From positions 15,996,001 through 16,060,000 of the forward strand of contig OZ024747.1 of the NCBI GenBank assembly GCA_964016885.1: a stretch of DNA of 64,000 bases, written 5' to 3'. Below are positions 1 through 64,000 of the stretch, piece after piece (within the stretch, counting starts at the first letter, position 1; each line of letters begins with the position of its first letter). The notes beneath the pieces are model-generated. The model was not told the DNA's origin and did no database searches. It saw only the letters and a program-made list of their open reading frames with translations. Origin of the DNA: Eledone cirrhosa. Taxonomy: Eukaryota. The translations under genes and the position numbers were made by a program.

Positions 1-3000
1 CGGGGAGGTGGGTTGGAGGTGTGGGGGTGAGAGGTGTGGGGTGTGATGTGTGGGGGTGAGGGTTAGTGGTGGTAGTAGGGTGTGTGTTTAGTGTGAGCGC
101 GTGTATATATGTGCCGGTGGGTGTGTGCGTGTGATAAGGAGGGGGGGGAGAAGAGGGGAGGGAAGGGATGTTAGTATGTTAGTTGGGGAAGAGTGGTCAG
201 AAGAGGGGTGGAGTGGAGGTGTTAGTATTGTTAGTGTGGGGTGGGCGGTGAAAAGGAGGGGTGTGTTAGTGGTGTTAGTGGGGGATAAGTGTGGGGGGAG
301 GGGGCTGGTCGAACGCTAGAGGAATAAGGGTGGGGAGTTCAGGCCGGGGGTAGTGTGGGTCTGTAAGATGAAGATAGTTCGTTGTTCGACCGTAAGGCGA
401 TGGGCGGGTGTTCCGTGGCATTGGAGTAGGCCACAGACTGTGAGATGGCGTGCGGAGTGTCCAGGGCCACCAAAGTGGCGGGCGATGGGGGAACTGCCCC
501 CGAGACGAATATCCCGGAGGTGCTTCGTGTAGGTCCGCCAGGCGACGTCCCGTCCATCCGACATAAGTCGCGCAGCGACGTCCGTAGACTAGGTTGGAGG
601 AGGTGCAGCGGAAGGCATGCCGGACCGAGAGAGAGTGGCCGTTGGGACCCTGGAAGGTGGTGGTGTTGGTGATGTGGGGACAGGTGTTGCAGCGAGGCCT
701 AGAACAGGGAAAGGAACCGGGGGAGGGACAGAGCGTGGGTTGGGGGGTAGGGAGCTGTGGACGAGGAGGGTGCGGAGATTGCGTGCGCGTTTGAAGGAGG
801 GGAGTGGTGGGTTGGGAAGATGTGGGAGGTGGAGGGGTCGGACTGGAGGCATCGGAAGAGGCGGCAGATGGTGCGGTGGAGGGGTAAGGTGGAGGGGTGG
901 TAGGTGATGGGGAAGGGGAGACGGTGGGTGGGTGTGCGGTGGCGTGGGGTGAGGGTGGTGGAGCGGGAGACAGCACGGGCACGGGTGACAGCGGTGTAGA
1001 CGAGATAGGGGTGTAGACAGCGGTGTAGACGAGACAGGATCCAATGGCTGACTAGGGAAAGGGCCTGGGACTCGAAGTCAGCATCACGGCTACAGAGGCG
1101 GCGGATCCTGAGAAGTTGGGAGTAGGGAATGGAGTGTTTAGTGTGGGTGAGGTGGGAAGAGGTGAAGTCGAGGTAAGAGTGGGAGTCGGTGGGTTTGAAG
1201 AAGGCGGAGGTGACGAGGGAGTGGTGGGAGGGGTCGAAGGCGACGGAGATGTCTAAGAATTGGACGTGGGTGGTGGAGATAGAGGTGGTGAAGTGGGGGG
1301 AGGGGTGGAAGGAGCAGAAGAAGGAGAGAAAGGAGTCGAGCTGTTCTCGGGTGAGGGTCGTGGCTCCGATACAGTCGTCAATGTAACGACCGTACAGTTC
1401 GGGCGTGGTGCCGGTGTACTGGGCAAAGATTTGGGCCTCAACATGGCCAACAAAAAGGTTGGCATAGTTCGGGCCCATTCTTGTGCCCATGGCTAACCCC
1501 GTGACCTGTTGGTAAAACTCACCCGAGAAGGAGAAACAATTTAGGGTGAGGACCAGCTCGGCGAGGCGAAGGAGGGTGGAGGTGGAGGGAATGTGGGAGG
1601 GGCGAAGGTCGAGGTAGTGTTTGAGGGCGTGAAGGCCGTCGGCGTGAGGGATGACTGTATAAAGGGACTTGATGTCTAGGGTGAAGAGGAAGGGCTGTGG
1701 GCCGGGTAGGTAGGTGAAGGAGTCGAAAAGGCGCTGGGCGTGGTTGGTGTCGGAGATGTGGGAGGGGAGGGTGGTGACAAGGGGGGCGAGGAGGGAGTCG
1801 AGAAAGGCGGAGATGAGTTCGGTGGGGCAGTTGCAAGCGGAGACGATGGGGCGGCCGGGGTTATCGGGTTTGTGGAGTTTGGGGAGGAAGTAGATGGTGG
1901 GGGTGCGGGGGGTGCGGACGATGAGGTGGGAAGCGGTGGGGGGGAGGAGGGAGGAGGCGATAAGGTCTTTGATGGTGGAGGAGACTTGTTGTTGGTAGAG
2001 GGGGTGGGATCGGGGGGTAGAGGGCGGTAAAAGAGGGGTTACAGAGCTGCCTGAGGGCTTCGGCCGTGTAGAGGTCCGCGCGTCATACCACTACGGCCCC
2101 TCCCTTGTCCACTGGTTTGATGACGATGTCATCTCGGCTACGGAGGGAGCGGAGAGCGAGGAGTTCGCCCCGTGAGATATTGTGCCGTTTGGAACGGTGG
2201 CGGAAGTCGAAACGATTTACTGCGCTACGGCTGGCATCGACGAAGGCGTCCAGGGTGCTAAATTGCCCTGGGGCCGGCGTCCAAGAAGATGGTCGTCGGC
2301 CCAGGGCGAGAAACGGCTCTGGGGCGTCCGGAGCCGGTGGCGTTCGGCTGAAATGTGCCTGCAGCTTAGTGCGTCGCACGAATCGCTCGACTTCCGTTCG
2401 GGTGCGGAACTCGTCGCTGTGCGGAGTGTGGGGTATGAAGCGAAGGCCTCTACTAAGGAGTGAGTGCTCAGGTGCAGAGAGGGGTAGGTCAGGGGGTATG
2501 GTGACAACAAGGGGTGGGGTTTGGGGGTTGGGGGGTATGGGGATGGACGGGTGGTTGTGGATGGGGGGGGGTGTAGCTTGCGGGCTTTTTGGAGCTGAGG
2601 AACGAGAAGAGGTTGTGGTTGAGGTTGTGGATGAAGGAGCGGATGGCTTGGGAGAGGAGCGGGTGGCAGGTGGAGTAAAGGCGGAGGAGGGTGGGGGTCA
2701 GTTGGTGGTCAAGTAGGCGGAGGGTGGAACGGGAGGCGCGGATGGAGTTGCGCATCAGGAGGCGTGAGGATCGGGTGAGGATACGTTGCGTGGAGGGGGA
2801 AGCGGCGGGGGAGGGATGGAAGTGTAGACGGAAGCCGAGGGGGATAAGGTGGAGGCGGAGGCAGTGGCTGAGTAAATGGATGTGGCTGGAGTGCCGGGTT
2901 TTGGCGAAGAGAAGGTAGGAGAGTTGAAGGGCGGAGGGGAGATAGCAGGGTGGGAGGAGGGGGGTGAGGAAAAGTTTGAGGCGATTGTGTAGTTGGTGGA

Positions 3001-3575
3001 GAAAGGATCTCAGGTTGGGCATGATGGGCGTTGGGTGAAAGCAGGGGGAGGGATGAGAGGGCAGGTGTGTGAAGCGGGGTGGAGTGAACGAAGGGGTGAG
3101 TGCGAAGGATAGGCAGAGACGGGGAAGGGAAAATGAAACAGAAAAACGTAGGGAGGGGGGAGTAAACACAGGAAAATTAAAGACAAAAAATCATAAAGGT
3201 AAAAACACAGGCGATCGTGAACAAAAAATCATAGAAATACAATTGTAAGAACACAGGCAAAGAATCTTAATGTGGGCATGGCCGGATGAGGAAGAGAAAT
3301 CAGCAATGAGTAAGGGTTGGGTCATGGAGGTGGTGTTCTGGGTGGGGGATTAAAGATGGGGAAGGGGTTGAGTGTTGAATCAAAGTAGGTGATCTTGAGG
3401 GAAGGGTCACCATCTTTCTACGCTAGAATAGGTTAGATGGAGGAGGAATTGGGGATGTGAATTGGCCCCCAACCCCTAAGTGGCAAGGCATATCGGTAAG
3501 TGGAGACCTAAAATTGTTGCTAAACATCTCTGCATGTTTCATCCCACTCATATGGGCAGGTCAGCTATAGTACAG
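1..3575 (-). mobile_element. Penelope-like retroelement (probably Neptune-type), near full length, 3' end runs off the window
   Basis: Minus-strand translation gives PLE motifs DDIVIKPVDKGGAVVV, YFLPKLHKPDNPGRPIVS, LFTLDIKSLYTVIPH, MGTRMGPNYANLFVG, YGRYIDD, KPTDSHSYLDFTSSH and SIPYSQLLRIRRLCS. These are followed by the Cys linker FPCSRPRCNTC and a degenerate GIY-YIG (NLVY...YVGWTGRRL...HF...H...PGLN). The 5' end abuts a (CA)/(TA) tract. Confidence 0.93.
316..3169 (-). pseudogene. PLE reverse transcriptase + GIY-YIG endonuclease ORF, disrupted
   Basis: Split over ORF-track pieces 2489-3169, 2083-2379, 699-1490, 275-982 and 316-564. There is a TGA after GGAVVV, frameshifts, and a local duplication at about 986-1040. 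Confidence 0.88.
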
Positions 3576-3604
3576 TATATCACACACACATATATATATA
3601 TATA

Positions 3605-3673
3605 TAGGAACGAGTAGGACTCCGACAGCTGAGCTCAAGCCGTTTCGACGCCTAATTCTGGACTCTAATTCTG

Positions 3674-3677
<4 letters not shown>
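3605..3677 (-). mobile_element. Family A short-arm fragment between (TA)n tracts
   Basis: Matches 19061-19121 and 55310-55367 (GGAACGAGTAGGAC...CTGAGCTCAAGCCGTTTCGAC). Confidence 0.85.
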
Positions 3678-3711
<34 letters not shown>

Positions 3712-3970
3712 ATATATATATATGAACTATAAATTAAATACTTAGTTTCTATGTAATCAAGAGACTTATGTGTATAACAGATACGAAGTACTCAGATAAT
3801 AATATTTATCTCCAGTATTATGATAATATCATTTATCTGATGAGGGCATGCTAGATTTATGTTACACATACATTTCTGCATCTCTAAATATATATGATGA
3901 AATAAATAGAGAAGATATCAAGTATATAATCTATCGTTTAATACTATTATTATTATAGCAATAGCAAAAG

Positions 3971-4160
3971 GGCGGTGGATTGGCAGTATCGGTAGAGGGC
4001 CGGACGCCATGCTTTCCAGCATAGTTACGTCCCTTTACGATCTGGGTTCAAATCCTGCCGAGGTTGACTTTGCCTTTCATCCTTACGGGGTCGATAAAAT
4101 AAAGTACCAGTAATGCACTGGGTATTTGCTGGCCTTGTGCCTAAAGTAGAAACAATTATT
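3971..4160 (+). mobile_element. tRNA-headed SINE (octopod OR-like family)
   Basis: A-box-like TGGCAGTATCGG, B-box GGTTCAAATCC, core CTTTGCCTTTCATCCTTACGGGGTCGATAAAATAAAGTACCAG and an ATT tail. More than 10 copies occur in the window. Confidence 0.88.
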
Positions 4161-4340
4161 ATAGCAATAGTTATACTTATATATATAAATATAAATAAGA
4201 TAAGGGTAATGATAAGTATCTAGTATCTCAATGTAAAATATCAGATATACTACAGAGCAGAAATACAACATAAACAACAATGAAATTGTGTTTAAGGCAT
4301 TTAGTTGCTTTACGATCGTTATATATATGTATATATATAT

Positions 4341-4481
4341 AGAAAAATAGTCAGGACCCCGACGGCTGAGCTCCGGCCGTTTCAACAGCTAGTTCTTTTC
4401 CTATTACCCTCTCTACTACCTATAATATCTAGTTCTCTGGTTCGTTAAGTTCCATCTGGTTCCTTACCACACTCCTTTCGT
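4341..4481. mobile_element. Family A copy (inverted short arm + 3' tail) in (TA)n
   Basis: The left part is the reverse complement of the HHR 3' half. The right part is the family A tail ending CCTTTCGT-(TA)n. Confidence 0.75.
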
Positions 4482-4526
4482 TATATATATATATATATAT
4501 ATGTATGTATATATATTTGTCTCTGT

Positions 4527-4627
4527 GTAGATCCCGAGTGATCCCGTGTGATATCGATGGTAACCACAGTACGTAGAGTGAAAACAACAAAGATATTAAT
4601 CTACAGGACTAGAACTGTTTCATACGA
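4527..4627 (-). mobile_element. Family B fragment
   Basis: CTACAGGACTAGAACTGTTTCAT and TAACCACAGTA are shared with 15128-15330. Confidence 0.7.
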
Positions 4628-5521
4628 ATATATATATATTTATATAGAAATTAATTCCTCCAAATTCCCTATTTTGTGAACCAGGAACTGTAACTCATGA
4701 ATATATGAACTATATTTATTCAACGTTACGTTTGTGCCTGTTAAGAGTTACACAAACATTATTAAGGGAAGCAACTTCAATGATATATTATGAAAATACG
4801 TAATTATCTCCCTTACGAAGTTTTTTATATTTTTCCTGTCAAAACTAGCATCAATGAAGAGATGTTTAAATAAATCGTTCTATATCTACTACTAATAGAA
4901 ACGTAGCAGTTTTACTTAAAAATAGAGATGTATAGCTTAGTTATGCGAGTGTATGAAAAGGGACGTAACTCTATGCTGCAAGGCATGGCGTCCGACTCTC
5001 TGCCGATACTGCCAACTAATACAATATAAAGTATAAAACACCGCTTTTCACAATTTATTTTTTAACTGATAGCATCTTTCTTACGGGGGATTGAATATCA
5101 CTGTAAATCTATGATGCTATTTTCACTGGTTGCATATCGTCTATGAATGTGAACTTCAAACTTTTACTAACGATGTTCATATAAAACATTACTGAGAGAC
5201 TTAAAGAAATCTTAAAGTTGACATTTTCTACACTTCACTGCCCTTCTTTGTCTGTACCTTGGATTACAGTTCCTTATTATTCTATTCTGTTTTACTATTT
5301 CTCTCATTTCTATATTTCTTCTCCTTGGGCTAAGCTCTTGCGCACTCTATATTTGCGTAATTTGGTTAAATGTATAACTTGTCTCCACCTTCATGTTACG
5401 TCCCAACGTGCATTTGAATGAATGGTATAATGAAAAAGCGCTGAAACCTTACTGATTTCCAGCGGTTAACTGAAGAGATGGGACTGGTTCTCCATTGTTT
5501 TCTCCCTCTGCGCCCTCTATT

Positions 5522-5575
<54 letters not shown>

Positions 5576-5578
<3 letters not shown>

Positions 5579-6001
5579 GGAGGTGAGTTTTATTGTAGTA
5601 CAATAAAGCAATGCCGATATCGGATAAGAAGCACTCTACAGTTTGTAGGACTGGAGTATACATAATATATAAGATCAAAAGATGGTTAAAGGAGTTCCAT
5701 GTATTTTATTATGCGCATTTCAAAAACAAACATCATCATGCAATAATATTTGTGTTTTCATCAGATAAAACAGGAGAACATGATATGAAGGCTAAAAAAC
5801 ACTTGTGGATAGTGCAGTTTTAAATCAACATATGTTGATTTAAAACTACACTATCCACAAGTGTTTTTTAGCCTTCATATCATGTTCTCCTGTTTTATCT
5901 GATGAAAACACAAATATTATTGCATGATGATGTTTGTTTTTGAAATGCGCATAATAAAATACATGGAACTCCTTTAACCATCTTTTGATCTTATATATTA
6001 T
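5576..6001. mobile_element. Family C: near-perfect 340-bp palindrome (5662-6001, centre 5831/5832) plus tail, in (TA)n
   Basis: The arms are reverse complements about CAACAT|ATGTTG. A related copy lies at 60002-60212. Confidence 0.92.
5893..5959 (+). ncRNA. Type I hammerhead ribozyme (family C); mirror copy on the minus strand in the left arm
   Basis: Stem I UUUUAU/AUAAAA, CUGAUGA at 5899-5905, about 16-bp stem II with G-U pairs, GAAA at 5942-5945, palindromic UGCGCA, AUA cleavage triplet. Confidence 0.8.
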
Positions 6002-6761
6002 ATATATATATACACACATAGTTAATCTTTGATAAAATGATACGCACCTGTTGGTTTTAACTTCAATCTATTATAAATTTCCGGTTGGATGTTGATTCGA
6101 TAATCAGATGGCTGTTTATATATTGTCAAAGCTCTTTCGTCACACATTCTGTGACCTACTCAGTGACTGGGCTTTTATATTGTGCCTCTCCTTTGTTCTG
6201 TCCTATACCATCTTGTTCCCAATGAAACGTAAAAAAGTTATGTTTCTCTTGACATAGTAGTGTGGTTAAGAATTTCGCTTCGCAATTATATATGAGAAGA
6301 ATTGAGTAAGCTGGCAAATGAACTGCACTGCTAATGAAAAAGTCCAATATTGTCAAACATTGTAGCAAGAGGAATTGGCGGAGGAATTCGGCGGTCGGTA
6401 CATGTGTCTCGGTAAAACTCAACCACTCTAGCATTAATTAATGAATTCATAGAATGCTCGAATGCTCCTCGTATAATTGATGGAGGATCCATCATCATTA
6501 TCATTATTTTTTGTCATAATTCTTTTTTCCTTCTATATTCTAACGTTTACTCAGCTATTTTATTTTATTTTATTTATTTCAGTAAAAAGTAAATTACTTA
6601 ATCTTTTAGAAAATTTAAAACCAATATAATATATAAACACCTGCTCCATCTTACTTTTGTTTCATACATCATCATTATCGCCATAGCACATCATCACAAT
6701 CACCATCATTTTCGTCATCTCATCATCATTATTGTTGTTTCAGCAGTTTTACGTGAATTTT

Positions 6762-6840
<79 letters not shown>

Positions 6841-7043
6841 GCATATATATAAAATATACTGTATATGTGGGTGTCCATGCCTGTGTTTATGTTTTATGTT
6901 TACATAAAATAAAAAAGATCGTTAAAATAATTACTTCATTTGAGAATAATATAAAATAAAATAGAAACTGGGCTTGCCATGATCAACAACATTCGATGGA
7001 GGTTGTATCCTTGCATGACTAACATTCTAATGAGCGAAAAACA

Positions 7044-8233
7044 GTATAAGAATATGTGTTTCTATTTTTGGCACAAGGCCAGCAATTATCACAGTGCATT
7101 ACTGGTACTTTATTTTATCGACCCCGTCAGGATAAAAGGCGAAGTTAACTTCGGCCGGATTTGAACTCAGATCATAAAGGGCCATAACTCTTTGCTGCAA
7201 AGCATGGCGTCCGACCCTTACCGATACTGCCAATCCACCGCCCAATTATTAGTAATAATTGTTTCTACTTTAGACACAAGGCCAGCAATTATCCCAGTGC
7301 ATTACTGGTACTTTATTTTATCGACCCCGTAAGGATGAAAGGCAAAGTTAACCTCGATGGGATTTGAACTCAAACCATAAAGGGCCGTAACTCTTTGCTG
7401 CAAAGCATGGCGTCCGACTCTACCGATACTGCCAATCCACCGTATAAGAATATTTGTTTCTATTTTTGGCACGAGGCCAGCAATTATCCCAGTGCATTAC
7501 TGGTACTTTATTTTATCGAGCCCGTAAGGATGAAAGGCAAAGTTAACCTCGACAGGATTTGAACTCAAACCATAAAGGGCTGAAACTCTTTGCTGCAAAG
7601 CATGGCGTCCGACCCTCTCTACTGATACTGCTAATCCACCGTATAAGAATATTTGTTTCTACTTTTGGCACAAGGCCAGCAATTATCCAGTATTACTGGT
7701 ACTTTATTTTATCGAGCCCGTAAGGACGAAAGGCAAAGTTAACCTCGACAGGATTTGAACTCAAACCATAAAGGGCTGAAACTCTTTGCTGCAAAGCATG
7801 GCGTCCGACCCTCTCTACTGATACTGCTAATCCACCGTATAAGAATATTTGTTTCTACTTTTGGCACAAGGCCAGCAATTATCCAGTATTACTGGTACTT
7901 TATTTTATCGAGCCCGTAAGGATGAAAGGCAAAGTTAAACTCGACAGGATTTGAACTCAAACCATAAAGGGCTGAAACTCTTTGCTGCAAAGCATGGCGT
8001 CCGACCCTCTCTACTGATACTGCTAATCCACCGTATAAGAATATTTGTTTCTACTTTTGGCACAAGGCCAGCAATTATCCAGTATTACTGGTACTTCATT
8101 TTATCGAGCCCGTAAGGACGAAAGTCAAAGTTAACCTCGACGGGATTTGAACTCAAACCATAAAGGGCCGTAACTCTTTGCTGCAAAGCATGGCGTCCGA
8201 CCCTCTCTACTGATACTGCTAATCCAAGAATAT
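7044..8233 (-). repeat. Head-to-tail array of six SINE copies (last four at about 196-199 bp period)
   Basis: Units start at about 7044, 7256, 7442, 7641, 7837 and 8033. AAGAATAT is present at both outer ends. Confidence 0.9.
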
Positions 8234-8426
8234 TAAAAGAAAAGTTTCTATCGTCTTCTAGATAAGCGAATTTCTTTGTTAAATCCTGTGAATGATAACA
8301 CATAGATAGAATGTCTATTAAATTTAGAATCAATTAATTTAGCTCCTTATTTCACTTATCAATCCAGTTTATATATAAAATATTTCCATTTTCGTTCAAA
8401 ACATGATATTTTCCAATATATATATA

Positions 8427-8471
<45 letters not shown>

Positions 8472-8694
8472 GTAAAGTTGTCGACAAGGAGATGCGTTTT
8501 CTATCTTATATTTCATTAATGGTCTTTACTTTCGTATTCCTCTTTTAATTTCTATTCTCTAACATCCCTTTTTCACCAATTTTACATACTTATAATTCTT
8601 TTGTTTTTTTAATATTATTATCATTAAATCTTGCGTTGCAGCCATTTAGTTTAATATATTGCAGCTTAATTATACATAAACACACATTTAATTT

Positions 8695-8730
8695 CATCAT
8701 CACCACCACCAACACCACCTCCAACACCAC

Positions 8731-8799
<69 letters not shown>

Positions 8800-8924
8800 A
8801 CTCATCATCATCATCATCATCATCATCATATTCTTCTTCTTCTTCTTCTTCTTCTTCTTCTTCTTCTTCTTCTTCTTCTTCTTCTTCTTCTTCTTCTTCT
8901 TCTTCTTCTTCTTCTTCTTCTTCT
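8695..8924. repeat. Compound trinucleotide microsatellite (CAC)n(CAT)n(TTC)n
   Basis: Read directly from the sequence. Confidence 0.95.
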
Positions 8925-9153
8925 AGTAGCAAATTTCATTTTCAGTGTCTACTTTTTATTTATTTATGCCACTTTATTTTCTTTTTTGACAAGTTTTGAA
9001 TTTTTGAACTGAACATCAAAATCAAAGCAACCAAAAGAACAAAGCAAGCTGAAGAGAACGCAGTATTTAAAGATACACACACATATACAATCACAGACGC
9101 ACACACAAAATATTACATATACCTATGCATATATATGTGCATATATCTATCTA

Positions 9154-9206
<53 letters not shown>

Positions 9207-9260
9207 GGAGGGAGATTGAGAGAGAAAGAGAGAGAGAGAGTGAGATATATATATATATAT

Positions 9261-9294
<34 letters not shown>

Positions 9295-9316
9295 AGAAAG
9301 AGAAAGAGAAAGAGCA

Positions 9317-9402
<86 letters not shown>

Positions 9403-9506
9403 AATAAGACAGATAATACGTGACATTTCAGAAATGATTTGGAAGAATTTTATGTTCAATTCTATTTTACACTTGATTAACTAAATGAAAAACACAAACG
9501 CTACAA

Positions 9507-9606
<100 letters not shown>

Positions 9607-9652
9607 GCACACACACACACACACATACACACACATAAACATACACTCACAT

Positions 9653-9691
<39 letters not shown>

Positions 9692-11107
9692 AATCTCAAG
9701 GAGATTTTTCACATGTTCTCAAATAGACACAATATGAACAGACGCTGACCTTTAACATCAGTCAGAATAATTGAGATATCAATTCCTTTGTTTGAGCTAA
9801 CAATGTCGCAATTTAGATTTATTGCCTTTGTTTATAAGGAAATTAGCAAAGACCACCTGTTTAATTTTTCTGGACATCAAATTATTTTGACCTCAGTTAG
9901 AAGTGTCTGCTTCTTCGAACTGGTCAGGAATTCCTGACGTATGTGGTCGGCTATCCTGGCCATGTCCATACAATATCTAATTATTACCAGTAATGCACTG
10001 GGTAATTGCTGGCCTTGTGCCTAAAGTAGAAACACTTATTATAAGTTACGTAAAGATGTTCATATTCCAATAGAATTTAGCATAATGATTTTCTCTGAGC
10101 TTCTCCAATAAAGAATAACACAGGAGAAAATTGTATATTTTCCCAAGAAACCCGAGATGCTGATAGGAGCCATCTTTGATTCTGTGTCTCCATCAGCGAT
10201 TTATAAAAAGAAATTCGCTGAACATCCGTTGTATCGTCTAAATGAGGTGGGAAGGTGACGGGAAAATTCACGCTCGTCTTCAAAAAAGCACTCTACTAGA
10301 GAAACTACTAGGTGTAAATCAAACACAGAAAATTGAATGTGCGCTTTGGTAGCATAAATAGAGTACATCTCATACCAACATTTTTGGGGAAACACATTAT
10401 ACGGTTTTCTATTGAATCTGTTAATCAAAATATAGGCACGCAATAGATTTTATAAATATGATAAATATGATATGAAACTGGAGAGAGAGACGAAACTATG
10501 GTAACATTATGCCTGATATTATTTTCTATGACATATGATAATAGTATGTAAATGATTGGCAGATTAATACAAAATTAGTATAATGCTATGCAGATTCAAA
10601 CTGAATTGCTAAGGATACAAACTATAGAATGAGAGAGCTACAGCACATCACTATAACTGTATGCAGACGCAAGCTGAAAAGCTAAGGAATTATATGAAAT
10701 ATATTATTGCATTTGAAGAAAAGCTTTTGTAATTAGAATGATGTACAACCACTCATTTCTAAAGACTTTGACAAATTATGTATACGGATAGACGAGTCAC
10801 CTTCCAGAAAATAACAATACTCGTGTCTGTCAATTTTCTTCGAGTATTGTTAACCTTGAATATTTTTATGTGTATAAGATGTAACTCATTATTCTATTTG
10901 TAAGAAAACATATAATTTGAATGGAAACAGTTGAAATATTTCTCAATGATAAATCTAATAAAGAGTTGAAGAATTTGATAAAAATAACGATGAGTATTCC
11001 AGTTCAGTCAAGAGAACAGCCTGAACCTTGTTCACAAACACATGTACAGATGATAGGAGATTCAGTGTATGCTTGTATGCTTGTATGCTTGTACGTATGT
11101 ATGTATG

Positions 11108-11490
11108 TTTTCTCTTTCTCTTAATTTCGAGTATATTTTTTTGACCGGCCACCTTCCTGGTGGCAAGGTTGTAAAAGAAAAGAAATTGTCATCCCTTGAA
11201 TCGCAAGAATGTTTTGCAAATTTTGAAGGTGCCAGCTATCGCAGCCATTTGTAGACTATGAATTAGGGAGCTGCGCTTTTTGTCCGCAAATCCAAGTTCA
11301 GTCATACTTTGGTCCAAGCGGGTTGGTATATAACCCGTAGCACCAATAATGATGGGTATGAAGCTAAAGGTGTATCTTGGATACTGGATTTGTAAACTCC
11401 TCATCAATGGTCCGTAGATGTCTTCCTTCTCCTGTATTTTTCTGACAACGTTTACACAAGTGGGCAGCTGATCTCCACAACAGAACACGT
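11108..11490 (-). mobile_element. 3' end of a restriction-like-endonuclease LINE (R2/R4/NeSL group)
   Basis: ORF 11189-11488 (QEKEDIYGPL...FIPIIIGATGYIP...LQMAAIAGTFKICKTFL) matches the K..KY..L / IPIIIGALG RLE C-terminus. It is flanked by (TATG)n on both sides. Confidence 0.75.
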
Positions 11491-11573
11491 TGTATGTATG
11501 TATGTATGTATGTATGTATGTATGTATGTATGTATGTATGTATGTATGTATGTATGTATGTATGTATGTATGT

Positions 11574-11908
11574 GAAGGCGCATGGCTAAATTGTTAGCGC
11601 AACGGGCTTTAAATCGGGAGTTTGTGAGTTCGATTCTCGAACCGGGTGATGCGTTGTGTCCTTGAGCAAGACACTCTATTTCACGTTGCTCCAGTTTACT
11701 CAGCTGTAGACATGAATTGCGACGTCACTGGTGCCAAGCTGTATCAGCCATTGCCTTTGCCTTGGAAAACATCTATGACGTGAAGAGAAGAGGCTGGTAT
11801 GCATGGGTGACTGCTGGTCTTCCACAAACAATCTTGCCCCGACTTGTGCCTCGGAGTGGAACTGTCTAGGTGCAAATCCCATGGTCATTGGTGACCGAAG
11901 GGGGTCTA
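11574..11908 (+). mobile_element. Second tRNA-headed SINE family
   Basis: A-box-like TGGCTAAATTG, B-box GAGTTCGATTC and the conserved central box GTGTCCTTGAGCAAGACACT. Confidence 0.8.
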
Positions 11909-12099
11909 TCTATATATGTGTCTATGTATGAATGTATGAATAAGGAGAAAAAACAGAAACATCTCAGGAAGTATCTCCAGCTCAAAAATGAAATTTTAAG
12001 CATGAATCCTTCACTAATTTTTTTTATTTATTCCCGATTCCTCATTAATCACACACTTAACGTGTGTTTATGAAAGGGATATCGATTCAGTATTATATA

Positions 12100-12375
12100 A
12101 TAATTGTTTCTACTCTTGGGACAAGGCCAGCAATTAGCCAGTACATTACTGGTACTTTATTTTATCGCCGTTAAATCAGCAATGTATTTATGTTTATTTA
12201 TAGAATATAATTGTTACTACTTTTGGCACAAGGCCAGCAATTACCCAGTACATTACTGGTGCCTTATTTTATCGACCCCGTAAGGGTGAAAGGCAAAGTT
12301 AACCTCAGCGGGATTTGAACTCAGATCGTAAAGGGACGTAACTATGCCGGAAAGCATGTCCACCAATCTACCACC
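12100..12375 (-). mobile_element. OR-like SINE plus duplicated 3' fragment
   Basis: Reverse complement of 3971-4160. Confidence 0.8.
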
Positions 12376-12678
12376 TTGTAATTCATATGATTATGGTTAG
12401 CACAAAATAATTACAGCGCTATCAAAGTAACATTTGCTGAGCATTTTTATATATGCATTGATATATTTCAATTTAGATTTATGCTTATGGATATGCAATA
12501 ATATGGACTGGGGTCCGGTATCTTAATGTATATTACATTTGGAGGAGATATAACTTCGAAGAACCTTGATGTGTGCGTAAATTACATCTATCCTTTAATA
12601 AAAATACTCATATTTAAAAAAATATTGTTTTCTATAATATTTCATTTAATAGAAAAGCCGAATTTATCATAAATTTAT

Positions 12679-12787
<109 letters not shown>

Positions 12788-13166
12788 TAACACACACACA
12801 AAAAAAATAGCACATAATAATTTATGCAAAAACACTCGTATATAAATAAAATGGTGTGCATCTCCAGAAGATTAAAAAATGTTTTTCATTATTAGAATAC
12901 CTATACATGAAATTAACATCAAATGTACTAAATGTCACAAAAAGAACCACTGTATGTGAAATCTGACACATTGAAATACAGGTACGTTTAATTTGGCTAT
13001 GGGGAAAGAGGCTGCTCAAGTTGTTACAGAGATCTCATGGTTGTAAGGCGAATTCTGACCACGACTGCATTCAAATACGTGCACATAGAACTATACCTAT
13101 GCATATGCACACACATAAATACAAATATAAACACACACATGCTCACATTCAATGTTAAGATGTAAA

Positions 13167-13462
13167 TTCTTCTTCTTCTTCTTCTTCTTCTTCTTCTTCT
13201 TCTTCTTCTTCTTCTTCTTCTTCTTCTTCTTCTTCTCCCCCCTCCTCCTCCTCCTCCTCCTCCTCCTCCTCCTCCTCCTCCTCCTCATCATCATCATCAT
13301 CATCTTGCTGAATCCCCAAGAGAGAACAACCGAGAACAACCGAGCTCATGGATGTTATCCAAACATCTTGCTCCTGGTCTGCTGCTGGTCTTTGCCTAAA
13401 AATCTGTCGAGCGATTCTTTTCTTAGACATCTTAACTAGATGTCCGTAGTACTGCAGCATGA
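13167..13462 (-). mobile_element. RTE-type LINE 3' fragment with (GAT)(GAG)(GAA)n tail
   Basis: LQYYGHLVKMSKKRIARQIF is homologous to 33090-33480. Confidence 0.65.
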
Positions 13463-14463
13463 ATATTCCATCGACTGTGTTATGGCTGGGGCAAAAATAA
13501 CACTGTCAATCAAATAGAATGAACTCGACAATGTTGCTACACTTCTTTCCCAGCATAGACATTGTCGGAGAGCTTTAACACAGATTACTCAATAATTAGT
13601 GCTTCTCTGTTTGAAAATTCTCACCCACCATTGATGTTGCTTTGGAACCTTTCCTGAGATCTAGACTACTCGAACCCATTACTGTTCCAGAATCTACTTT
13701 CTCTATTTAAGACGTTTAACATCTCGGAGAGAATTTAGAGAGGAAACCTGATAATATCTAGCCATTAACTTTTGGCCATCTCACCTAGTTTCTGCTCCTT
13801 ACCTATAAGGGTTGTAACGTGACTGTTGCTTATTGGTAATATTTGCACCCGCTAGACAATTCTTTTGGTCGCTTGATGCCCAAATGTTTTCGTACATCCC
13901 ACTTCTCGCAGAGCAGAGTTGTTCTGCTAGAGAATGGGTAGTTGGTTTGCGGTGGCGTTAGGCCCAAAAGATATGAGGGATATTTTCCACACAATTAAAA
14001 AAGAATAACGCGATTAAAAACAACAATATATCCTAGAATATATCGAATATCAAAAGCTACTGAAGCAAAACACATCAACCTCAGAAGTATGAAAATAAAA
14101 TGAAACGAACACGCAATATATATAATTTAAATTTAAATTCAATACCAGATTTAAATTATAAAAAAAATATGTTATATAGCTTTGTACAATAGGGTGTTTG
14201 TTTTTAAAAATATATATACATAACATGTATATACATCAAAGCAAACACCTAGATATGATAAAAACGAAACGATATAAAACCACAACTTACAACAAATGAC
14301 ATAAGTGTGTAGATAAATATTTATTTTATTTGTTTTTTCCATCACAGAGATTTGTTTGAAGATTCCTTGTGATTAAGATTGATCTGGTGGTGTAACAGAA
14401 TGTTGAGTTCAAAAGATGTCTTAGATATTTAGACACAACAAAATCTCTCTCTCTCTCTCTCTA

Positions 14464-14524
<61 letters not shown>

Positions 14525-14668
14525 CTCTCTCTCTCTCTCTCTCACACTCTCACTCTCTCTCTCTCACTCGCTCTCTCTCTCCTTCTCTCTCTGAGGAAGT
14601 CTTGAAGGAAACATCTGTTTAAATGCCTCACTCTCTTTGTTCTTATATATATCACTATGCGTGTGCGC

Positions 14669-14699
<31 letters not shown>

Positions 14700-14821
14700 T
14701 ACGTGTGTGTGTGTCTGTTTGTTTGCGTGTAGGCATGTGGTTGTTTTATAGGTTGGTATAATAAATATTGAAGGCACTGAATAGAGAACATTCATATTAG
14801 GGTGAAAATAATATTTGCTTT

Positions 14822-14876
<55 letters not shown>

Positions 14877-15016
14877 TGAATTATGTATAAACGAAGTCAG
14901 TGTTGCAGCATATGCACACACTTTATGGAATTTAACCCACAACAGACGGACTTCGTAACGTCATTGAGTGCTTAACTAACACACACACACACACACACAC
15001 AGACACACACACACAC

Positions 15017-15064
<48 letters not shown>

Positions 15065-15073
15065 TAGAACTTT

Positions 15074-15127
<54 letters not shown>

Positions 15128-15128
<1 letters not shown>

Positions 15129-15330
15129 GTAGGTCCCGGGTTGAGTCGGGGATAACCACAGTAAGTAAGGTACTCAATACATGGCAGAGTAAAATTTTTT
15201 TATTTTATAGAAGGAGCTTCTACAGGACTAGTACTGTTTCATTCAGATGAAATCTTCAGGAAGCTTCCTGAAGATTTCATCTGAATGAAACAGTACTAGT
15301 CCTGTAGAAGCTCCTTCTATAAAATAAAAA
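15128..15330. mobile_element. Family B: palindrome 15197-15330 (centre AAG|CTT at 15263/15264) plus tail, in (TA)n
   Basis: Perfect reverse-complement arms, with tail 15128-15196 on the minus-strand arm. Confidence 0.92.
15262..15312 (+). ncRNA. Type I hammerhead ribozyme (family B); mirror at 15215-15265 minus
   Basis: AGCUUC-CUGAAGA-U UUC AUCU GAA U-GAAA-CAG UACUAGUC CUG-UA-GAAGCU. GUA triplet; ACUAGU palindrome in loop III. Confidence 0.88.
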
Positions 15331-15433
15331 TAAAAAAATATATATATATATATATATAGACGTACCTACGTATATACGTATATATATACATATATATATA
15401 TAGAGAGACATGCATATATATATATATATATAT

Positions 15434-15958
15434 ACAAATAAAATTATCGAGAATCGAAACTTCGGCCCACGAAATAATGAAAAACAATCTCCGAAATGTG
15501 CGGCAAAGTGCTCAATGGTTCGGATGAACCAGAGCTATAACTAACGTTTAATACCAAACACACTGAGACGATGCTTAAACAATCATTCGCACAGCCAAAA
15601 AATACGATCAAGTAATTCGGGCCAAACAAATAAAAATATACATGATTGAAAAATTTACCCGGACCGCCTGGAAAGGTGCTAAAATCCAGCATTTGGGTTT
15701 CTGCGACTCCAAAATCAGGTACCGTCCGCCTACATAAAAAATGTCCGGCTTCTGGTAAGATGATGAACAAGGAATTCGCTTTTTCAACAGGCTTTTAGTT
15801 CAATAATACAGGGGAAGACTTTTACTGAATCCACGTGGGGACCAGCAAGGGAGGCAACCCCTATATTAGGCGAATGAATTCAGTTGTGTATATTATTGTA
15901 AGAATACAAAATATCACAAATCGAATTAGAGTTCTCAACAGACGGGTTAAAGTTAACA
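15434..15958 (-). mobile_element. Family N dispersed copy between (TA)n tracts
   Basis: Diverged reverse complement of the 606-bp unit at 60481-61356. Confidence 0.8.
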
Positions 15959-15972
15959 ATATATATATATAT

Positions 15973-16004
<32 letters not shown>

Positions 16005-16371
16005 CAAGTTAACAATATATATATATATATATACGTGTGTGTATGTGTGTGGGGGTGGTGGTGTGTGTGTGTGTGTGCGTGTGTTGTTAAAGATTTAAGT
16101 GAGTGAAAAGAGGGTGGAAGGTTTAAGAAAAAAAAAGATCTCTGTTGATTGCTGGTAAGCAGCTAATTTGCCTTATATGGTATTAGATATCAGAGAGCCT
16201 AGAGTTTGAACGAATGTCATACGGCATTTTATCTGATGTTCTATCGTCTCTGCTAATTCACTGCCACACACAAACACACACACAGACACTGACACAAATG
16301 CGCACATATAAATATGTATGTAAGTGTGAATATGTGTGTGTGACTGTGTGTCTGAATGTATGTGAGTGAGT

Positions 16372-16373
16372 AC

Positions 16374-16407
<34 letters not shown>

Positions 16408-16437
16408 ACACACACACACATACACACACACATATTT

Positions 16438-16489
<52 letters not shown>

Positions 16490-16490
16490 G

Positions 16491-16523
<33 letters not shown>

Positions 16524-16574
16524 TATATATATATATACACACACATATATATATATATATACACATACACACAT

Positions 16575-16627
<53 letters not shown>

Positions 16628-16650
16628 GATATATATATATACATATATAT

Positions 16651-16689
<39 letters not shown>

Positions 16690-16718
16690 TATATATATAT
16701 ATATACACATACACACAT

Positions 16719-16765
<47 letters not shown>

Positions 16766-16766
16766 G

Positions 16767-16801
<35 letters not shown>

Positions 16802-16852
16802 TATATATATATATACACATACATATATATATATATATACACATACACACAT

Positions 16853-16924
<72 letters not shown>

Positions 16925-16935
16925 GTATATATATG
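16372..16935. repeat. Higher-order compound microsatellite, about three repeats of a (TA)n/CA-block pattern
   Basis: The order CACACAGA, CACACA, CACACACA, CACATACACACATACACA recurs between TA runs. Confidence 0.75.
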
Positions 16936-17497
16936 TGTGTATGTATATATTATATACTCATATACCCGGTTATTTATTTTGTTATTAACGATTTAACCAT
17001 CAAAGTGTTACGCTCGTCGAATCTGTCTCGTTATCTTTGATGTATGTTTGTCTGATATTAACACTTTCATTTTGCACAAACTCTATAGTAAATGTTTGTG
17101 TTGTTTCATTAAAAATGTTTTTCATATACATAAATATGTCTGTGTATCGCTGAAGGCGAGAAAAAAACATTGTATCCGCTTTTAGATAATGTGAATGTTA
17201 GTTAGTGTCAGAGAGGGTGAGGATTGATGATTTGAACAGCCAACTCCATTGAACCAGACGCCAAGTGATCAGATTTGTGTTAATTTGTAATCATTGTCAA
17301 ACATAATTAACTTATGTATGACCCAGTCAAAAAAAGTTTAAAACCGTTACTAAGCTGAATATATACATTTTCACGGTTTTAATGAAATATTCATAACACT
17401 TGAATAAAATGTGACGTTTTCTCCTATTTTTCCATTATTATTATTATTTTTTTTTTTACCAGGAAACAGGAATCACCAAATATGTGTTAATTTAGAC

Positions 17498-17779
17498 AAG
17501 GCATAGGCAACCTTTTTCGAGAAACGGGCCGCAAGAGATATGGCTCATAATAAGGCGGGGGTAAGCGCTAATTTACATTCGTACCCACATTAAAAAAAGG
17601 GTGGTAATTCAGGTTGTTTTGATTTGCTTCTTCAGAATTCGTACACTTTGTTTTCCCCGATCGTAAACATGATAGAAAGATAAATTTCGACTTGTGGTAA
17701 AACAATCAGAAAGATTTCACTTAGGTGACATAGGCGAGCCATTCAGAGAGCTTCGTGGGTCGCATGCTGCCCATGACTG
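17498..17779. mobile_element. hAT-type MITE
   Basis: Imperfect TIRs AAGGCATAGGCAAC / GCTGCCCATGACTG and 8-bp TSD ATTTAGAC / ATTTAGGC. Confidence 0.7.
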
Positions 17780-18057
17780 ATTTAGGCATCGCTTTTCAAA
17801 TGTTTATTGACCTTGGCGTTTTTTAACACTAGGAACATTTTACAAGTCACGAATCCAACTATATAGAATGAATTGTTCAGGTTTCTATGCAAAGAATTCC
17901 GCCAGTCATTAATTCAACTGGTCTTTGACTGCAAAGCATTGCTCATTGCAAGAAAGAGGTGATAAGAGGTGAAAATCTGTAGGCGTGAGTTCGAGCGAAT
18001 ATGGCGGGGGGAGCTGAGCCACCCAATCTAGATCCCTCAGCTCCTCGCATGTCATCA

Positions 18058-18172
18058 TTGATGATTTCTGTAGAATTCAACAGTTCTAGTTCTGTAGAAG
18101 CCATTTCTATATTAAAACTGATATTTACACTCTACTAATGTATTGAGTACCTTACTTACTGTGGTTACCTCC
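18058..18172 (+). mobile_element. Family B copy with degenerate HHR and tail
   Basis: ACAGTTCTAGTTCTGTAGAAGC...GTATTGAGTACCTTACTTACTGTGGTTA-(TA)n. Confidence 0.7.
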
Positions 18173-18191
18173 TATATATATATATATATAT

Positions 18192-18335
18192 TGTAGGGGG
18201 TGTGGTAAGGAACCACGTGGACCATAACGCACCAGAGTACTCAATACTTAGGGTAGTAGAGTGGGTAATAGGAAAAGAGTCACGACCGAGTTCGGAGCTA
18301 CCTGATAAGGTGATTCTGTTTATTTAAAACTCCGT
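18192..18335 (-). mobile_element. Family A tail-containing copy in (TA)n
   Basis: GTGGTAAGGAACC...GGACCATAACGCACC...GTAGTAGAGTGGGTAATAGG, as in 55240-55310. Confidence 0.75.
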
Positions 18336-18853
18336 TATATATATATTTCACTGAGGACTATCAGTTAAGATAGCCTCAGCTATATATATATATTTATATC
18401 TGGTGTGTAAACAAAAACAGTAAGATATAGATAGTGACTCAGATAGTGAGATGCAGTGGAAAAGAAGGCAAAATAAATAGTAATATAATTGGGAATAATA
18501 ATTCAATAAAATGATTTCTCTTCCGTTCCAAATTTCGTTACTTTCTATTTCAAACCTAGTTTCAGTTGAAATTATAATTCTCATTTGCGGCCAAAGTGTA
18601 ACGATCAAGATGATAAATTTCAACTGCAGAAGTAGGACAAACGGCAAAATTATGTTAAACTGCAAAGCATTATAAAACACATTAATTCAGAGCTCTGATT
18701 GATTTATTAAAATCTAAATTATTTGTTGCCGATAATTATCTAAATACATAAATAAAACATACTCGCATGTGTCAGACAGATGTATCAAATCTCAGATGTG
18801 TTGGCCCAAAACGCGTGGCAATATATATATATATATTATATTATATATATAAA

Positions 18854-18882
<29 letters not shown>

Positions 18883-18885
<3 letters not shown>

Positions 18886-19000
18886 ATATAGAAATGACTT
18901 CTACAGGACTAGAACTGTTTCATTCGGGAGAAATCATCATCTGCTATGTATTGAGTACCTTACTTACTGTGGTTATCCTCGATTGAACCCGGGATAATCT
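18883..19000. mobile_element. Family B copy (inverted short arm + tail)
   Basis: Minus-strand HHR 3' half joined to the plus-strand tail. Confidence 0.75.
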
Positions 19001-19010
19001 TATATCTATA

Positions 19011-19060
<50 letters not shown>

Positions 19061-19064
<4 letters not shown>

Positions 19065-19263
19065 AACGAGTAAGACCCCGACGGCTGAGCTCAAGCCGTT
19101 TCGAAGGCTAGTTCTGGACTATTTTAGTCCAGAATTAGCCGTCGAAATGGGTTGAGATCAGCCGTCGGGGTCTTACTCGTTCCTATTACCCACTCTACTA
19201 CCCTAAGTATTGAGTACTTTGGTGCGTTATGGTCCACCTGGTTCCTTACCACTTTTCCTTCGT
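19061..19263. mobile_element. Family A asymmetric hairpin insertion
   Basis: Short arm 19061-19121, long arm 19125-19263 including tail 19186-19263, with (TA)n on both sides. Confidence 0.9.
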
Positions 19264-19355
<92 letters not shown>

Positions 19356-19585
19356 TGAGTGTCTGTGTGTTTGTGTGTGTGAGCGTGTCTAAGACATTTT
19401 TTTAATGCATAACTAAATTTTATTGGTGTCGCTGTGGAAATGTAAAAAGATGTAAACATAATTCATCTACATTTATACATCGAAATCAAATGTTCAGTTC
19501 GCTCATCAGCTGTATATTTTACCATATACATAAAACGTTGATATCTTGACTGTAATTTTGTGTTGTTGCATGTGAATGATTTCGC

Positions 19586-19662
<77 letters not shown>

Positions 19663-19666
<4 letters not shown>

Positions 19667-19854
19667 AACAAGTAGGACCCCGGCGGCTGAGCTCAAGCCG
19701 TTTCGACGGCTAATTCTGGACTAGAATTAGCCGTCGAAACGGCTTGAGCTCAGCCGTCGGGGTCCTACTCGTTCCTATTACCCACTCTACTACCCTAAGT
19801 ATTGAGTACTTTGGTGCGTTATGGTCCACCTGGTTCCTTACCGAATTTCCTCCG

Positions 19855-19855
<1 letters not shown>
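19663..19855. mobile_element. Family A asymmetric hairpin insertion
   Basis: Same two 3' termini as 19061-19263 but a different central junction. Confidence 0.9.
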
Positions 19856-19893
<38 letters not shown>

Positions 19894-19970
19894 CGCGATT
19901 TCTCTTTCACTCTATGTATGTATGTATATATATATATATACATAGAGAGAGAAATCGCATATATATATAT

Positions 19971-20020
19971 AGCTTCCTGATGATGTCTCACGAATAAAAC
20001 AGTTCTAGTCCTGTAGAAGC
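19971..20020 (+). ncRNA. Family B hammerhead, probably inactive (GAAA mutated to AAAA)
   Basis: AGCUUC-CUGAUGA...UAAAACAGUUCUAGUCCUGUA-GAAGC. Confidence 0.65.
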
Positions 20021-20122
<102 letters not shown>

Positions 20123-20161
20123 GTATAAATATATTCTCTCACTCTCTCTCTCTATATATAT

Positions 20162-20243
<82 letters not shown>

Positions 20244-20258
20244 GATACTTGAACAGTC

Positions 20259-20309
20259 AGCTTCCTGATGATTTTTCACGAATGAAACAGTTATAGTCCT
20301 GTAGAAGCT
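20259..20309 (+). ncRNA. Family B type I hammerhead, core intact
   Basis: AGCUUC-CUGAUGA-stem II-GAAA-CAG..CUG-UA-GAAGCU. Confidence 0.8.
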
Positions 20310-20311
20310 TT

Positions 20312-20385
<74 letters not shown>

Positions 20386-20960
20386 GAGAGAGAGAAAGGA
20401 AGTGATAGATAGGTAGATACATATGAAGATATATGACCACTGATTTCAAGTTAACAGCGGTGTTTTATTCTATTGAGATGTAACTATGCAGTCTTTTTGC
20501 AAAACCAACATTTAAGCGATCTTTGTGTTGTCCAAAGTAGTGTGAATGATGTGTGAAGGACGGTATCTACTTTAGTTTCCTATTCCTAATATGTTGAGCA
20601 ATTCAATGGCCAAAATGATGGAAATATCACCATCTGCAGCAAACATTCGGTCGAGGTCTCAATCAGGAGAAAACATTCCTTTTTCTGACTGAACGGAGCA
20701 ATGATTACACACGGGCCAATTTTATTAGTGTTGAACCATGCTCCTCTCGGCAAACTTTTAATGAGGTAAAATAAAAGGAAGATTTTTCTCTGTTAATGTG
20801 GCCAATATTTTAATGTATTTTATGTATAAACAATTATAGCCACTATCAATAACTTGTTGGCATATGTTGCTATGCAACTATCTGTGTGAACATAGTTTCA
20901 CTACAACTAAATTTTTTAAATTTTCTTGTAATGGTTTATCCTCCATTGTGTCAATGACAC

Positions 20961-20991
<31 letters not shown>

Positions 20992-21515
20992 ACACACACT
21001 ATAGATGAGCGACATATTAATGCACAAATATTTTGCTAGCATTTTGGAAATTAAGATATCAAAAAACAAAAGTAGACATCAGTGAAAAAAAAAATTGAAT
21101 TCATAGCTTCTGTAATTTCTGAGATACCAGAAATCAATCGTCGAAACAAACATGAAAAAAAAAGCAATACCACCTAATTTTCTGGTGTTTGGATAATTTA
21201 GATGTGTGGAATGATGAAGTGGATGATCATGATGCCGCTCAGGTATTCAATAAAAAATAGTGATATTGCATGTTATTCTTTTTTTATACGTGCATGTTGT
21301 AAATATGATTTGTTTCATGTAATCAATTTTGTGCTAAAAATAATCCCCCCGCCCCTCACCCCATAGCACTCAACTACATCCTCGGCTAACTTAGAATACC
21401 CTCTATTTTTATAAGCTCAACAGAAATACAAATACAATATAGAGTTATTAACTCATATTGATACCCTGCAATTAACAAGCTGAAAGTATAAATACTGAGC
21501 ATTATAATATTAATA

Positions 21516-21712
21516 TGGCGGTGGATTGGTACTAATGGTAGAGGGTCGGACACCATGCTTGGACGCATAGAGTTACGGCCCTTTCCAATCTGAGTTCAAA
21601 TCCCGCCGAGGTTAACTTTGCCTTTCATCCTTACGGGGTCGATAAAATAAAGTACCAGTAATACACTGGGATAATTGCTGGCCTTGTGCCAAAAGTAGAA
21701 ACAATTATAATA
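21516..21712 (+). mobile_element. OR-like SINE
   Basis: Matches 3971-4160. Confidence 0.85.
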
Positions 21713-21857
21713 TTAATATGTGCAGAAGTAAAGACAGAAAATTCTACGTCTAAAATTACGAGGGTAGATTTCACCTCACCACAAATGTTATATATATTTA
21801 AATTAATTGCAGGGTTTCAATATGAGTTAATAACTCAATATTTTATATCTATATCTA

Positions 21858-21921
<64 letters not shown>

Positions 21922-22067
21922 ATATATATATCTAGGGAGTGTAACTTGGGGTTACGGCAGGTTCACCCGGGTGAGCACCCGATGTTTAGTTTCACTTCTG
22001 TGTTGAGGTGTAGAGCTATACAGAGTGTAATATATTGAAACAAGGACGATTGATTACTCCTTTTGGT

Positions 22068-22155
22068 AGGTGACGCGCGTTTCGCCACTGATCAGCTCAA
22101 GGTTCGATCTGTATCGATTTTACCCGATTCAAAAATCGGCAGCTCGTCGGAGCCT
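22068..22155 (-). ncRNA. Hammerhead-like motif within a TA-flanked element (about 21932-22180)
   Basis: Minus strand reads AGGCU-CCGACGA-GCUGC...GUGGC-GAAA-CGCGCG-UC-ACCU. It has a U4C core change and a bulged stem I. Confidence 0.6.
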
Positions 22156-22179
22156 TTAAAATGGTATAAGAAAATGAAT

Positions 22180-22246
<67 letters not shown>

Positions 22247-22422
22247 AACATGTGGAGAGGAAGCACACGAGTTAGGATATATATATATATATATATGAAA
22301 ACAGGGAGAAAGAGACGATTATTAGGAAGAAAAATATTTTGGTTTTCCCTTTTTGTTTCTCTCTCTCTTTTTTTCTGGGTTAGAAAATGATTAAAACGAA
22401 ATGTTTTACTTTGTCTTAAGTG

Positions 22423-22465
<43 letters not shown>

Positions 22466-22468
<3 letters not shown>

Positions 22469-22884
22469 AGGGTGTTAAAGTTTGCTTGAAGCATTGTGAA
22501 ATGTGTAAAAATACGTATTTAAGAAAGCCACAACAATGCAAAGGGAAATCTCGAGGTAGGAAGTGAAATATAGATAGGAAAAACAGGTGAAAGTGAAAAT
22601 TGAGAGAGACAAAGATGAAAACAAAACGGCATTCCTGTCTTAACGACATCACAACTTTCTCCGCTTGGCCTGTTTCCCCCCTTTTGGAACTTTTCCCCCG
22701 TTGATGGGCGTGAGCCCGAAATATTGGGATTAAAACTCTACTACGGTAACCCTTCTACCTTTGTTTTGTTTTCATCTTTGTCTCTCTCAATTTTCACTTT
22801 CACCTGTTTTTCCTATCTATATTTCACTTCCTACCTCGAGATTTCCCTTTGCATTGTTGTGGCTTTCTTAAATACGTATTTTTA
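22466..22884. mobile_element. Family D inverted repeat (arms 22506-22627 / 22763-22884) plus tail, in (TA)n
   Basis: 122-bp reverse-complement arms and a 40-bp tail. Confidence 0.88.
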
Positions 22885-22898
22885 TATATATATATATA

Positions 22899-23331
22899 TA
22901 TTATAATAGAATATAAAAGAAAAACGAACACAGTCATATACATATATGTGTTCAAATCGTAAGGGACCAGATTCGCTATGGTGAAAAGAATACTAACTAT
23001 AGAAAATTGGGTTTGCTTATCTCAATTTAAGAAAAAATCAAGAAAATAAATACAAACCGGAATTGTGGTAACTACCACAATTCCGGTTTGTATTTATTTT
23101 CATAATTTTTTCTTAAATTGAGATAAGCAAACCCAATTTTCTATAGTTAGTATTCTTTTCACCATAGCGAATCTGGTCCCTTACGATTTGAACACATATA
23201 TGTATATGTCCGTGTTCGTTTTTCTTTTTCTTTTATATTCTATTATAATATACGGCTTGGAAATATCTCTTTCTTAGAGCTATTTTGTTGTAAGAGACTA
23301 TTTTGAGTTCCTAACTCAATATATACCTTTG
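22899..23331. mobile_element. Family E palindrome (arms about 22899-23070 / 23073-23250) plus tail, in (TA)n
   Basis: Centre GTGGTA-AC-TACCAC; tail 23251-23331. Confidence 0.9.
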
Positions 23332-23437
<106 letters not shown>

Positions 23438-23461
23438 ATACGATCGCACGCATACAAGCAC

Positions 23462-23530
<69 letters not shown>

Positions 23531-25292
23531 AAATGAATACTTAGCAACGTTAGAATGTGAAACATTTTATGCATCAATAACAATCTATAACCTACTGAAT
23601 GAAAAATATAGAAAAAAGTACATATATTATGCAGCAAGTGTATTTAGGTGTTTAAACTGTGTTTCATTTTTATTTTAATCTTCATTAAAGGAAAGAAGTT
23701 GCTGAAATGCTTGTCACTGATATTATATAGAATTTTCTTCAATTTCTTTGTGTGTGGTTGTCCCTGAATGTGTGTGTATGTGTGTGCGTGTGTTTGTGTG
23801 TGTTTATGTGTGGTGTGAAAGAGAGAATGAAAGTGAGTTTGTGCGCCTGGGTTTAGGTTATTATGGGTTTGATTCTTCTCTATAATACTTCTTCACAATT
23901 TTATTTAATGGTTTATTTCTAGTTAAATTACATGAATAATTAGAAATTGAAATTCTGGAATGTTTTTCTTCAATCAAATATAACGTTTTAATGAATACTA
24001 AATAAAATGAGTTAAGTGGAATGATTCAGAAGTGACAATGGCAAGAATTTGGATTAAAAAAGTAACTTGATGCAGTGACGCTACAACATTTTGATTAATG
24101 GGAATTTTCCTTTTTGTTCAAGAACAAAACCTCCAAAACTTTGCAGCTCTCAAATTAAAGTGAAAAATCTTTCAAGACGAATTAAGAGAACTTAGTTCTT
24201 AATTTCTTGACAGTGTCACCCCCTTTCGTTTGAGATACACAAACAAATACTGCTAGTGATGTTTATATTTGCTGCCTAATTTAAACTCTCAATAATTGCA
24301 TTCAGAGAATTTTAATTACTCGTGTTTAACGTGATAACATTTAAGTCAGAAAAAACAACCACTCTCTATTTATATATTAATTTGATTCGTTAATAAATAA
24401 ACAAAACTATTCAGAATTTGCACATCAGCTTAGAGTTATACTCTCCTATTTAGTTCAAGTGATATATACACATATATACATACCTAATAATATATATATA
24501 TATTTATGTGTGTTGTGTGTGTGTGTGAGAGAGAGTGTGTGTGTGTGTAGTTGTTGTAAGGTTGCAATAAATGCGTCCGTAGGGAAGAAATACATTGAAA
24601 ACGATAAACATATCTGAGGACCTTGCGAATGCAGAGTCAGGTTCTATCTATAATATCTTGAACTGTTCGTCGGAGAAATATATGTAATGATGCATCACTG
24701 ATTCCTCGTTATCTATCTGTGACTAACAACAGAATGTTTTAGTCACTTTTAGTGTTCTAACATATATGTGTAGATCGTCAATTTTTTTTCAAGGTCTGGC
24801 CGTGGCCGTGGTGATTACATGCCATTTGCTAATTTTCAACCAATCAGAGTAAGTGTTGCTCAAAAGCATCCGCCATGTTTTTTTGTTTGTTTTCCTAGTT
24901 CATTTATTTTTGTTATTACGTCGTTATATGATTTAAAAAAAATTTATATTAACTATTTTTAAAACAAATGTAATATATCTCATTAATTTGCTCAGGGGAT
25001 AAAGAAAATCTATATAGAGTGATAATTGCAATTGTATGTAAATATTTTATTTTTATATTGTTTATTTATTTTATGTTTTCTATTATGTATAATATATTGA
25101 TTTAATATTGATTGTTTTTTGTTGGCGTTTATATTAAAAGTCTGAAAATATTTTTATACATCTTACACTAATATTTATAAGATCATTTATAATAACAATT
25201 ATATAATCTAATTACATTACAACGATAATTTATTATTAATATATATTATGTTTAACTAGAGTTATTACAAGCGTTGCCTTAAAAAAATATTA

Positions 25293-26215
25293 AACTAGAA
25301 ATGAAAAATGGGCAAGCTGAAAAGAGCCAGAAAATGTTATAATAAACCTTCAAAAGTGTGGGACTAGAGTTGTTACTCAAAAATATTGTAATCATTATCT
25401 ATCGTACATTCTGTGGCATGCTTTATAAAAATATCAATAAATACATCTATGTTTAATGTAATAACAGCTATAAATAATTACGTAATATTATTATCATATA
25501 CTCATAGTCTCATTTTATACAATCTGTGGCATCCTTTTATAAAAAAGAGACTCCTAAGGAATTCAAGACGACACGATAATTAATTAAGTGAATTTATAAT
25601 ATAGAATTCGGTTTAAGTGCATTTCCTATTAATCGTTACTAAACATCTAATATGAGATATTGGATATTAGCTTAAAGCAACCATGCCTTTATTTTACACT
25701 ATTTCACTGCATGCAAATTACCACGAGATCATGATATTAGATATAAGATACAGCAGAATATCTACATCTGTAAAAGTACGAAAGCGAAGTAATGATAATT
25801 GGATAAGGTAATTCCAGTCTGAAAGTTTGCAGTGATAAAAATTTGATGATACAATACGATTGTTAATGTTATAGTTCGATGAAAATGTAACAATATATAA
25901 CTAAATTATTTTAATATTAGTATATTTATAAATTTATCATTATAGATTTGATCGTTCATATAAGCATCATATTAATTTTCAACACAATTATTTTGTTACT
26001 ATGAGTATATGATAATAATATTACGTAATTATTTATAGATGTTATTACATTAAACATAGATGTATTTATTGTGATATTTTTATAAAGGATGCCACAGGAT
26101 GTACGAGAGATAATGATTACAATATTTTTGAGTAACAACTCTAGTTCCACACTTTTAAAGGTTTATTATAACATTCTGTGGCTCTTTTGAGCTTGCGCAT
26201 TTTTCATGTCTAGTT
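25293..26215. repeat. Diverged inverted repeat, arms about 25293-25508 / 25997-26215
   Basis: Reverse-complement arms with AACTAG...CTAGTT outer ends. Confidence 0.8.
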
Positions 26216-27566
26216 ATATATATGTATGTATGTGTGTGTGTATGTGTGAGAGAGAGAGAATGAAAGAGAATGAAAGAGAGAGAGAGAGAGTGAGAGAGAG
26301 AGAGGGAGTGAGAGAGAGAGAGAGAGTGAAAGAGAGAGAGCAATGAGTAAACGAAATTGTTTTTCTGGAGGGTACCAATTTATTAAATCTTAACGATATC
26401 ATCATAATTGTTTAACACAATTTCTATAGCACCTTTACATGCTAAATACTTTGGATGAACGCTCAAACATAGATGTCTTACAATTTGTCTTCAACGAAGT
26501 CTTCCGCATAGTTGAAGCCAGTATTCTTTAGAAACAAAATCAATCCAATATTGGGAACCTTGCATAACTATTACCATGCATTAAGTGCTTCTGATAAGGG
26601 CAACATATTACGGTGAGATTGACTGTAGTTATTCAGTTTAACAAAGCGAATGTTGTTTCTCATGAAACTCTACTGAGTCAACACTTATTTTCATAATTTA
26701 TATGCAAGTGAAGACATCGCTAAGTTTCAGAAGGCATCTTCATGCTTTAGCATTCGTAATATTGTTTCAGCTATCTGGAAAAGAAGATTACACGGGTATG
26801 AAATCGAGGATAAATGTTGTTCTGAAATAGATGTGTATGCATTTTATTTATATATTTACGTTTTAGTTAAGCTTAAAGATTCTAGTGGGCTATAGCGTCA
26901 ATATATATTCAGAATTATGCAATCACGCCAGACATGTCCGACATAACTCTCTGTTGCTGTCGCTCTTTCAAAGTAATTTTATAATTACTAAACTGCATTT
27001 TATGCTGAGTCAAAACATAATATATATCTGAGTGTAGAACTGTTATTACAGTTCACCCTGAAAGTTGCTGAAAATGCGAACAACAGCACGTGTCTGTAAC
27101 ATTTGCACAGTAGGATACACACACAAACATGTATATATGTTTTATAAAGAGGGTCGATAAGGATAAATATATATCAAATATATAAGAACGGGTTTTTGTA
27201 TGTGGGCGCGTGTTTTTGTTTAGTGCTCGATATACGTGCTATATACGATGGCGAGTCTTTCCGCGTATGCATGTGTATGTACGTATATGGATGCGTGAAT
27301 GTATGTATTTAATTATTGTTGATTTTAAGTCTGAAGCCGAGAATCATTCGGTTTCCTAAATAGAATATTAGTTTACGACTTCATTTATACCATAAACGTG
27401 GTTTAGTCTTTGCGTGTAATTGTTCTCCCGCCGCACATAATGACGTATTATCTTCGCTTTTTTCCGTTCATTGCCAAGAAACGTCTCCACGAACAAAAGT
27501 ATTAATGTTAAGACAAATTACATTCTCAAGTATAAAATATAATTTAGAGATATATCAGATGGTATA

Positions 27567-27688
27567 TAGTGGAAGAACACTGGAAGGTAATATCCGTAGT
27601 GGTAGAGCACTCAGTCCATGGGACGAGTTAGATAGCCGCAAAGGTAAAACAATTATTCTCGGTATGGTGAACTAACTGTTGTGTAACC

Positions 27689-27694
<6 letters not shown>
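27567..27694. mobile_element. Rearranged pLTR fragment of the PLE at 50554-51610
   Basis: The left part is the reverse complement of 51546-51612 and the right part matches 51488-51544. Confidence 0.85.
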
Positions 27695-27760
<66 letters not shown>

Positions 27761-27769
27761 CTCTCTCTC

Positions 27770-27915
<146 letters not shown>

Positions 27916-28754
27916 TATGTATATAGAAAAGCATATCTGCAGTTACGTATATAAATGTACATGTGACTATATATGTGTGTATTTATGTGTAATTAGTACG
28001 TGCGCATGTCTATGCTATATAATACTCAAATAATATAAGAAGAGTAAAGTAAAATTTTATTTAAAAAATATACGAGTGTAAGAATATGTAAAAGAATAAA
28101 TTTTTATTTTAATAAAATATCAAATTTTAATTTGACACATTTAAAATAAAAAAAAGGAATATTTTAAAGTGTTAAAATGGAGGAATATGACAGAAAACAT
28201 AGATATATTGAGATATACCTCATCTAAAATGTATAAAAATACTTTAAATGAATTTAAAATAAAATAAAAATTATATTGATAATAAAATAAGTATAATATA
28301 TTTAAATTCACGTCTTGCAATCATTCTAAAACAAAATATTTCCACATATATCGTATATATTGAGTTGTGACTGCATTACTACATTACTAAGTATCTTTCT
28401 TACTTGATGACACTAATGTATATTACATAAGATATCTTTCTGTTTCTCACCCATACATACATTCACGGTAATAATGTTTAAAGTAATGGTCTCTCTTGAG
28501 ATGTGGTCACTAGTGAATTCTTTGACATAAAACGCATATATTCTATTAAATTAGCGTGGAAAAAAAATGATACTTATTTCTGAAATCGATGAAGATGAAA
28601 AGAAAAGTCAACCCAATTAGAATTGATTTCAGACAGGAGAAATACGCACATACATACACACATAGATGCATACATACATATATACACACATGTATACATA
28701 CATACATACATACATGCATGCATACATACATATGTACATATATGCATACATACA

Positions 28755-28790
<36 letters not shown>

Positions 28791-28843
28791 TACATGGATA
28801 CATACATATATACATACATAATACTATAATTACATACATGCAT

Positions 28844-28912
28844 ACATGATGATGATGGCTGCCCCCTCGTTATCGAGTATGGCCATTGCACAAGAAAAAA
28901 AATATTAATAAC

Positions 28913-28956
<44 letters not shown>

Positions 28957-31420
28957 CAATAATGATAACGACAACAACAACAATAATAATATACATATAT
29001 ATATATATACACACACACGCACACCCATAAACATATCTATACACACACACACACACACACGATAGCAACTAACAGCGCTGCGATCGAATGTGGCATTTTA
29101 GCCCAGCCAATGATCTAAAATGTCTTGCACAGAGTCGGCAACCAAAACATTCACTGGGAATAGTCGGCTGTGGTTGGAGTTCATGTACTTTTGCATGTCG
29201 TTTGAGCCCTCCTGCTGATTTAGATTCCTTACCACATGCTTGGCAAACATGATGAGTAGCATCTCCAACAGCAGCCTGGTAGTTAACCACTGGTCTTACT
29301 TTATGACTGCGAAGATGACTTTCGAGTCCAGCTTTGCTTAGGCAGAGTCACGCACAGACCCTGCATGTCAGCACCATTGGAGGACCCTCGTCGTCTGGAA
29401 GTGCAACAACAATGCCCTTCGTCACATCGCGCTTTACTTTCTCGTATGTGATTCAAGATGCCTCAAAGGCAACTTTTCCCTCATATACAGTCTTTCTCCA
29501 TTTATTACTATCAGCAGTAATATTTTCCCATGTATCAACAGAGATGTTAGCGTCTTTCAAAGAGGTTTTCAAGGAATCCTTATACCTCTTTTTTGGCTTA
29601 TGTGGCGGTCGTTTTCCTTTAACTAACTCTCCATAAAAGAGTTTTTTTGGTATTCTAGAATCCTTCATCCTGGCAAGGTGACCACTCCAACGGAGTCGTT
29701 GCTTAAGCACAAGAGCTTCTATACTGTCACACATAGAGCTTTCCAAAATCTCGACATCAGTGAACGCCATGGACATCAGTGAACGCCATGGATCCGTCTG
29801 AGACACATCTGATGGAAACGCTCAAATTGCTAAAGGCGGTGTCGATACGTGACACAGGTCTCGCAGGCATAAAGAAGAGAAGAGAGCACGCGTGCCTTGT
29901 ACACCTTTACCTTTGTCTTCTTGCATATGTCTCGCCGACCCCAGAGTCGCCTTTCTAGCTTTCCGAAAGCATCACTTGCTTTCCTAATCCTACATGAGAT
30001 TTCACTATCAAGGTTGCTGTATCGATTGACAGTGCTTCCCAGGTAGACAAACTGATCAACCACACCAAGTCGTTTACCATACACATAGATATTCGGTTCA
30101 GTGTACTGCTTACCAGGGGCAGGTTGGTACATGACGACGGTTTTCTTGAGACTGACAGTCAATCCTAGGGCAGTGCAAGCGTCAGAAAATGCATTCAAAA
30201 TGTGCTGCATATCACTCTCTGTGTGCGCTACAAGATCGCAATCATCTGCAAACAAGAGGTCTCTTATGATTGATGTAAATACTTTTGTCTTTGCAGCAAA
30301 GCGCCTGATGTTAAACATGCTGCCTGAGATTCGATATCGGATGTAAACACCATGCTCGCAATTCCTGAATGCAATACAGAAAACCATTGCAAAGTATATG
30401 GCAACCAGGGTCGGTGATGGAATATCCCCCCGTTTCACTCCATTTTTTACTGAGATAGGCTCCGACATGTTACCTCCGACATTAACCCAAGTCTTCATGT
30501 GGTCATGGAAAGACCTAACTAAAGCAAGGAACTTATCAGGGCAACCAAGTTTCTGGAGAACCTTCCATAATGCATTTCTGTTAACAGTATCGAAAGCTCT
30601 TGTCAGATCGACAAAAACCTGATACAGATCCAAACCTTCTTCCATGCACTTCTCCTGGAGCTGTCTAGCTGAGAAGATCATATCAGTAGTGTCGCGTCCA
30701 GCACGAAAACCAGATTGACTTTCAGGAAGAACACAATCTGCAATGTGTGTCAGCAGACGGTCCAGATGCACTCTACATAAAACTTTCCCTACGTCAGAAA
30801 GCAATGATATACCTCTGTAGTTCCCACACTCATTCCTGTTACCCTTTCCCTTGTACAAGACCACCATTACTGCATCTCTCCAGTCCTCAGGTACGGATTC
30901 ATTAGCCCATATCCTGCCAAACAAAGAGTGAATATGTTGCAGGAGTCTCTCACCACCATATTGTAGGAGCTCAGCATGTATGCCATCCATACTTGGAGAC
31001 TTCCCACTGTTCAGCTTCGAGATAGCCACTGCAACCTCCACAAGCGTCGGAGGTTCTGCGAGAGCTACTTTCACAGGACTTTCTAGAATGAGATTGATGA
31101 AATCTTCATTGACGACAGACGGCTGATTCAAAAGATCATCAAAGTGCTCCCGCCACCTTCGTAGAATTCCTTGCGAGTCACGAAGAAGTTCTTTGCCATC
31201 CTTGCTGCGAATCGGTGTCACCAGAGAAGAAGACGGTCCATAAACTTCACGCAAGAGACTGTACAACAGCTTTGTGTTATTGGAATCTGACGCAGTTTGT
31301 ATCTCATCAGCCTTCTCACTCCACCACTGATCCTTCATCTGAGAAAGACTCCGCCTAACACGTGATTTTACATCCTTGAGTACCTCATGCAACGTATTCC
31401 TCTCCTGTGCTTTTGCCTAC
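28844..31420 (-). mobile_element. 5'-truncated RTE-clade LINE (BovB-like) with C-terminal C2H2 fingers and (CAT)n tail
   Basis: ORF 29830-31392 contains GNYRGISLL, LPESQSGFRAGR, VFVDLTRAFDTV, LLFADDC and FVYLGS. It continues as RLRWSGHLARM..RIPKKLFYGEL (29453-29806) and CxxC..GLKRH fingers (29069-29290). Confidence 0.93.
29830..31392 (-). pseudogene. RTE LINE reverse transcriptase (truncated, frameshifted downstream)
   Basis: 520-aa ORF with the non-LTR RT domains listed above. Confidence 0.9.
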
Positions 31421-32470
31421 ATAGATACATACATACATAGAGACATACATACATGATACTTACATACATGTGTACATAATACATATATACACGCATACAT
31501 ATGTAGAGTCATTACATCGACAAAAAACAAAACCTTACTTTTCTTTCAGAGATCAAATTTCACTCAGATTAAATACATATATATATTTTAAGTCTGCGTT
31601 GCCTAGAACGAAGAAATCACAAATTAGAGTAATCTATGCATGGGAAGTAAGTATAAAGAAACTAAAAGCTAAACCCATCCTATGTAGCAAACAAGGTGAT
31701 GCGGTCGGGTTCATATATATAATTACTTGACGGGACTAGCATGAGTTTCTCTGCTAGTACGGGTTGCATCTCAGCGTATTCAATAAGTAATTTTATGTAA
31801 AATCCCAGAGTAGACAATTATTTGCTTCACTACAACACACGTACATGGGTGCCTCCAATCTACACCCGTACTCGAGTTTCGGTCACACTTAATGCAGCAA
31901 TAGAGTGCAAAGCATCCACTGTCTGCATTTATTATGCAACAATGCACAATCGGCGCATGTGGCTTCATCAGCGGGTTTTGCCTAATCAATAACCAATCGC
32001 TCGACAGAATTTGATTCCAGTCCGTGTCAGCTGTGACAGTGAATGTGACGGGCAATACAGTAGTACATTAGCAACTGAAATACCTACCCGTCATCACAAT
32101 GTTGTCAACCGATTTGCTATTGGTTCAGAAATTTACGTCTATATTTATATACATGCTGCAACGCTTATCATCAAATATAAAGAAGTAGGATTAAATAAAA
32201 CCGCGTATTAATATAATACAAAAAGTATGAGAAGAATGTTTCGATTCGCCGTATGAGATGCATTGTACGAGATTAATTCAGAAATAAACAAAGTCTTCAG
32301 GCAAATATAATCACGTAATACATAATAACAACTACTTGTAGACTTTTTAGATGAGACCTTCGATGAATTTCGATGTATATTTGCCTGGCAGTTTATCTGA
32401 CGCACTCCAAACTTTAGCCATCTTGCAATATCACCTCCAAATCTCCATCACCCTCTAGCCATGTCTACAG

Positions 32471-32778
32471 CAGTGCTTCTCAACTATCTGATGTGGCGGA
32501 CCGGAATTTTTTTTCAATGTGCCACGTACTGCTAATTTTCGTAGTAATATTAATTAATACCGGAAACGATATATATAATGAATATCATAATAGTTGACCA
32601 TTTTTTTTATCTTCTATTTATTTTGTAAACAAATAATACAATATCAAAACATATAAGAAAGTAATAAAAAAAAATCCTCAAATCATTCCTTAGCATGGCC
32701 TGGACACTGGCCGCGTGCCGGTAGCTGATGGCTCGCGTACCGGCACCGGTCCGCGGACCACCACTTTGAGTAGCACTG
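32471..32778. mobile_element. hAT (Charlie-like) MITE
   Basis: TIRs CAGTGCTTCTCAA / TTGAGTAGCACTG and 8-bp TSD GTCTACAG / CTCTACAG. Confidence 0.85.
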
Positions 32779-33040
32779 CTCTACAGAACTATGGAGTACG
32801 CTTCCTCTACATGGTATAATAACTCCCGCACTAAGAATCTTGAAAAAACCCTGAATGACGCAGTAAGTTTTATCAGCGGATTTCTTCGTTCTACACAAAC
32901 TGAGTATATGTTTGTGCACCCAGGTAATTCTTTTGCACCTCTTCGCAGAGAGTATCCCGCTGACAGGTTTATAACCAAACTCTCAATAGACTCATGTCAT
33001 CCGCTCCGTGGAGAGTTGCAACGCCCAGGGAATATCACAT
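32779..33040 (+). mobile_element. I-group (Ingi-like) LINE post-RT fragment
   Basis: EYASSTW...LNDAVSFISGFLRST...APLRRE resembles the EY.APVW..LN.A.R.ITG.LR.T..PP.LRR motif. Confidence 0.55.
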
Positions 33041-33089
33041 AATTGCCGCTGTCTCATACGCAAGAGGAAGACGACGACAAAGAAGAAGA

Positions 33090-33480
33090 TCGGAGATGAG
33101 AGACCCACTCCAGATAGAGCCGCTACTTCTCCGAATTGAGATTTCACAGCTCCGATACTATGGACATGTGGTTACAATGTCGCAGGAAAGAATCTCTGGA
33201 CAGATTTTTCGGGTAAAACCAACCAGCAGGAGTGCCAGGGATAGACCCCGAGCAAAATGGTTCGATAACTTGGCTGGTCACGCTTGGGGACCCAGTCCGA
33301 TCCGTTGGAGACGGTTGCTTCTGAAAGGGCTCGCTGGAAGGATCGAGTGAGGACTCTGCCCCCATGACGCTCTCAGGAATAAGTGGGCGAAGAAGAAGAA
33401 GAAGAAGAAGAAGAAGAAGAAGAAGAAGAAGAAGAAGAAGAAGAAGAAGAAGAAGAAGAAGAAGAAGAAGAAGAAGAAAG
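33090..33480 (+). mobile_element. RTE-type LINE 3' end with (GAA)n tail
   Basis: IEPLLLRIEISQLRYYGHVVTMSQERISGQIF...RDRPRAKWFD. Confidence 0.8.
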
Positions 33481-34586
33481 TAAGCAGAAAGCAGGCGATG
33501 TCCTACATAGCCATGTAACCTACTATAAATAGCAGCAAATTATATTTCGTATCACTTCCTCTTATATTTTTTGTAAGGGAATAATGATTGGATAATTTAA
33601 GAGAGGATAATCTGAGTCAGATAAAGAGGGGATAATTATTTTCATAATAGCTCTCCTCAATCAAGGACGACTTGGGGCATCTCGTCAACACCAATACCAA
33701 TAATAATTAAGAAATACATAAATATCTTATATATATAGTGATGGTAGTGTAATAAATCAAAGTATTTACGTTTTAGATAATGAGAAACTAATATCTTCTT
33801 GATAATATAAAACATAAAAAATATGACTCTGATTTATCAAAGTCTTGTATATTATAACATCTAGACGATATTAAATATTATTTATGGCACAAATAAGAAT
33901 GGATGTCTTAGTGCATTAAAGTAGAGTGACGAAGCTCTCCAACTAAAAGTTTGCTAAAGACAAAATATTTTTCTCATTTGTTTGAGATTCATCAGCATTT
34001 CACAAAAATGTATACTAAATATACTTCAATTCATATAACAGTTTTTTATTAAGCAGACATCTTAATGAAAGGAATTAACAGTGATTTAGCTATGAATACA
34101 AGATGAACATTGTTGTGATAATTCATAGATATATGTTAATGTAACTATATATAGTATGTATTTGTATGTTGCATTTAAAATGGACGATATATTTCAAATA
34201 TAATATAACACATTTTGAATAGTCAATCTCACATCAAAACTCTTGTCAAAGAGGATTTGTGAAAATGAAAATATCTCTTAACACGCTAAGGAGTCATTGT
34301 GTAAAATGAAATCATTAATTTGTCCTATACATGTCCTTTCTTTATTTCCTTCTTCAGTGACTTCTGTGCACCAGCGCAAGTCTGCTTGTCCTCCTCCTCT
34401 TTCAATCGTTTTCTGTATTTCATCTGCCTGTCACCCAACGTTTGGATTGTCTCTCTGTTGAGCACTGCCGCAGGTCTCTGTCCTCAGAGGCATTTATGCC
34501 CATCGCTGTCTTTGACAGCATTTAGCTGCTATAACAGCTGTTCTAGCGATGAGGCCTCTCATTTTCTTATATACATATATATGTTC

Positions 34587-34643
34587 GGATCAAGCTGTTG
34601 AAACGGCCGGAGCTCAGCCATCGGGGTCCTGACTCTTTCCTAT
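34587..34643 (+). mobile_element. Family A fragment
   Basis: GAAACGGCCGGAGCTCAGCC..CGGGGTCCTGACTCTTTCCTA, ending at the short-arm terminus. Confidence 0.7.
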
Positions 34644-34646
34644 GTT

Positions 34647-34687
<41 letters not shown>

Positions 34688-34691
<4 letters not shown>

Positions 34692-35455
34692 TAGCGAGGT
34701 TTTTTATATGAAATCGTGTGTCGAAAAAAATATTGTTATACTTGGGGAGGGTCATATTTGTGTAATATTGCCAGAATTAATAACAGAACACACTCACTGT
34801 TTGGTTGGTTTTCGCTTCTCGCTGTCTTTTATATCTGCGATCTAACTTAATCGGTCCTCAATGTTGCCATTGACTGACCGACGGTCAAAAATAATACAGA
34901 TACAATATAGACACAAACACATATATATAGTTTACATAATTTACATAAATCTTTCGTTGCACATCTGCAACATCGTCAGTGGTGTTATATTTTTTCCTCC
35001 TGTTGTGTTGTATGTCTACGCCATTTTTTATTCAGTCTGTCTATATATTTATTTATTTATTTGCTTGTTTGTTTATTTTATTTTGTCTTCTTTGCGCATG
35101 CGTTTGCGTGTGTGTATAGTGTTATGTGTGCTGTGTGACTAGTGTGTATAGTGTTGTGTCTGCTGGATGGCTAGTGTGTGTTTATGTGCTTGTTGTTATT
35201 GTGCTTGTGTATGTATTTATTTATCTTATTTTATTTTATTTTATTTATGTAAATTATGTAAACTATATATATGTGTTTGTGTCTATATTGTATCTGTATT
35301 ATTTTTGACCGTCGGTCAGTCAATGGCAACATTGAGGACCGATTAAGTTAGATCGCAGATATAAAAGACAGCGAGAAGCGAAAACCAACCAAACAGTGAG
35401 TGTGTTCTGTTATTAATTCTGGCAATATTACACAAATATGACCCTCCCCAAGTAT

Positions 35456-35463
<8 letters not shown>
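34688..35463. mobile_element. Family F inverted repeat (arms 34730-34950 / 35243-35463) plus tail, in (TA)n
   Basis: About 220-bp near-identical reverse-complement arms and a 42-bp tail. Confidence 0.9.
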
Positions 35464-35492
<29 letters not shown>

Positions 35493-37095
35493 GTAATATA
35501 TATATATTCAGTAATTTAATTTATAGATTAATTTTAACTTATTTTAACCTTTTATTATAATTTTTTAATTTAGTTTAACCTTTTATTATAATTTTTTTTA
35601 TTATAATTCTTTTACAGATAAAATATAACAATATAATATCATGTATCCTATGACGGAGAAAGAATTTTTAGTATTATTGACCTAATTAATATACATTTTG
35701 GAAATATATTTATTATTTGGTTTTAGCTTTAATCAACCTAAAACTTTAATTTTAACTTTAATTTGCTTAAAATTAGTATCATTGTACAGACAAATTGCAG
35801 AATGTCATGTAATCATGGAATGGGAGGTGTTTTTGGATATATACCTAGTTAATATATTCTGTGCAAATTTTTTGAAAAAGATATGTATATCTATATGTAT
35901 ATGTATATGTGTGTGTTGTACGTGTATCTGTATGTATATTTATGTGACTATATATGTATGTATGTGTATATATATGTATATATATATATATATATGTGTA
36001 TGTATATGTATAGGTATGTGTATGTGTATGTATATGTATATGTGTGCGTATTAATTTTGATTTTTATTTGCATATAATTATATTATGCTATTGATGAAAT
36101 ACAATATCTGCTTTATGTATTGTATACCTAATTAACATATACTAATTAACATATACTATTGAAATAAATATATAATTTTTAACTTAGTTAACATATAATT
36201 TATATGCTACTACCGATGTAATACTTTATTTTATTTTTATTTTTATTTGGGTTTCTTTTCCCTATTCATCTCCTAATATTGATACCATAACGTTATTAAC
36301 TTTAATTTAGTTATAATGTAATTAATAATCTACTACTGTTTGACTTCATAATTCTGCCTCAAATATTATAAACCTAACTAATTTACACCTTGGAAATCAA
36401 TATGTTGACTATCTTTGGTTTAGTTGACATATGATTAATAGTATACTTTTTTATTTTGTGATGCATAGATTTCGTATTTCCTGGCACTGAAAATATGTTA
36501 GGAACATACATTGAATTAAGATATGGAAAATATTATATGTTTCTTGAAACATATATTTACTTTGATCCCCTTCTCCAAACCCCCCCTTTCCCCCATACTA
36601 TTATCATCTGTTTTTGTAAGTGTATATGTATGAATATATGTGTAGATGGGTGTCTATATAGTTTTTTTGGTATTTATTTCTAAATATAAAAATACATATA
36701 TGAGCATGTAAATATGAATGTAAGATTGAGTGTGTATATATGATTGTACATACATATATATGTATATGTATGTATATATATGTATTATATATGTACGTGT
36801 ATGTGAATGTGTGATATGTATATGTGTATGTATATGTATATATGTGTGTGTATGTGTATGCTTGTATATAGGAATATATATGTGTGTATATATGTATATA
36901 TATGTATATGCGTGTTTGTATGTATGTGTATATGGGTTCTGTATATATTTGTATGTCTCTCTATTTATATGTTTATCTTCGTATCTATGTGGTATATGTG
37001 TGTGTGTGTGTGCGTATGCATATGTATGAGTTTGTGTGTGTTTGTATGTGTGTGTGTATATATATATATATGTATTGGCGCACACTCACATACAC

Positions 37096-37126
<31 letters not shown>

Positions 37127-37155
37127 AGTGTGTATGTGTGTCTGTATGTGTGTGC

Positions 37156-37195
<40 letters not shown>

Positions 37196-37225
37196 GTGTA
37201 TGTATGTGTATGTGTGTGTATATAG

Positions 37226-37257
<32 letters not shown>

Positions 37258-37406
37258 GTGTATATAGGTGTCTATGTGTGAATATATGTCTTTATTCGTA
37301 TGTGTGTATTTATATATGTTTATATTTAGGTGTATGTATGTATGTCTATGTATGTATGTATGTGTATGTGTGTGTATGTATATGTGTATATGTGTGTATA
37401 TATATG

Positions 37407-37437
<31 letters not shown>

Positions 37438-37533
37438 TATTCTTTATTATTATTGTAATATAACTTATGTGTATATGTGTATAAGTGAGGTTGTGTATGT
37501 ATATATACTATGTGTATATATAAGAGTAATGAA

Positions 37534-37564
<31 letters not shown>

Positions 37565-37660
37565 CATGTCTGTATTTTATGTGTGTGTGTGGATATATAT
37601 ATATGTGTATGTGTGTATATATGTATGTATATATACATATGTGTGTACGTGTGTGTATGT

Positions 37661-37713
<53 letters not shown>

Positions 37714-37822
37714 TGGATGTTTGTATGTGTTTTTATGGTGGTATGAGTGTGGGATATATATGTTTGTATATAAATGTATGTATGTGTATGTATATATATA
37801 TGAGTCTACGTGTGTGTGTATA

Positions 37823-37875
<53 letters not shown>

Positions 37876-38844
37876 ATGTATGTATGTGTTGCGCGTGTGT
37901 GTGTCCGTATTTATATCTTTTTATATGTGTATGTGTATGTTCGTGTAAATGTATGTGTGTGTATGACAGTATAGGTATGTGTGTATGTATGTATGTATAG
38001 ATATCTCTATGTGCGCGTACATGTATGTATGTGTATGTATATCTGTATGCGTACGTACATTATATTATATGTATTATACTTTATTGTTTTTATTTTTTTA
38101 TTTTTCATAATTTATAGATACATTTATATTAAGGTTGTCTGGTCTGACAGTCTAATACTGACCCCTCCCCCCCCCTCCCACCTAATTTCTGTATCTTGAT
38201 CTTGAAATGTGTGTACCAGTGTGTTTATGTGAGTGACTTAATTTCTATTTGCTTATGATTTTATATCCACATATATAAATGTGAGTGGGGGAGTGTGTGT
38301 GTTTGTGTGTTTGTGGTTATGTGTATATTTATATATATACGCACATGTATGTGTGATTATACTGATATGTGTGAGTATGAAAAAAATATATTTATATGCT
38401 TGACTCCATAAGTATCATTGCGTATCTTATCAGCGCATTAAGCTTACAGAGATATTAACCTTGAAATTTTTTATTTGCATCCATCTTTTTAGTATGCACA
38501 TACAGATTATACACACATTATTGTAAAATGTGTGTGGGGTTTTACATGTATATACACACACCAAACTGCTTTTTAACCCTTTGTGTTTTCATTGGTCAAT
38601 TTTGAACTGATATTTTGAATTGTTGTTATTATCAATAAATATACTTCATTATTTCTGAAGACGGCGTATATATGAGTTAGGTATGTATATTTAATCTTGA
38701 TAATTTGTATAATTTTGTATAATTTTGTACATAGATCTGTTAAATATGCATACCAATTATAACACATATATGCCCTAGAAACGATCGTTAAATAGTGAAC
38801 TTTTTTTGTTTAATATAAGGAATTGTTTGTTCATTATTTGTTTA

Positions 38845-38898
<54 letters not shown>

Positions 38899-39602
38899 CT
38901 TGTGTTTGTGTGTTTGTGTGCTCACGTAAATATATCTACATATATATGCCTATAATTAGATATACACGCACATATATATACAGATATGCATATGTGGGTG
39001 GTCTGGCGTGTGTCCATGTCTATTTCAAATTTAAAACGATTTAGCAGGAACAGAAAATAGAAGCGTCTCCAAATAAAATATATAAGTGAATACAACTAAC
39101 AGGTCTTGAACTCATAACTTACTCGTGAACGGCTCTGCTTTTAATTTCAAATCCTTGCTAGTTTACTAGAAGCATTGCATATAGTATTGTTAGCATTTGT
39201 ACCTACAGAGTTTAGTTATCGTCATAATAATTCACTTAGAGTTTAGTAGCATGCACATAGGGGATCTTCTCTTATAATAATTTCATTATGTGCGAAACGT
39301 AATTACATCAGAAGTCGCTGGCGCTTTTATCAAACGCACAAATACACTCATACATACACGCACGCGCGCACACCCACCTACACACACACCCACACGCACA
39401 CGCACACACACACACACACCCATACACCCCCACACACATACATACACAAACACGCACACACATATATATATAATACATACATATAATACATATAATACAT
39501 ATAATACACAAACACACACACATATATATATATACATATATAAATATACATACATACATACATACATACATACATACATACATACATACATACATACATA
39601 CA

Positions 39603-39636
<34 letters not shown>

Positions 39637-41331
39637 CATATAGTGTCATATATAGTTAAACGCACACTAAATTGACATTTAGCATTGCACAAACAGTAAA
39701 TTAAATATAAATACATATGCTTTGATGTGGTATGGAAAATTTTATTTTAAAGTCTCCAGGTTTGTCATCATTGTAAAATGAGATCTGATGCTATAACATT
39801 GGCCTGTAATTAAATGTATGCAGTAGATTGAATGATTATATTCCAATCCAATATATCTGCTAAGGCTGCATTGTCATTATATGTGCTTGTTGCTCACTGC
39901 GTTGTTAGCAAACATAGCGTGGCCAATATATTAGGAAGGTGTCGCTGTGAGGCCAAATGTTTAACACGTACACATATGGTTCAGTGTTTGATCTATGTGC
40001 TATACTCAAATGTTTCTTACCATAGCACAGGTTCGACCGTAGCCTCTGTGTAAAATTGGGTAGAATGAAACTGCTTAGCAGGTCTATTAGAAAGGCTATA
40101 CTTTTATTACAGGCAGAAGCTTCTAGAATGCTACAGGAAAACCATGTAAATATATTTATTTTTACGCAACTATCAACATTTGAAACTGATTGTCTAAATA
40201 GCTGAGCCTCTGAATAAAATCTCTGGTTTTTGAGTACTTTGTAATATATTCCTGCCGCTGCTGCACTTTCTCTTGTTGTTTGCTGATGTTTACGTTGTTG
40301 TTCATGATTTTGTTATTGTCTATAGAGTATGGTTGATCAAGTGAATATTTGTCCAATGGTTTTCCAACCGTAACTAACACATATATTTTGGCAATACATA
40401 GTTTCTTACCGAGAATGTAATTTCAAGGAATCGGATGAGTATTTCTAGCAGGTGAAGAGGACGCATAAATCCCCCTGCCTAAGATTGCAATGTTATTTGT
40501 GTTCCTGTTAGCCCACAAAAAGTTCTGGTTCCTAGATTTCTGATGAAAGCTGTGCCAACCTTCTTTGTACTAACTTTTTCTGATGAAGATATTTTTCGAT
40601 GCGCCTTTATTTTCCTCATGATGTGATGTCGAATTTCAAGAAGATTCCCCTACTCTGACAATACTGCATTATTTTAAGAGACAGTATATGTATGATATAC
40701 TTATATATTTTTAAACAGTAAGGTTTGAAATCCAGTAGCGCAGAAAACTATTTCCATTCCATCAGTTCGTAGTCGATTAATAAAATACCTTTCCAGGTTG
40801 TTCGATTAGAAGAATTGTTAGAGTATCGGGCATGGTGTCTTGCGTTTCATTATTTCCCTCCTTGCATTCTTCGTTTACCGATAATGGTGTCATGTGTTTC
40901 AGCGTCTGTCTTTCCTTTCGACAACCTCGAAAGAAAGAAAGGTGAGACTTACATGAGAGGGTGAGTGTTGGTCTTTCGCAAAAACTCTCTTATCATTTTA
41001 TGCGATATGAATAGGAAATAAGCCTCTGAAATTCGGACAGATTAAAAGGTGTTTTTGTTTTGTTAGATTAACGCCCTATCTAATCAGCGGTATTTAGTAG
41101 TATTTTTAATTTGTATCGCAGATATGAAATTCTACGATCTCCAACCTACAGAGAGACTAGAATAAATTGGCCAACCCGTTTGCGACTACAACCCGCTTTC
41201 TGATATTTTCACATGACAGTAATATCAGTAATAGTAATAGTACTAGAAATATTCGTCGTAGAAGTAGTAGTAGTGTGGGGATGAAGGAGACGATGAAGAA
41301 GATTGAGTACCAACAAATATATATATATATT

Positions 41332-42265
41332 AGTAAATTTGTATTCCAATGTTACTAAGTAGTTGCATTGGATGGAGTCAACCGACGTCGGATATTGCTC
41401 AACGTATAATAAAGTGTTTTAAAATCCGGAGAAAATATGGAGAAGAAGTTTATGAAATGGAAATGCGGGTATAAAGAATTTATTAGGTAACAATTGTTTC
41501 TATAGTGTATGGGTTACCTATACCTCGCTATTTGAATAATATAAAAATATTATCATAAACCGAAGGTACACTGTAATCAAACACACCATGTCGTCAGACC
41601 TTTGTATTGGAATGATATGAAAATATTTTATACACTAGATAAAAGAGAAAGAAGGAAGTAGGAAGAGAAGGGGAAGAGGGAAGTGAGTAAGGTGGAGGGA
41701 GTCCTAGGATTTAAGACTGTCAGACTAGTAGAGATTGTAAGGAGAGAATGTTTTGGCAGCAGTTAGCTTAATGAGGCGTGTTAGGGTTGGCGGGGGAAGT
41801 AAATTCTTCTAGTGGTGTTGTTCGGACAAAATTTAGTTAAAGGGGTCAAAGTGGTACAGAGTTACAGACAAGTTATTGGGGCTATTATAGTAGCAGGTTA
41901 TTTCTAAAGGGGTCCAGAAAACAGTGTTTAGTACTATTATTATAGAAAGCCATATCTTGTGTATAAACATATAAAACAGAAATTTGCAAACGGTGGTGTA
42001 AAAAGGTAACATTATATGCATTTAAAAAAAGAAAAAGTCTTAAATCCTAGGACTCCCTCCACCTTACTCACTTCCCTCTTCCCCTTCTCTTCCTACCTCC
42101 TTCTTTCTCTTTTATCTAGTGTATAAAATATTTTCATATCATTCCAATATGATAATATTTTTATATTATTCAAATAGCGAGGTATAGGTAACCCATACAC
42201 TATAGAAACAATTGTTACCTAATAAATTCTTTATACCCGCATTTCCATTTCTAAACTTCTTCTCT

Positions 42266-42271
<6 letters not shown>
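41332..42271. mobile_element. Family G inverted repeat (arms 41435-41718 / 42036-42271) plus tail, in (TA)n
   Basis: The right arm lacks about 47 bp present in the left arm. Confidence 0.9.
41485..41601 (-). ncRNA. Type I hammerhead with long stem II (family G)
   Basis: AGGU-CUGACGA-CAUGGUGUGU...AUACACUAUA-GAAA-CAAUUG-UU-ACCU. Confidence 0.72.
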
Positions 42272-43975
<1,704 letters not shown>

Positions 43976-43977
43976 TA

Positions 43978-44033
<56 letters not shown>

Positions 44034-44599
44034 GTAATATATGTAATATATATATATATATATATATATATCTTTATATATATATATATCATATAGATAT
44101 GTGTGTGTGTGTATGTATATATATCTGTTTGTGTGTGTGTGTGTGTGTATATGTGTATGTATATGTATATACATATGATAAGGATATTTTATGATTCCTA
44201 TTTATTTTCGTGGAGATTTATATGAGGTTTGTTTCCCCTTGCACTTGTAAACATCTTTGAAAATAATATTGACGCCACTGTTTTGTTGAAGAAACGGAAG
44301 AAAAATGAAAAATAATAATGATAATTTTGAATTGATTCTTCCGCATTAATATATATAATTTCTGGTCAGTAATATATATGAATCATGCATAGTTAGTAAT
44401 TCAATACATGATCTCCACGGGAGCTCACATGCCCACACGAACATACACACACACATGCTGCGGTCGAAAGCAGCTTGGTGAGACTCCGGGTGACTGGACG
44501 ACCCATGCTTCAATCGTGTGGTTAGAGAAGCCATCCGATCAAAAGGTTTTTAGAGTAATATTACTCGACTGAGTGCATAATATCTCGAAGATCAGCCTG

Positions 44600-44860
44600 T
44601 CCGTCTAGTTAGAGCCGCTACTTCTCCGAATTGTGAGCCGAGAGCTCCGATATTACGAGCATACTGTTAACATTTCTGAAAAAAATTCGTAGGAAAGATT
44701 TTCCGGGCAAAACCAACAGGTACGAGAGCCGGGCGTAGACCCTAAGCAAGATGGTTTTAGAAAATTCTTGAGCTCGGATGGTCTCGGATGGTCGCGGATC
44801 TAGCCAGATCAATTAGAGCTGGTTGCTTTTGATAGGATTCGCTTGAAGTAGTGGTTAAAG
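44600..44860 (+). mobile_element. Degenerate RTE-type LINE 3' fragment
   Basis: AGAGCCGCTACTTCTCCGAATTG... is homologous to 33115-33330. Confidence 0.7.
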
Positions 44861-44915
44861 TCTAGCTAGCTTTAAACTGACTCTATTTTTGATATATGAT
44901 AATACATACATTCAT

Positions 44916-45040
<125 letters not shown>

Positions 45041-45334
45041 TATATATGCATACAGATGTGAGATTTCAATTCACACCTGCTCTGAATAAATAATTAGAAC
45101 CCCAAGGATGTTGTTTTATAAGGTGAAATGAAGATCGACTTGACCAACGTCACTGGTATATAGATATTGTACAATATCTTGTTATCTTCACACTTGCTTG
45201 CTTTTAATGATAATATCTGGAGGTTAATTACTGAAACCTAAATATGATTCAAGTTCCAAATAATTTTCGTTATGATACAATAGAATGGTATAATAAGATA
45301 TAACACACAATAATAAAATATAATATATTATAAT

Positions 45335-46590
45335 AATTGTTTCTACTTTTGGCACAAGGCCAGCAATATATTATAATAATTGTTTCTACTTTAGGCACAA
45401 GGCCAGCAATTACCCAGTGCATTACTGGTACTTTATTTTATCGACCCCGTAAGGTGAAAGGCAAAGTTAACCTCGGCGGGATTTGAACTCAGATCGTAAA
45501 GGGACGTAACTATGCTGGAATGATATAATATAACATGATATGATAATTCATACTTACATGTATAAATTTATAGATACTCATTTACATTCTAAGTTCAGAT
45601 ACCCGAGTGTTAAACTTCGATGGGTCGATAAAATAATGTACATGTAAAGTATTGGATTGATGTTATCGACATTTCCCTTTGCTAAAACCTTGCTGGCCTT
45701 GTGTCTAAATTAGGAATGTCTAAATTAAACTTATATTCTATAAAGGGCGGTGAATTTGCAGTATCGGAAGAAGGTCGGACACCATGCTTTTCAGCATAGT
45801 CCCATCCCTTTACGGTCTGAGTTCAAATCCTGTCGAGGTTAACTTTGCCTTTCATCCTTACGGGGTCGATAAAATAAAGTACCAGTAATGTACTGGATAA
45901 TTGCTGGCCTTGTGCCAAAAGTAGAAACAATTATAATCTATAAATATACATAAATATATTGCTGATTTAACGTGTTAAAGACTTTCCAAGTGGGCAAACA
46001 TGTTTTGTTTTTAAATTGTTATTGTACATATTGGAATTGACAATGAGAACATTTTAACATTTCATCTGTTGAGTTGGAAATTAATATCTGTTTAAGAAAT
46101 GTAGAATGTAATTATATAAACACATTAACCAATTTAGTCAATATAAATGATCGATCACAACATATTAGCTGTCCATATCGGTATGATATTTGGTTATTTG
46201 TTTAATTTGGATGGCGCTTGTTGCTTGAACAAAGTAATTTATAAGAGACCCACCCAGCGAGACAGTAGTCAAGTTTTATTGAACCAATTAGGGAGTCTCT
46301 GCGAGCTTAATTTTTCTGTTGGAAATAGGTGGTAAATCTCTCTGAAATCGGACTATTATTAAACAAAACAAGGCGGTGGATTGGCAGTATCAGTAGAGGG
46401 TCGGACGCCATGCTTTGTAGCATAGAGTTACGGCCTTCTATGATCTGAGTTCAAATCCCACCGAGGTTAAGTTTGCTTTTCATCCTTACGGGGTCGATAA
46501 AATAAAGTACCAGTCACGCACTGGGATCGATATAATCGACTTTCCCCTCTCCCCAAATTACTGGCCTTGTGTCTATATAAGAAACCATTA
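45335..46590. mobile_element. Cluster of OR-like SINEs (45335-45520 minus; 45590-45715, 45745-45935 and 46371-46590 plus)
   Basis: Each matches the SINE at 3971-4160. Confidence 0.82.
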
Positions 46591-48109
46591 TTAAACAAAA
46601 CAAAAAATATATATCAATAATATCATAATATAATCTGAGCTAACATCTCTGAATCTTTGGTAGGCGAATGGGTAGAATGACAATCATCAAACATCAAACG
46701 GGCTGAACTGAGATATCACACCAACAATAACAATACACGACATTTTCAATAACCATGTAATTCCTTGCATAGACTATGAATAAATTAAGGTTTGTGTTAG
46801 CAGGGATGTGTTTTCGTAAACATTCATGTTGAAATGTCACTATATCTGTAGCTTGAGGGAAGTTCAGCTTTATCATTTTAGCACAGTATTTAAGATGAAG
46901 TTTTACGCTTATATCCAGAAAATTTTGGGATTCGCACATCAAGTTACTATTATACTGTTTAGATAATTTACAATAACTACAATAACTATCCGAGAAATAA
47001 CAGACAAATAAATAAGCAAACTAACCTAACCAATCTATTGCTGTTATTGTTCCTTCCATTTAGATTCGTTAACATAGATAATGGAAATATTTATATGAAA
47101 CCCATAATTAATAGCCATTCTACTCAGAAATAGTTATGTTTGTTCTCAAAACGACTTTAGCTTAAGTGCTCTGGATTTTCACAATGAGTTTATAGAGATG
47201 GATAACAAAAGGAATTCCTTGCTGTGTGTTTAAGTGTTAAGTTCAAATTTGTGAAATCTCTCACCATGAAATAATAAGGTTACTTAGGTTAACAATAAAG
47301 TTTTGATATTTCTTCACGTATTTTTATCTATGAATGAAAACGTTATAAAAGCAATGAATTGTTGGAAAGACGTGAGTGATAGAATTTAATGTGATCACAC
47401 ACCATAACAATTTGAGTTCGAATCCTATTGGTGTAAACCTTGCATTTTCTTCTTCCGTTGCATTTTCTTCATCTAAAATGACCAAATTCGTAATAGGTTT
47501 AGACAATCGTTCATGCTGTCTCCTACAAAATTAAAAGCTTCTTCTTTTATAAGAGCAAAAAGCAAGAAATGACCTGCTGTCAATTATATGTGTAAACCAC
47601 TTTAATCAATGTTGTGTCTTTCTTAGTTCAACTGCAACATTAACGATGTACACACATAATTTAATAAAACTGCAAATTAAAGTATTAAAACAACATCAAC
47701 AACAACCAAAGCAATATACGCTTTTGTAAAATCATATTTGCTTTACTTAATGGATTAACAGATTTTTCTTCAAGTCAAGGCGAAGGTTAGAAATAGCAGC
47801 TAAATGTCGGAAAGTCAACGTGATAAGAAAGCAACATTCTTTAATATAGTTAAGAATATAATGTTCTCAAAGACTAAAAAAAAAGAAAAGAAGAAAAAGA
47901 CTTTAATCATTTATCTGTAAATCACATGGAGGTTTAAAGAAGTATGTTAAAGTACATCAAGTGCAGACACCACAGTATTTGGTATAACTTACCTATAAAT
48001 TGTATGGTCGACGTTATGCTTTCATATATGGTCTACAAAGCAATATAAGACACCATGCTGGACATGATCTTCATGTGCAATGGGTGGTCAAGCTCTGAAT
48101 TTAGCCGAC

Positions 48110-48191
<82 letters not shown>

Positions 48192-48277
48192 CACAGGGAC
48201 AGGCTGGGTCTAAAAATATTGGTTTCCAGGAGATGAAGGAGGCCTAAATAAAGATAGTATGCTATCATTTAATTTTT

Positions 48278-49400
48278 ATCCCGTGGAACGCCGGGTACCA
48301 CTAGCAGTGGTACCCCGCGTTGCACGGGATAAGGTATTTTGGAAGGCGGGCCGCCAACAGACCTAATCGTCGAAAAACTGCATGCCTGTACAACATGTAA
48401 AGAAAACAAACCTAATACTTTGTTGGTTGGATAATCGTTAAGACTTTCTTCAATGAAGCAGGAAAAATGCAAATTTTCACATAATGCTGGCCCTAGGGCA
48501 TCAAGAAAATGAATTTTTTTATGTGCATAATATGCCTTGAAATTCCGGGAAAATCGCCTCCAAAAAGCCCTAAAAAGCTGAAAATCGGTCTGACGTAGCG
48601 CCTCAAAAAAAGCCTAAAAACCTAATGAGGGCCCTATGAGATCAAAATGTTGAATTTTTGTATGTGCATAACACTCCTTGAAACATACGTAATACACATG
48701 TAAAGTTTGAAAAACATCGGTTGAGTACTTCTCGAGTTTTAGGGATTCAAACTCACAGACACACACACACACAGACATACATCCTCAGGGAAGTGACGTA
48801 ATGCAGACAACCAGACATACAGACAGACATTATAAGGGCGCGACGTTATATGTATGTATGTAACTAAAAAGAGAAAGACTAAGAATTATGGAGATAGATC
48901 GCTAAATCGCCTAATGTGGTCCCTAAGGCATTGAACATTTGAATTTTCTTTTTCTCCCTGACACTTTACATGTGTAAAGTTTGAAAACAGTCGGTTGGGT
49001 GGTTCTCGAGTTTTAGGGATTCAAACTCACACATAAACAGACAGACATCCTCAGTTTTATATATATAGACTAGCAGAAAACCACTCGATAGGCGGTTCTC
49101 TGCTAGTGTATATATCTAAAACAGAGAATGTCTGTCTGTCTGTCAGCTCACTAAAACCTAAGAACCATCCAACCGATTGTTTTCAAACTTTAGACATGTA
49201 ATACTTATGGTCCTGTGAGTGTTTTGAGCAAAAATTATTTCAAATTTTCAATGCCCTAGGCACCGCATTAGGCGATTTAGCGTTCTCTATATATAATTCT
49301 TAGTCTTTCTTTTTAGATAGATACATAGATATAACGTTGCGCCCTTATAATATCTGTCTGTATGTCTGAGTGTCTGCATTACGTCATTATGACGCGCCCA
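48278..49400. mobile_element. Non-autonomous Helitron-like elements arranged head-to-head
   Basis: The minus-strand copy 49069 to 48301 starts TCTATATATATAAAACTGAGGATGTCTGTCTG and ends in hairpin CCCGTGCAACGCGGG + CTAG. An inverted partial copy runs from about 49108. Confidence 0.6.
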
Positions 49401-50933
49401 GTGTGTGTGTGTGTATATATATGTATCGTAATGCAGACAGCAAGACATAGCTTTCCTTCCCCTCTTCCAGCGTCTCTCTCTCTCCCTCCCGCTATCCCCT
49501 CTTGTAGTCTGTCTCTTTCTTTCACTCTCACCCTCTCTCTACGCGTCGGACAGACAGACAGAGAAATTGCTGGTTATATATTATAAGGAGATAAATAACA
49601 TTAAAAAAAATACATAAGTGGAAACAAAAGAGTGCAAACAAATTTTTCCGGAGAAGTATCTTACTTTCTCCAATAAAAAATATTATGAATTTTGCGAAAT
49701 CCAGAGACTTTCAATAATGACCTTTGGTCTTTCACACTCACTCAATATCTGCTATTTTAAGCGTTAACCTAATATATTCCTTCCATATACTGTACCGATT
49801 GTGTTGTTATATCTCTTTACCTTTTACATACATACACACACATACACACACATATGAATCATATATTTTGGTTTCTATTATTTCTCTGGTTCAAATTAAA
49901 TTAATTCAAATGTTAAGCGCACATAGGAATAATAAGGTTGTTACCAAAGAGCCAGAAGTTGGATAAGTTGACTCTAAATAGGACTAATAACTCTAGGAAT
50001 GCCATGAACGACACCACATCTTTTAAACTTTGATTTTGAAACTAGGTTTATAATTATTAATTTCCATCATACGTTTGTAGATGTCTCGGTGGCGTAGTTG
50101 GGGGAATCAGAGACGGTGGTGATCCTCGTCTGAGGTTCGATCCTGATCGGGAGTAGGGTTACCGATAAACCTTTTCAGTTTTATTCTATGGGATGTAAAA
50201 TAAAATCTGAAAAAGATTACATGTACCTCTTGACCAGGATTGAACTCAAGGCCAGGATCTCGACCGCCACTAATACCTACCGCTAGGCCATAGAGAGAAC
50301 TATGAAATCCTTACGAAAATTTCATACTTATAAACCTACTTTCAAAATTTTATTCTTTCTCTTAGACATTATGTAATTATTTTGAAAGCAAAGAATTGGC
50401 CCATAAAATACTACAGTAGTCCCTGCAATGCTACTTTGGGTCCGTGCAATGCAACCGTGAGCCACCTGGGGCCCACTTGCCATTGGCAACCTGGCCGGTC
50501 CGCCACTCTCTCTCTCTCTATATATATATATATTATATACACACATACATGCACAAGCTTCAGGCAAGAGCACCCTGGTGGGGTGTTGCTCCTTGGGCTG
50601 CTGGTGATGTGGGCCTTCATGTTCTTATCGCAGGAGTATCCTAGTTTAACTTTATGTCGGTTAAAGATGGAGCGGTATTTATGACCTATGGGGAAGTGTC
50701 TATCTAAGAGGGCTAAACATTTTTTTCCTATATTGGTTTTAACATTGAGTGAGAAGGGAGGAGAGAACAAGATAGTTTTTCTATTGTTGCGCTTACTTTT
50801 CTTAATGGTGTTGTTGCTAGTGATAGGTTGTGAGAAGCCGATATTAACCAATGCCGTGTTATAGTCTTGCCGTAAGCCTGAAGCTTGCCCCCTTCAACAG
50901 CAATGCAATACACCAGCTGTAATCTGTGAAGCT

Positions 50934-51311
50934 GTGGTCACTTCCAACCGACCAAACGAACCACAGGAGGTCAAATCCTATGTGGGCATGGCGGAGGGCC
51001 GATTCAAGGAACGTTTCCTGAGCCAACTGTCTACCTTCAGATACTCGGACAGACGTTCATCCACGAAACTCGCGAGCCACGTATGGTCCCTCAAGGACTC
51101 AAGTATAGACTACTCCATTCAATGGATAGCCATCACTAAGTCCAAGCCATACGGAAGGGGAAATCCGACGTGTGGCTTATGTATTGACGAACGAATAACT
51201 ATTCTAAAGAGATTACGCAATAGTGATTGCCTAAACACGAGGAGTGAATTTTTCACAGGTTGTCCACACGTCGCCAAACACCTATTGCATAACTACACGA
51301 CTCCGGACTGA
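50934..51311 (+). pseudogene. PLE GIY-YIG endonuclease domain
   Basis: 125-aa ORF with the motifs listed above. Confidence 0.85.
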
Positions 51312-51468
51312 TTCTTTGTAATTTTCTTTTCAACCTAAATAATTTTTGGACTTTCGCATTTATCTCCCTTACACCTTTCGCACGCAGTCTAGTATTGCCT
51401 GTATAAAGTGACCGGGTTTCTGCGCATGCGCGTTCGTACGGTTGTCCTTCCTGTTCCTATAGCCATGC

Positions 51469-51518
51469 CCATTCCGAGCTGAAGATCCGCTAAGGTGAAA
51501 CAATTGTTCTCGGTATGG
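51469..51518 (+). ncRNA. Minimal type I hammerhead in PLE 3' UTR/pLTR
   Basis: CCAUUCCGAG-CUGAAGA-UCC GCUAA GGU-GAAA-CAAUUG-UU-CUCGGUAUGG. Confidence 0.82.
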
Positions 51519-51634
51519 TGAACTAACTGTTGTGTAACCACTTCTACCTAACTCGTCCCTTGGACTGAGTGCTCTACCACTACGGATATTACCTTCCAGT
51601 GTTCCGCCACTATATATATACATACATATATATA

Positions 51635-51710
<76 letters not shown>

Positions 51711-51712
<2 letters not shown>

Positions 51713-53549
51713 TCTTTTTTCCCCCCCGTCAAACTTGGGCTAAATTCTTTCCTTGCTCACATTTCAACCAGGTCCGATGGTCTTTCGTCTCTTGTTCACG
51801 ATTTCACAGAGTTTATATTCATAGAGATCTGGGACTTGTCTATTTCTACTCACTTTCCGTTGCTTAAACCTTTTTGTTGTTACTCTAGCGTCCCCCTTTA
51901 TTTACGTGTCCCAACGACTTTTTTTAGCCGTTGTTCGCACCAACCTGAGGCATATGGCCCTTAAAGCGATGAAATGCCGAGGACGGTTGGAGGGTCACTG
52001 ATGAAGGACTCACTTTTTCATATGTATCCCATTTGCAACGCCGCAGCTCCATTATTATTATCATCATATTTACACATATAACTTTTCCATGCTGCCTTCG
52101 TCTGTTTCGTTCCTTGTATCTTTACCACTTCTAGCAGTCTCCCTCTCTGTTACTCTCTCCTCAACTTTCACTCACTCATTCTCTGTCACTACCTCTCCTC
52201 CTCCTCTTTCCTCCTCCTCCTTCAAGTTTGACCTGTGTGTAATTCTTTTCTCGCGCAGTCTTGACCGAGCTGGTATGGAATTTTTTCTCTCTCTCTTTCG
52301 TCTGCGACTTCACAAAACTTGCGTTTACCGAATTCGTAGACCAGACCCCCTTATCTTCTTCTTCTTCTTCTTCTTCTTCTTCTTCTTCTTCTTCTTCTTC
52401 TTCTTCTTCTTCTTCTTCTTCTTCTTCTTCTTCTTCTTCTTCTTCTTCTCTCTCTCTCTCTTCCCCCCCCCCGTCAAACTTGGGCGAAATTCTTTCCTTG
52501 CTCACATTTCAACCAGGTCTGATGGTCTTTCGTCTCTTGTTCACGATTTCACAGAGTTTATATTCATAGAGATCTGGGACTTGTCTATTTCTACTCACTT
52601 TCCGTTGCTTAAACCTTTTTGTTGTTACTCTAGCGTCCCCCTTTATTTACGTGTCCCAACGACTTTTTTTAGCCGTTGTTCGCACCAACCTGAGGCATAT
52701 GGCCCTTAAAGCGATGAAATGCCGAGGACGGTTGGAGGGTCACTGATGAAGGACTCACTTTTTCATATGTATCCCATTTGCAACGCCGCAGATCCATTAT
52801 TATTATCATCATATTTACACATATAACTTTTCCATGCTGCCTTCGTCTGTTTCGTTCCTTGTATCTTTACCACTTCTAGCAGTCTCCCTCTCTGTTACTC
52901 TCTCCTCAACTTTCACTCACTCATTCTCTGTCACTACCTCTCCTCCTCCTCTTTCCTCCTCCTCCTTCAAATTTGACCTGTGTGTAATTCTTTTCTCGCG
53001 CAGTCTTGACCGAGCTGGTATGGAATTTTTTTCTCTCTCTCTTTCGGCTGCGACTTCACAAAACTTGCGTTTACCGAATTCGTAGACCAGACCCCCTTAT
53101 CTTCTTCTTCTTCTTCTTCTTCTTCTTCTTCTTCTTCTTCTTCTTCTTCTTCTTCTTCTTCTTCTTCTTCTTCTTCTTCTTCTTCTTCTTCTTCTTCTTC
53201 TTCTTCTTCTTCTTCTCTCCTTTTTCTTTCTCTCTCTCTCTCTCTTCCCCCCCGTCAAACTTGGGCGAAATTCTTTCCTTGCTCACATTTCAACCAGGTC
53301 TGATGGTCTTTCGTCTCTTGTTCACGATTTCACAGAGTTTATATTCATAGAGATCTGGGACTTGTCTATTTCTACTCACTTTCCGTTGCTTAAACCTTTT
53401 TGTTGTTACTCTAGCGTCCCCCTTTATTTACGTGTCCCAACGACTTTTTTTAGCCGTTGTTCGCACCAACCTGAGGCATATGGCCCTTAAAGCGATGAAA
53501 TGCCGAGGACGGTTGGAGGGTCACTGATGAAGGACTCACTTTTTCATAT
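51711..53549 (+). repeat. Family J: about 2.4 tandem copies of a 745-781 bp unit containing (TTC)n, bounded by (TA)n
   Basis: GTCAAACTTGGGC recurs at 51728, 52473 and 53254. The units are near identical apart from (TTC)n length. Confidence 0.93.
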
Positions 53550-53641
53550 ATATATATATATATATATATACCTTATGAAGAGAGAAGAAACATTTAGATA
53601 TAATTAGTAATAAAATGTATCATACCTAAACTGCTCCTAAA

Positions 53642-53733
53642 ATCCTCGACTACGTAGTTTCGTGGCATAAACAAAAACAATATATCATAAAGATATAGAG
53701 TCCTTGCGAGGTCTGCCGACTTATCAAGAGGAT
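53642..53733 (-). ncRNA. Type I hammerhead, U3-A8 variant (family K copy 1)
   Basis: AUCCUC-UUGAUAA-GUCGGCA...UGCCAC-GAAA-CUACGUAG-UC-GAGGAU. Confidence 0.82.
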
Positions 53734-54235
53734 ACCTCATTTTACTAGTCTCAAGAACGCGTCTACACGACGTGAGAAAGAATCCCAAAAGGCGGAGGGG
53801 GAGATAGTCACGCGATATAACGGTCGAGAAACAGAGCTAAGCCTCTTATAACCCCGAAGAAAATACCACGGAGGCGGAGGGGGTATTCATATCGAGGCCG
53901 CAGAAGAGTGGTGAAGAAGGCGAGAAGTATGAGTAATGGAAGCCTTCCAGCTGTCCCCACACTTTAAAGATTGCTCGACCAGAGGGAGTTATTAACAATA
54001 TATTTAGAAACACACAGATACATGCGGACACACACATATATACATGAATGTATCCGCACCCAACTGTGAGTTAAGGGTGCCAACTTCACCGATGTTGCTC
54101 AATGAATGACTGGGACAGACCAATTCGGTTGAACTAGACTGAACCAGTATCAGAGTTAAAAATACCTTATGAAGAGAGAAGAAACATTTAGATATAATTA
54201 GTAATAAAATGTATCATACCTAAACTGCTCCTAAA

Positions 54236-54327
54236 TTCCTCGACTACGTAGTTTCGTGGCATAAACAAAAACAATATATCATAAAGATATAGGGTCCTTG
54301 CGAGGTCTGCCGACTTATCAAGAGGAT
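54236..54327 (-). ncRNA. Type I hammerhead, U3-A8 variant (family K copy 2)
   Basis: Same motif 594 bp away. Confidence 0.82.
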
Positions 54328-54531
54328 ACCTCATTTTACTAGTCTCAAGAACGCGTCTACACGACGTGAGAAAGAATCCCAAAAGGCGGAGGGGGAGATA
54401 GTCACGCGATATAACGGTCGAGAAACAGTCATTCATTGAGCAACATCGGTGAAGTTGGCACCCTTAACTCACAGTTGGGTGCGGATGCATTCATGTATAT
54501 ATGTGTGTGTCCGCATGTATCTGTGTGTTTC

Positions 54532-54626
<95 letters not shown>

Positions 54627-54644
54627 TATATATATGTATATATA

Positions 54645-55089
54645 TATAAACGTTTGTATATGTATAATAAAGCCAAAACAATACAGGTATGGACATAGAA
54701 TAAAGATTGCAAATGCAAAATATATTGTTGACAATTAGTCCTTTACCTTAGATTTATTTAAATGTCCTTAATTTTCGAAATAATATCTCTTCGGAGGAGG
54801 AAAGTAAAGCGGTGTTCTAAATAGCTTGCCAAGTCATCCTGTCAGCATGATTTGGCAAGCTATTTAGAACACTGGTTTAACCGCTTTACTTCCCTCCGAA
54901 GAAGAGATATTATCTCGAAAATTAAGGACATTTAAATAAATCTAAGTTAAAAGACTAATTGTCATCAATATCTTTTTTATTTGCATTCTTTATTCTATGT
55001 CTATACCTGCATTGTTTGGGCTTTATTATACATATACAAACGTTTATACCTCATTACACAATGATTCAAGTGAACTATAGCCTCCTCGT
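54645..55089. mobile_element. Family L diverged palindrome (about 54645-54838 / 54847-55048) plus tail, in (TA)n
   Basis: Reverse-complement arms with several mismatches. A degenerate HHR-like motif lies at 54893-54927. Confidence 0.85.
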
Positions 55090-55115
55090 ATATATATATA
55101 TATATTTATATATAT

Positions 55116-55149
<34 letters not shown>

Positions 55150-55160
55150 CTATATATATA

Positions 55161-55229
<69 letters not shown>

Positions 55230-55320
55230 CGAAGGAAATGTGGTAAGGAACCAGGTGGACCATAACGCACCAAAGTACTCAATACTTGAGGTAGTAGAGT
55301 GGGTAATAGGAACCAGTAAG

Positions 55321-55414
55321 ACCCCGACAGCTGAGCTCAAGCCGTTTCGACGGCTAATTCTGGACTAAATGAAAATTTATCCTGGTATTTAAATAGCCGA
55401 TCTTCTCAAGGGGT
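55321..55414 (-). ncRNA. Family A hammerhead (U3-A8), long-arm copy
   Basis: Reverse complement of 56237-56330. Confidence 0.8.
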
Positions 55415-56236
55415 AATTCCATATATGGTCAAAGTGATTGTCAAAAATCAGTAGTAATTCTGTGGTTGCAAATTAGTAGGGGAGATGGTGGCTAAACCTG
55501 CCAGTAGGAGAAAGAGGGGAGGGGGTGGAGTAGACCCAATCAAGTGTTGGTAGTGCCAGCTACAGCTGGGCATGAGGTCAAAGAAGATACAGGGGAGGGG
55601 GAGGGGGAGGAAGTCGGAACGGTAGGTAGAACAATGGGGGGTAGAAATATATAGGAAAGAAAAAATACTGAGAGTGAAGAAAAGCAAATAGGTGTAAAGA
55701 AAAAAGTAAAGTAAATTAAATTCTACGACCTAGGTCTCTAGCTATTGTTAGGCTAGAATAAATAAATAAATAAAGAAAGAAAGAAGTAAAGAAAGAAATA
55801 AAGAAATAACGAAATAAGTAAAAGAACTAGGTGGGACGGATAGGCAAGGACCCTTTTGAGAGGTATAAGTACGTAAATGATACGGTGACGGGTCAACAAA
55901 AGGGGCCAAAATACTAAAGAGACTACTACGAAATAAACAATAAAGGTTTCCATCCCGGGCACAATGCCAGCAACCACCCAGTGCAGCAAAGTGAACTAGT
56001 ACGAGATAATAATTCTGAGTCCCGAGAAAAATATATACTAATGCTAACTCTAAAAGATCTAAAACAAGCTACATGAAAGTTCGTACGAAGTAAAGGTAGA
56101 ATACGGAAAAATAAATTCAGAATCCACCCCTCCCCTCTTTCTCCTACTGGCAGGTTTAGCCACCATCTCCCCTACTAATTTGCAACCACAGAATTACTAC
56201 TGATTTTTGACAATCACTTTGACCATATATGGAATT

Positions 56237-56330
56237 ACCCCTTGAGAAGATCGGCTATTTAAATACCAGGATAAATTTTCATTTAGTCCAGAATTAGCCG
56301 TCGAAACGGCTTGAGCTCAGCTGTCGGGGT
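56237..56330 (+). ncRNA. Family A type I hammerhead, U3-A8 variant
   Basis: ACCCC-UUGAGAA-GAUCGGCUA...UAGCCGUC-GAAA-CGGCU UGAGCUC AGCUG-UC-GGGGU. Confidence 0.82.
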
Positions 56331-56346
56331 CTTACTGGTTCATATA

Positions 56347-56378
<32 letters not shown>

Positions 56379-56379
<1 letters not shown>

Positions 56380-57855
56380 GGGATTTGAAAGACCAAGGCA
56401 TCCAATCTAAATTGGATTGGTAAATTTTGAACCACTCTAAAGAATATGCAAGAGGAACAAGAAAATGAACGCTCTGCATAAATGAAAAATATTGGATCTT
56501 GCAAAATGTTAAATCACCAAAGACCTGCCTGAACACAAAGACGGAAATTTTCACCAGTTGCCCACACATGAAATCACACCTGCTTTCCAGCTCATATAAA
56601 CTTAACACACTTTCAGATACTTTTCCTCCATAAACTTTAATTATTCTCTTTATAATTACCCTTTCTGGTTTACTTTCATTTTTATCCTTATTATTAATTT
56701 CATTTATTTTTATTTTTATTTTTATATATTTTTTTATTTTTACTTCACATCCACCAATAACCCCCCCCCCCATTATTCTCCGATTCACTTACCTAATATC
56801 TTCACTTTACATTTTTTACTTCCCTATTTGCTTCACTAACTGATTATACAGGTCACTTGCGTTTTCCACCCAGATATTTTTTATTTTTATTTTTATTTTT
56901 TATTTTTGGGCAGCCAATCTTACAATTTTATATTTGTACTTACTTATCCATAAGTTTTTTACACCCTGTATCTATGTGTCTGAACGCCTTAATGTGTGTA
57001 TACTTTCTATATATGTACATGAGCGCCTACGTATGTGCGCGCGCGTGCGTGTATATATATATATATGTATGTGTATGTGTATGTGTCTTTATATCCGTGT
57101 TTTTACATCTAGGTTTTGCGTTTTGTTTCTTTTTTCTTCTCCCCTTTTTTTACATCCTCATTTTTATCCGTGTGCATGCAAACATGTCAATATGCGTGAG
57201 TGTAAGTATGTGTGTGTGTGTGTGTGTGTATGTATCGAACGTATGGATGTGTAAGTGTGCGTGTGTATATAAGCATGTATATTTTTGCGTTTCTTTTGTG
57301 AGATATACGTGTGTGTGTATGCGTGTACCTTGTTTGTCTTCTTTTCTTTAATTTTTTCTTTCTAAATTATTGTTACATTTTTATAAACATAACGAGATTG
57401 AAACTTTCCTTTAATTATTACACTCCCTTACCTCTTTTACTTCCGCATATAAGTCTACGTGTGTGTAGGTGTGTTTATGCGCGTGCCTTCATATTCTTAT
57501 GATGTATCTATTCTGTCTGTAGATTACAGATACACAGATACATTTGCCCTAAATTATATAATTACGCACACTTTTTCACTATATATACATATGTGCATAC
57601 ACATATATGCACATCTGTGAGCGTGTATACATACATATACACACACCTAACTATATTTCTTGAAAGATTTTTATATATTTCATATTCTAATTCATTTGTC
57701 TATATTTTTTTTGCTTTTCTTGATGAGAATTTCCAAGTATTTACCCATGTTTTATATTGCCTCGTCTGACGAACGAATGAAGACGTTTCTTTCGTATTCG
57801 CCTCATTCGGGAAACCTCTGGTAATGAGGTAATTATATTGTATTGATTTTTATAC

Positions 57856-57857
<2 letters not shown>
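56379..57857 (+). mobile_element. 5'-truncated PLE: GIY-YIG C-terminus + long 3' UTR + HHR, in (TA)n
   Basis: The frame from 56379 reads WDLKDQGIQSKLDW*ILNHSKEYARGTRK*TLCINEKYWIL...CLNTKTEIFTSCPHMKSHLL, which aligns with 51083-51290. It is missing from the ORF track because of two stops. Confidence 0.82.
57758..57831 (+). ncRNA. Canonical type I hammerhead ribozyme
   Basis: UGCCUCGU-CUGACGA-ACGAAUGA...UCAUUCGG-GAAA-CC UCU GG-UA-AUGAGGUA. Confidence 0.88.
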
Positions 57858-57894
<37 letters not shown>

Positions 57895-58232
57895 GAAAGG
57901 TATAGAAAGTATTGTAGCAAGAAGCCACAGTATTCCATAATATATAAGTGACTATAGCGTCAAAATGGGGAAATAGTTAACGTAAGACGTGGGAAAAATA
58001 ATTCAAACTCAATTCAAAATGAATTAGGATATAGATTTATCCAACAGAATTTAGTTAAATCCAGGGAAAAATCAATAGAGCCTTAACTCATGATAAAACA
58101 AAGTTTAAAATACTCATCCTTCAATTTGGGACAACTACAAATGCTCTGTATAGTCTTGAAAAAGACTATTTCACGTAAACTTTCAGAGTGATGGTCACGG
58201 TTGGAATACGATCATCAATATATATATATATA

Positions 58233-58884
58233 CGAGGTGTGTCAGAAAAGCTCCAAGACTGATGTCACAAAAGATTTATTTCAAACCCAAACTTCACACT
58301 AAGAGTTTTCTCCTTCAAAGTAATCCCCCTGGACTCTAATGCATTTTTCGATCCTTTTCTGCCACGCTTGCATGCACTCCCGGAAGGATTCTTCCGGCAT
58401 CCTCCGCAGTTCCGTCGTGACGGCCTTTTTGATGTCGTCCACGTCTTCAAAACGGGCCCCCTCCGGGTCATACTCGAAGATCCAGCTCATTTGCCATAAG
58501 TCGAACAGTCCTGGTTGTTGAGGGCATTCCGCTCCTGGGGTCATCTTCCACGTCCTGGCGTACTTCTTTAAACCTCTTTCACCACTCAGAAACACGTGAG
58601 CGTGACATCGTCTCATCTCCATACACTTGCTGCATCAATCCCAGTGCTTCTGACGGAGTTTTCCCCAATCGTACCAGAAAGTTTGTTCGTTGCTCTGTCT
58701 TCATTGCTTGACAACCTGAAACAGAGGTATAACATTATGAAGAAAAATGTTTGATCGCGCAGAGAGCTAAGATTACAATTACATACTCCAGGGGGTACTT
58801 TGACGGAGTAACTCTTAGTGTGAAGTTTGGGTTTGAAATAAATATTTTGTAGCATCTGTCCTGGAACTTTTTTGACACCCCTCG
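58233..58884 (-). mobile_element. Internally deleted mariner DNA transposon
   Basis: Long TIRs CGAGGTGTGTCAGAAAAG... / ...CTTTTTTGACACCCCTCG with TA flanks. Transposase remnants read YGDETMSRSRVSEWRKRFKE..DVEDDPRSG and RFEDVDDIKKAVT..L..WQKRIEKCIRVQGDYFE. Confidence 0.9.
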
Positions 58885-60001
58885 TATATATATATATATA
58901 TATGTGTGTACGTACATACATGTGTGTACGTACATACATGTGTGTGTGTGTGTGTGTTTGTATGTGTGTGTTTGTGTGTGTGTGATTGAGCATACATAGA
59001 AATTGATGAGCAATTGCACGCACAATCACGCCAAAACATTTACAAACACACACCTATATACATATAACATATAATACAGAGCACAAGCTGATTTATTGAT
59101 TGTATAATTTTCGTTTAAATTAGCTCCTTTGTTTCCAACTTTTTATATTGTATTTACTATGATTTATTTGCGTGTGCATGTGTGTGTACGTCTTAGTGTT
59201 TTTTTAAATGTTACTGTCATTTATTATGTCGTTGTTTTGTTATTTTGTGATTGTGTGTATGTTTTGCTATGATTGAGTTATATGGACGGGATTAAATTGA
59301 ATAGGAGGGCTGATTAATATTAGTTTCTCTATTTTGTCATTTCCTTTACTTCATTGGATTGGCAGTATTGGTAGATAAAGTACCAGTAATGCTGGCCTTG
59401 TGCCAAAAGTAGAAACAATTATATATCTTCTCTATTTATATTTCGCTCTCACCCCCCCCCCTCTTTCTGAATTTCTGATTTACTTTTTCTCGAAACCTTC
59501 TAAATGATAACTGATGAAACTAGCCTGTAGTGTTTGTTATTGGTATGCATATGTGTATGCCTATGGTTAACGAACGCTGAATGTTTAAGAAATTCATTCT
59601 CTAATCATGAAGCCTTATAAATTTAAATTGGATCTTCGCATGGACTGCACATGAATTAATGAACCAGCAGTTTTAAGTGGAAATATTAATATGACACAGT
59701 ATGTTACTGAATATAGAGGATCAATTCGATTCAGGGAATTGAATAATGCTTATTTCACCCAAAATGTAAGAAATATGACAAAAAAACATCTCTTGTATGA
59801 TTTAAACTTGGGACGTAATATGAACTGAAACGGAAAATACATTAAATATGAATTCTACTAATTTTCCTATGGCTCGCAAATATCAGTGTTTTCGTTTGGA
59901 TGAACCGTTTTCTGCAACATTAAAACGTTAAATTGATATATCTAGTCCGGCCTTCTGTCGTTGTAAATAAATGCATATATGTAATACATTATATATATAT
60001 A

Positions 60002-60209
60002 TGTAGGAGGTGAGTTTTATTGTAGTACAATAAAGCAATGCAGATATCGGATATGTTGATTTAAAACTGCACTATCCACAAGTGTTTTTAACCTTCATAT
60101 CACGTCCTCCTCTATTATGTGATGAAAACACAAATGTTATTGCATGATGATATTTGTTTTTGAAATGCGAATAATAAAATACATGTAACTCAATTAATCA
60201 TCTTTTGAT

Positions 60210-60212
<3 letters not shown>
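60002..60212. mobile_element. Family C copy (inverted tail + short arm), HHR degenerate
   Basis: Matches 5576-5625 and then 5830-5995. CUGA is changed to GUGA. Confidence 0.85.
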
Positions 60213-60301
<89 letters not shown>

Positions 60302-60419
60302 CAACAGTGACAGAAACAGGTGTACTCAAGTAATTAATTAATACTAAACTCGTTCTATAACTCGTTCTATGGACTGAATGCTCTTACTCTTGGATATTTC
60401 CACTTAATTTTTACTTCAG

Positions 60420-60480
<61 letters not shown>

Positions 60481-60482
<2 letters not shown>

Positions 60483-61356
60483 AGCCGCAGAAACCCAAAT
60501 ACTGGATTTTACCATCGCCAGGGGTCCGGGTAAATTTTCAATCACATATATTTTTTATTTGTTTGACCCGAATTGCTTGATCGGTTTTTTTTGGCTGTGC
60601 GGATGATTAGTTTAACCACCATCTCAGTGTGTTTGGCCTTTAACGTATGTTGTAGCTCTAATTCATATGAATTATCGAGCGCTTGCCACACAACTCGGAA
60701 GTATTTTTCGTTAATTCCTGAGCTGAAATTCGATTCTCGCCAATTTATATTTGTATTAATCTCCAGAGTCTAGCTATTGGCCAGTTAATTTTATCGATTT
60801 TTTTTGGTTGATTCTATTGACTGATCAATATCTTTGTTATATTTAACCATTCTGTCGAGAGATTTATTTGATTTGTGATATTTTGCATTCTCGCAATATT
60901 ATACACAACTGGATTCATTCGCCTAATATAGGTGTTGCCTCCCTTGCTGAACTCCATGTGGGGTCAGTAATAGTCACACTTATGTATAGCATTTGAGCAG
61001 AATCCCGTTGAACAAGTGGCTTCCTTGTTCAGTCATCTTACCAGAAGCCTAACATTCTTTAAGTAAGCGGACAGTAATTGATTTATGGAGCCGCAGAAAC
61101 CCAAATACTGGATTTTACCATCTCCAGGGGTCCGGGTAAATTTTCAATCACATATATTTTTATTTGTTTGACACAAATTGCTTGATCGTTTTTTTTGCCT
61201 GTGCGGATGATTAGTTTAACCACCATCTCAGTGTGTTTGGCCTTTAACGTATGTTGTAGCTCTAATTCATATGAATTATCGAGCGCTTGCCACACAACTC
61301 GGAAGTGTTTTTCGTTAATTCCTGAGCTGAAATTCGATTCTCTCCAATTTATATTT
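60481..61356 (+). repeat. Family N: 606-bp partial tandem bounded by (TA)n
   Basis: GGAGCCGCAGAAACCC occurs at 60481 and 61087; direct repeat 60481-60752 / 61087-61356. Confidence 0.9.
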
Positions 61357-61370
61357 ATATAAATATATAT

Positions 61371-61940
61371 CTTCGGGTTTGAAGGTTCACCACTGGATAG
61401 AGCTGGTCAATTCCGTATGGTCAATCTTAATGTAATAATATGGAGACTACTCAACATAAAGCAGTTCAACCGTCTTCGTTTTTGTAGTTGGTGGTGTTAG
61501 TACGGAGTTAAATATTATAATAAAATGACAGGAGGCTGGACTTGTGTAAATCCTTGAAAGGTTTATTATACTATGATCATTTAAATGTCCGGGTTCCGTA
61601 TGAATTCGGTGATATCATCAGGTATTGGAAATACAATAAATGAATGTAATGGGTAAAATCCATGGGACAGAAAATCAAAGACAGGAGGACGACCGACCAT
61701 CTAGCATCTTCCACTTTAGCCGGTCGCCCTCAAGTGCGACCGGCTAAAGTGGAAGATGCTAGATGGTCGGTCGTCCTCCTGTCTTTGATTTTCTGTCCCA
61801 TGGATTTTACCCATTACATTCATTTATTGTATTTCCAATACCTGATGATATCACCGAATTCATACGGAACCCGGACATTGAAATGATCATAGTATAATAA
61901 ACCTTTCAAGGATTTACACAAGTCCAGCCTCCTGTAATTT

Positions 61941-61947
<7 letters not shown>
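61371..61947. mobile_element. Family M palindrome (arms 61516-61727 / 61736-61947) plus 145-bp tail, in (TA)n
   Basis: 212-bp near-perfect reverse-complement arms. Confidence 0.92.
61838..61895 (+). ncRNA. Type I hammerhead (family M)
   Basis: AUAC-CUGAUGA-stem II-GAAA-UGAUCA-UA-GUAU. The mirror copy in the left arm has GAAA changed to UAAA. Confidence 0.78.
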
Positions 61948-61984
<37 letters not shown>

Positions 61985-64000
61985 CCACAAAATATTAGCA
62001 AACCATCTTCACGGACACGTGTTTTATCAAACGGATTTTCAATGAAATTTGGTAATGTTAATAAACATTACGTAAGTGCACGAGTTGCGTTTTCAGCAGA
62101 GATTAAACTTCTCGGCCACTTACTGGTTCACAACTTTTTCTATATATATATGTGTGTGTGTGAGTGTGTGTGTGTGTCTTGGACAGTGTGTGTGTGTGTT
62201 TGTGTATCGGAAAAACTGTGAACCTGTAAATTGCCCATTCGAAACCTATACTAATATGAAGAAAGTAATCGATATCTAAAATATAAATACAAGTTTCTTG
62301 AAACTGTTTCTTTCGAGTTAAAATAAGTTTAAATCTTGGAAAGTTTATGTTAAAAGATTGTTACTATTATTGTTTTCTGTTCAAGATAATCAAACCTTGA
62401 ATAAAGAGGAACCTTTAGATGCTGCTACTTGTAATGTTATTTTTTCGTTTTCTTTTCAATTTTAGTTACTTTTAATATGTCTTTACCTATAGTTATTGTG
62501 TTATTTTCTACCACATGCGTAGGTTGATTATTCAAATATAGATGTTTTTATAGCAGAAAGATTGACTCAGAAAGAAGAAAATGTCGTAGATATATATATA
62601 TATATATATATATGGTAGTATATAAAAAGAAGAAAAAACAACTGAATGTAAAATAAAACTGAAACTACAAATAATGAGATATATAGTATGCATAGTCTAT
62701 TCAGTAAATACAATATTTTAAATGATGTAACATATATTCTAAAACTGCAATTTCTGTCAATTCACTATTTTCTTAGAACATAAATATATCTCAAGAAGTT
62801 TATGTAATAGGAAAATTCAAGAAATGCAAGAACATAAAAATTTAAGAATATTTCAGGATAAAAATTTGAAGACACGATTCAACAGTTATATTCCGAGATA
62901 TAAAATAATTGAAAGAATAAGATAATATAGGATCTATAAAGAACACCTAGAATTCATATCCATTACATGAATCCAATGGACGGGCTCCCGTGACGACCAA
63001 TTTAACGAACAAAGAAAGGAGCCTTGATATTATTATTTTGTCTTTGATAATTAGTAGCCATCTCATCTCAATCGAATTTTCGATCGAATTAAGGAAACAT
63101 ACTGATCGTTTCTCAACCCCCGTTCGTATAACCGGTACAGTCATGATACTGAGGCGTTTTCAGAAAACAAGTCATCTGATGGATGCCACGGCGTTAGATT
63201 TGGGGCAATTTCATCGGGATAACTACAGGTAGAAGACAAAAAAAAGAAAATAGAACAAAACGTAAGAATTTAGTGTATCAGACACAAACATACATTTTGG
63301 TGTTAGAAATGTAGTGGAGCCGATTCCCTGTACTTAACCACCATAGAAGAATGCAACTCTAAGTTGGGAACTGGAGTATTTGATCTCAGAATTTAATAAA
63401 TTTCTGGTATATTTCCTTACGTCAAATCCAGTACCTTACTGGCATTTTGTCTCAACCAGAAAACTATAAATAGATAAATAAATAAATAAAAGTCGAATCA
63501 TACTCCTCAGAAACTAGAGCAATAAATGTACTCGAGTGGCTATGCTGCTCTTTCGAACAACTTATCACATTCACATCGACAAAATCTATGTGGTCGATCA
63601 TCTTGATAAGCATTACAATGAGATATATTTCAGTTGAGAGTCAATACTCTTTAAAAAGTTGTAATTGTCATCTTAAATATAATATATACAGGAAAGCAGA
63701 CTAGGTTTGTTGAACCAAAGCTGAGTTGAAACAAGATAATAACATGACACTATCTCACACTTCACTAAGACACAATTGATATCATTGGAATTTCCATTGA
63801 ATATGCAGAGGGAGTGATTGTTAATATCATTCAACGTCAATGTTTCCCTGTTTTTGCCGACTCCTTGGCCTCTGGAAATGTGGCAATGAAAGAATGAAAA
63901 GAGATAGTTTTATAGAAAAAAATTGAATATACTTATTTAATCCAAAGACCTACTGTATAGGTCAACATACGTCGTCATAGGAATGTTGGCAACACGATAA

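What the first reader, a model, noticed from the sequence alone, without database searches (positions are those of the whole stretch)
19061..19855. Two fixed 3' termini but variable centres: signature of priming on both target strands
Seen: in family A the short arm ends at ...TTCCTA|TATA (3605, 19061, 19663; similarly 4341, 34643, 56341), while the long arm runs about 80 nt further to ...CGT|TA (4481, 19263, 19855, 55228). The central junction differs in every copy. The same two-end rule holds for family C (5576 vs 60002) and B (15128 vs 18883). The internal ends coincide with TA/TAT/TATAT in the element. Inference: both 3'-OH ends of a break in self-complementary (TA)n prime reverse transcription at two defined UA-containing RNA sites, and the two truncated cDNAs are then joined. 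This would be a programmed form of twin priming.
Basis: partly seen in the sequence, partly recalled or inferred. Interest (0 to 1): 0.82.

Follow-up and report, generated by a model that had tools for sequence, protein, structure and literature searches.

The report
Penelope stubs primed on both strands
These small back-to-back repeats sitting in TA microsatellites carry hammerhead-ribozyme motifs and one longer 'tailed' end, the known layout of cut-down ends of Penelope-like jumping genes, and their lopsided shape likely records two copying starts, one on each strand of the cut DNA.

Summary
Family A arms end at two sites 80 nt apart. In two public read sets 3,351 and 2,885 reads break into (TA)n at the short site. 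The repeats are 3' pLTR+'tail' stubs of Penelope-like elements (PLEs): families A, B and C carry type I hammerhead motifs, and a decayed RT/GIY-YIG PLE lies in the window. Head-to-head arms with a one-sided tail are the published PLE layout. Two RT start sites and extension of both target strands were shown in vitro for one PLE (PMC11167929). The scan noted similar stubs in other genomes. Corrections: centres are not scattered (7 of 11 family A 5' ends lie in 10 nt), family B ends are less fixed, and UA at the long site could not be tested. What is added: 14 of 16 inverted insertions have a tail on one side only; three copies and six read joints have non-overlapping arms, which simple fold-back self-priming (PMC3846280) does not predict; short ends favour TA microhomology (P=6e-4). 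Best reading: twin priming at two fixed RNA sites. It is inferred, not shown. New member of a known kind.

The parts
19027..19062 (.). (TA)n target tract, left of insertion 1
19063..19121 (-). Family A short (tailless) arm: 3' half of the hammerhead motif plus 17 nt; its 3' end faces the left TA tract
19123..19263 (+). Family A long arm: 3' half of the hammerhead motif (predicted cut after 19166) plus tail
   Evidence: position mapped
19184..19263 (+). 80-nt tail between the two fixed 3' ends; starts with TAT; homologous to the family B tail
   Evidence: A vs B18059 z 6.4, 0 of 300 shuffles
19587..19664 (.). (TA)n target tract, left of insertion 2
19665..19723 (-). Family A short arm of insertion 2
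19723..19855 (+). Family A long arm of insertion 2 (tail 19776-19855); 1-nt overlap with the short arm
4342..4481 (.). Family A (subfamily) insertion with non-overlapping arms: short arm 4342-4396 (-), long arm 4394-4481 (+) that is essentially tail only; 3-nt junction overlap
55229..56122 (-). Longest family A long arm (894 nt, non-coding); complete hammerhead motif at 55414-55321
56123..56341 (+). Its 220-nt short arm (99.5% identical); complete type I hammerhead motif with U3-A8 core at 56237-56330
3607..3676 (-). Solo family A short arm between two TA tracts, next to the 5' end of a different PLE
34593..34643 (+). Solo family A short arm
18197..18278 (-). Family A long arm without a family A short arm (tail plus a few bases)
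15128..15337 (.). Family B palindrome: tailed arm left, tailless arm right, a hammerhead motif on each arm, centre on AGCT
18883..19000 (.). Family B insertion with non-overlapping arms (short arm 18883-18939, partial-tail long arm from 18940)
19972..20315 (+). Two solo family B short arms (19972-20023, 20259-20315) with hammerhead motifs; the scan scored the second, the first has a changed GAAA
5576..5991 (.). Family C palindrome with an 89-nt tail on the left; hammerhead-like motif on both arms
60003..60211 (.). Family C insertion with non-overlapping arms (partial tail 60003-60053, short arm 60051-60211)
337..3022 (-). Decayed PLE ORF (DKG, RT, C-x4-C-x2-C, GIY-YIG); context only, not linked to family A
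58233..58884 (-). Internally deleted mariner-type DNA transposon with symmetric ends at TA; serves as internal control
   Evidence: HTH_48 E 2.8e-4, below the curated cut-off

Best explanation
The repeats are hammerhead-motif-bearing, head-to-head stubs with a tail on one arm only, inserted in (TA)n, most likely the 3' ends of Penelope-like retroelements, and they likely form when the element's protein nicks both target strands and primes two cDNAs on one RNA at two fixed sites on either side of the tail. Steps: (1) shown: two fixed 3' ends, a one-sided tail, (TA)n flanks and hammerhead motifs. (2) Inferred, and shown in vitro for another PLE: the RT/GIY-YIG protein nicks and extends both strands and starts inside the RNA. 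(3) Inferred: one 3'-OH takes the distal site and the other the proximal site, helped by 2-7 nt of TA pairing; because (TA)n is symmetric, the asymmetry would come from the RNP. (4) Inferred: the distal cDNA either stalls in the tail or at the proximal primer (non-overlapping arms) or displaces the proximal cDNA (palindromes). (5) Inferred: both cDNAs usually stop at a family-specific point in the pLTR, probably the RNA's 5' end, and are joined by host repair with little or no microhomology. Odds: PLE origin about 0.93; independent priming on both strands about 0.7; on a single RNA about 0.5.
For: Identity: 12 hammerhead-motif hits in the window against 0-1 per shuffle in 20 shuffles; the family A motif folds as a three-way junction (energy not better than shuffles, z 0.13); the U3-A8 core is a described PLE variant (PMC4209133); a PLE ORF with RT+GIY-YIG relatives lies in the window; relatives in metagenome contigs show inverted arms, a one-sided tail and candidate TSDs (L023 14 nt, L038 10 nt) and direct hammerhead-bearing pLTRs (L002). 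Asymmetry: 14 of 16 single-element inverted pairs have a tail on one side; 11 of 11 where the tail is verified by a second copy, P=5e-4 under free 50:50 choice. Independent templating: non-overlapping arms at 4342, 18883 and 60003 and 6 read joints whose long arm ends inside the tail (55268-55306), plus 4 at the tail border; solo short and solo long arms. Common 5' stop: palindrome centres coincide with the 5' ends of solo or non-overlapping arms in A, B and C; depth falls 7- and 14-fold in contig sets beyond 55374; the Penelope transcript starts in the upstream pLTR (PMC2377424). Biochemistry: PMC11167929.
Against: No family A ORF or full-length copy was found, so the enzyme, clade and RNA are inferred. 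Rfam reported no hammerhead match (none in the 150 of 270 rows shown). Near-perfect palindromes are common and are also what fold-back predicts; non-overlapping arms could be later deletions. One read joint (55253-55304) may be tailed on both arms, and 54004-54534 is symmetric. The PLE studied in vitro primed without homology and showed no strand difference in start site. Four of 13 short ends show 0-1 nt of TA microhomology. The read sets are RAD libraries cut at AATT inside the element and come from runs sharing at most 73% of words, or only a species label, so depth and joint counts are biased. No empty site was seen.
Confidence: 0.55

Rival explanations
1. Dual priming: each nicked strand primes on its own RNA molecule (two RNPs, or a dimer holding two RNAs), still at the same two sites.
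For: Explains palindromes without strand displacement; a dimer is predicted for the PLE protein (PMC11167929); the idea is in print for L1 (PMC2837659). The two arms of 19063-19263 differ at 5 of 53 positions, as much as separate copies do.
Against: Gives no reason for the one-tail rule (11 of 11) or for long arms that stop at the proximal site (4342; joints at 55306-55312). The arms of 55229-56341 share private variants (1 difference in 53).
Confidence: 0.2
2. Self-priming or fold-back: one cDNA (or an antisense template) folds back and is copied, and the endonuclease resolves the intermediate, leaving the tail on one side. This is the published hypothesis.
For: Proposed in PMC3846280 and PMC8557442. 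Many insertions are near-perfect palindromes, and arms are often 98-100% identical.
Against: Cannot give a short arm whose sequence is absent from the long arm (3 window copies, 6 read joints) or solo short arms. The zero-spacer centre at 15263 sits on a 4-nt self-complementary word that, judged from the 20259 copy, has no flanking stem. Palindrome centres match the 5' ends of solo arms.
Confidence: 0.15
3. Short palindromic master copies are transcribed and copied whole, and the variety of centres and short ends arises later by deletion in unstable palindromes and by slippage into (TA)n.
For: 5' ends cluster. TA microhomology at short ends would also favour deletion into the tract.
Against: No two window copies share a centre. 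Deletion would also use the other TAT words in the tail (19208, 19228), which are not among the strong loose-end rows. Relatives outside microsatellites show the same one-sided tail.
Confidence: 0.08
4. MITE or fold-back DNA transposon, or an assembly artefact.
For: Inverted arms flanked by TA.
Against: Ends are asymmetric and centres not shared; hammerhead motifs are present; the real mariner-type element in the window is symmetric; joints recur in independent Illumina data.
Confidence: 0.02

Closest known systems
Insertion architecture of endonuclease-bearing Penelope-like elements (Penelope/Poseidon, Neptune, Nematis, Hydra; PMC3846280, PMC8557442)
   Same: Head-to-head 5'-truncated inverted pLTR, tail on one end only, hammerhead in the pLTR, microsatellite/AT-rich targets.
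   Different: Tails here are 41-149 nt (80 in family A) against 30-40 bp in print; most copies are ORF-less stubs; non-overlapping arms are seen; 5' ends cluster.
Poseidon_Ac in vitro (Frangieh et al. 2024, PMC11167929)
   Same: Two internal RT start sites that bound the tail; both DNA strands nicked and extended; dimer predicted.
   Different: Priming there was without homology and showed no strand bias in start site; the text searched does not link it to inverted copies. Here the proximal site is enriched for TA microhomology and the two sites are split between the arms.
L1 twin priming (Ostertag and Kazazian 2001, seen only as a reference entry; described in PMC2837659)
   Same: Two primers from the two target strands on one RNA give inverted, joined cDNAs; non-overlapping arms.
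   Different: [quoted passage not shown] Here both sites are fixed, there is no poly(A), and arms often overlap.
PLE hammerhead ribozymes (Cervera and De la Pena 2014, PMC4209133)
   Same: Type I, short helix I, long helix II, palindromic loop 3, U3-A8 core variant, pairs on opposite strands 100-700 bp apart.
   Different: Family A has a 4-bp helix III and a loop 2 of about 36 nt; most copies keep only the 3' half of the motif.

Membership tests
Penelope-like element (EN+) | Single ORF with PLE-type RT and GIY-YIG endonuclease in the same family | tested here: inconclusive
   894 nt of family A hold no such ORF; no full-length copy. A PLE ORF at 337-3022 belongs to an element not shown to be family A.
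Penelope-like element (EN+) | Hammerhead motif in the 3' pLTR | tested here: met
   Descriptor scan with shuffles and fold; Rfam gave no hit; cleavage not tested.
Penelope-like element (EN+) | Adjacent inverted 5'-truncated copy, head to head | tested here: met
Penelope-like element (EN+) | Tail on one end only | tested here: met
   14 of 16 pairs; 11 of 11 with verified tails; longer than the published 30-40 bp.
Penelope-like element (EN+) | Variable-length target-site duplication | not testable with these tools
   Hidden in (TA)n and no empty site; candidate TSDs seen in relatives of the window's RT.
Penelope-like element (EN+) | No poly(A) tail; 5' truncation | tested here: met
   depth decay.
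Neptune clade | C-terminal EN with a CX2-5CxxC motif upstream of GIY-YIG | tested here: inconclusive
   Motif present in the window's decayed ORF but not tied to family A; it is shared with Nematis (PMC8557442); no tree was built.
Naiad clade | Lack of a canonical hammerhead | tested here: not met
   Families A, B and C have hammerhead motifs; criterion from PMC8557442.
MITE / DNA transposon | Symmetric fixed terminal inverted repeats and a shared interior | tested here: not met
L1-type twin priming | Poly(A)-primed arm plus an internally primed arm, with internal deletion | tested here: not met
   No poly(A), fixed internal site, arms often overlap: it works like twin priming but is not an L1 product.

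The most novel reading that the evidence does not exclude
Penelope-like elements integrate by programmed twin priming: a protein dimer clamps the conserved tail of one RNA, each subunit nicks one strand of (TA)n and primes on its own side of the tail, and both cDNAs run off at the transcript's 5' end. This one rule would explain the inverted pLTR, the one-sided tail and the flood of mini-palindromes, and would replace the self-priming hypothesis.
Probability: 0.4. Interest if true: 0.62.

Novelty: new member of a known kind. Interest (0 to 1): 0.35.

Why it matters
How PLEs form their tandem/inverted structures and choose microsatellites is named as an open problem in PMC8557442. The stubs give countable predictions that separate twin priming, dual priming and self-priming, and an in vitro system for the test exists (PMC11167929). 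If true, a telomerase-related RT would routinely write from both ends of a break at RNA-defined sites, which also bears on RT-based genome writing. The elements themselves are ordinary PLE debris.

Tried and rejected
No whole genome is held for the window, so the requested histogram over assembled copies and the empty-site comparison could not be made; one read-laying run stood in. Rfam: no hammerhead family in the rows shown for the whole window (150 of 270 rows, mostly miRNA models on microsatellites) or for two excised motifs. A family A tail pattern found 0 matches in metagenome contigs and 0 in viral contigs. No RNA holder was listed; this is no evidence on expression. I considered the solo arm at 3607-3676 as the 5' pLTR of the neighbouring ORF and rejected it: a (TA)n(TG)n tract rather than the tail follows it, and that element has its own decayed hammerhead-like stretch near 3575-3520 (read by eye). 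The 528-aa RT at 29833-31416 looks like a LINE RT of RTE type (label from recall) and is unrelated. Ribozyme cleavage as the maker of either fixed end was rejected: the ends lie 17 and 97 nt past the predicted cut, and 5' ends cluster about 40 nt upstream of it. Microhomology at centres is not consistent. In the metagenome loci, 18 of 80 had a descriptor hit under relaxed rules, some surely chance; a TSD candidate was found for 6 of 19 inverted pairs examined, and several of these pairs are unrelated repeats. Searches for prior art: 'Penelope'+'twin priming' gave 3 papers, none about PLE structure by title or abstract start; searches found no paper proposing one site per strand. The library lacks most subscription papers, and I did not open any supplement; Figs S1-S2 of PMC11167929 may bear on the start sites.

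Full report
Setting. The window is AT-rich eukaryotic DNA with 131 (TA)n tracts; no genome is held and the host was not identified. Family A has 11 arms in 7 insertions.

Observation. Six family A arms end at the short site (four exactly at TTCC|TAT, two with local variants). Five end 80-81 nt further on (four at CGT|TA, one variant). Family C has identical long ends and identical short ends in its two copies. Family B is looser: short ends lie 8-24 nt past the predicted ribozyme cut, and one of three long ends is about 20 nt short. Laying two RAD read sets and two contig sets on the longest family A arm (55219-56122; 4 of the 21 runs listed) showed loose (TA)n ends at 55306 in 3,351 and 2,885 reads and at 55315 in 423 and 563 reads (a subfamily), with depth staying near 12,000-14,600 across the tail to the long end. 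Only 24 loose-end rows were shown and 749 weaker ones were not. The two other TAT words in the tail are not among the rows shown. The two ends are therefore real and sharp.

Corrections. Centres differ letter by letter but cluster. Seven of 11 family A 5' ends lie in reference 55361-55370, inside loop 2 of the hammerhead motif (two of the 11 positions were set by eye where subfamily divergence broke the alignment). The chance of such a cluster among 10 uniform ends was at most 3e-4. Eleven of 13 opposite-strand read joints have one side at 55356-55370 while the other ranges over 55268-55328 (15 joints shown, 2 not). Depth falls 14-fold (X2) and 7-fold (X1) just beyond this point in contigs and 34-39-fold in RAD reads, but the RAD figure is inflated by an AATT cut at 55359. 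Five of six family B arms with a ribozyme part start at or within about 7 nt of the core, and three of four family C arms start within 3 nt of each other. Junction overlap at centres is 0-4 nt and not consistent. The claim of UA at both RNA sites can be tested only for the short site: 35 nt of TA microhomology against 19.0 expected over 11 families (two extra family A copies dropped), P=6e-4; 4 of all 13 elements had only 0-1 nt.

What the repeats are. A descriptor scan gave 12 type I hammerhead hits in the window against 0-1 cores per shuffle in 20 shuffles. They include the complete family A motif (56237-56330 and its inverted twin), family B (15262-15312, 20259-20309) and family C. The family A motif folds as a three-way junction, though not more stably than shuffles, and has the U3-A8 core reported for Schistosoma PLEs (PMC4209133, part 1 of 4 read). 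Rfam's models did not report these motifs. A decayed ORF at 337-3022 (-) has DKG, RT motifs, C-x4-C-x2-C and a GIY-YIG remnant; its 95 longer homologues are mostly 810-1,100-aa RT proteins, many with a GIY-YIG hit. It is context only and is not linked to family A. Among 80 metagenome loci of its relatives, L002 has direct hammerhead-bearing pLTRs, and L023, L066 and L038 have an inverted arm, a one-sided tail and candidate TSDs. [quoted passage not shown] PMC11167929 (parts 1-2 of 4 and passages) showed in vitro that a PLE protein cleaves and extends both target strands and starts at two internal RNA sites that bound the tail. The scan has noted similar stubs in other genomes.

What the window adds. 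(1) One-tail rule. One search listed 28 inverted pairs. I dropped 12: four between separate insertions, three SINE pairs, three old pairs without TA at the arm ends, one unflanked and one nested. Of the 16 left, 14 have a tail (41-149 nt) on one side only. The two symmetric ones are a mariner-type remnant and a complex case at 54004-54534. For single-copy families the tail is only the distance to the next TA tract; in the 11 insertions where a second copy verifies the tail, all 11 are mixed (P=5e-4). (2) Non-overlapping arms at 4342, 18883 and 60003 and in six read joints: the short arm holds sequence that the long arm lacks, so it was not copied from it, unless later deletion is invoked. (3) Solo short and solo long arms. 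(4) The tails of A and B are homologous (z 6.4 and 3.2) while their ribozyme regions are not (z -0.2), which suggests the tail is the conserved cis element.

Mechanism. The simplest account is twin priming on one RNA at two fixed sites. A symmetric (TA)n target cannot tell the strands apart, so the asymmetry would come from the RNP: two active sites cannot share one start site on one RNA. The distal cDNA stalls in the tail or at the proximal primer, giving L1-like non-overlapping arms (compare PMC2837659, passages), or displaces the proximal cDNA, giving palindromes; that PLE RTs lack RNase H is recalled, not tested. Both cDNAs mostly stop at one point, plausibly the RNA's 5' end, since the Penelope transcript starts in the upstream pLTR (PMC2377424, passages); a structural block is the alternative. 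All of these steps are inferred. Against them: no family A enzyme or RNA in hand, biased reads, one possibly double-tailed joint, one symmetric case, and homology-free, strand-neutral priming in the one PLE assayed. Dual priming and the published self-priming model remain open.

Verdict. A real feature and a new member of a known kind. The twin-priming reading is a reasonable, testable extension of 2024 biochemistry that I did not find in print (open-access library only, supplements not opened). Interest 0.35.

Noticed in passing
window 337-3590 (-): Near full-length decayed PLE (RT, C-x4-C-x2-C, GIY-YIG, several frameshifts) with a decayed hammerhead-like stretch near 3575-3520; its 3' end lies outside the window.
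   Followed up: partly
window 19184-19263, 15128-15196, 18116-18172, 51515-51610: Tails of families with unrelated ribozyme regions share a motif around TGAGTAC/TGAGTGC; a similar word follows the hammerhead in L002 (about 1070) and may be chance.
   Followed up: partly
window 22467-22507 and 55045-55088: Two palindromes whose arms did not match in self-BLAST have homologous 41-44-nt tails (z 8.3).
   Followed up: partly
window 42765-43854: Large palindrome whose 72-nt centre holds an inverted copy of the last 66 nt of its own 130-nt tail; possibly a third priming event.
   Followed up: no
window 53571-54534: Complex partial tandem with two U3-A8 hammerhead motifs (53733, 54326) and a 109-nt inverted arm ending at TA on both sides; an exception to the one-tail rule.
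   Followed up: partly
window 18197-18336: A family A tail is joined head to head to an unrelated 55-nt piece that ends in the same CTCCGT|TATA letters as a family A long end; possibly a chimera of two families.
   Followed up: no
window long-arm ends: Most long ends are C-rich just before the TA tract, recalling the AC-rich start region reported in PMC11167929.
   Followed up: no
window 51474-51513, 57756-57833, 61838-61895: Further hammerhead-motif hits in other repeat families.
   Followed up: no
window 7041-8226: Six tandem copies (about 196 nt) of a SINE-like repeat that is also dispersed at 3948-4169, 12088-12372, 21501-21719 and 45328-46527.
   Followed up: no
window 29833-31416 (-): 528-aa open stretch of a LINE-type RT (RVT_1 E 3.6e-27).
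   Followed up: no
window 58233-58884: Internally deleted mariner-type transposon keeping both ends and both termini of the transposase.
   Followed up: yes
window 15435-15958 and 60481-61360: Another TA-flanked repeat with a 276-nt partial tandem duplication, as in PLE partial tandems.
   Followed up: no

What the first reader, a model, noticed from the sequence alone, without database searches (positions are those of the whole stretch)
53569..54540. 594-nt non-coding monomer bracketed by two tandem hammerheads (retrozyme-like, potential circRNA)
Seen: identical minus-strand HHRs at 53642-53733 and 54236-54327 lie exactly 594 bp apart, with no credible ORF between them. An inverted short arm is joined through a CAG microhomology at 54426-54428. 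Established: tandem type I HHRs release monomer RNAs that circularise in animal non-LTR retrozymes. Inference: double GUC cleavage releases a 594-nt RNA, and copying a circular template past its origin explains the 1.45-mer insert.
Basis: partly seen in the sequence, partly recalled or inferred. Interest (0 to 1): 0.85.

Follow-up and report, generated by a model that had tools for sequence, protein, structure and literature searches.

The report
Penelope-copied retrozyme bearing ribozyme-cut footprints
This is one copy of an abundant non-coding jumping repeat of a known kind (an animal retrozyme) with a predicted self-cutting RNA, and the ends of its many copies suggest that a borrowed Penelope-type enzyme likely copies it, probably as a small RNA circle, from two fixed start points into TA repeats.

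Summary
They lie 594 bp apart, and the inverted arm and CAG junction are real. The locus is not unique: the hammerhead's 24-nt 3' core has 7,444 exact copies in the genome. It is a non-LTR retrozyme with the published U3-A8 core and Penelope-type insertions in (TA)n. Tested here: (1) all 56 classifiable two-armed insertions pair one end at monomer position 594 (A) with one at about 165 (B); (2) monomers within an insertion are near-identical, and private variants are shared by both arms; (3) cDNA ends are in excess at and just 3' of the predicted cut (11 at the cut, 8 four bases 3', 2 two bases 5'; 3 of 50 in a sister family); (4) helix III stays palindromic in three variants. Best model: ribozyme release, circularisation, then two-ended target-primed copying. 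Cleavage, circles, expression and the partner enzyme are not shown.

The parts
53569..54162 (-). Full 594-nt monomer (numbered 1-594 on the minus strand); position 594 at 53569 is fixed outer end A
54163..54428 (-). Upstream partial monomer (positions 329-594), 5'-truncated; with the full monomer it forms the 860-nt arm A
54426..54540 (+). Inverted arm B (monomer positions 51-165), ending at fixed outer end B
54426..54428 (.). CAG microhomology joining the inner ends of the two arms
53642..53733 (-). Downstream type I hammerhead, U3-A8 core, palindromic helix III; predicted cut 53648|53647
54236..54327 (-). Upstream type I hammerhead; predicted cut 54242|54241
53648..54241 (-). Predicted released 594-nt RNA (cut to cut); folds as a circle at -176.7 kcal/mol, z -5.7
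   Evidence: release itself is inferred
53546..53568 (.). (TA)n target tract, left flank
54541..54619 (.). (TA)n target tract, right flank

Best explanation
This is one insertion of a young, high-copy, non-coding hammerhead repeat (a non-LTR retrozyme) that is likely copied into TA repeats by a Penelope-like RT-endonuclease acting in trans, probably from a 594-nt RNA circle. Steps: (1, inferred) tandem copies are transcribed on the minus strand and the two hammerheads, pairing through the palindromic helix III, cut after GUC to release a 594-nt monomer; (2, inferred from known retrozymes) the monomer is ligated into a circle; (3, inferred) a PLE protein nicks both strands of a (TA)n tract and primes cDNA from both 3' ends, one at monomer position 594 and the other at about 165; (4, shown as anatomy) each arm runs for a variable length, often past its own start, giving tandem monomers; (5, shown as anatomy) the two inner ends are joined head to head, mostly with a short overlap. 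A minority of templates are likely cleaved linear RNAs, on which the cDNA runs off at the cut site. This locus is arm A of 860 nt plus arm B of 115 nt.
For: Copy number: 7,444 exact 24-mers, control 0. Target: 109 of 111 A or B outer ends have (TA)4 within 25 nt. Pairing: 39 of 39 classifiable two-armed insertions in two samples and 17 of 17 in a third are A+B, none A+A or B+B (binomial p 3e-17); the same two ends persist in a 70-80% identical sister family. More-than-unit copying on both arms: 9 of 39 have both arms over 594 nt; L097 has about 6.7 and 7.5 monomers. One template: differences are 0.29% within arms and 0.26% between arms, against a median of about 2.3% to other insertions; L090, L097 and L098 carry private variants in every monomer of both arms; 50 of 51 partial variants in insertions with 3 or more copies are singletons. 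Cut site: 14 of 23 copies lacking C515 are junctions exactly at G516 (11 independent) among about 2,128 passes, against 3.2 expected and 2 at position 514 (p 0.022); 3 of 50 sister-family ends are at the same base. RNA-level selection: circular fold z -5.7 on the sense strand, -176.7 against -133.1 kcal/mol antisense; 14 of 136 predicted pairs show double-sided changes; helix III keeps a palindrome in three variants; two copies cofold into a 10-bp intermolecular helix III. Literature: PAc from Anolis nicks and extends both strands, starts at two internal sites and is a predicted dimer (PMC11167929); the tail is often at one end only (PMC8557442).
Against: No autonomous partner was found: 30 loci each of two abundant PLE families share no sequence with the monomer outside its microsatellite-like part, and the hammerheads seen there are C3-G8. 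The control at position 520 also shows 8 stops (11 vs 8, p 0.65), so the excess is a zone 3' of the cut and could be RT stalling at structure; the expected rate comes from a sample biased to long arms. The nearest other insertion is often only 0-1% away, so closeness within an insertion partly reflects young subfamilies. Arm lengths are uncorrelated (Spearman -0.004, n 39), which gives no support to two enzymes stopping together on one molecule. In PAc, unprocessed RNA was the main substrate, cleavage was dispensable in vitro, and start sites did not differ between strands (PMC11167929). Eight of nine Xenopus retrozyme dimers did not cleave in vitro (10.64898/2026.07.22.740005). The covariation counts come from two clades, so one change is counted many times.
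Confidence: 0.65

Rival explanations
1. Same element and enzyme, but the template is an uncleaved linear multimer transcript of an existing tandem array; the hammerhead cuts only occasionally and circles are incidental.
For: PAc uses unprocessed RNA in vitro (PMC11167929). Young source arrays are already homogeneous, so their transcripts would give near-identical monomers. Most cDNAs pass the cut site without a scar (2,105 with C515).
Against: Copying a linear multimer can only shorten arrays and cannot fix a new private variant in all monomers, yet 42 such shared variants were found among 106 insertions. No partial variant was shared between the two arms; the single 2-of-5 case is in L073.
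Confidence: 0.2
2. The template is the cleaved linear monomer, and the RT makes multimers by jumping from its 5' end to a 3' end (R2-like template jumping, recalled); no covalent circle is needed.
For: cDNA ends at exactly the predicted 5' end of the cleaved monomer. It also gives a single-monomer bottleneck if the jump is to the same molecule.
Against: No indels at the 515/516 junction were listed among the variants, and run-off ends are rare (14 against 2,105 read-throughs). Jumps between molecules would give mosaic arms, which were not seen.
Confidence: 0.1
3. The tandem and inverted copies arise at the DNA level after a single-monomer insertion (slippage, unequal exchange, gene conversion between arms).
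For: Li et al. favour local amplification for vertebrate arrays (10.64898/2026.07.22.740005). Duplicated loci exist here (L053/L056).
Against: It does not explain fixed A and B ends abutting TA on both sides, the 56 of 56 pairing, or ends at the ribozyme cut.
Confidence: 0.05

Closest known systems
Metazoan non-LTR retrozymes (Cervera and de la Pena 2020, PMC7229834, passages read; Li, Clavereau and Pollet 2026, 10.64898/2026.07.22.740005, parts 1-3 of 5 read)
   Same: Non-coding tandem monomers, one type I hammerhead per unit, GC under 50% (42%), no LTR, highly self-paired predicted circle, thousands of copies, PLEs in the same genome.
   Different: 594 nt is above the 150-450 bp of Cervera but inside the 51-972 bp of Li. 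U3-A8 core and a long helix II. Mostly dispersed 1-3-mers with an inverted arm and two fixed ends; 'inverted' occurs 0 times in the main text of PMC7229834. Circular RNA not tested here.
EN+ Penelope-like elements and their pLTR, tail and inverted structure (Craig et al. 2021, PMC8557442, passages; Frangieh et al. 2024, PMC11167929, parts 1-2 of 4; Schostak et al. 2008, PMC2377424, passages)
   Same: 5' truncation, partial tandems, inverted 5' copy, a tail at one end only, (TA)n targeting (reported for Naiads), two internal RT start sites downstream of the hammerhead.
   Different: No ORF; the 'tail' between the two ends is about 165 nt rather than 30-40; arrays reach 7 monomers per arm; no sequence link to an autonomous family was found.
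U3-A8 minimal hammerheads of Schistosoma Cercyon PLEs (Cervera and de la Pena 2014, PMC4209133, parts 1-2 of 4 read)
   Same: Same core covariation, palindromic helix III suited to dimer cleavage; that paper also notes opposite-strand pairs 100-700 bp apart and proposes circular templates for PLE tandems.
   Different: Here helix III is a 10-nt palindrome and helix II has a long extension; the motif sits in a non-autonomous tandem repeat.
MRC1 and other non-autonomous Chlamys PLEs (PMC8557442, passage)
   Same: Non-autonomous, pLTR-forming, multicopy head-to-tail insertions.
   Different: [quoted passage not shown]

Membership tests
Non-LTR retrozyme | Type I hammerhead in each tandem unit | tested here: met
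   Both units in the window and units elsewhere; covariation in helices I and III. Not recognised by Rfam.
Non-LTR retrozyme | Non-coding, no LTR, GC under 50% | tested here: met
   Longest internal frame 91 aa; GC 42%; tandem monomers without LTRs. PBS and PPT not searched for.
Non-LTR retrozyme | Multicopy, tandem dimers to multimers | tested here: met
   7,444 motif copies; up to about 14 monomers in L097.
Non-LTR retrozyme | Monomer size in the reported range | tested here: met
   594 nt; outside 150-450, inside 51-972.
Non-LTR retrozyme | Highly self-paired monomer | tested here: met
   z -5.7, 0 of 60 shuffles as low; 14 of 136 pairs with double-sided change.
Non-LTR retrozyme | Self-cleavage of the RNA | tested here: inconclusive
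   Indirect only: excess of cDNA ends at and just 3' of the predicted cut.
Non-LTR retrozyme | Accumulates as circular RNA in tissue | not testable with these tools
   No RNA run was available to lay.
Non-autonomous PLE derivative | PLE insertion anatomy: partial tandem, inverted 5' arm, tail at one end, microsatellite target | tested here: met
Non-autonomous PLE derivative | Sequence shared with the pLTR of an autonomous PLE | tested here: inconclusive
   None in 30 loci each of two families; other PLE families in the genome were not surveyed.
Autonomous Penelope-like element | ORF with RT and GIY-YIG endonuclease | tested here: not met

The most novel reading that the evidence does not exclude
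The copies form a fossil record of the whole retrozyme cycle in the germline: the hammerhead cuts in vivo (cDNAs run off at the exact cut base), the monomer circle is A-to-I edited before copying (A>G excess among variants shared by all monomers of one insertion), and an asymmetric PLE dimer primes both target strands at two different fixed sites on one RNA circle and rolls round it from both ends. This would explain the tandem, inverted and one-sided tail structures of Penelope elements in general.
Probability: 0.3. Interest if true: 0.8.

Novelty: new variant of a known kind. Interest (0 to 1): 0.55.

Why it matters
How PLEs make tandem, inverted and tailed insertions is stated as unresolved (PMC8557442), and PLE mobilisation of retrozyme circles is proposed but not shown (PMC7229834; 10.64898/2026.07.22.740005). 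This family gives thousands of young insertions with a strict two-end rule, a short non-coding template that is easy to synthesise, and exact predictions (cut base, two start sites, circle against linear) for the existing PAc-type in vitro assay. The class, the U3-A8 core and the general anatomy are already published.

Tried and rejected
Rfam: no hammerhead hit; the miRNA-like matches are TA/TG-repeat artefacts far below gathering scores. Sequencing runs: no RNA holder listed, which says nothing on expression; contigs of 4 runs were laid and cannot show strand, ends or level. One search returned 0 because the pattern carried this copy's private base; repeated. The 50-nt partial matches were a margin of the search, not real ends. 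Correlated arm lengths: rejected. Apparent rule-breakers: L044 (A+A) is a sister-family insertion beside a single-armed copy; L081 (B+B) is a microsatellite-like 80% match; L047, L071, L073, L080 and five loci have an end that could not be classed and were left out of the 56. Partner search: Neptune-like family, Hydra/Naiad-like family and a short-helix-II U3-A8 pattern gave no partner; the clade names are from recalled motifs. Literature searches listed no paper that, by title and abstract start, reports a strict two-end rule, cut-site run-off or editing in animal retrozymes; the library lacks most subscription papers, and the supplements of the bioRxiv preprint were not seen.

Full report
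Observation. The window holds a 594-nt monomer on the minus strand (53569-54162), preceded by a partial second copy (54163-54428) and an inverted 115-nt arm (54426-54540), all inside TA repeats. The direct copies differ at 2 sites, so the hammerheads are near-identical, not identical; the inverted arm differs at 1. The CAG overlap is real. Each hammerhead has helix I of 5-6 bp, core UUGAUAA, a long helix II, GAAA, a palindromic helix III and GUC. Predicted cuts are 594 nt apart. Rfam misses the motif, and the isolated motif folds no better than shuffles. U3-A8 is a published variant of Schistosoma PLE hammerheads (PMC4209133).

Family. A 24-nt piece of the hammerhead has 7,444 exact matches in the 3-Gb genome and the reversed control has 0. 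A DNA search found 1,651 candidates and scored 39, most 97-99% identical. A sister family at 70-80% identity has 141 matches to its own pattern.

Signs of selection on RNA. The monomer folded as a circle gives -176.7 kcal/mol, z -5.7, with 0 of 60 shuffles as low; the antisense strand gives -133.1. In 16 aligned monomers, 14 of 136 predicted pairs have double-sided changes, though the rows fall in two clades. Helix III is palindromic in 23 of 23 sister hammerheads caught by the pattern, in two versions (15 and 8), with a third version in L193; one decayed copy (s185) breaks it and was not caught. Two copies cofold into a 10-bp intermolecular helix III, the dimer mode described in PMC4209133.

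Insertion anatomy. Outer ends fall at monomer position 594 (A) or about 165 (B), and 109 of 111 such ends have (TA)4 within 25 nt. In 27 best-match insertions, 17 are two-armed and all are A+B. In 48 insertions taken in order along contig C1, 21 are A+B, 21 single-armed and 6 unclear; one more (L033/L035) was added by hand as A+B, and L048/L049 and the duplicate L056-L058 were left out. In 36 loci found by cut-site patterns, 17 are A+B, 14 single-armed and 5 unclear. That makes 56 of 56 classifiable. The two apparent exceptions resolved as two adjacent elements and a spurious match. Inner ends vary; 30 of 39 junctions overlap by 1 nt or more, 4 are blunt and 5 have inserts, by BLAST ends. This is the PLE pattern of partial tandem, inverted 5' copy and one-sided tail (PMC8557442), and it matches PAc, which extends both target strands and starts at two internal sites (PMC11167929). 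The tail here is about 165 nt instead of 30-40.

One template per insertion. Monomers differ by 178 of 62,089 compared bases within arms and 148 of 57,042 between arms, against a median of about 2.3% to other insertions; the nearest other insertion is however often within 0-1%. L090, L097 and L098 carry private variants in all monomers of both arms. Over 106 insertions, 42 near-private substitutions are shared by all overlapping copies and 127 are partial; of 51 partial ones with 3 or more copies, 50 are singletons. Nine of 39 insertions have both arms longer than a monomer. A monomer bottleneck followed by more-than-unit copying explains this most simply; a circle does so without junction scars. 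Arm lengths are uncorrelated.

Footprint of the cut. Of 23 copies in which positions 516-538 are not preceded by C, 14 are junctions at G516, the predicted 5' end after cleavage (11 independent, since four share one junction; three have a 2-3 nt overlap, read by eye), and 9 are substitutions. With C there are 2,105. Controls: 2 junctions of 6 matches at 514 and 9 of 11 (8 insertions) at 520. About 3.2 are expected per site from a sample biased to long arms. So 516 exceeds 514 (p 0.022) but not 520 (p 0.65). In the sister family, sampled by a pattern far from the cut, 3 of 50 inner ends are at the same base, one with a 4-nt overlap; 18 of 50 lie in the surrounding 62 nt, and the local probability is 0.003 for three or 0.034 for two. 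This suggests, but does not prove, that some templates were cleaved in vivo; stalling at structure is the alternative.

A>G skew (post hoc). On the RNA strand A>G is 10 of 42 shared variants and 6 of 127 partial ones (p 0.0009; p 0.014 with L086's four counted once). Eight of 10 have a 5' U (p 0.008; 0.075 with L086 once), the ADAR preference as recalled. Two insertions share one of these variants. This is a lead for editing of the template, no more.

Partner. Not found. Two abundant PLE families (30 loci each) share no sequence with the monomer, and the hammerheads seen near them are C3-G8. A short-helix-II U3-A8 pattern found another non-coding family.

Earlier notes of the scan. Four earlier reports describe this family on other DNA with the same two-end reading. 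I had reached that reading before looking; they are not independent support. One gave the Hydra-clade lead, tested only on one family.

Verdict. A real, young non-LTR retrozyme with Penelope-type insertions: a new variant of a known kind. Shown: anatomy, copy number, fixed ends, pairing rule, homogeneity, covariation. Inferred: cleavage, circle, PLE enzyme, two-ended priming. Interest 0.55, for testability of an open mechanism rather than for a new class.

Noticed in passing
window 275-3190 (-): Frameshifted PLE with RT, CxxC linker and GIY-YIG motifs (Neptune-like, label recalled); 17,945 candidates in the genome.
   Followed up: partly
window 52000-53546 (+): Another partial-tandem repeat (spacings 745 and 781) that ends in the same TA tract, tail to tail with the finding; contains a CTGATGA motif.
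   Followed up: no
window 54645-55048: Inverted repeat with 169-nt arms, 91% complementary, 66 nt apart, beside the right TA tract.
   Followed up: no
window 5764 (-) and 5899 (+): Two opposite-strand C3-G8 hammerheads with a palindromic helix III, probably another two-armed insertion.
   Followed up: no
window 50411-50893 (-); L217-L246: Fragment of a Hydra/Naiad-like PLE family; copies end in TA either with or without an extra tail of about 70 nt and carry a C3-G8 hammerhead-like motif.
   Followed up: partly
window 29830-31416 (-): 528-aa non-LTR reverse transcriptase frame (RTE-like, label recalled).
   Followed up: no
L201-L208, L211, L215, L216: A second U3-A8 hammerhead family with short helix II and a different palindrome, TA-inserted, head to head in L205.
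   Followed up: partly
L209/L210 (G000:C4:341452721-341453343): Two tandem monomers that share the same shortened helix II extension, consistent with one deleted template copied twice.
   Followed up: no
L081, L091, L148, L163 flanks: Further PLE families with GIY-YIG frames and C3-G8 hammerhead-like 3' ends next to TA repeats; many different hammerhead families crowd TA tracts in this genome.
   Followed up: partly
runs X4 and X6 laid on window 53540-54560: Contigs from runs coded as organisms B and C cover the monomer; one X6 contig is a diverged hammerhead whose listed differences lie in the helix II extension. Origin of these contigs not examined.
   Followed up: no
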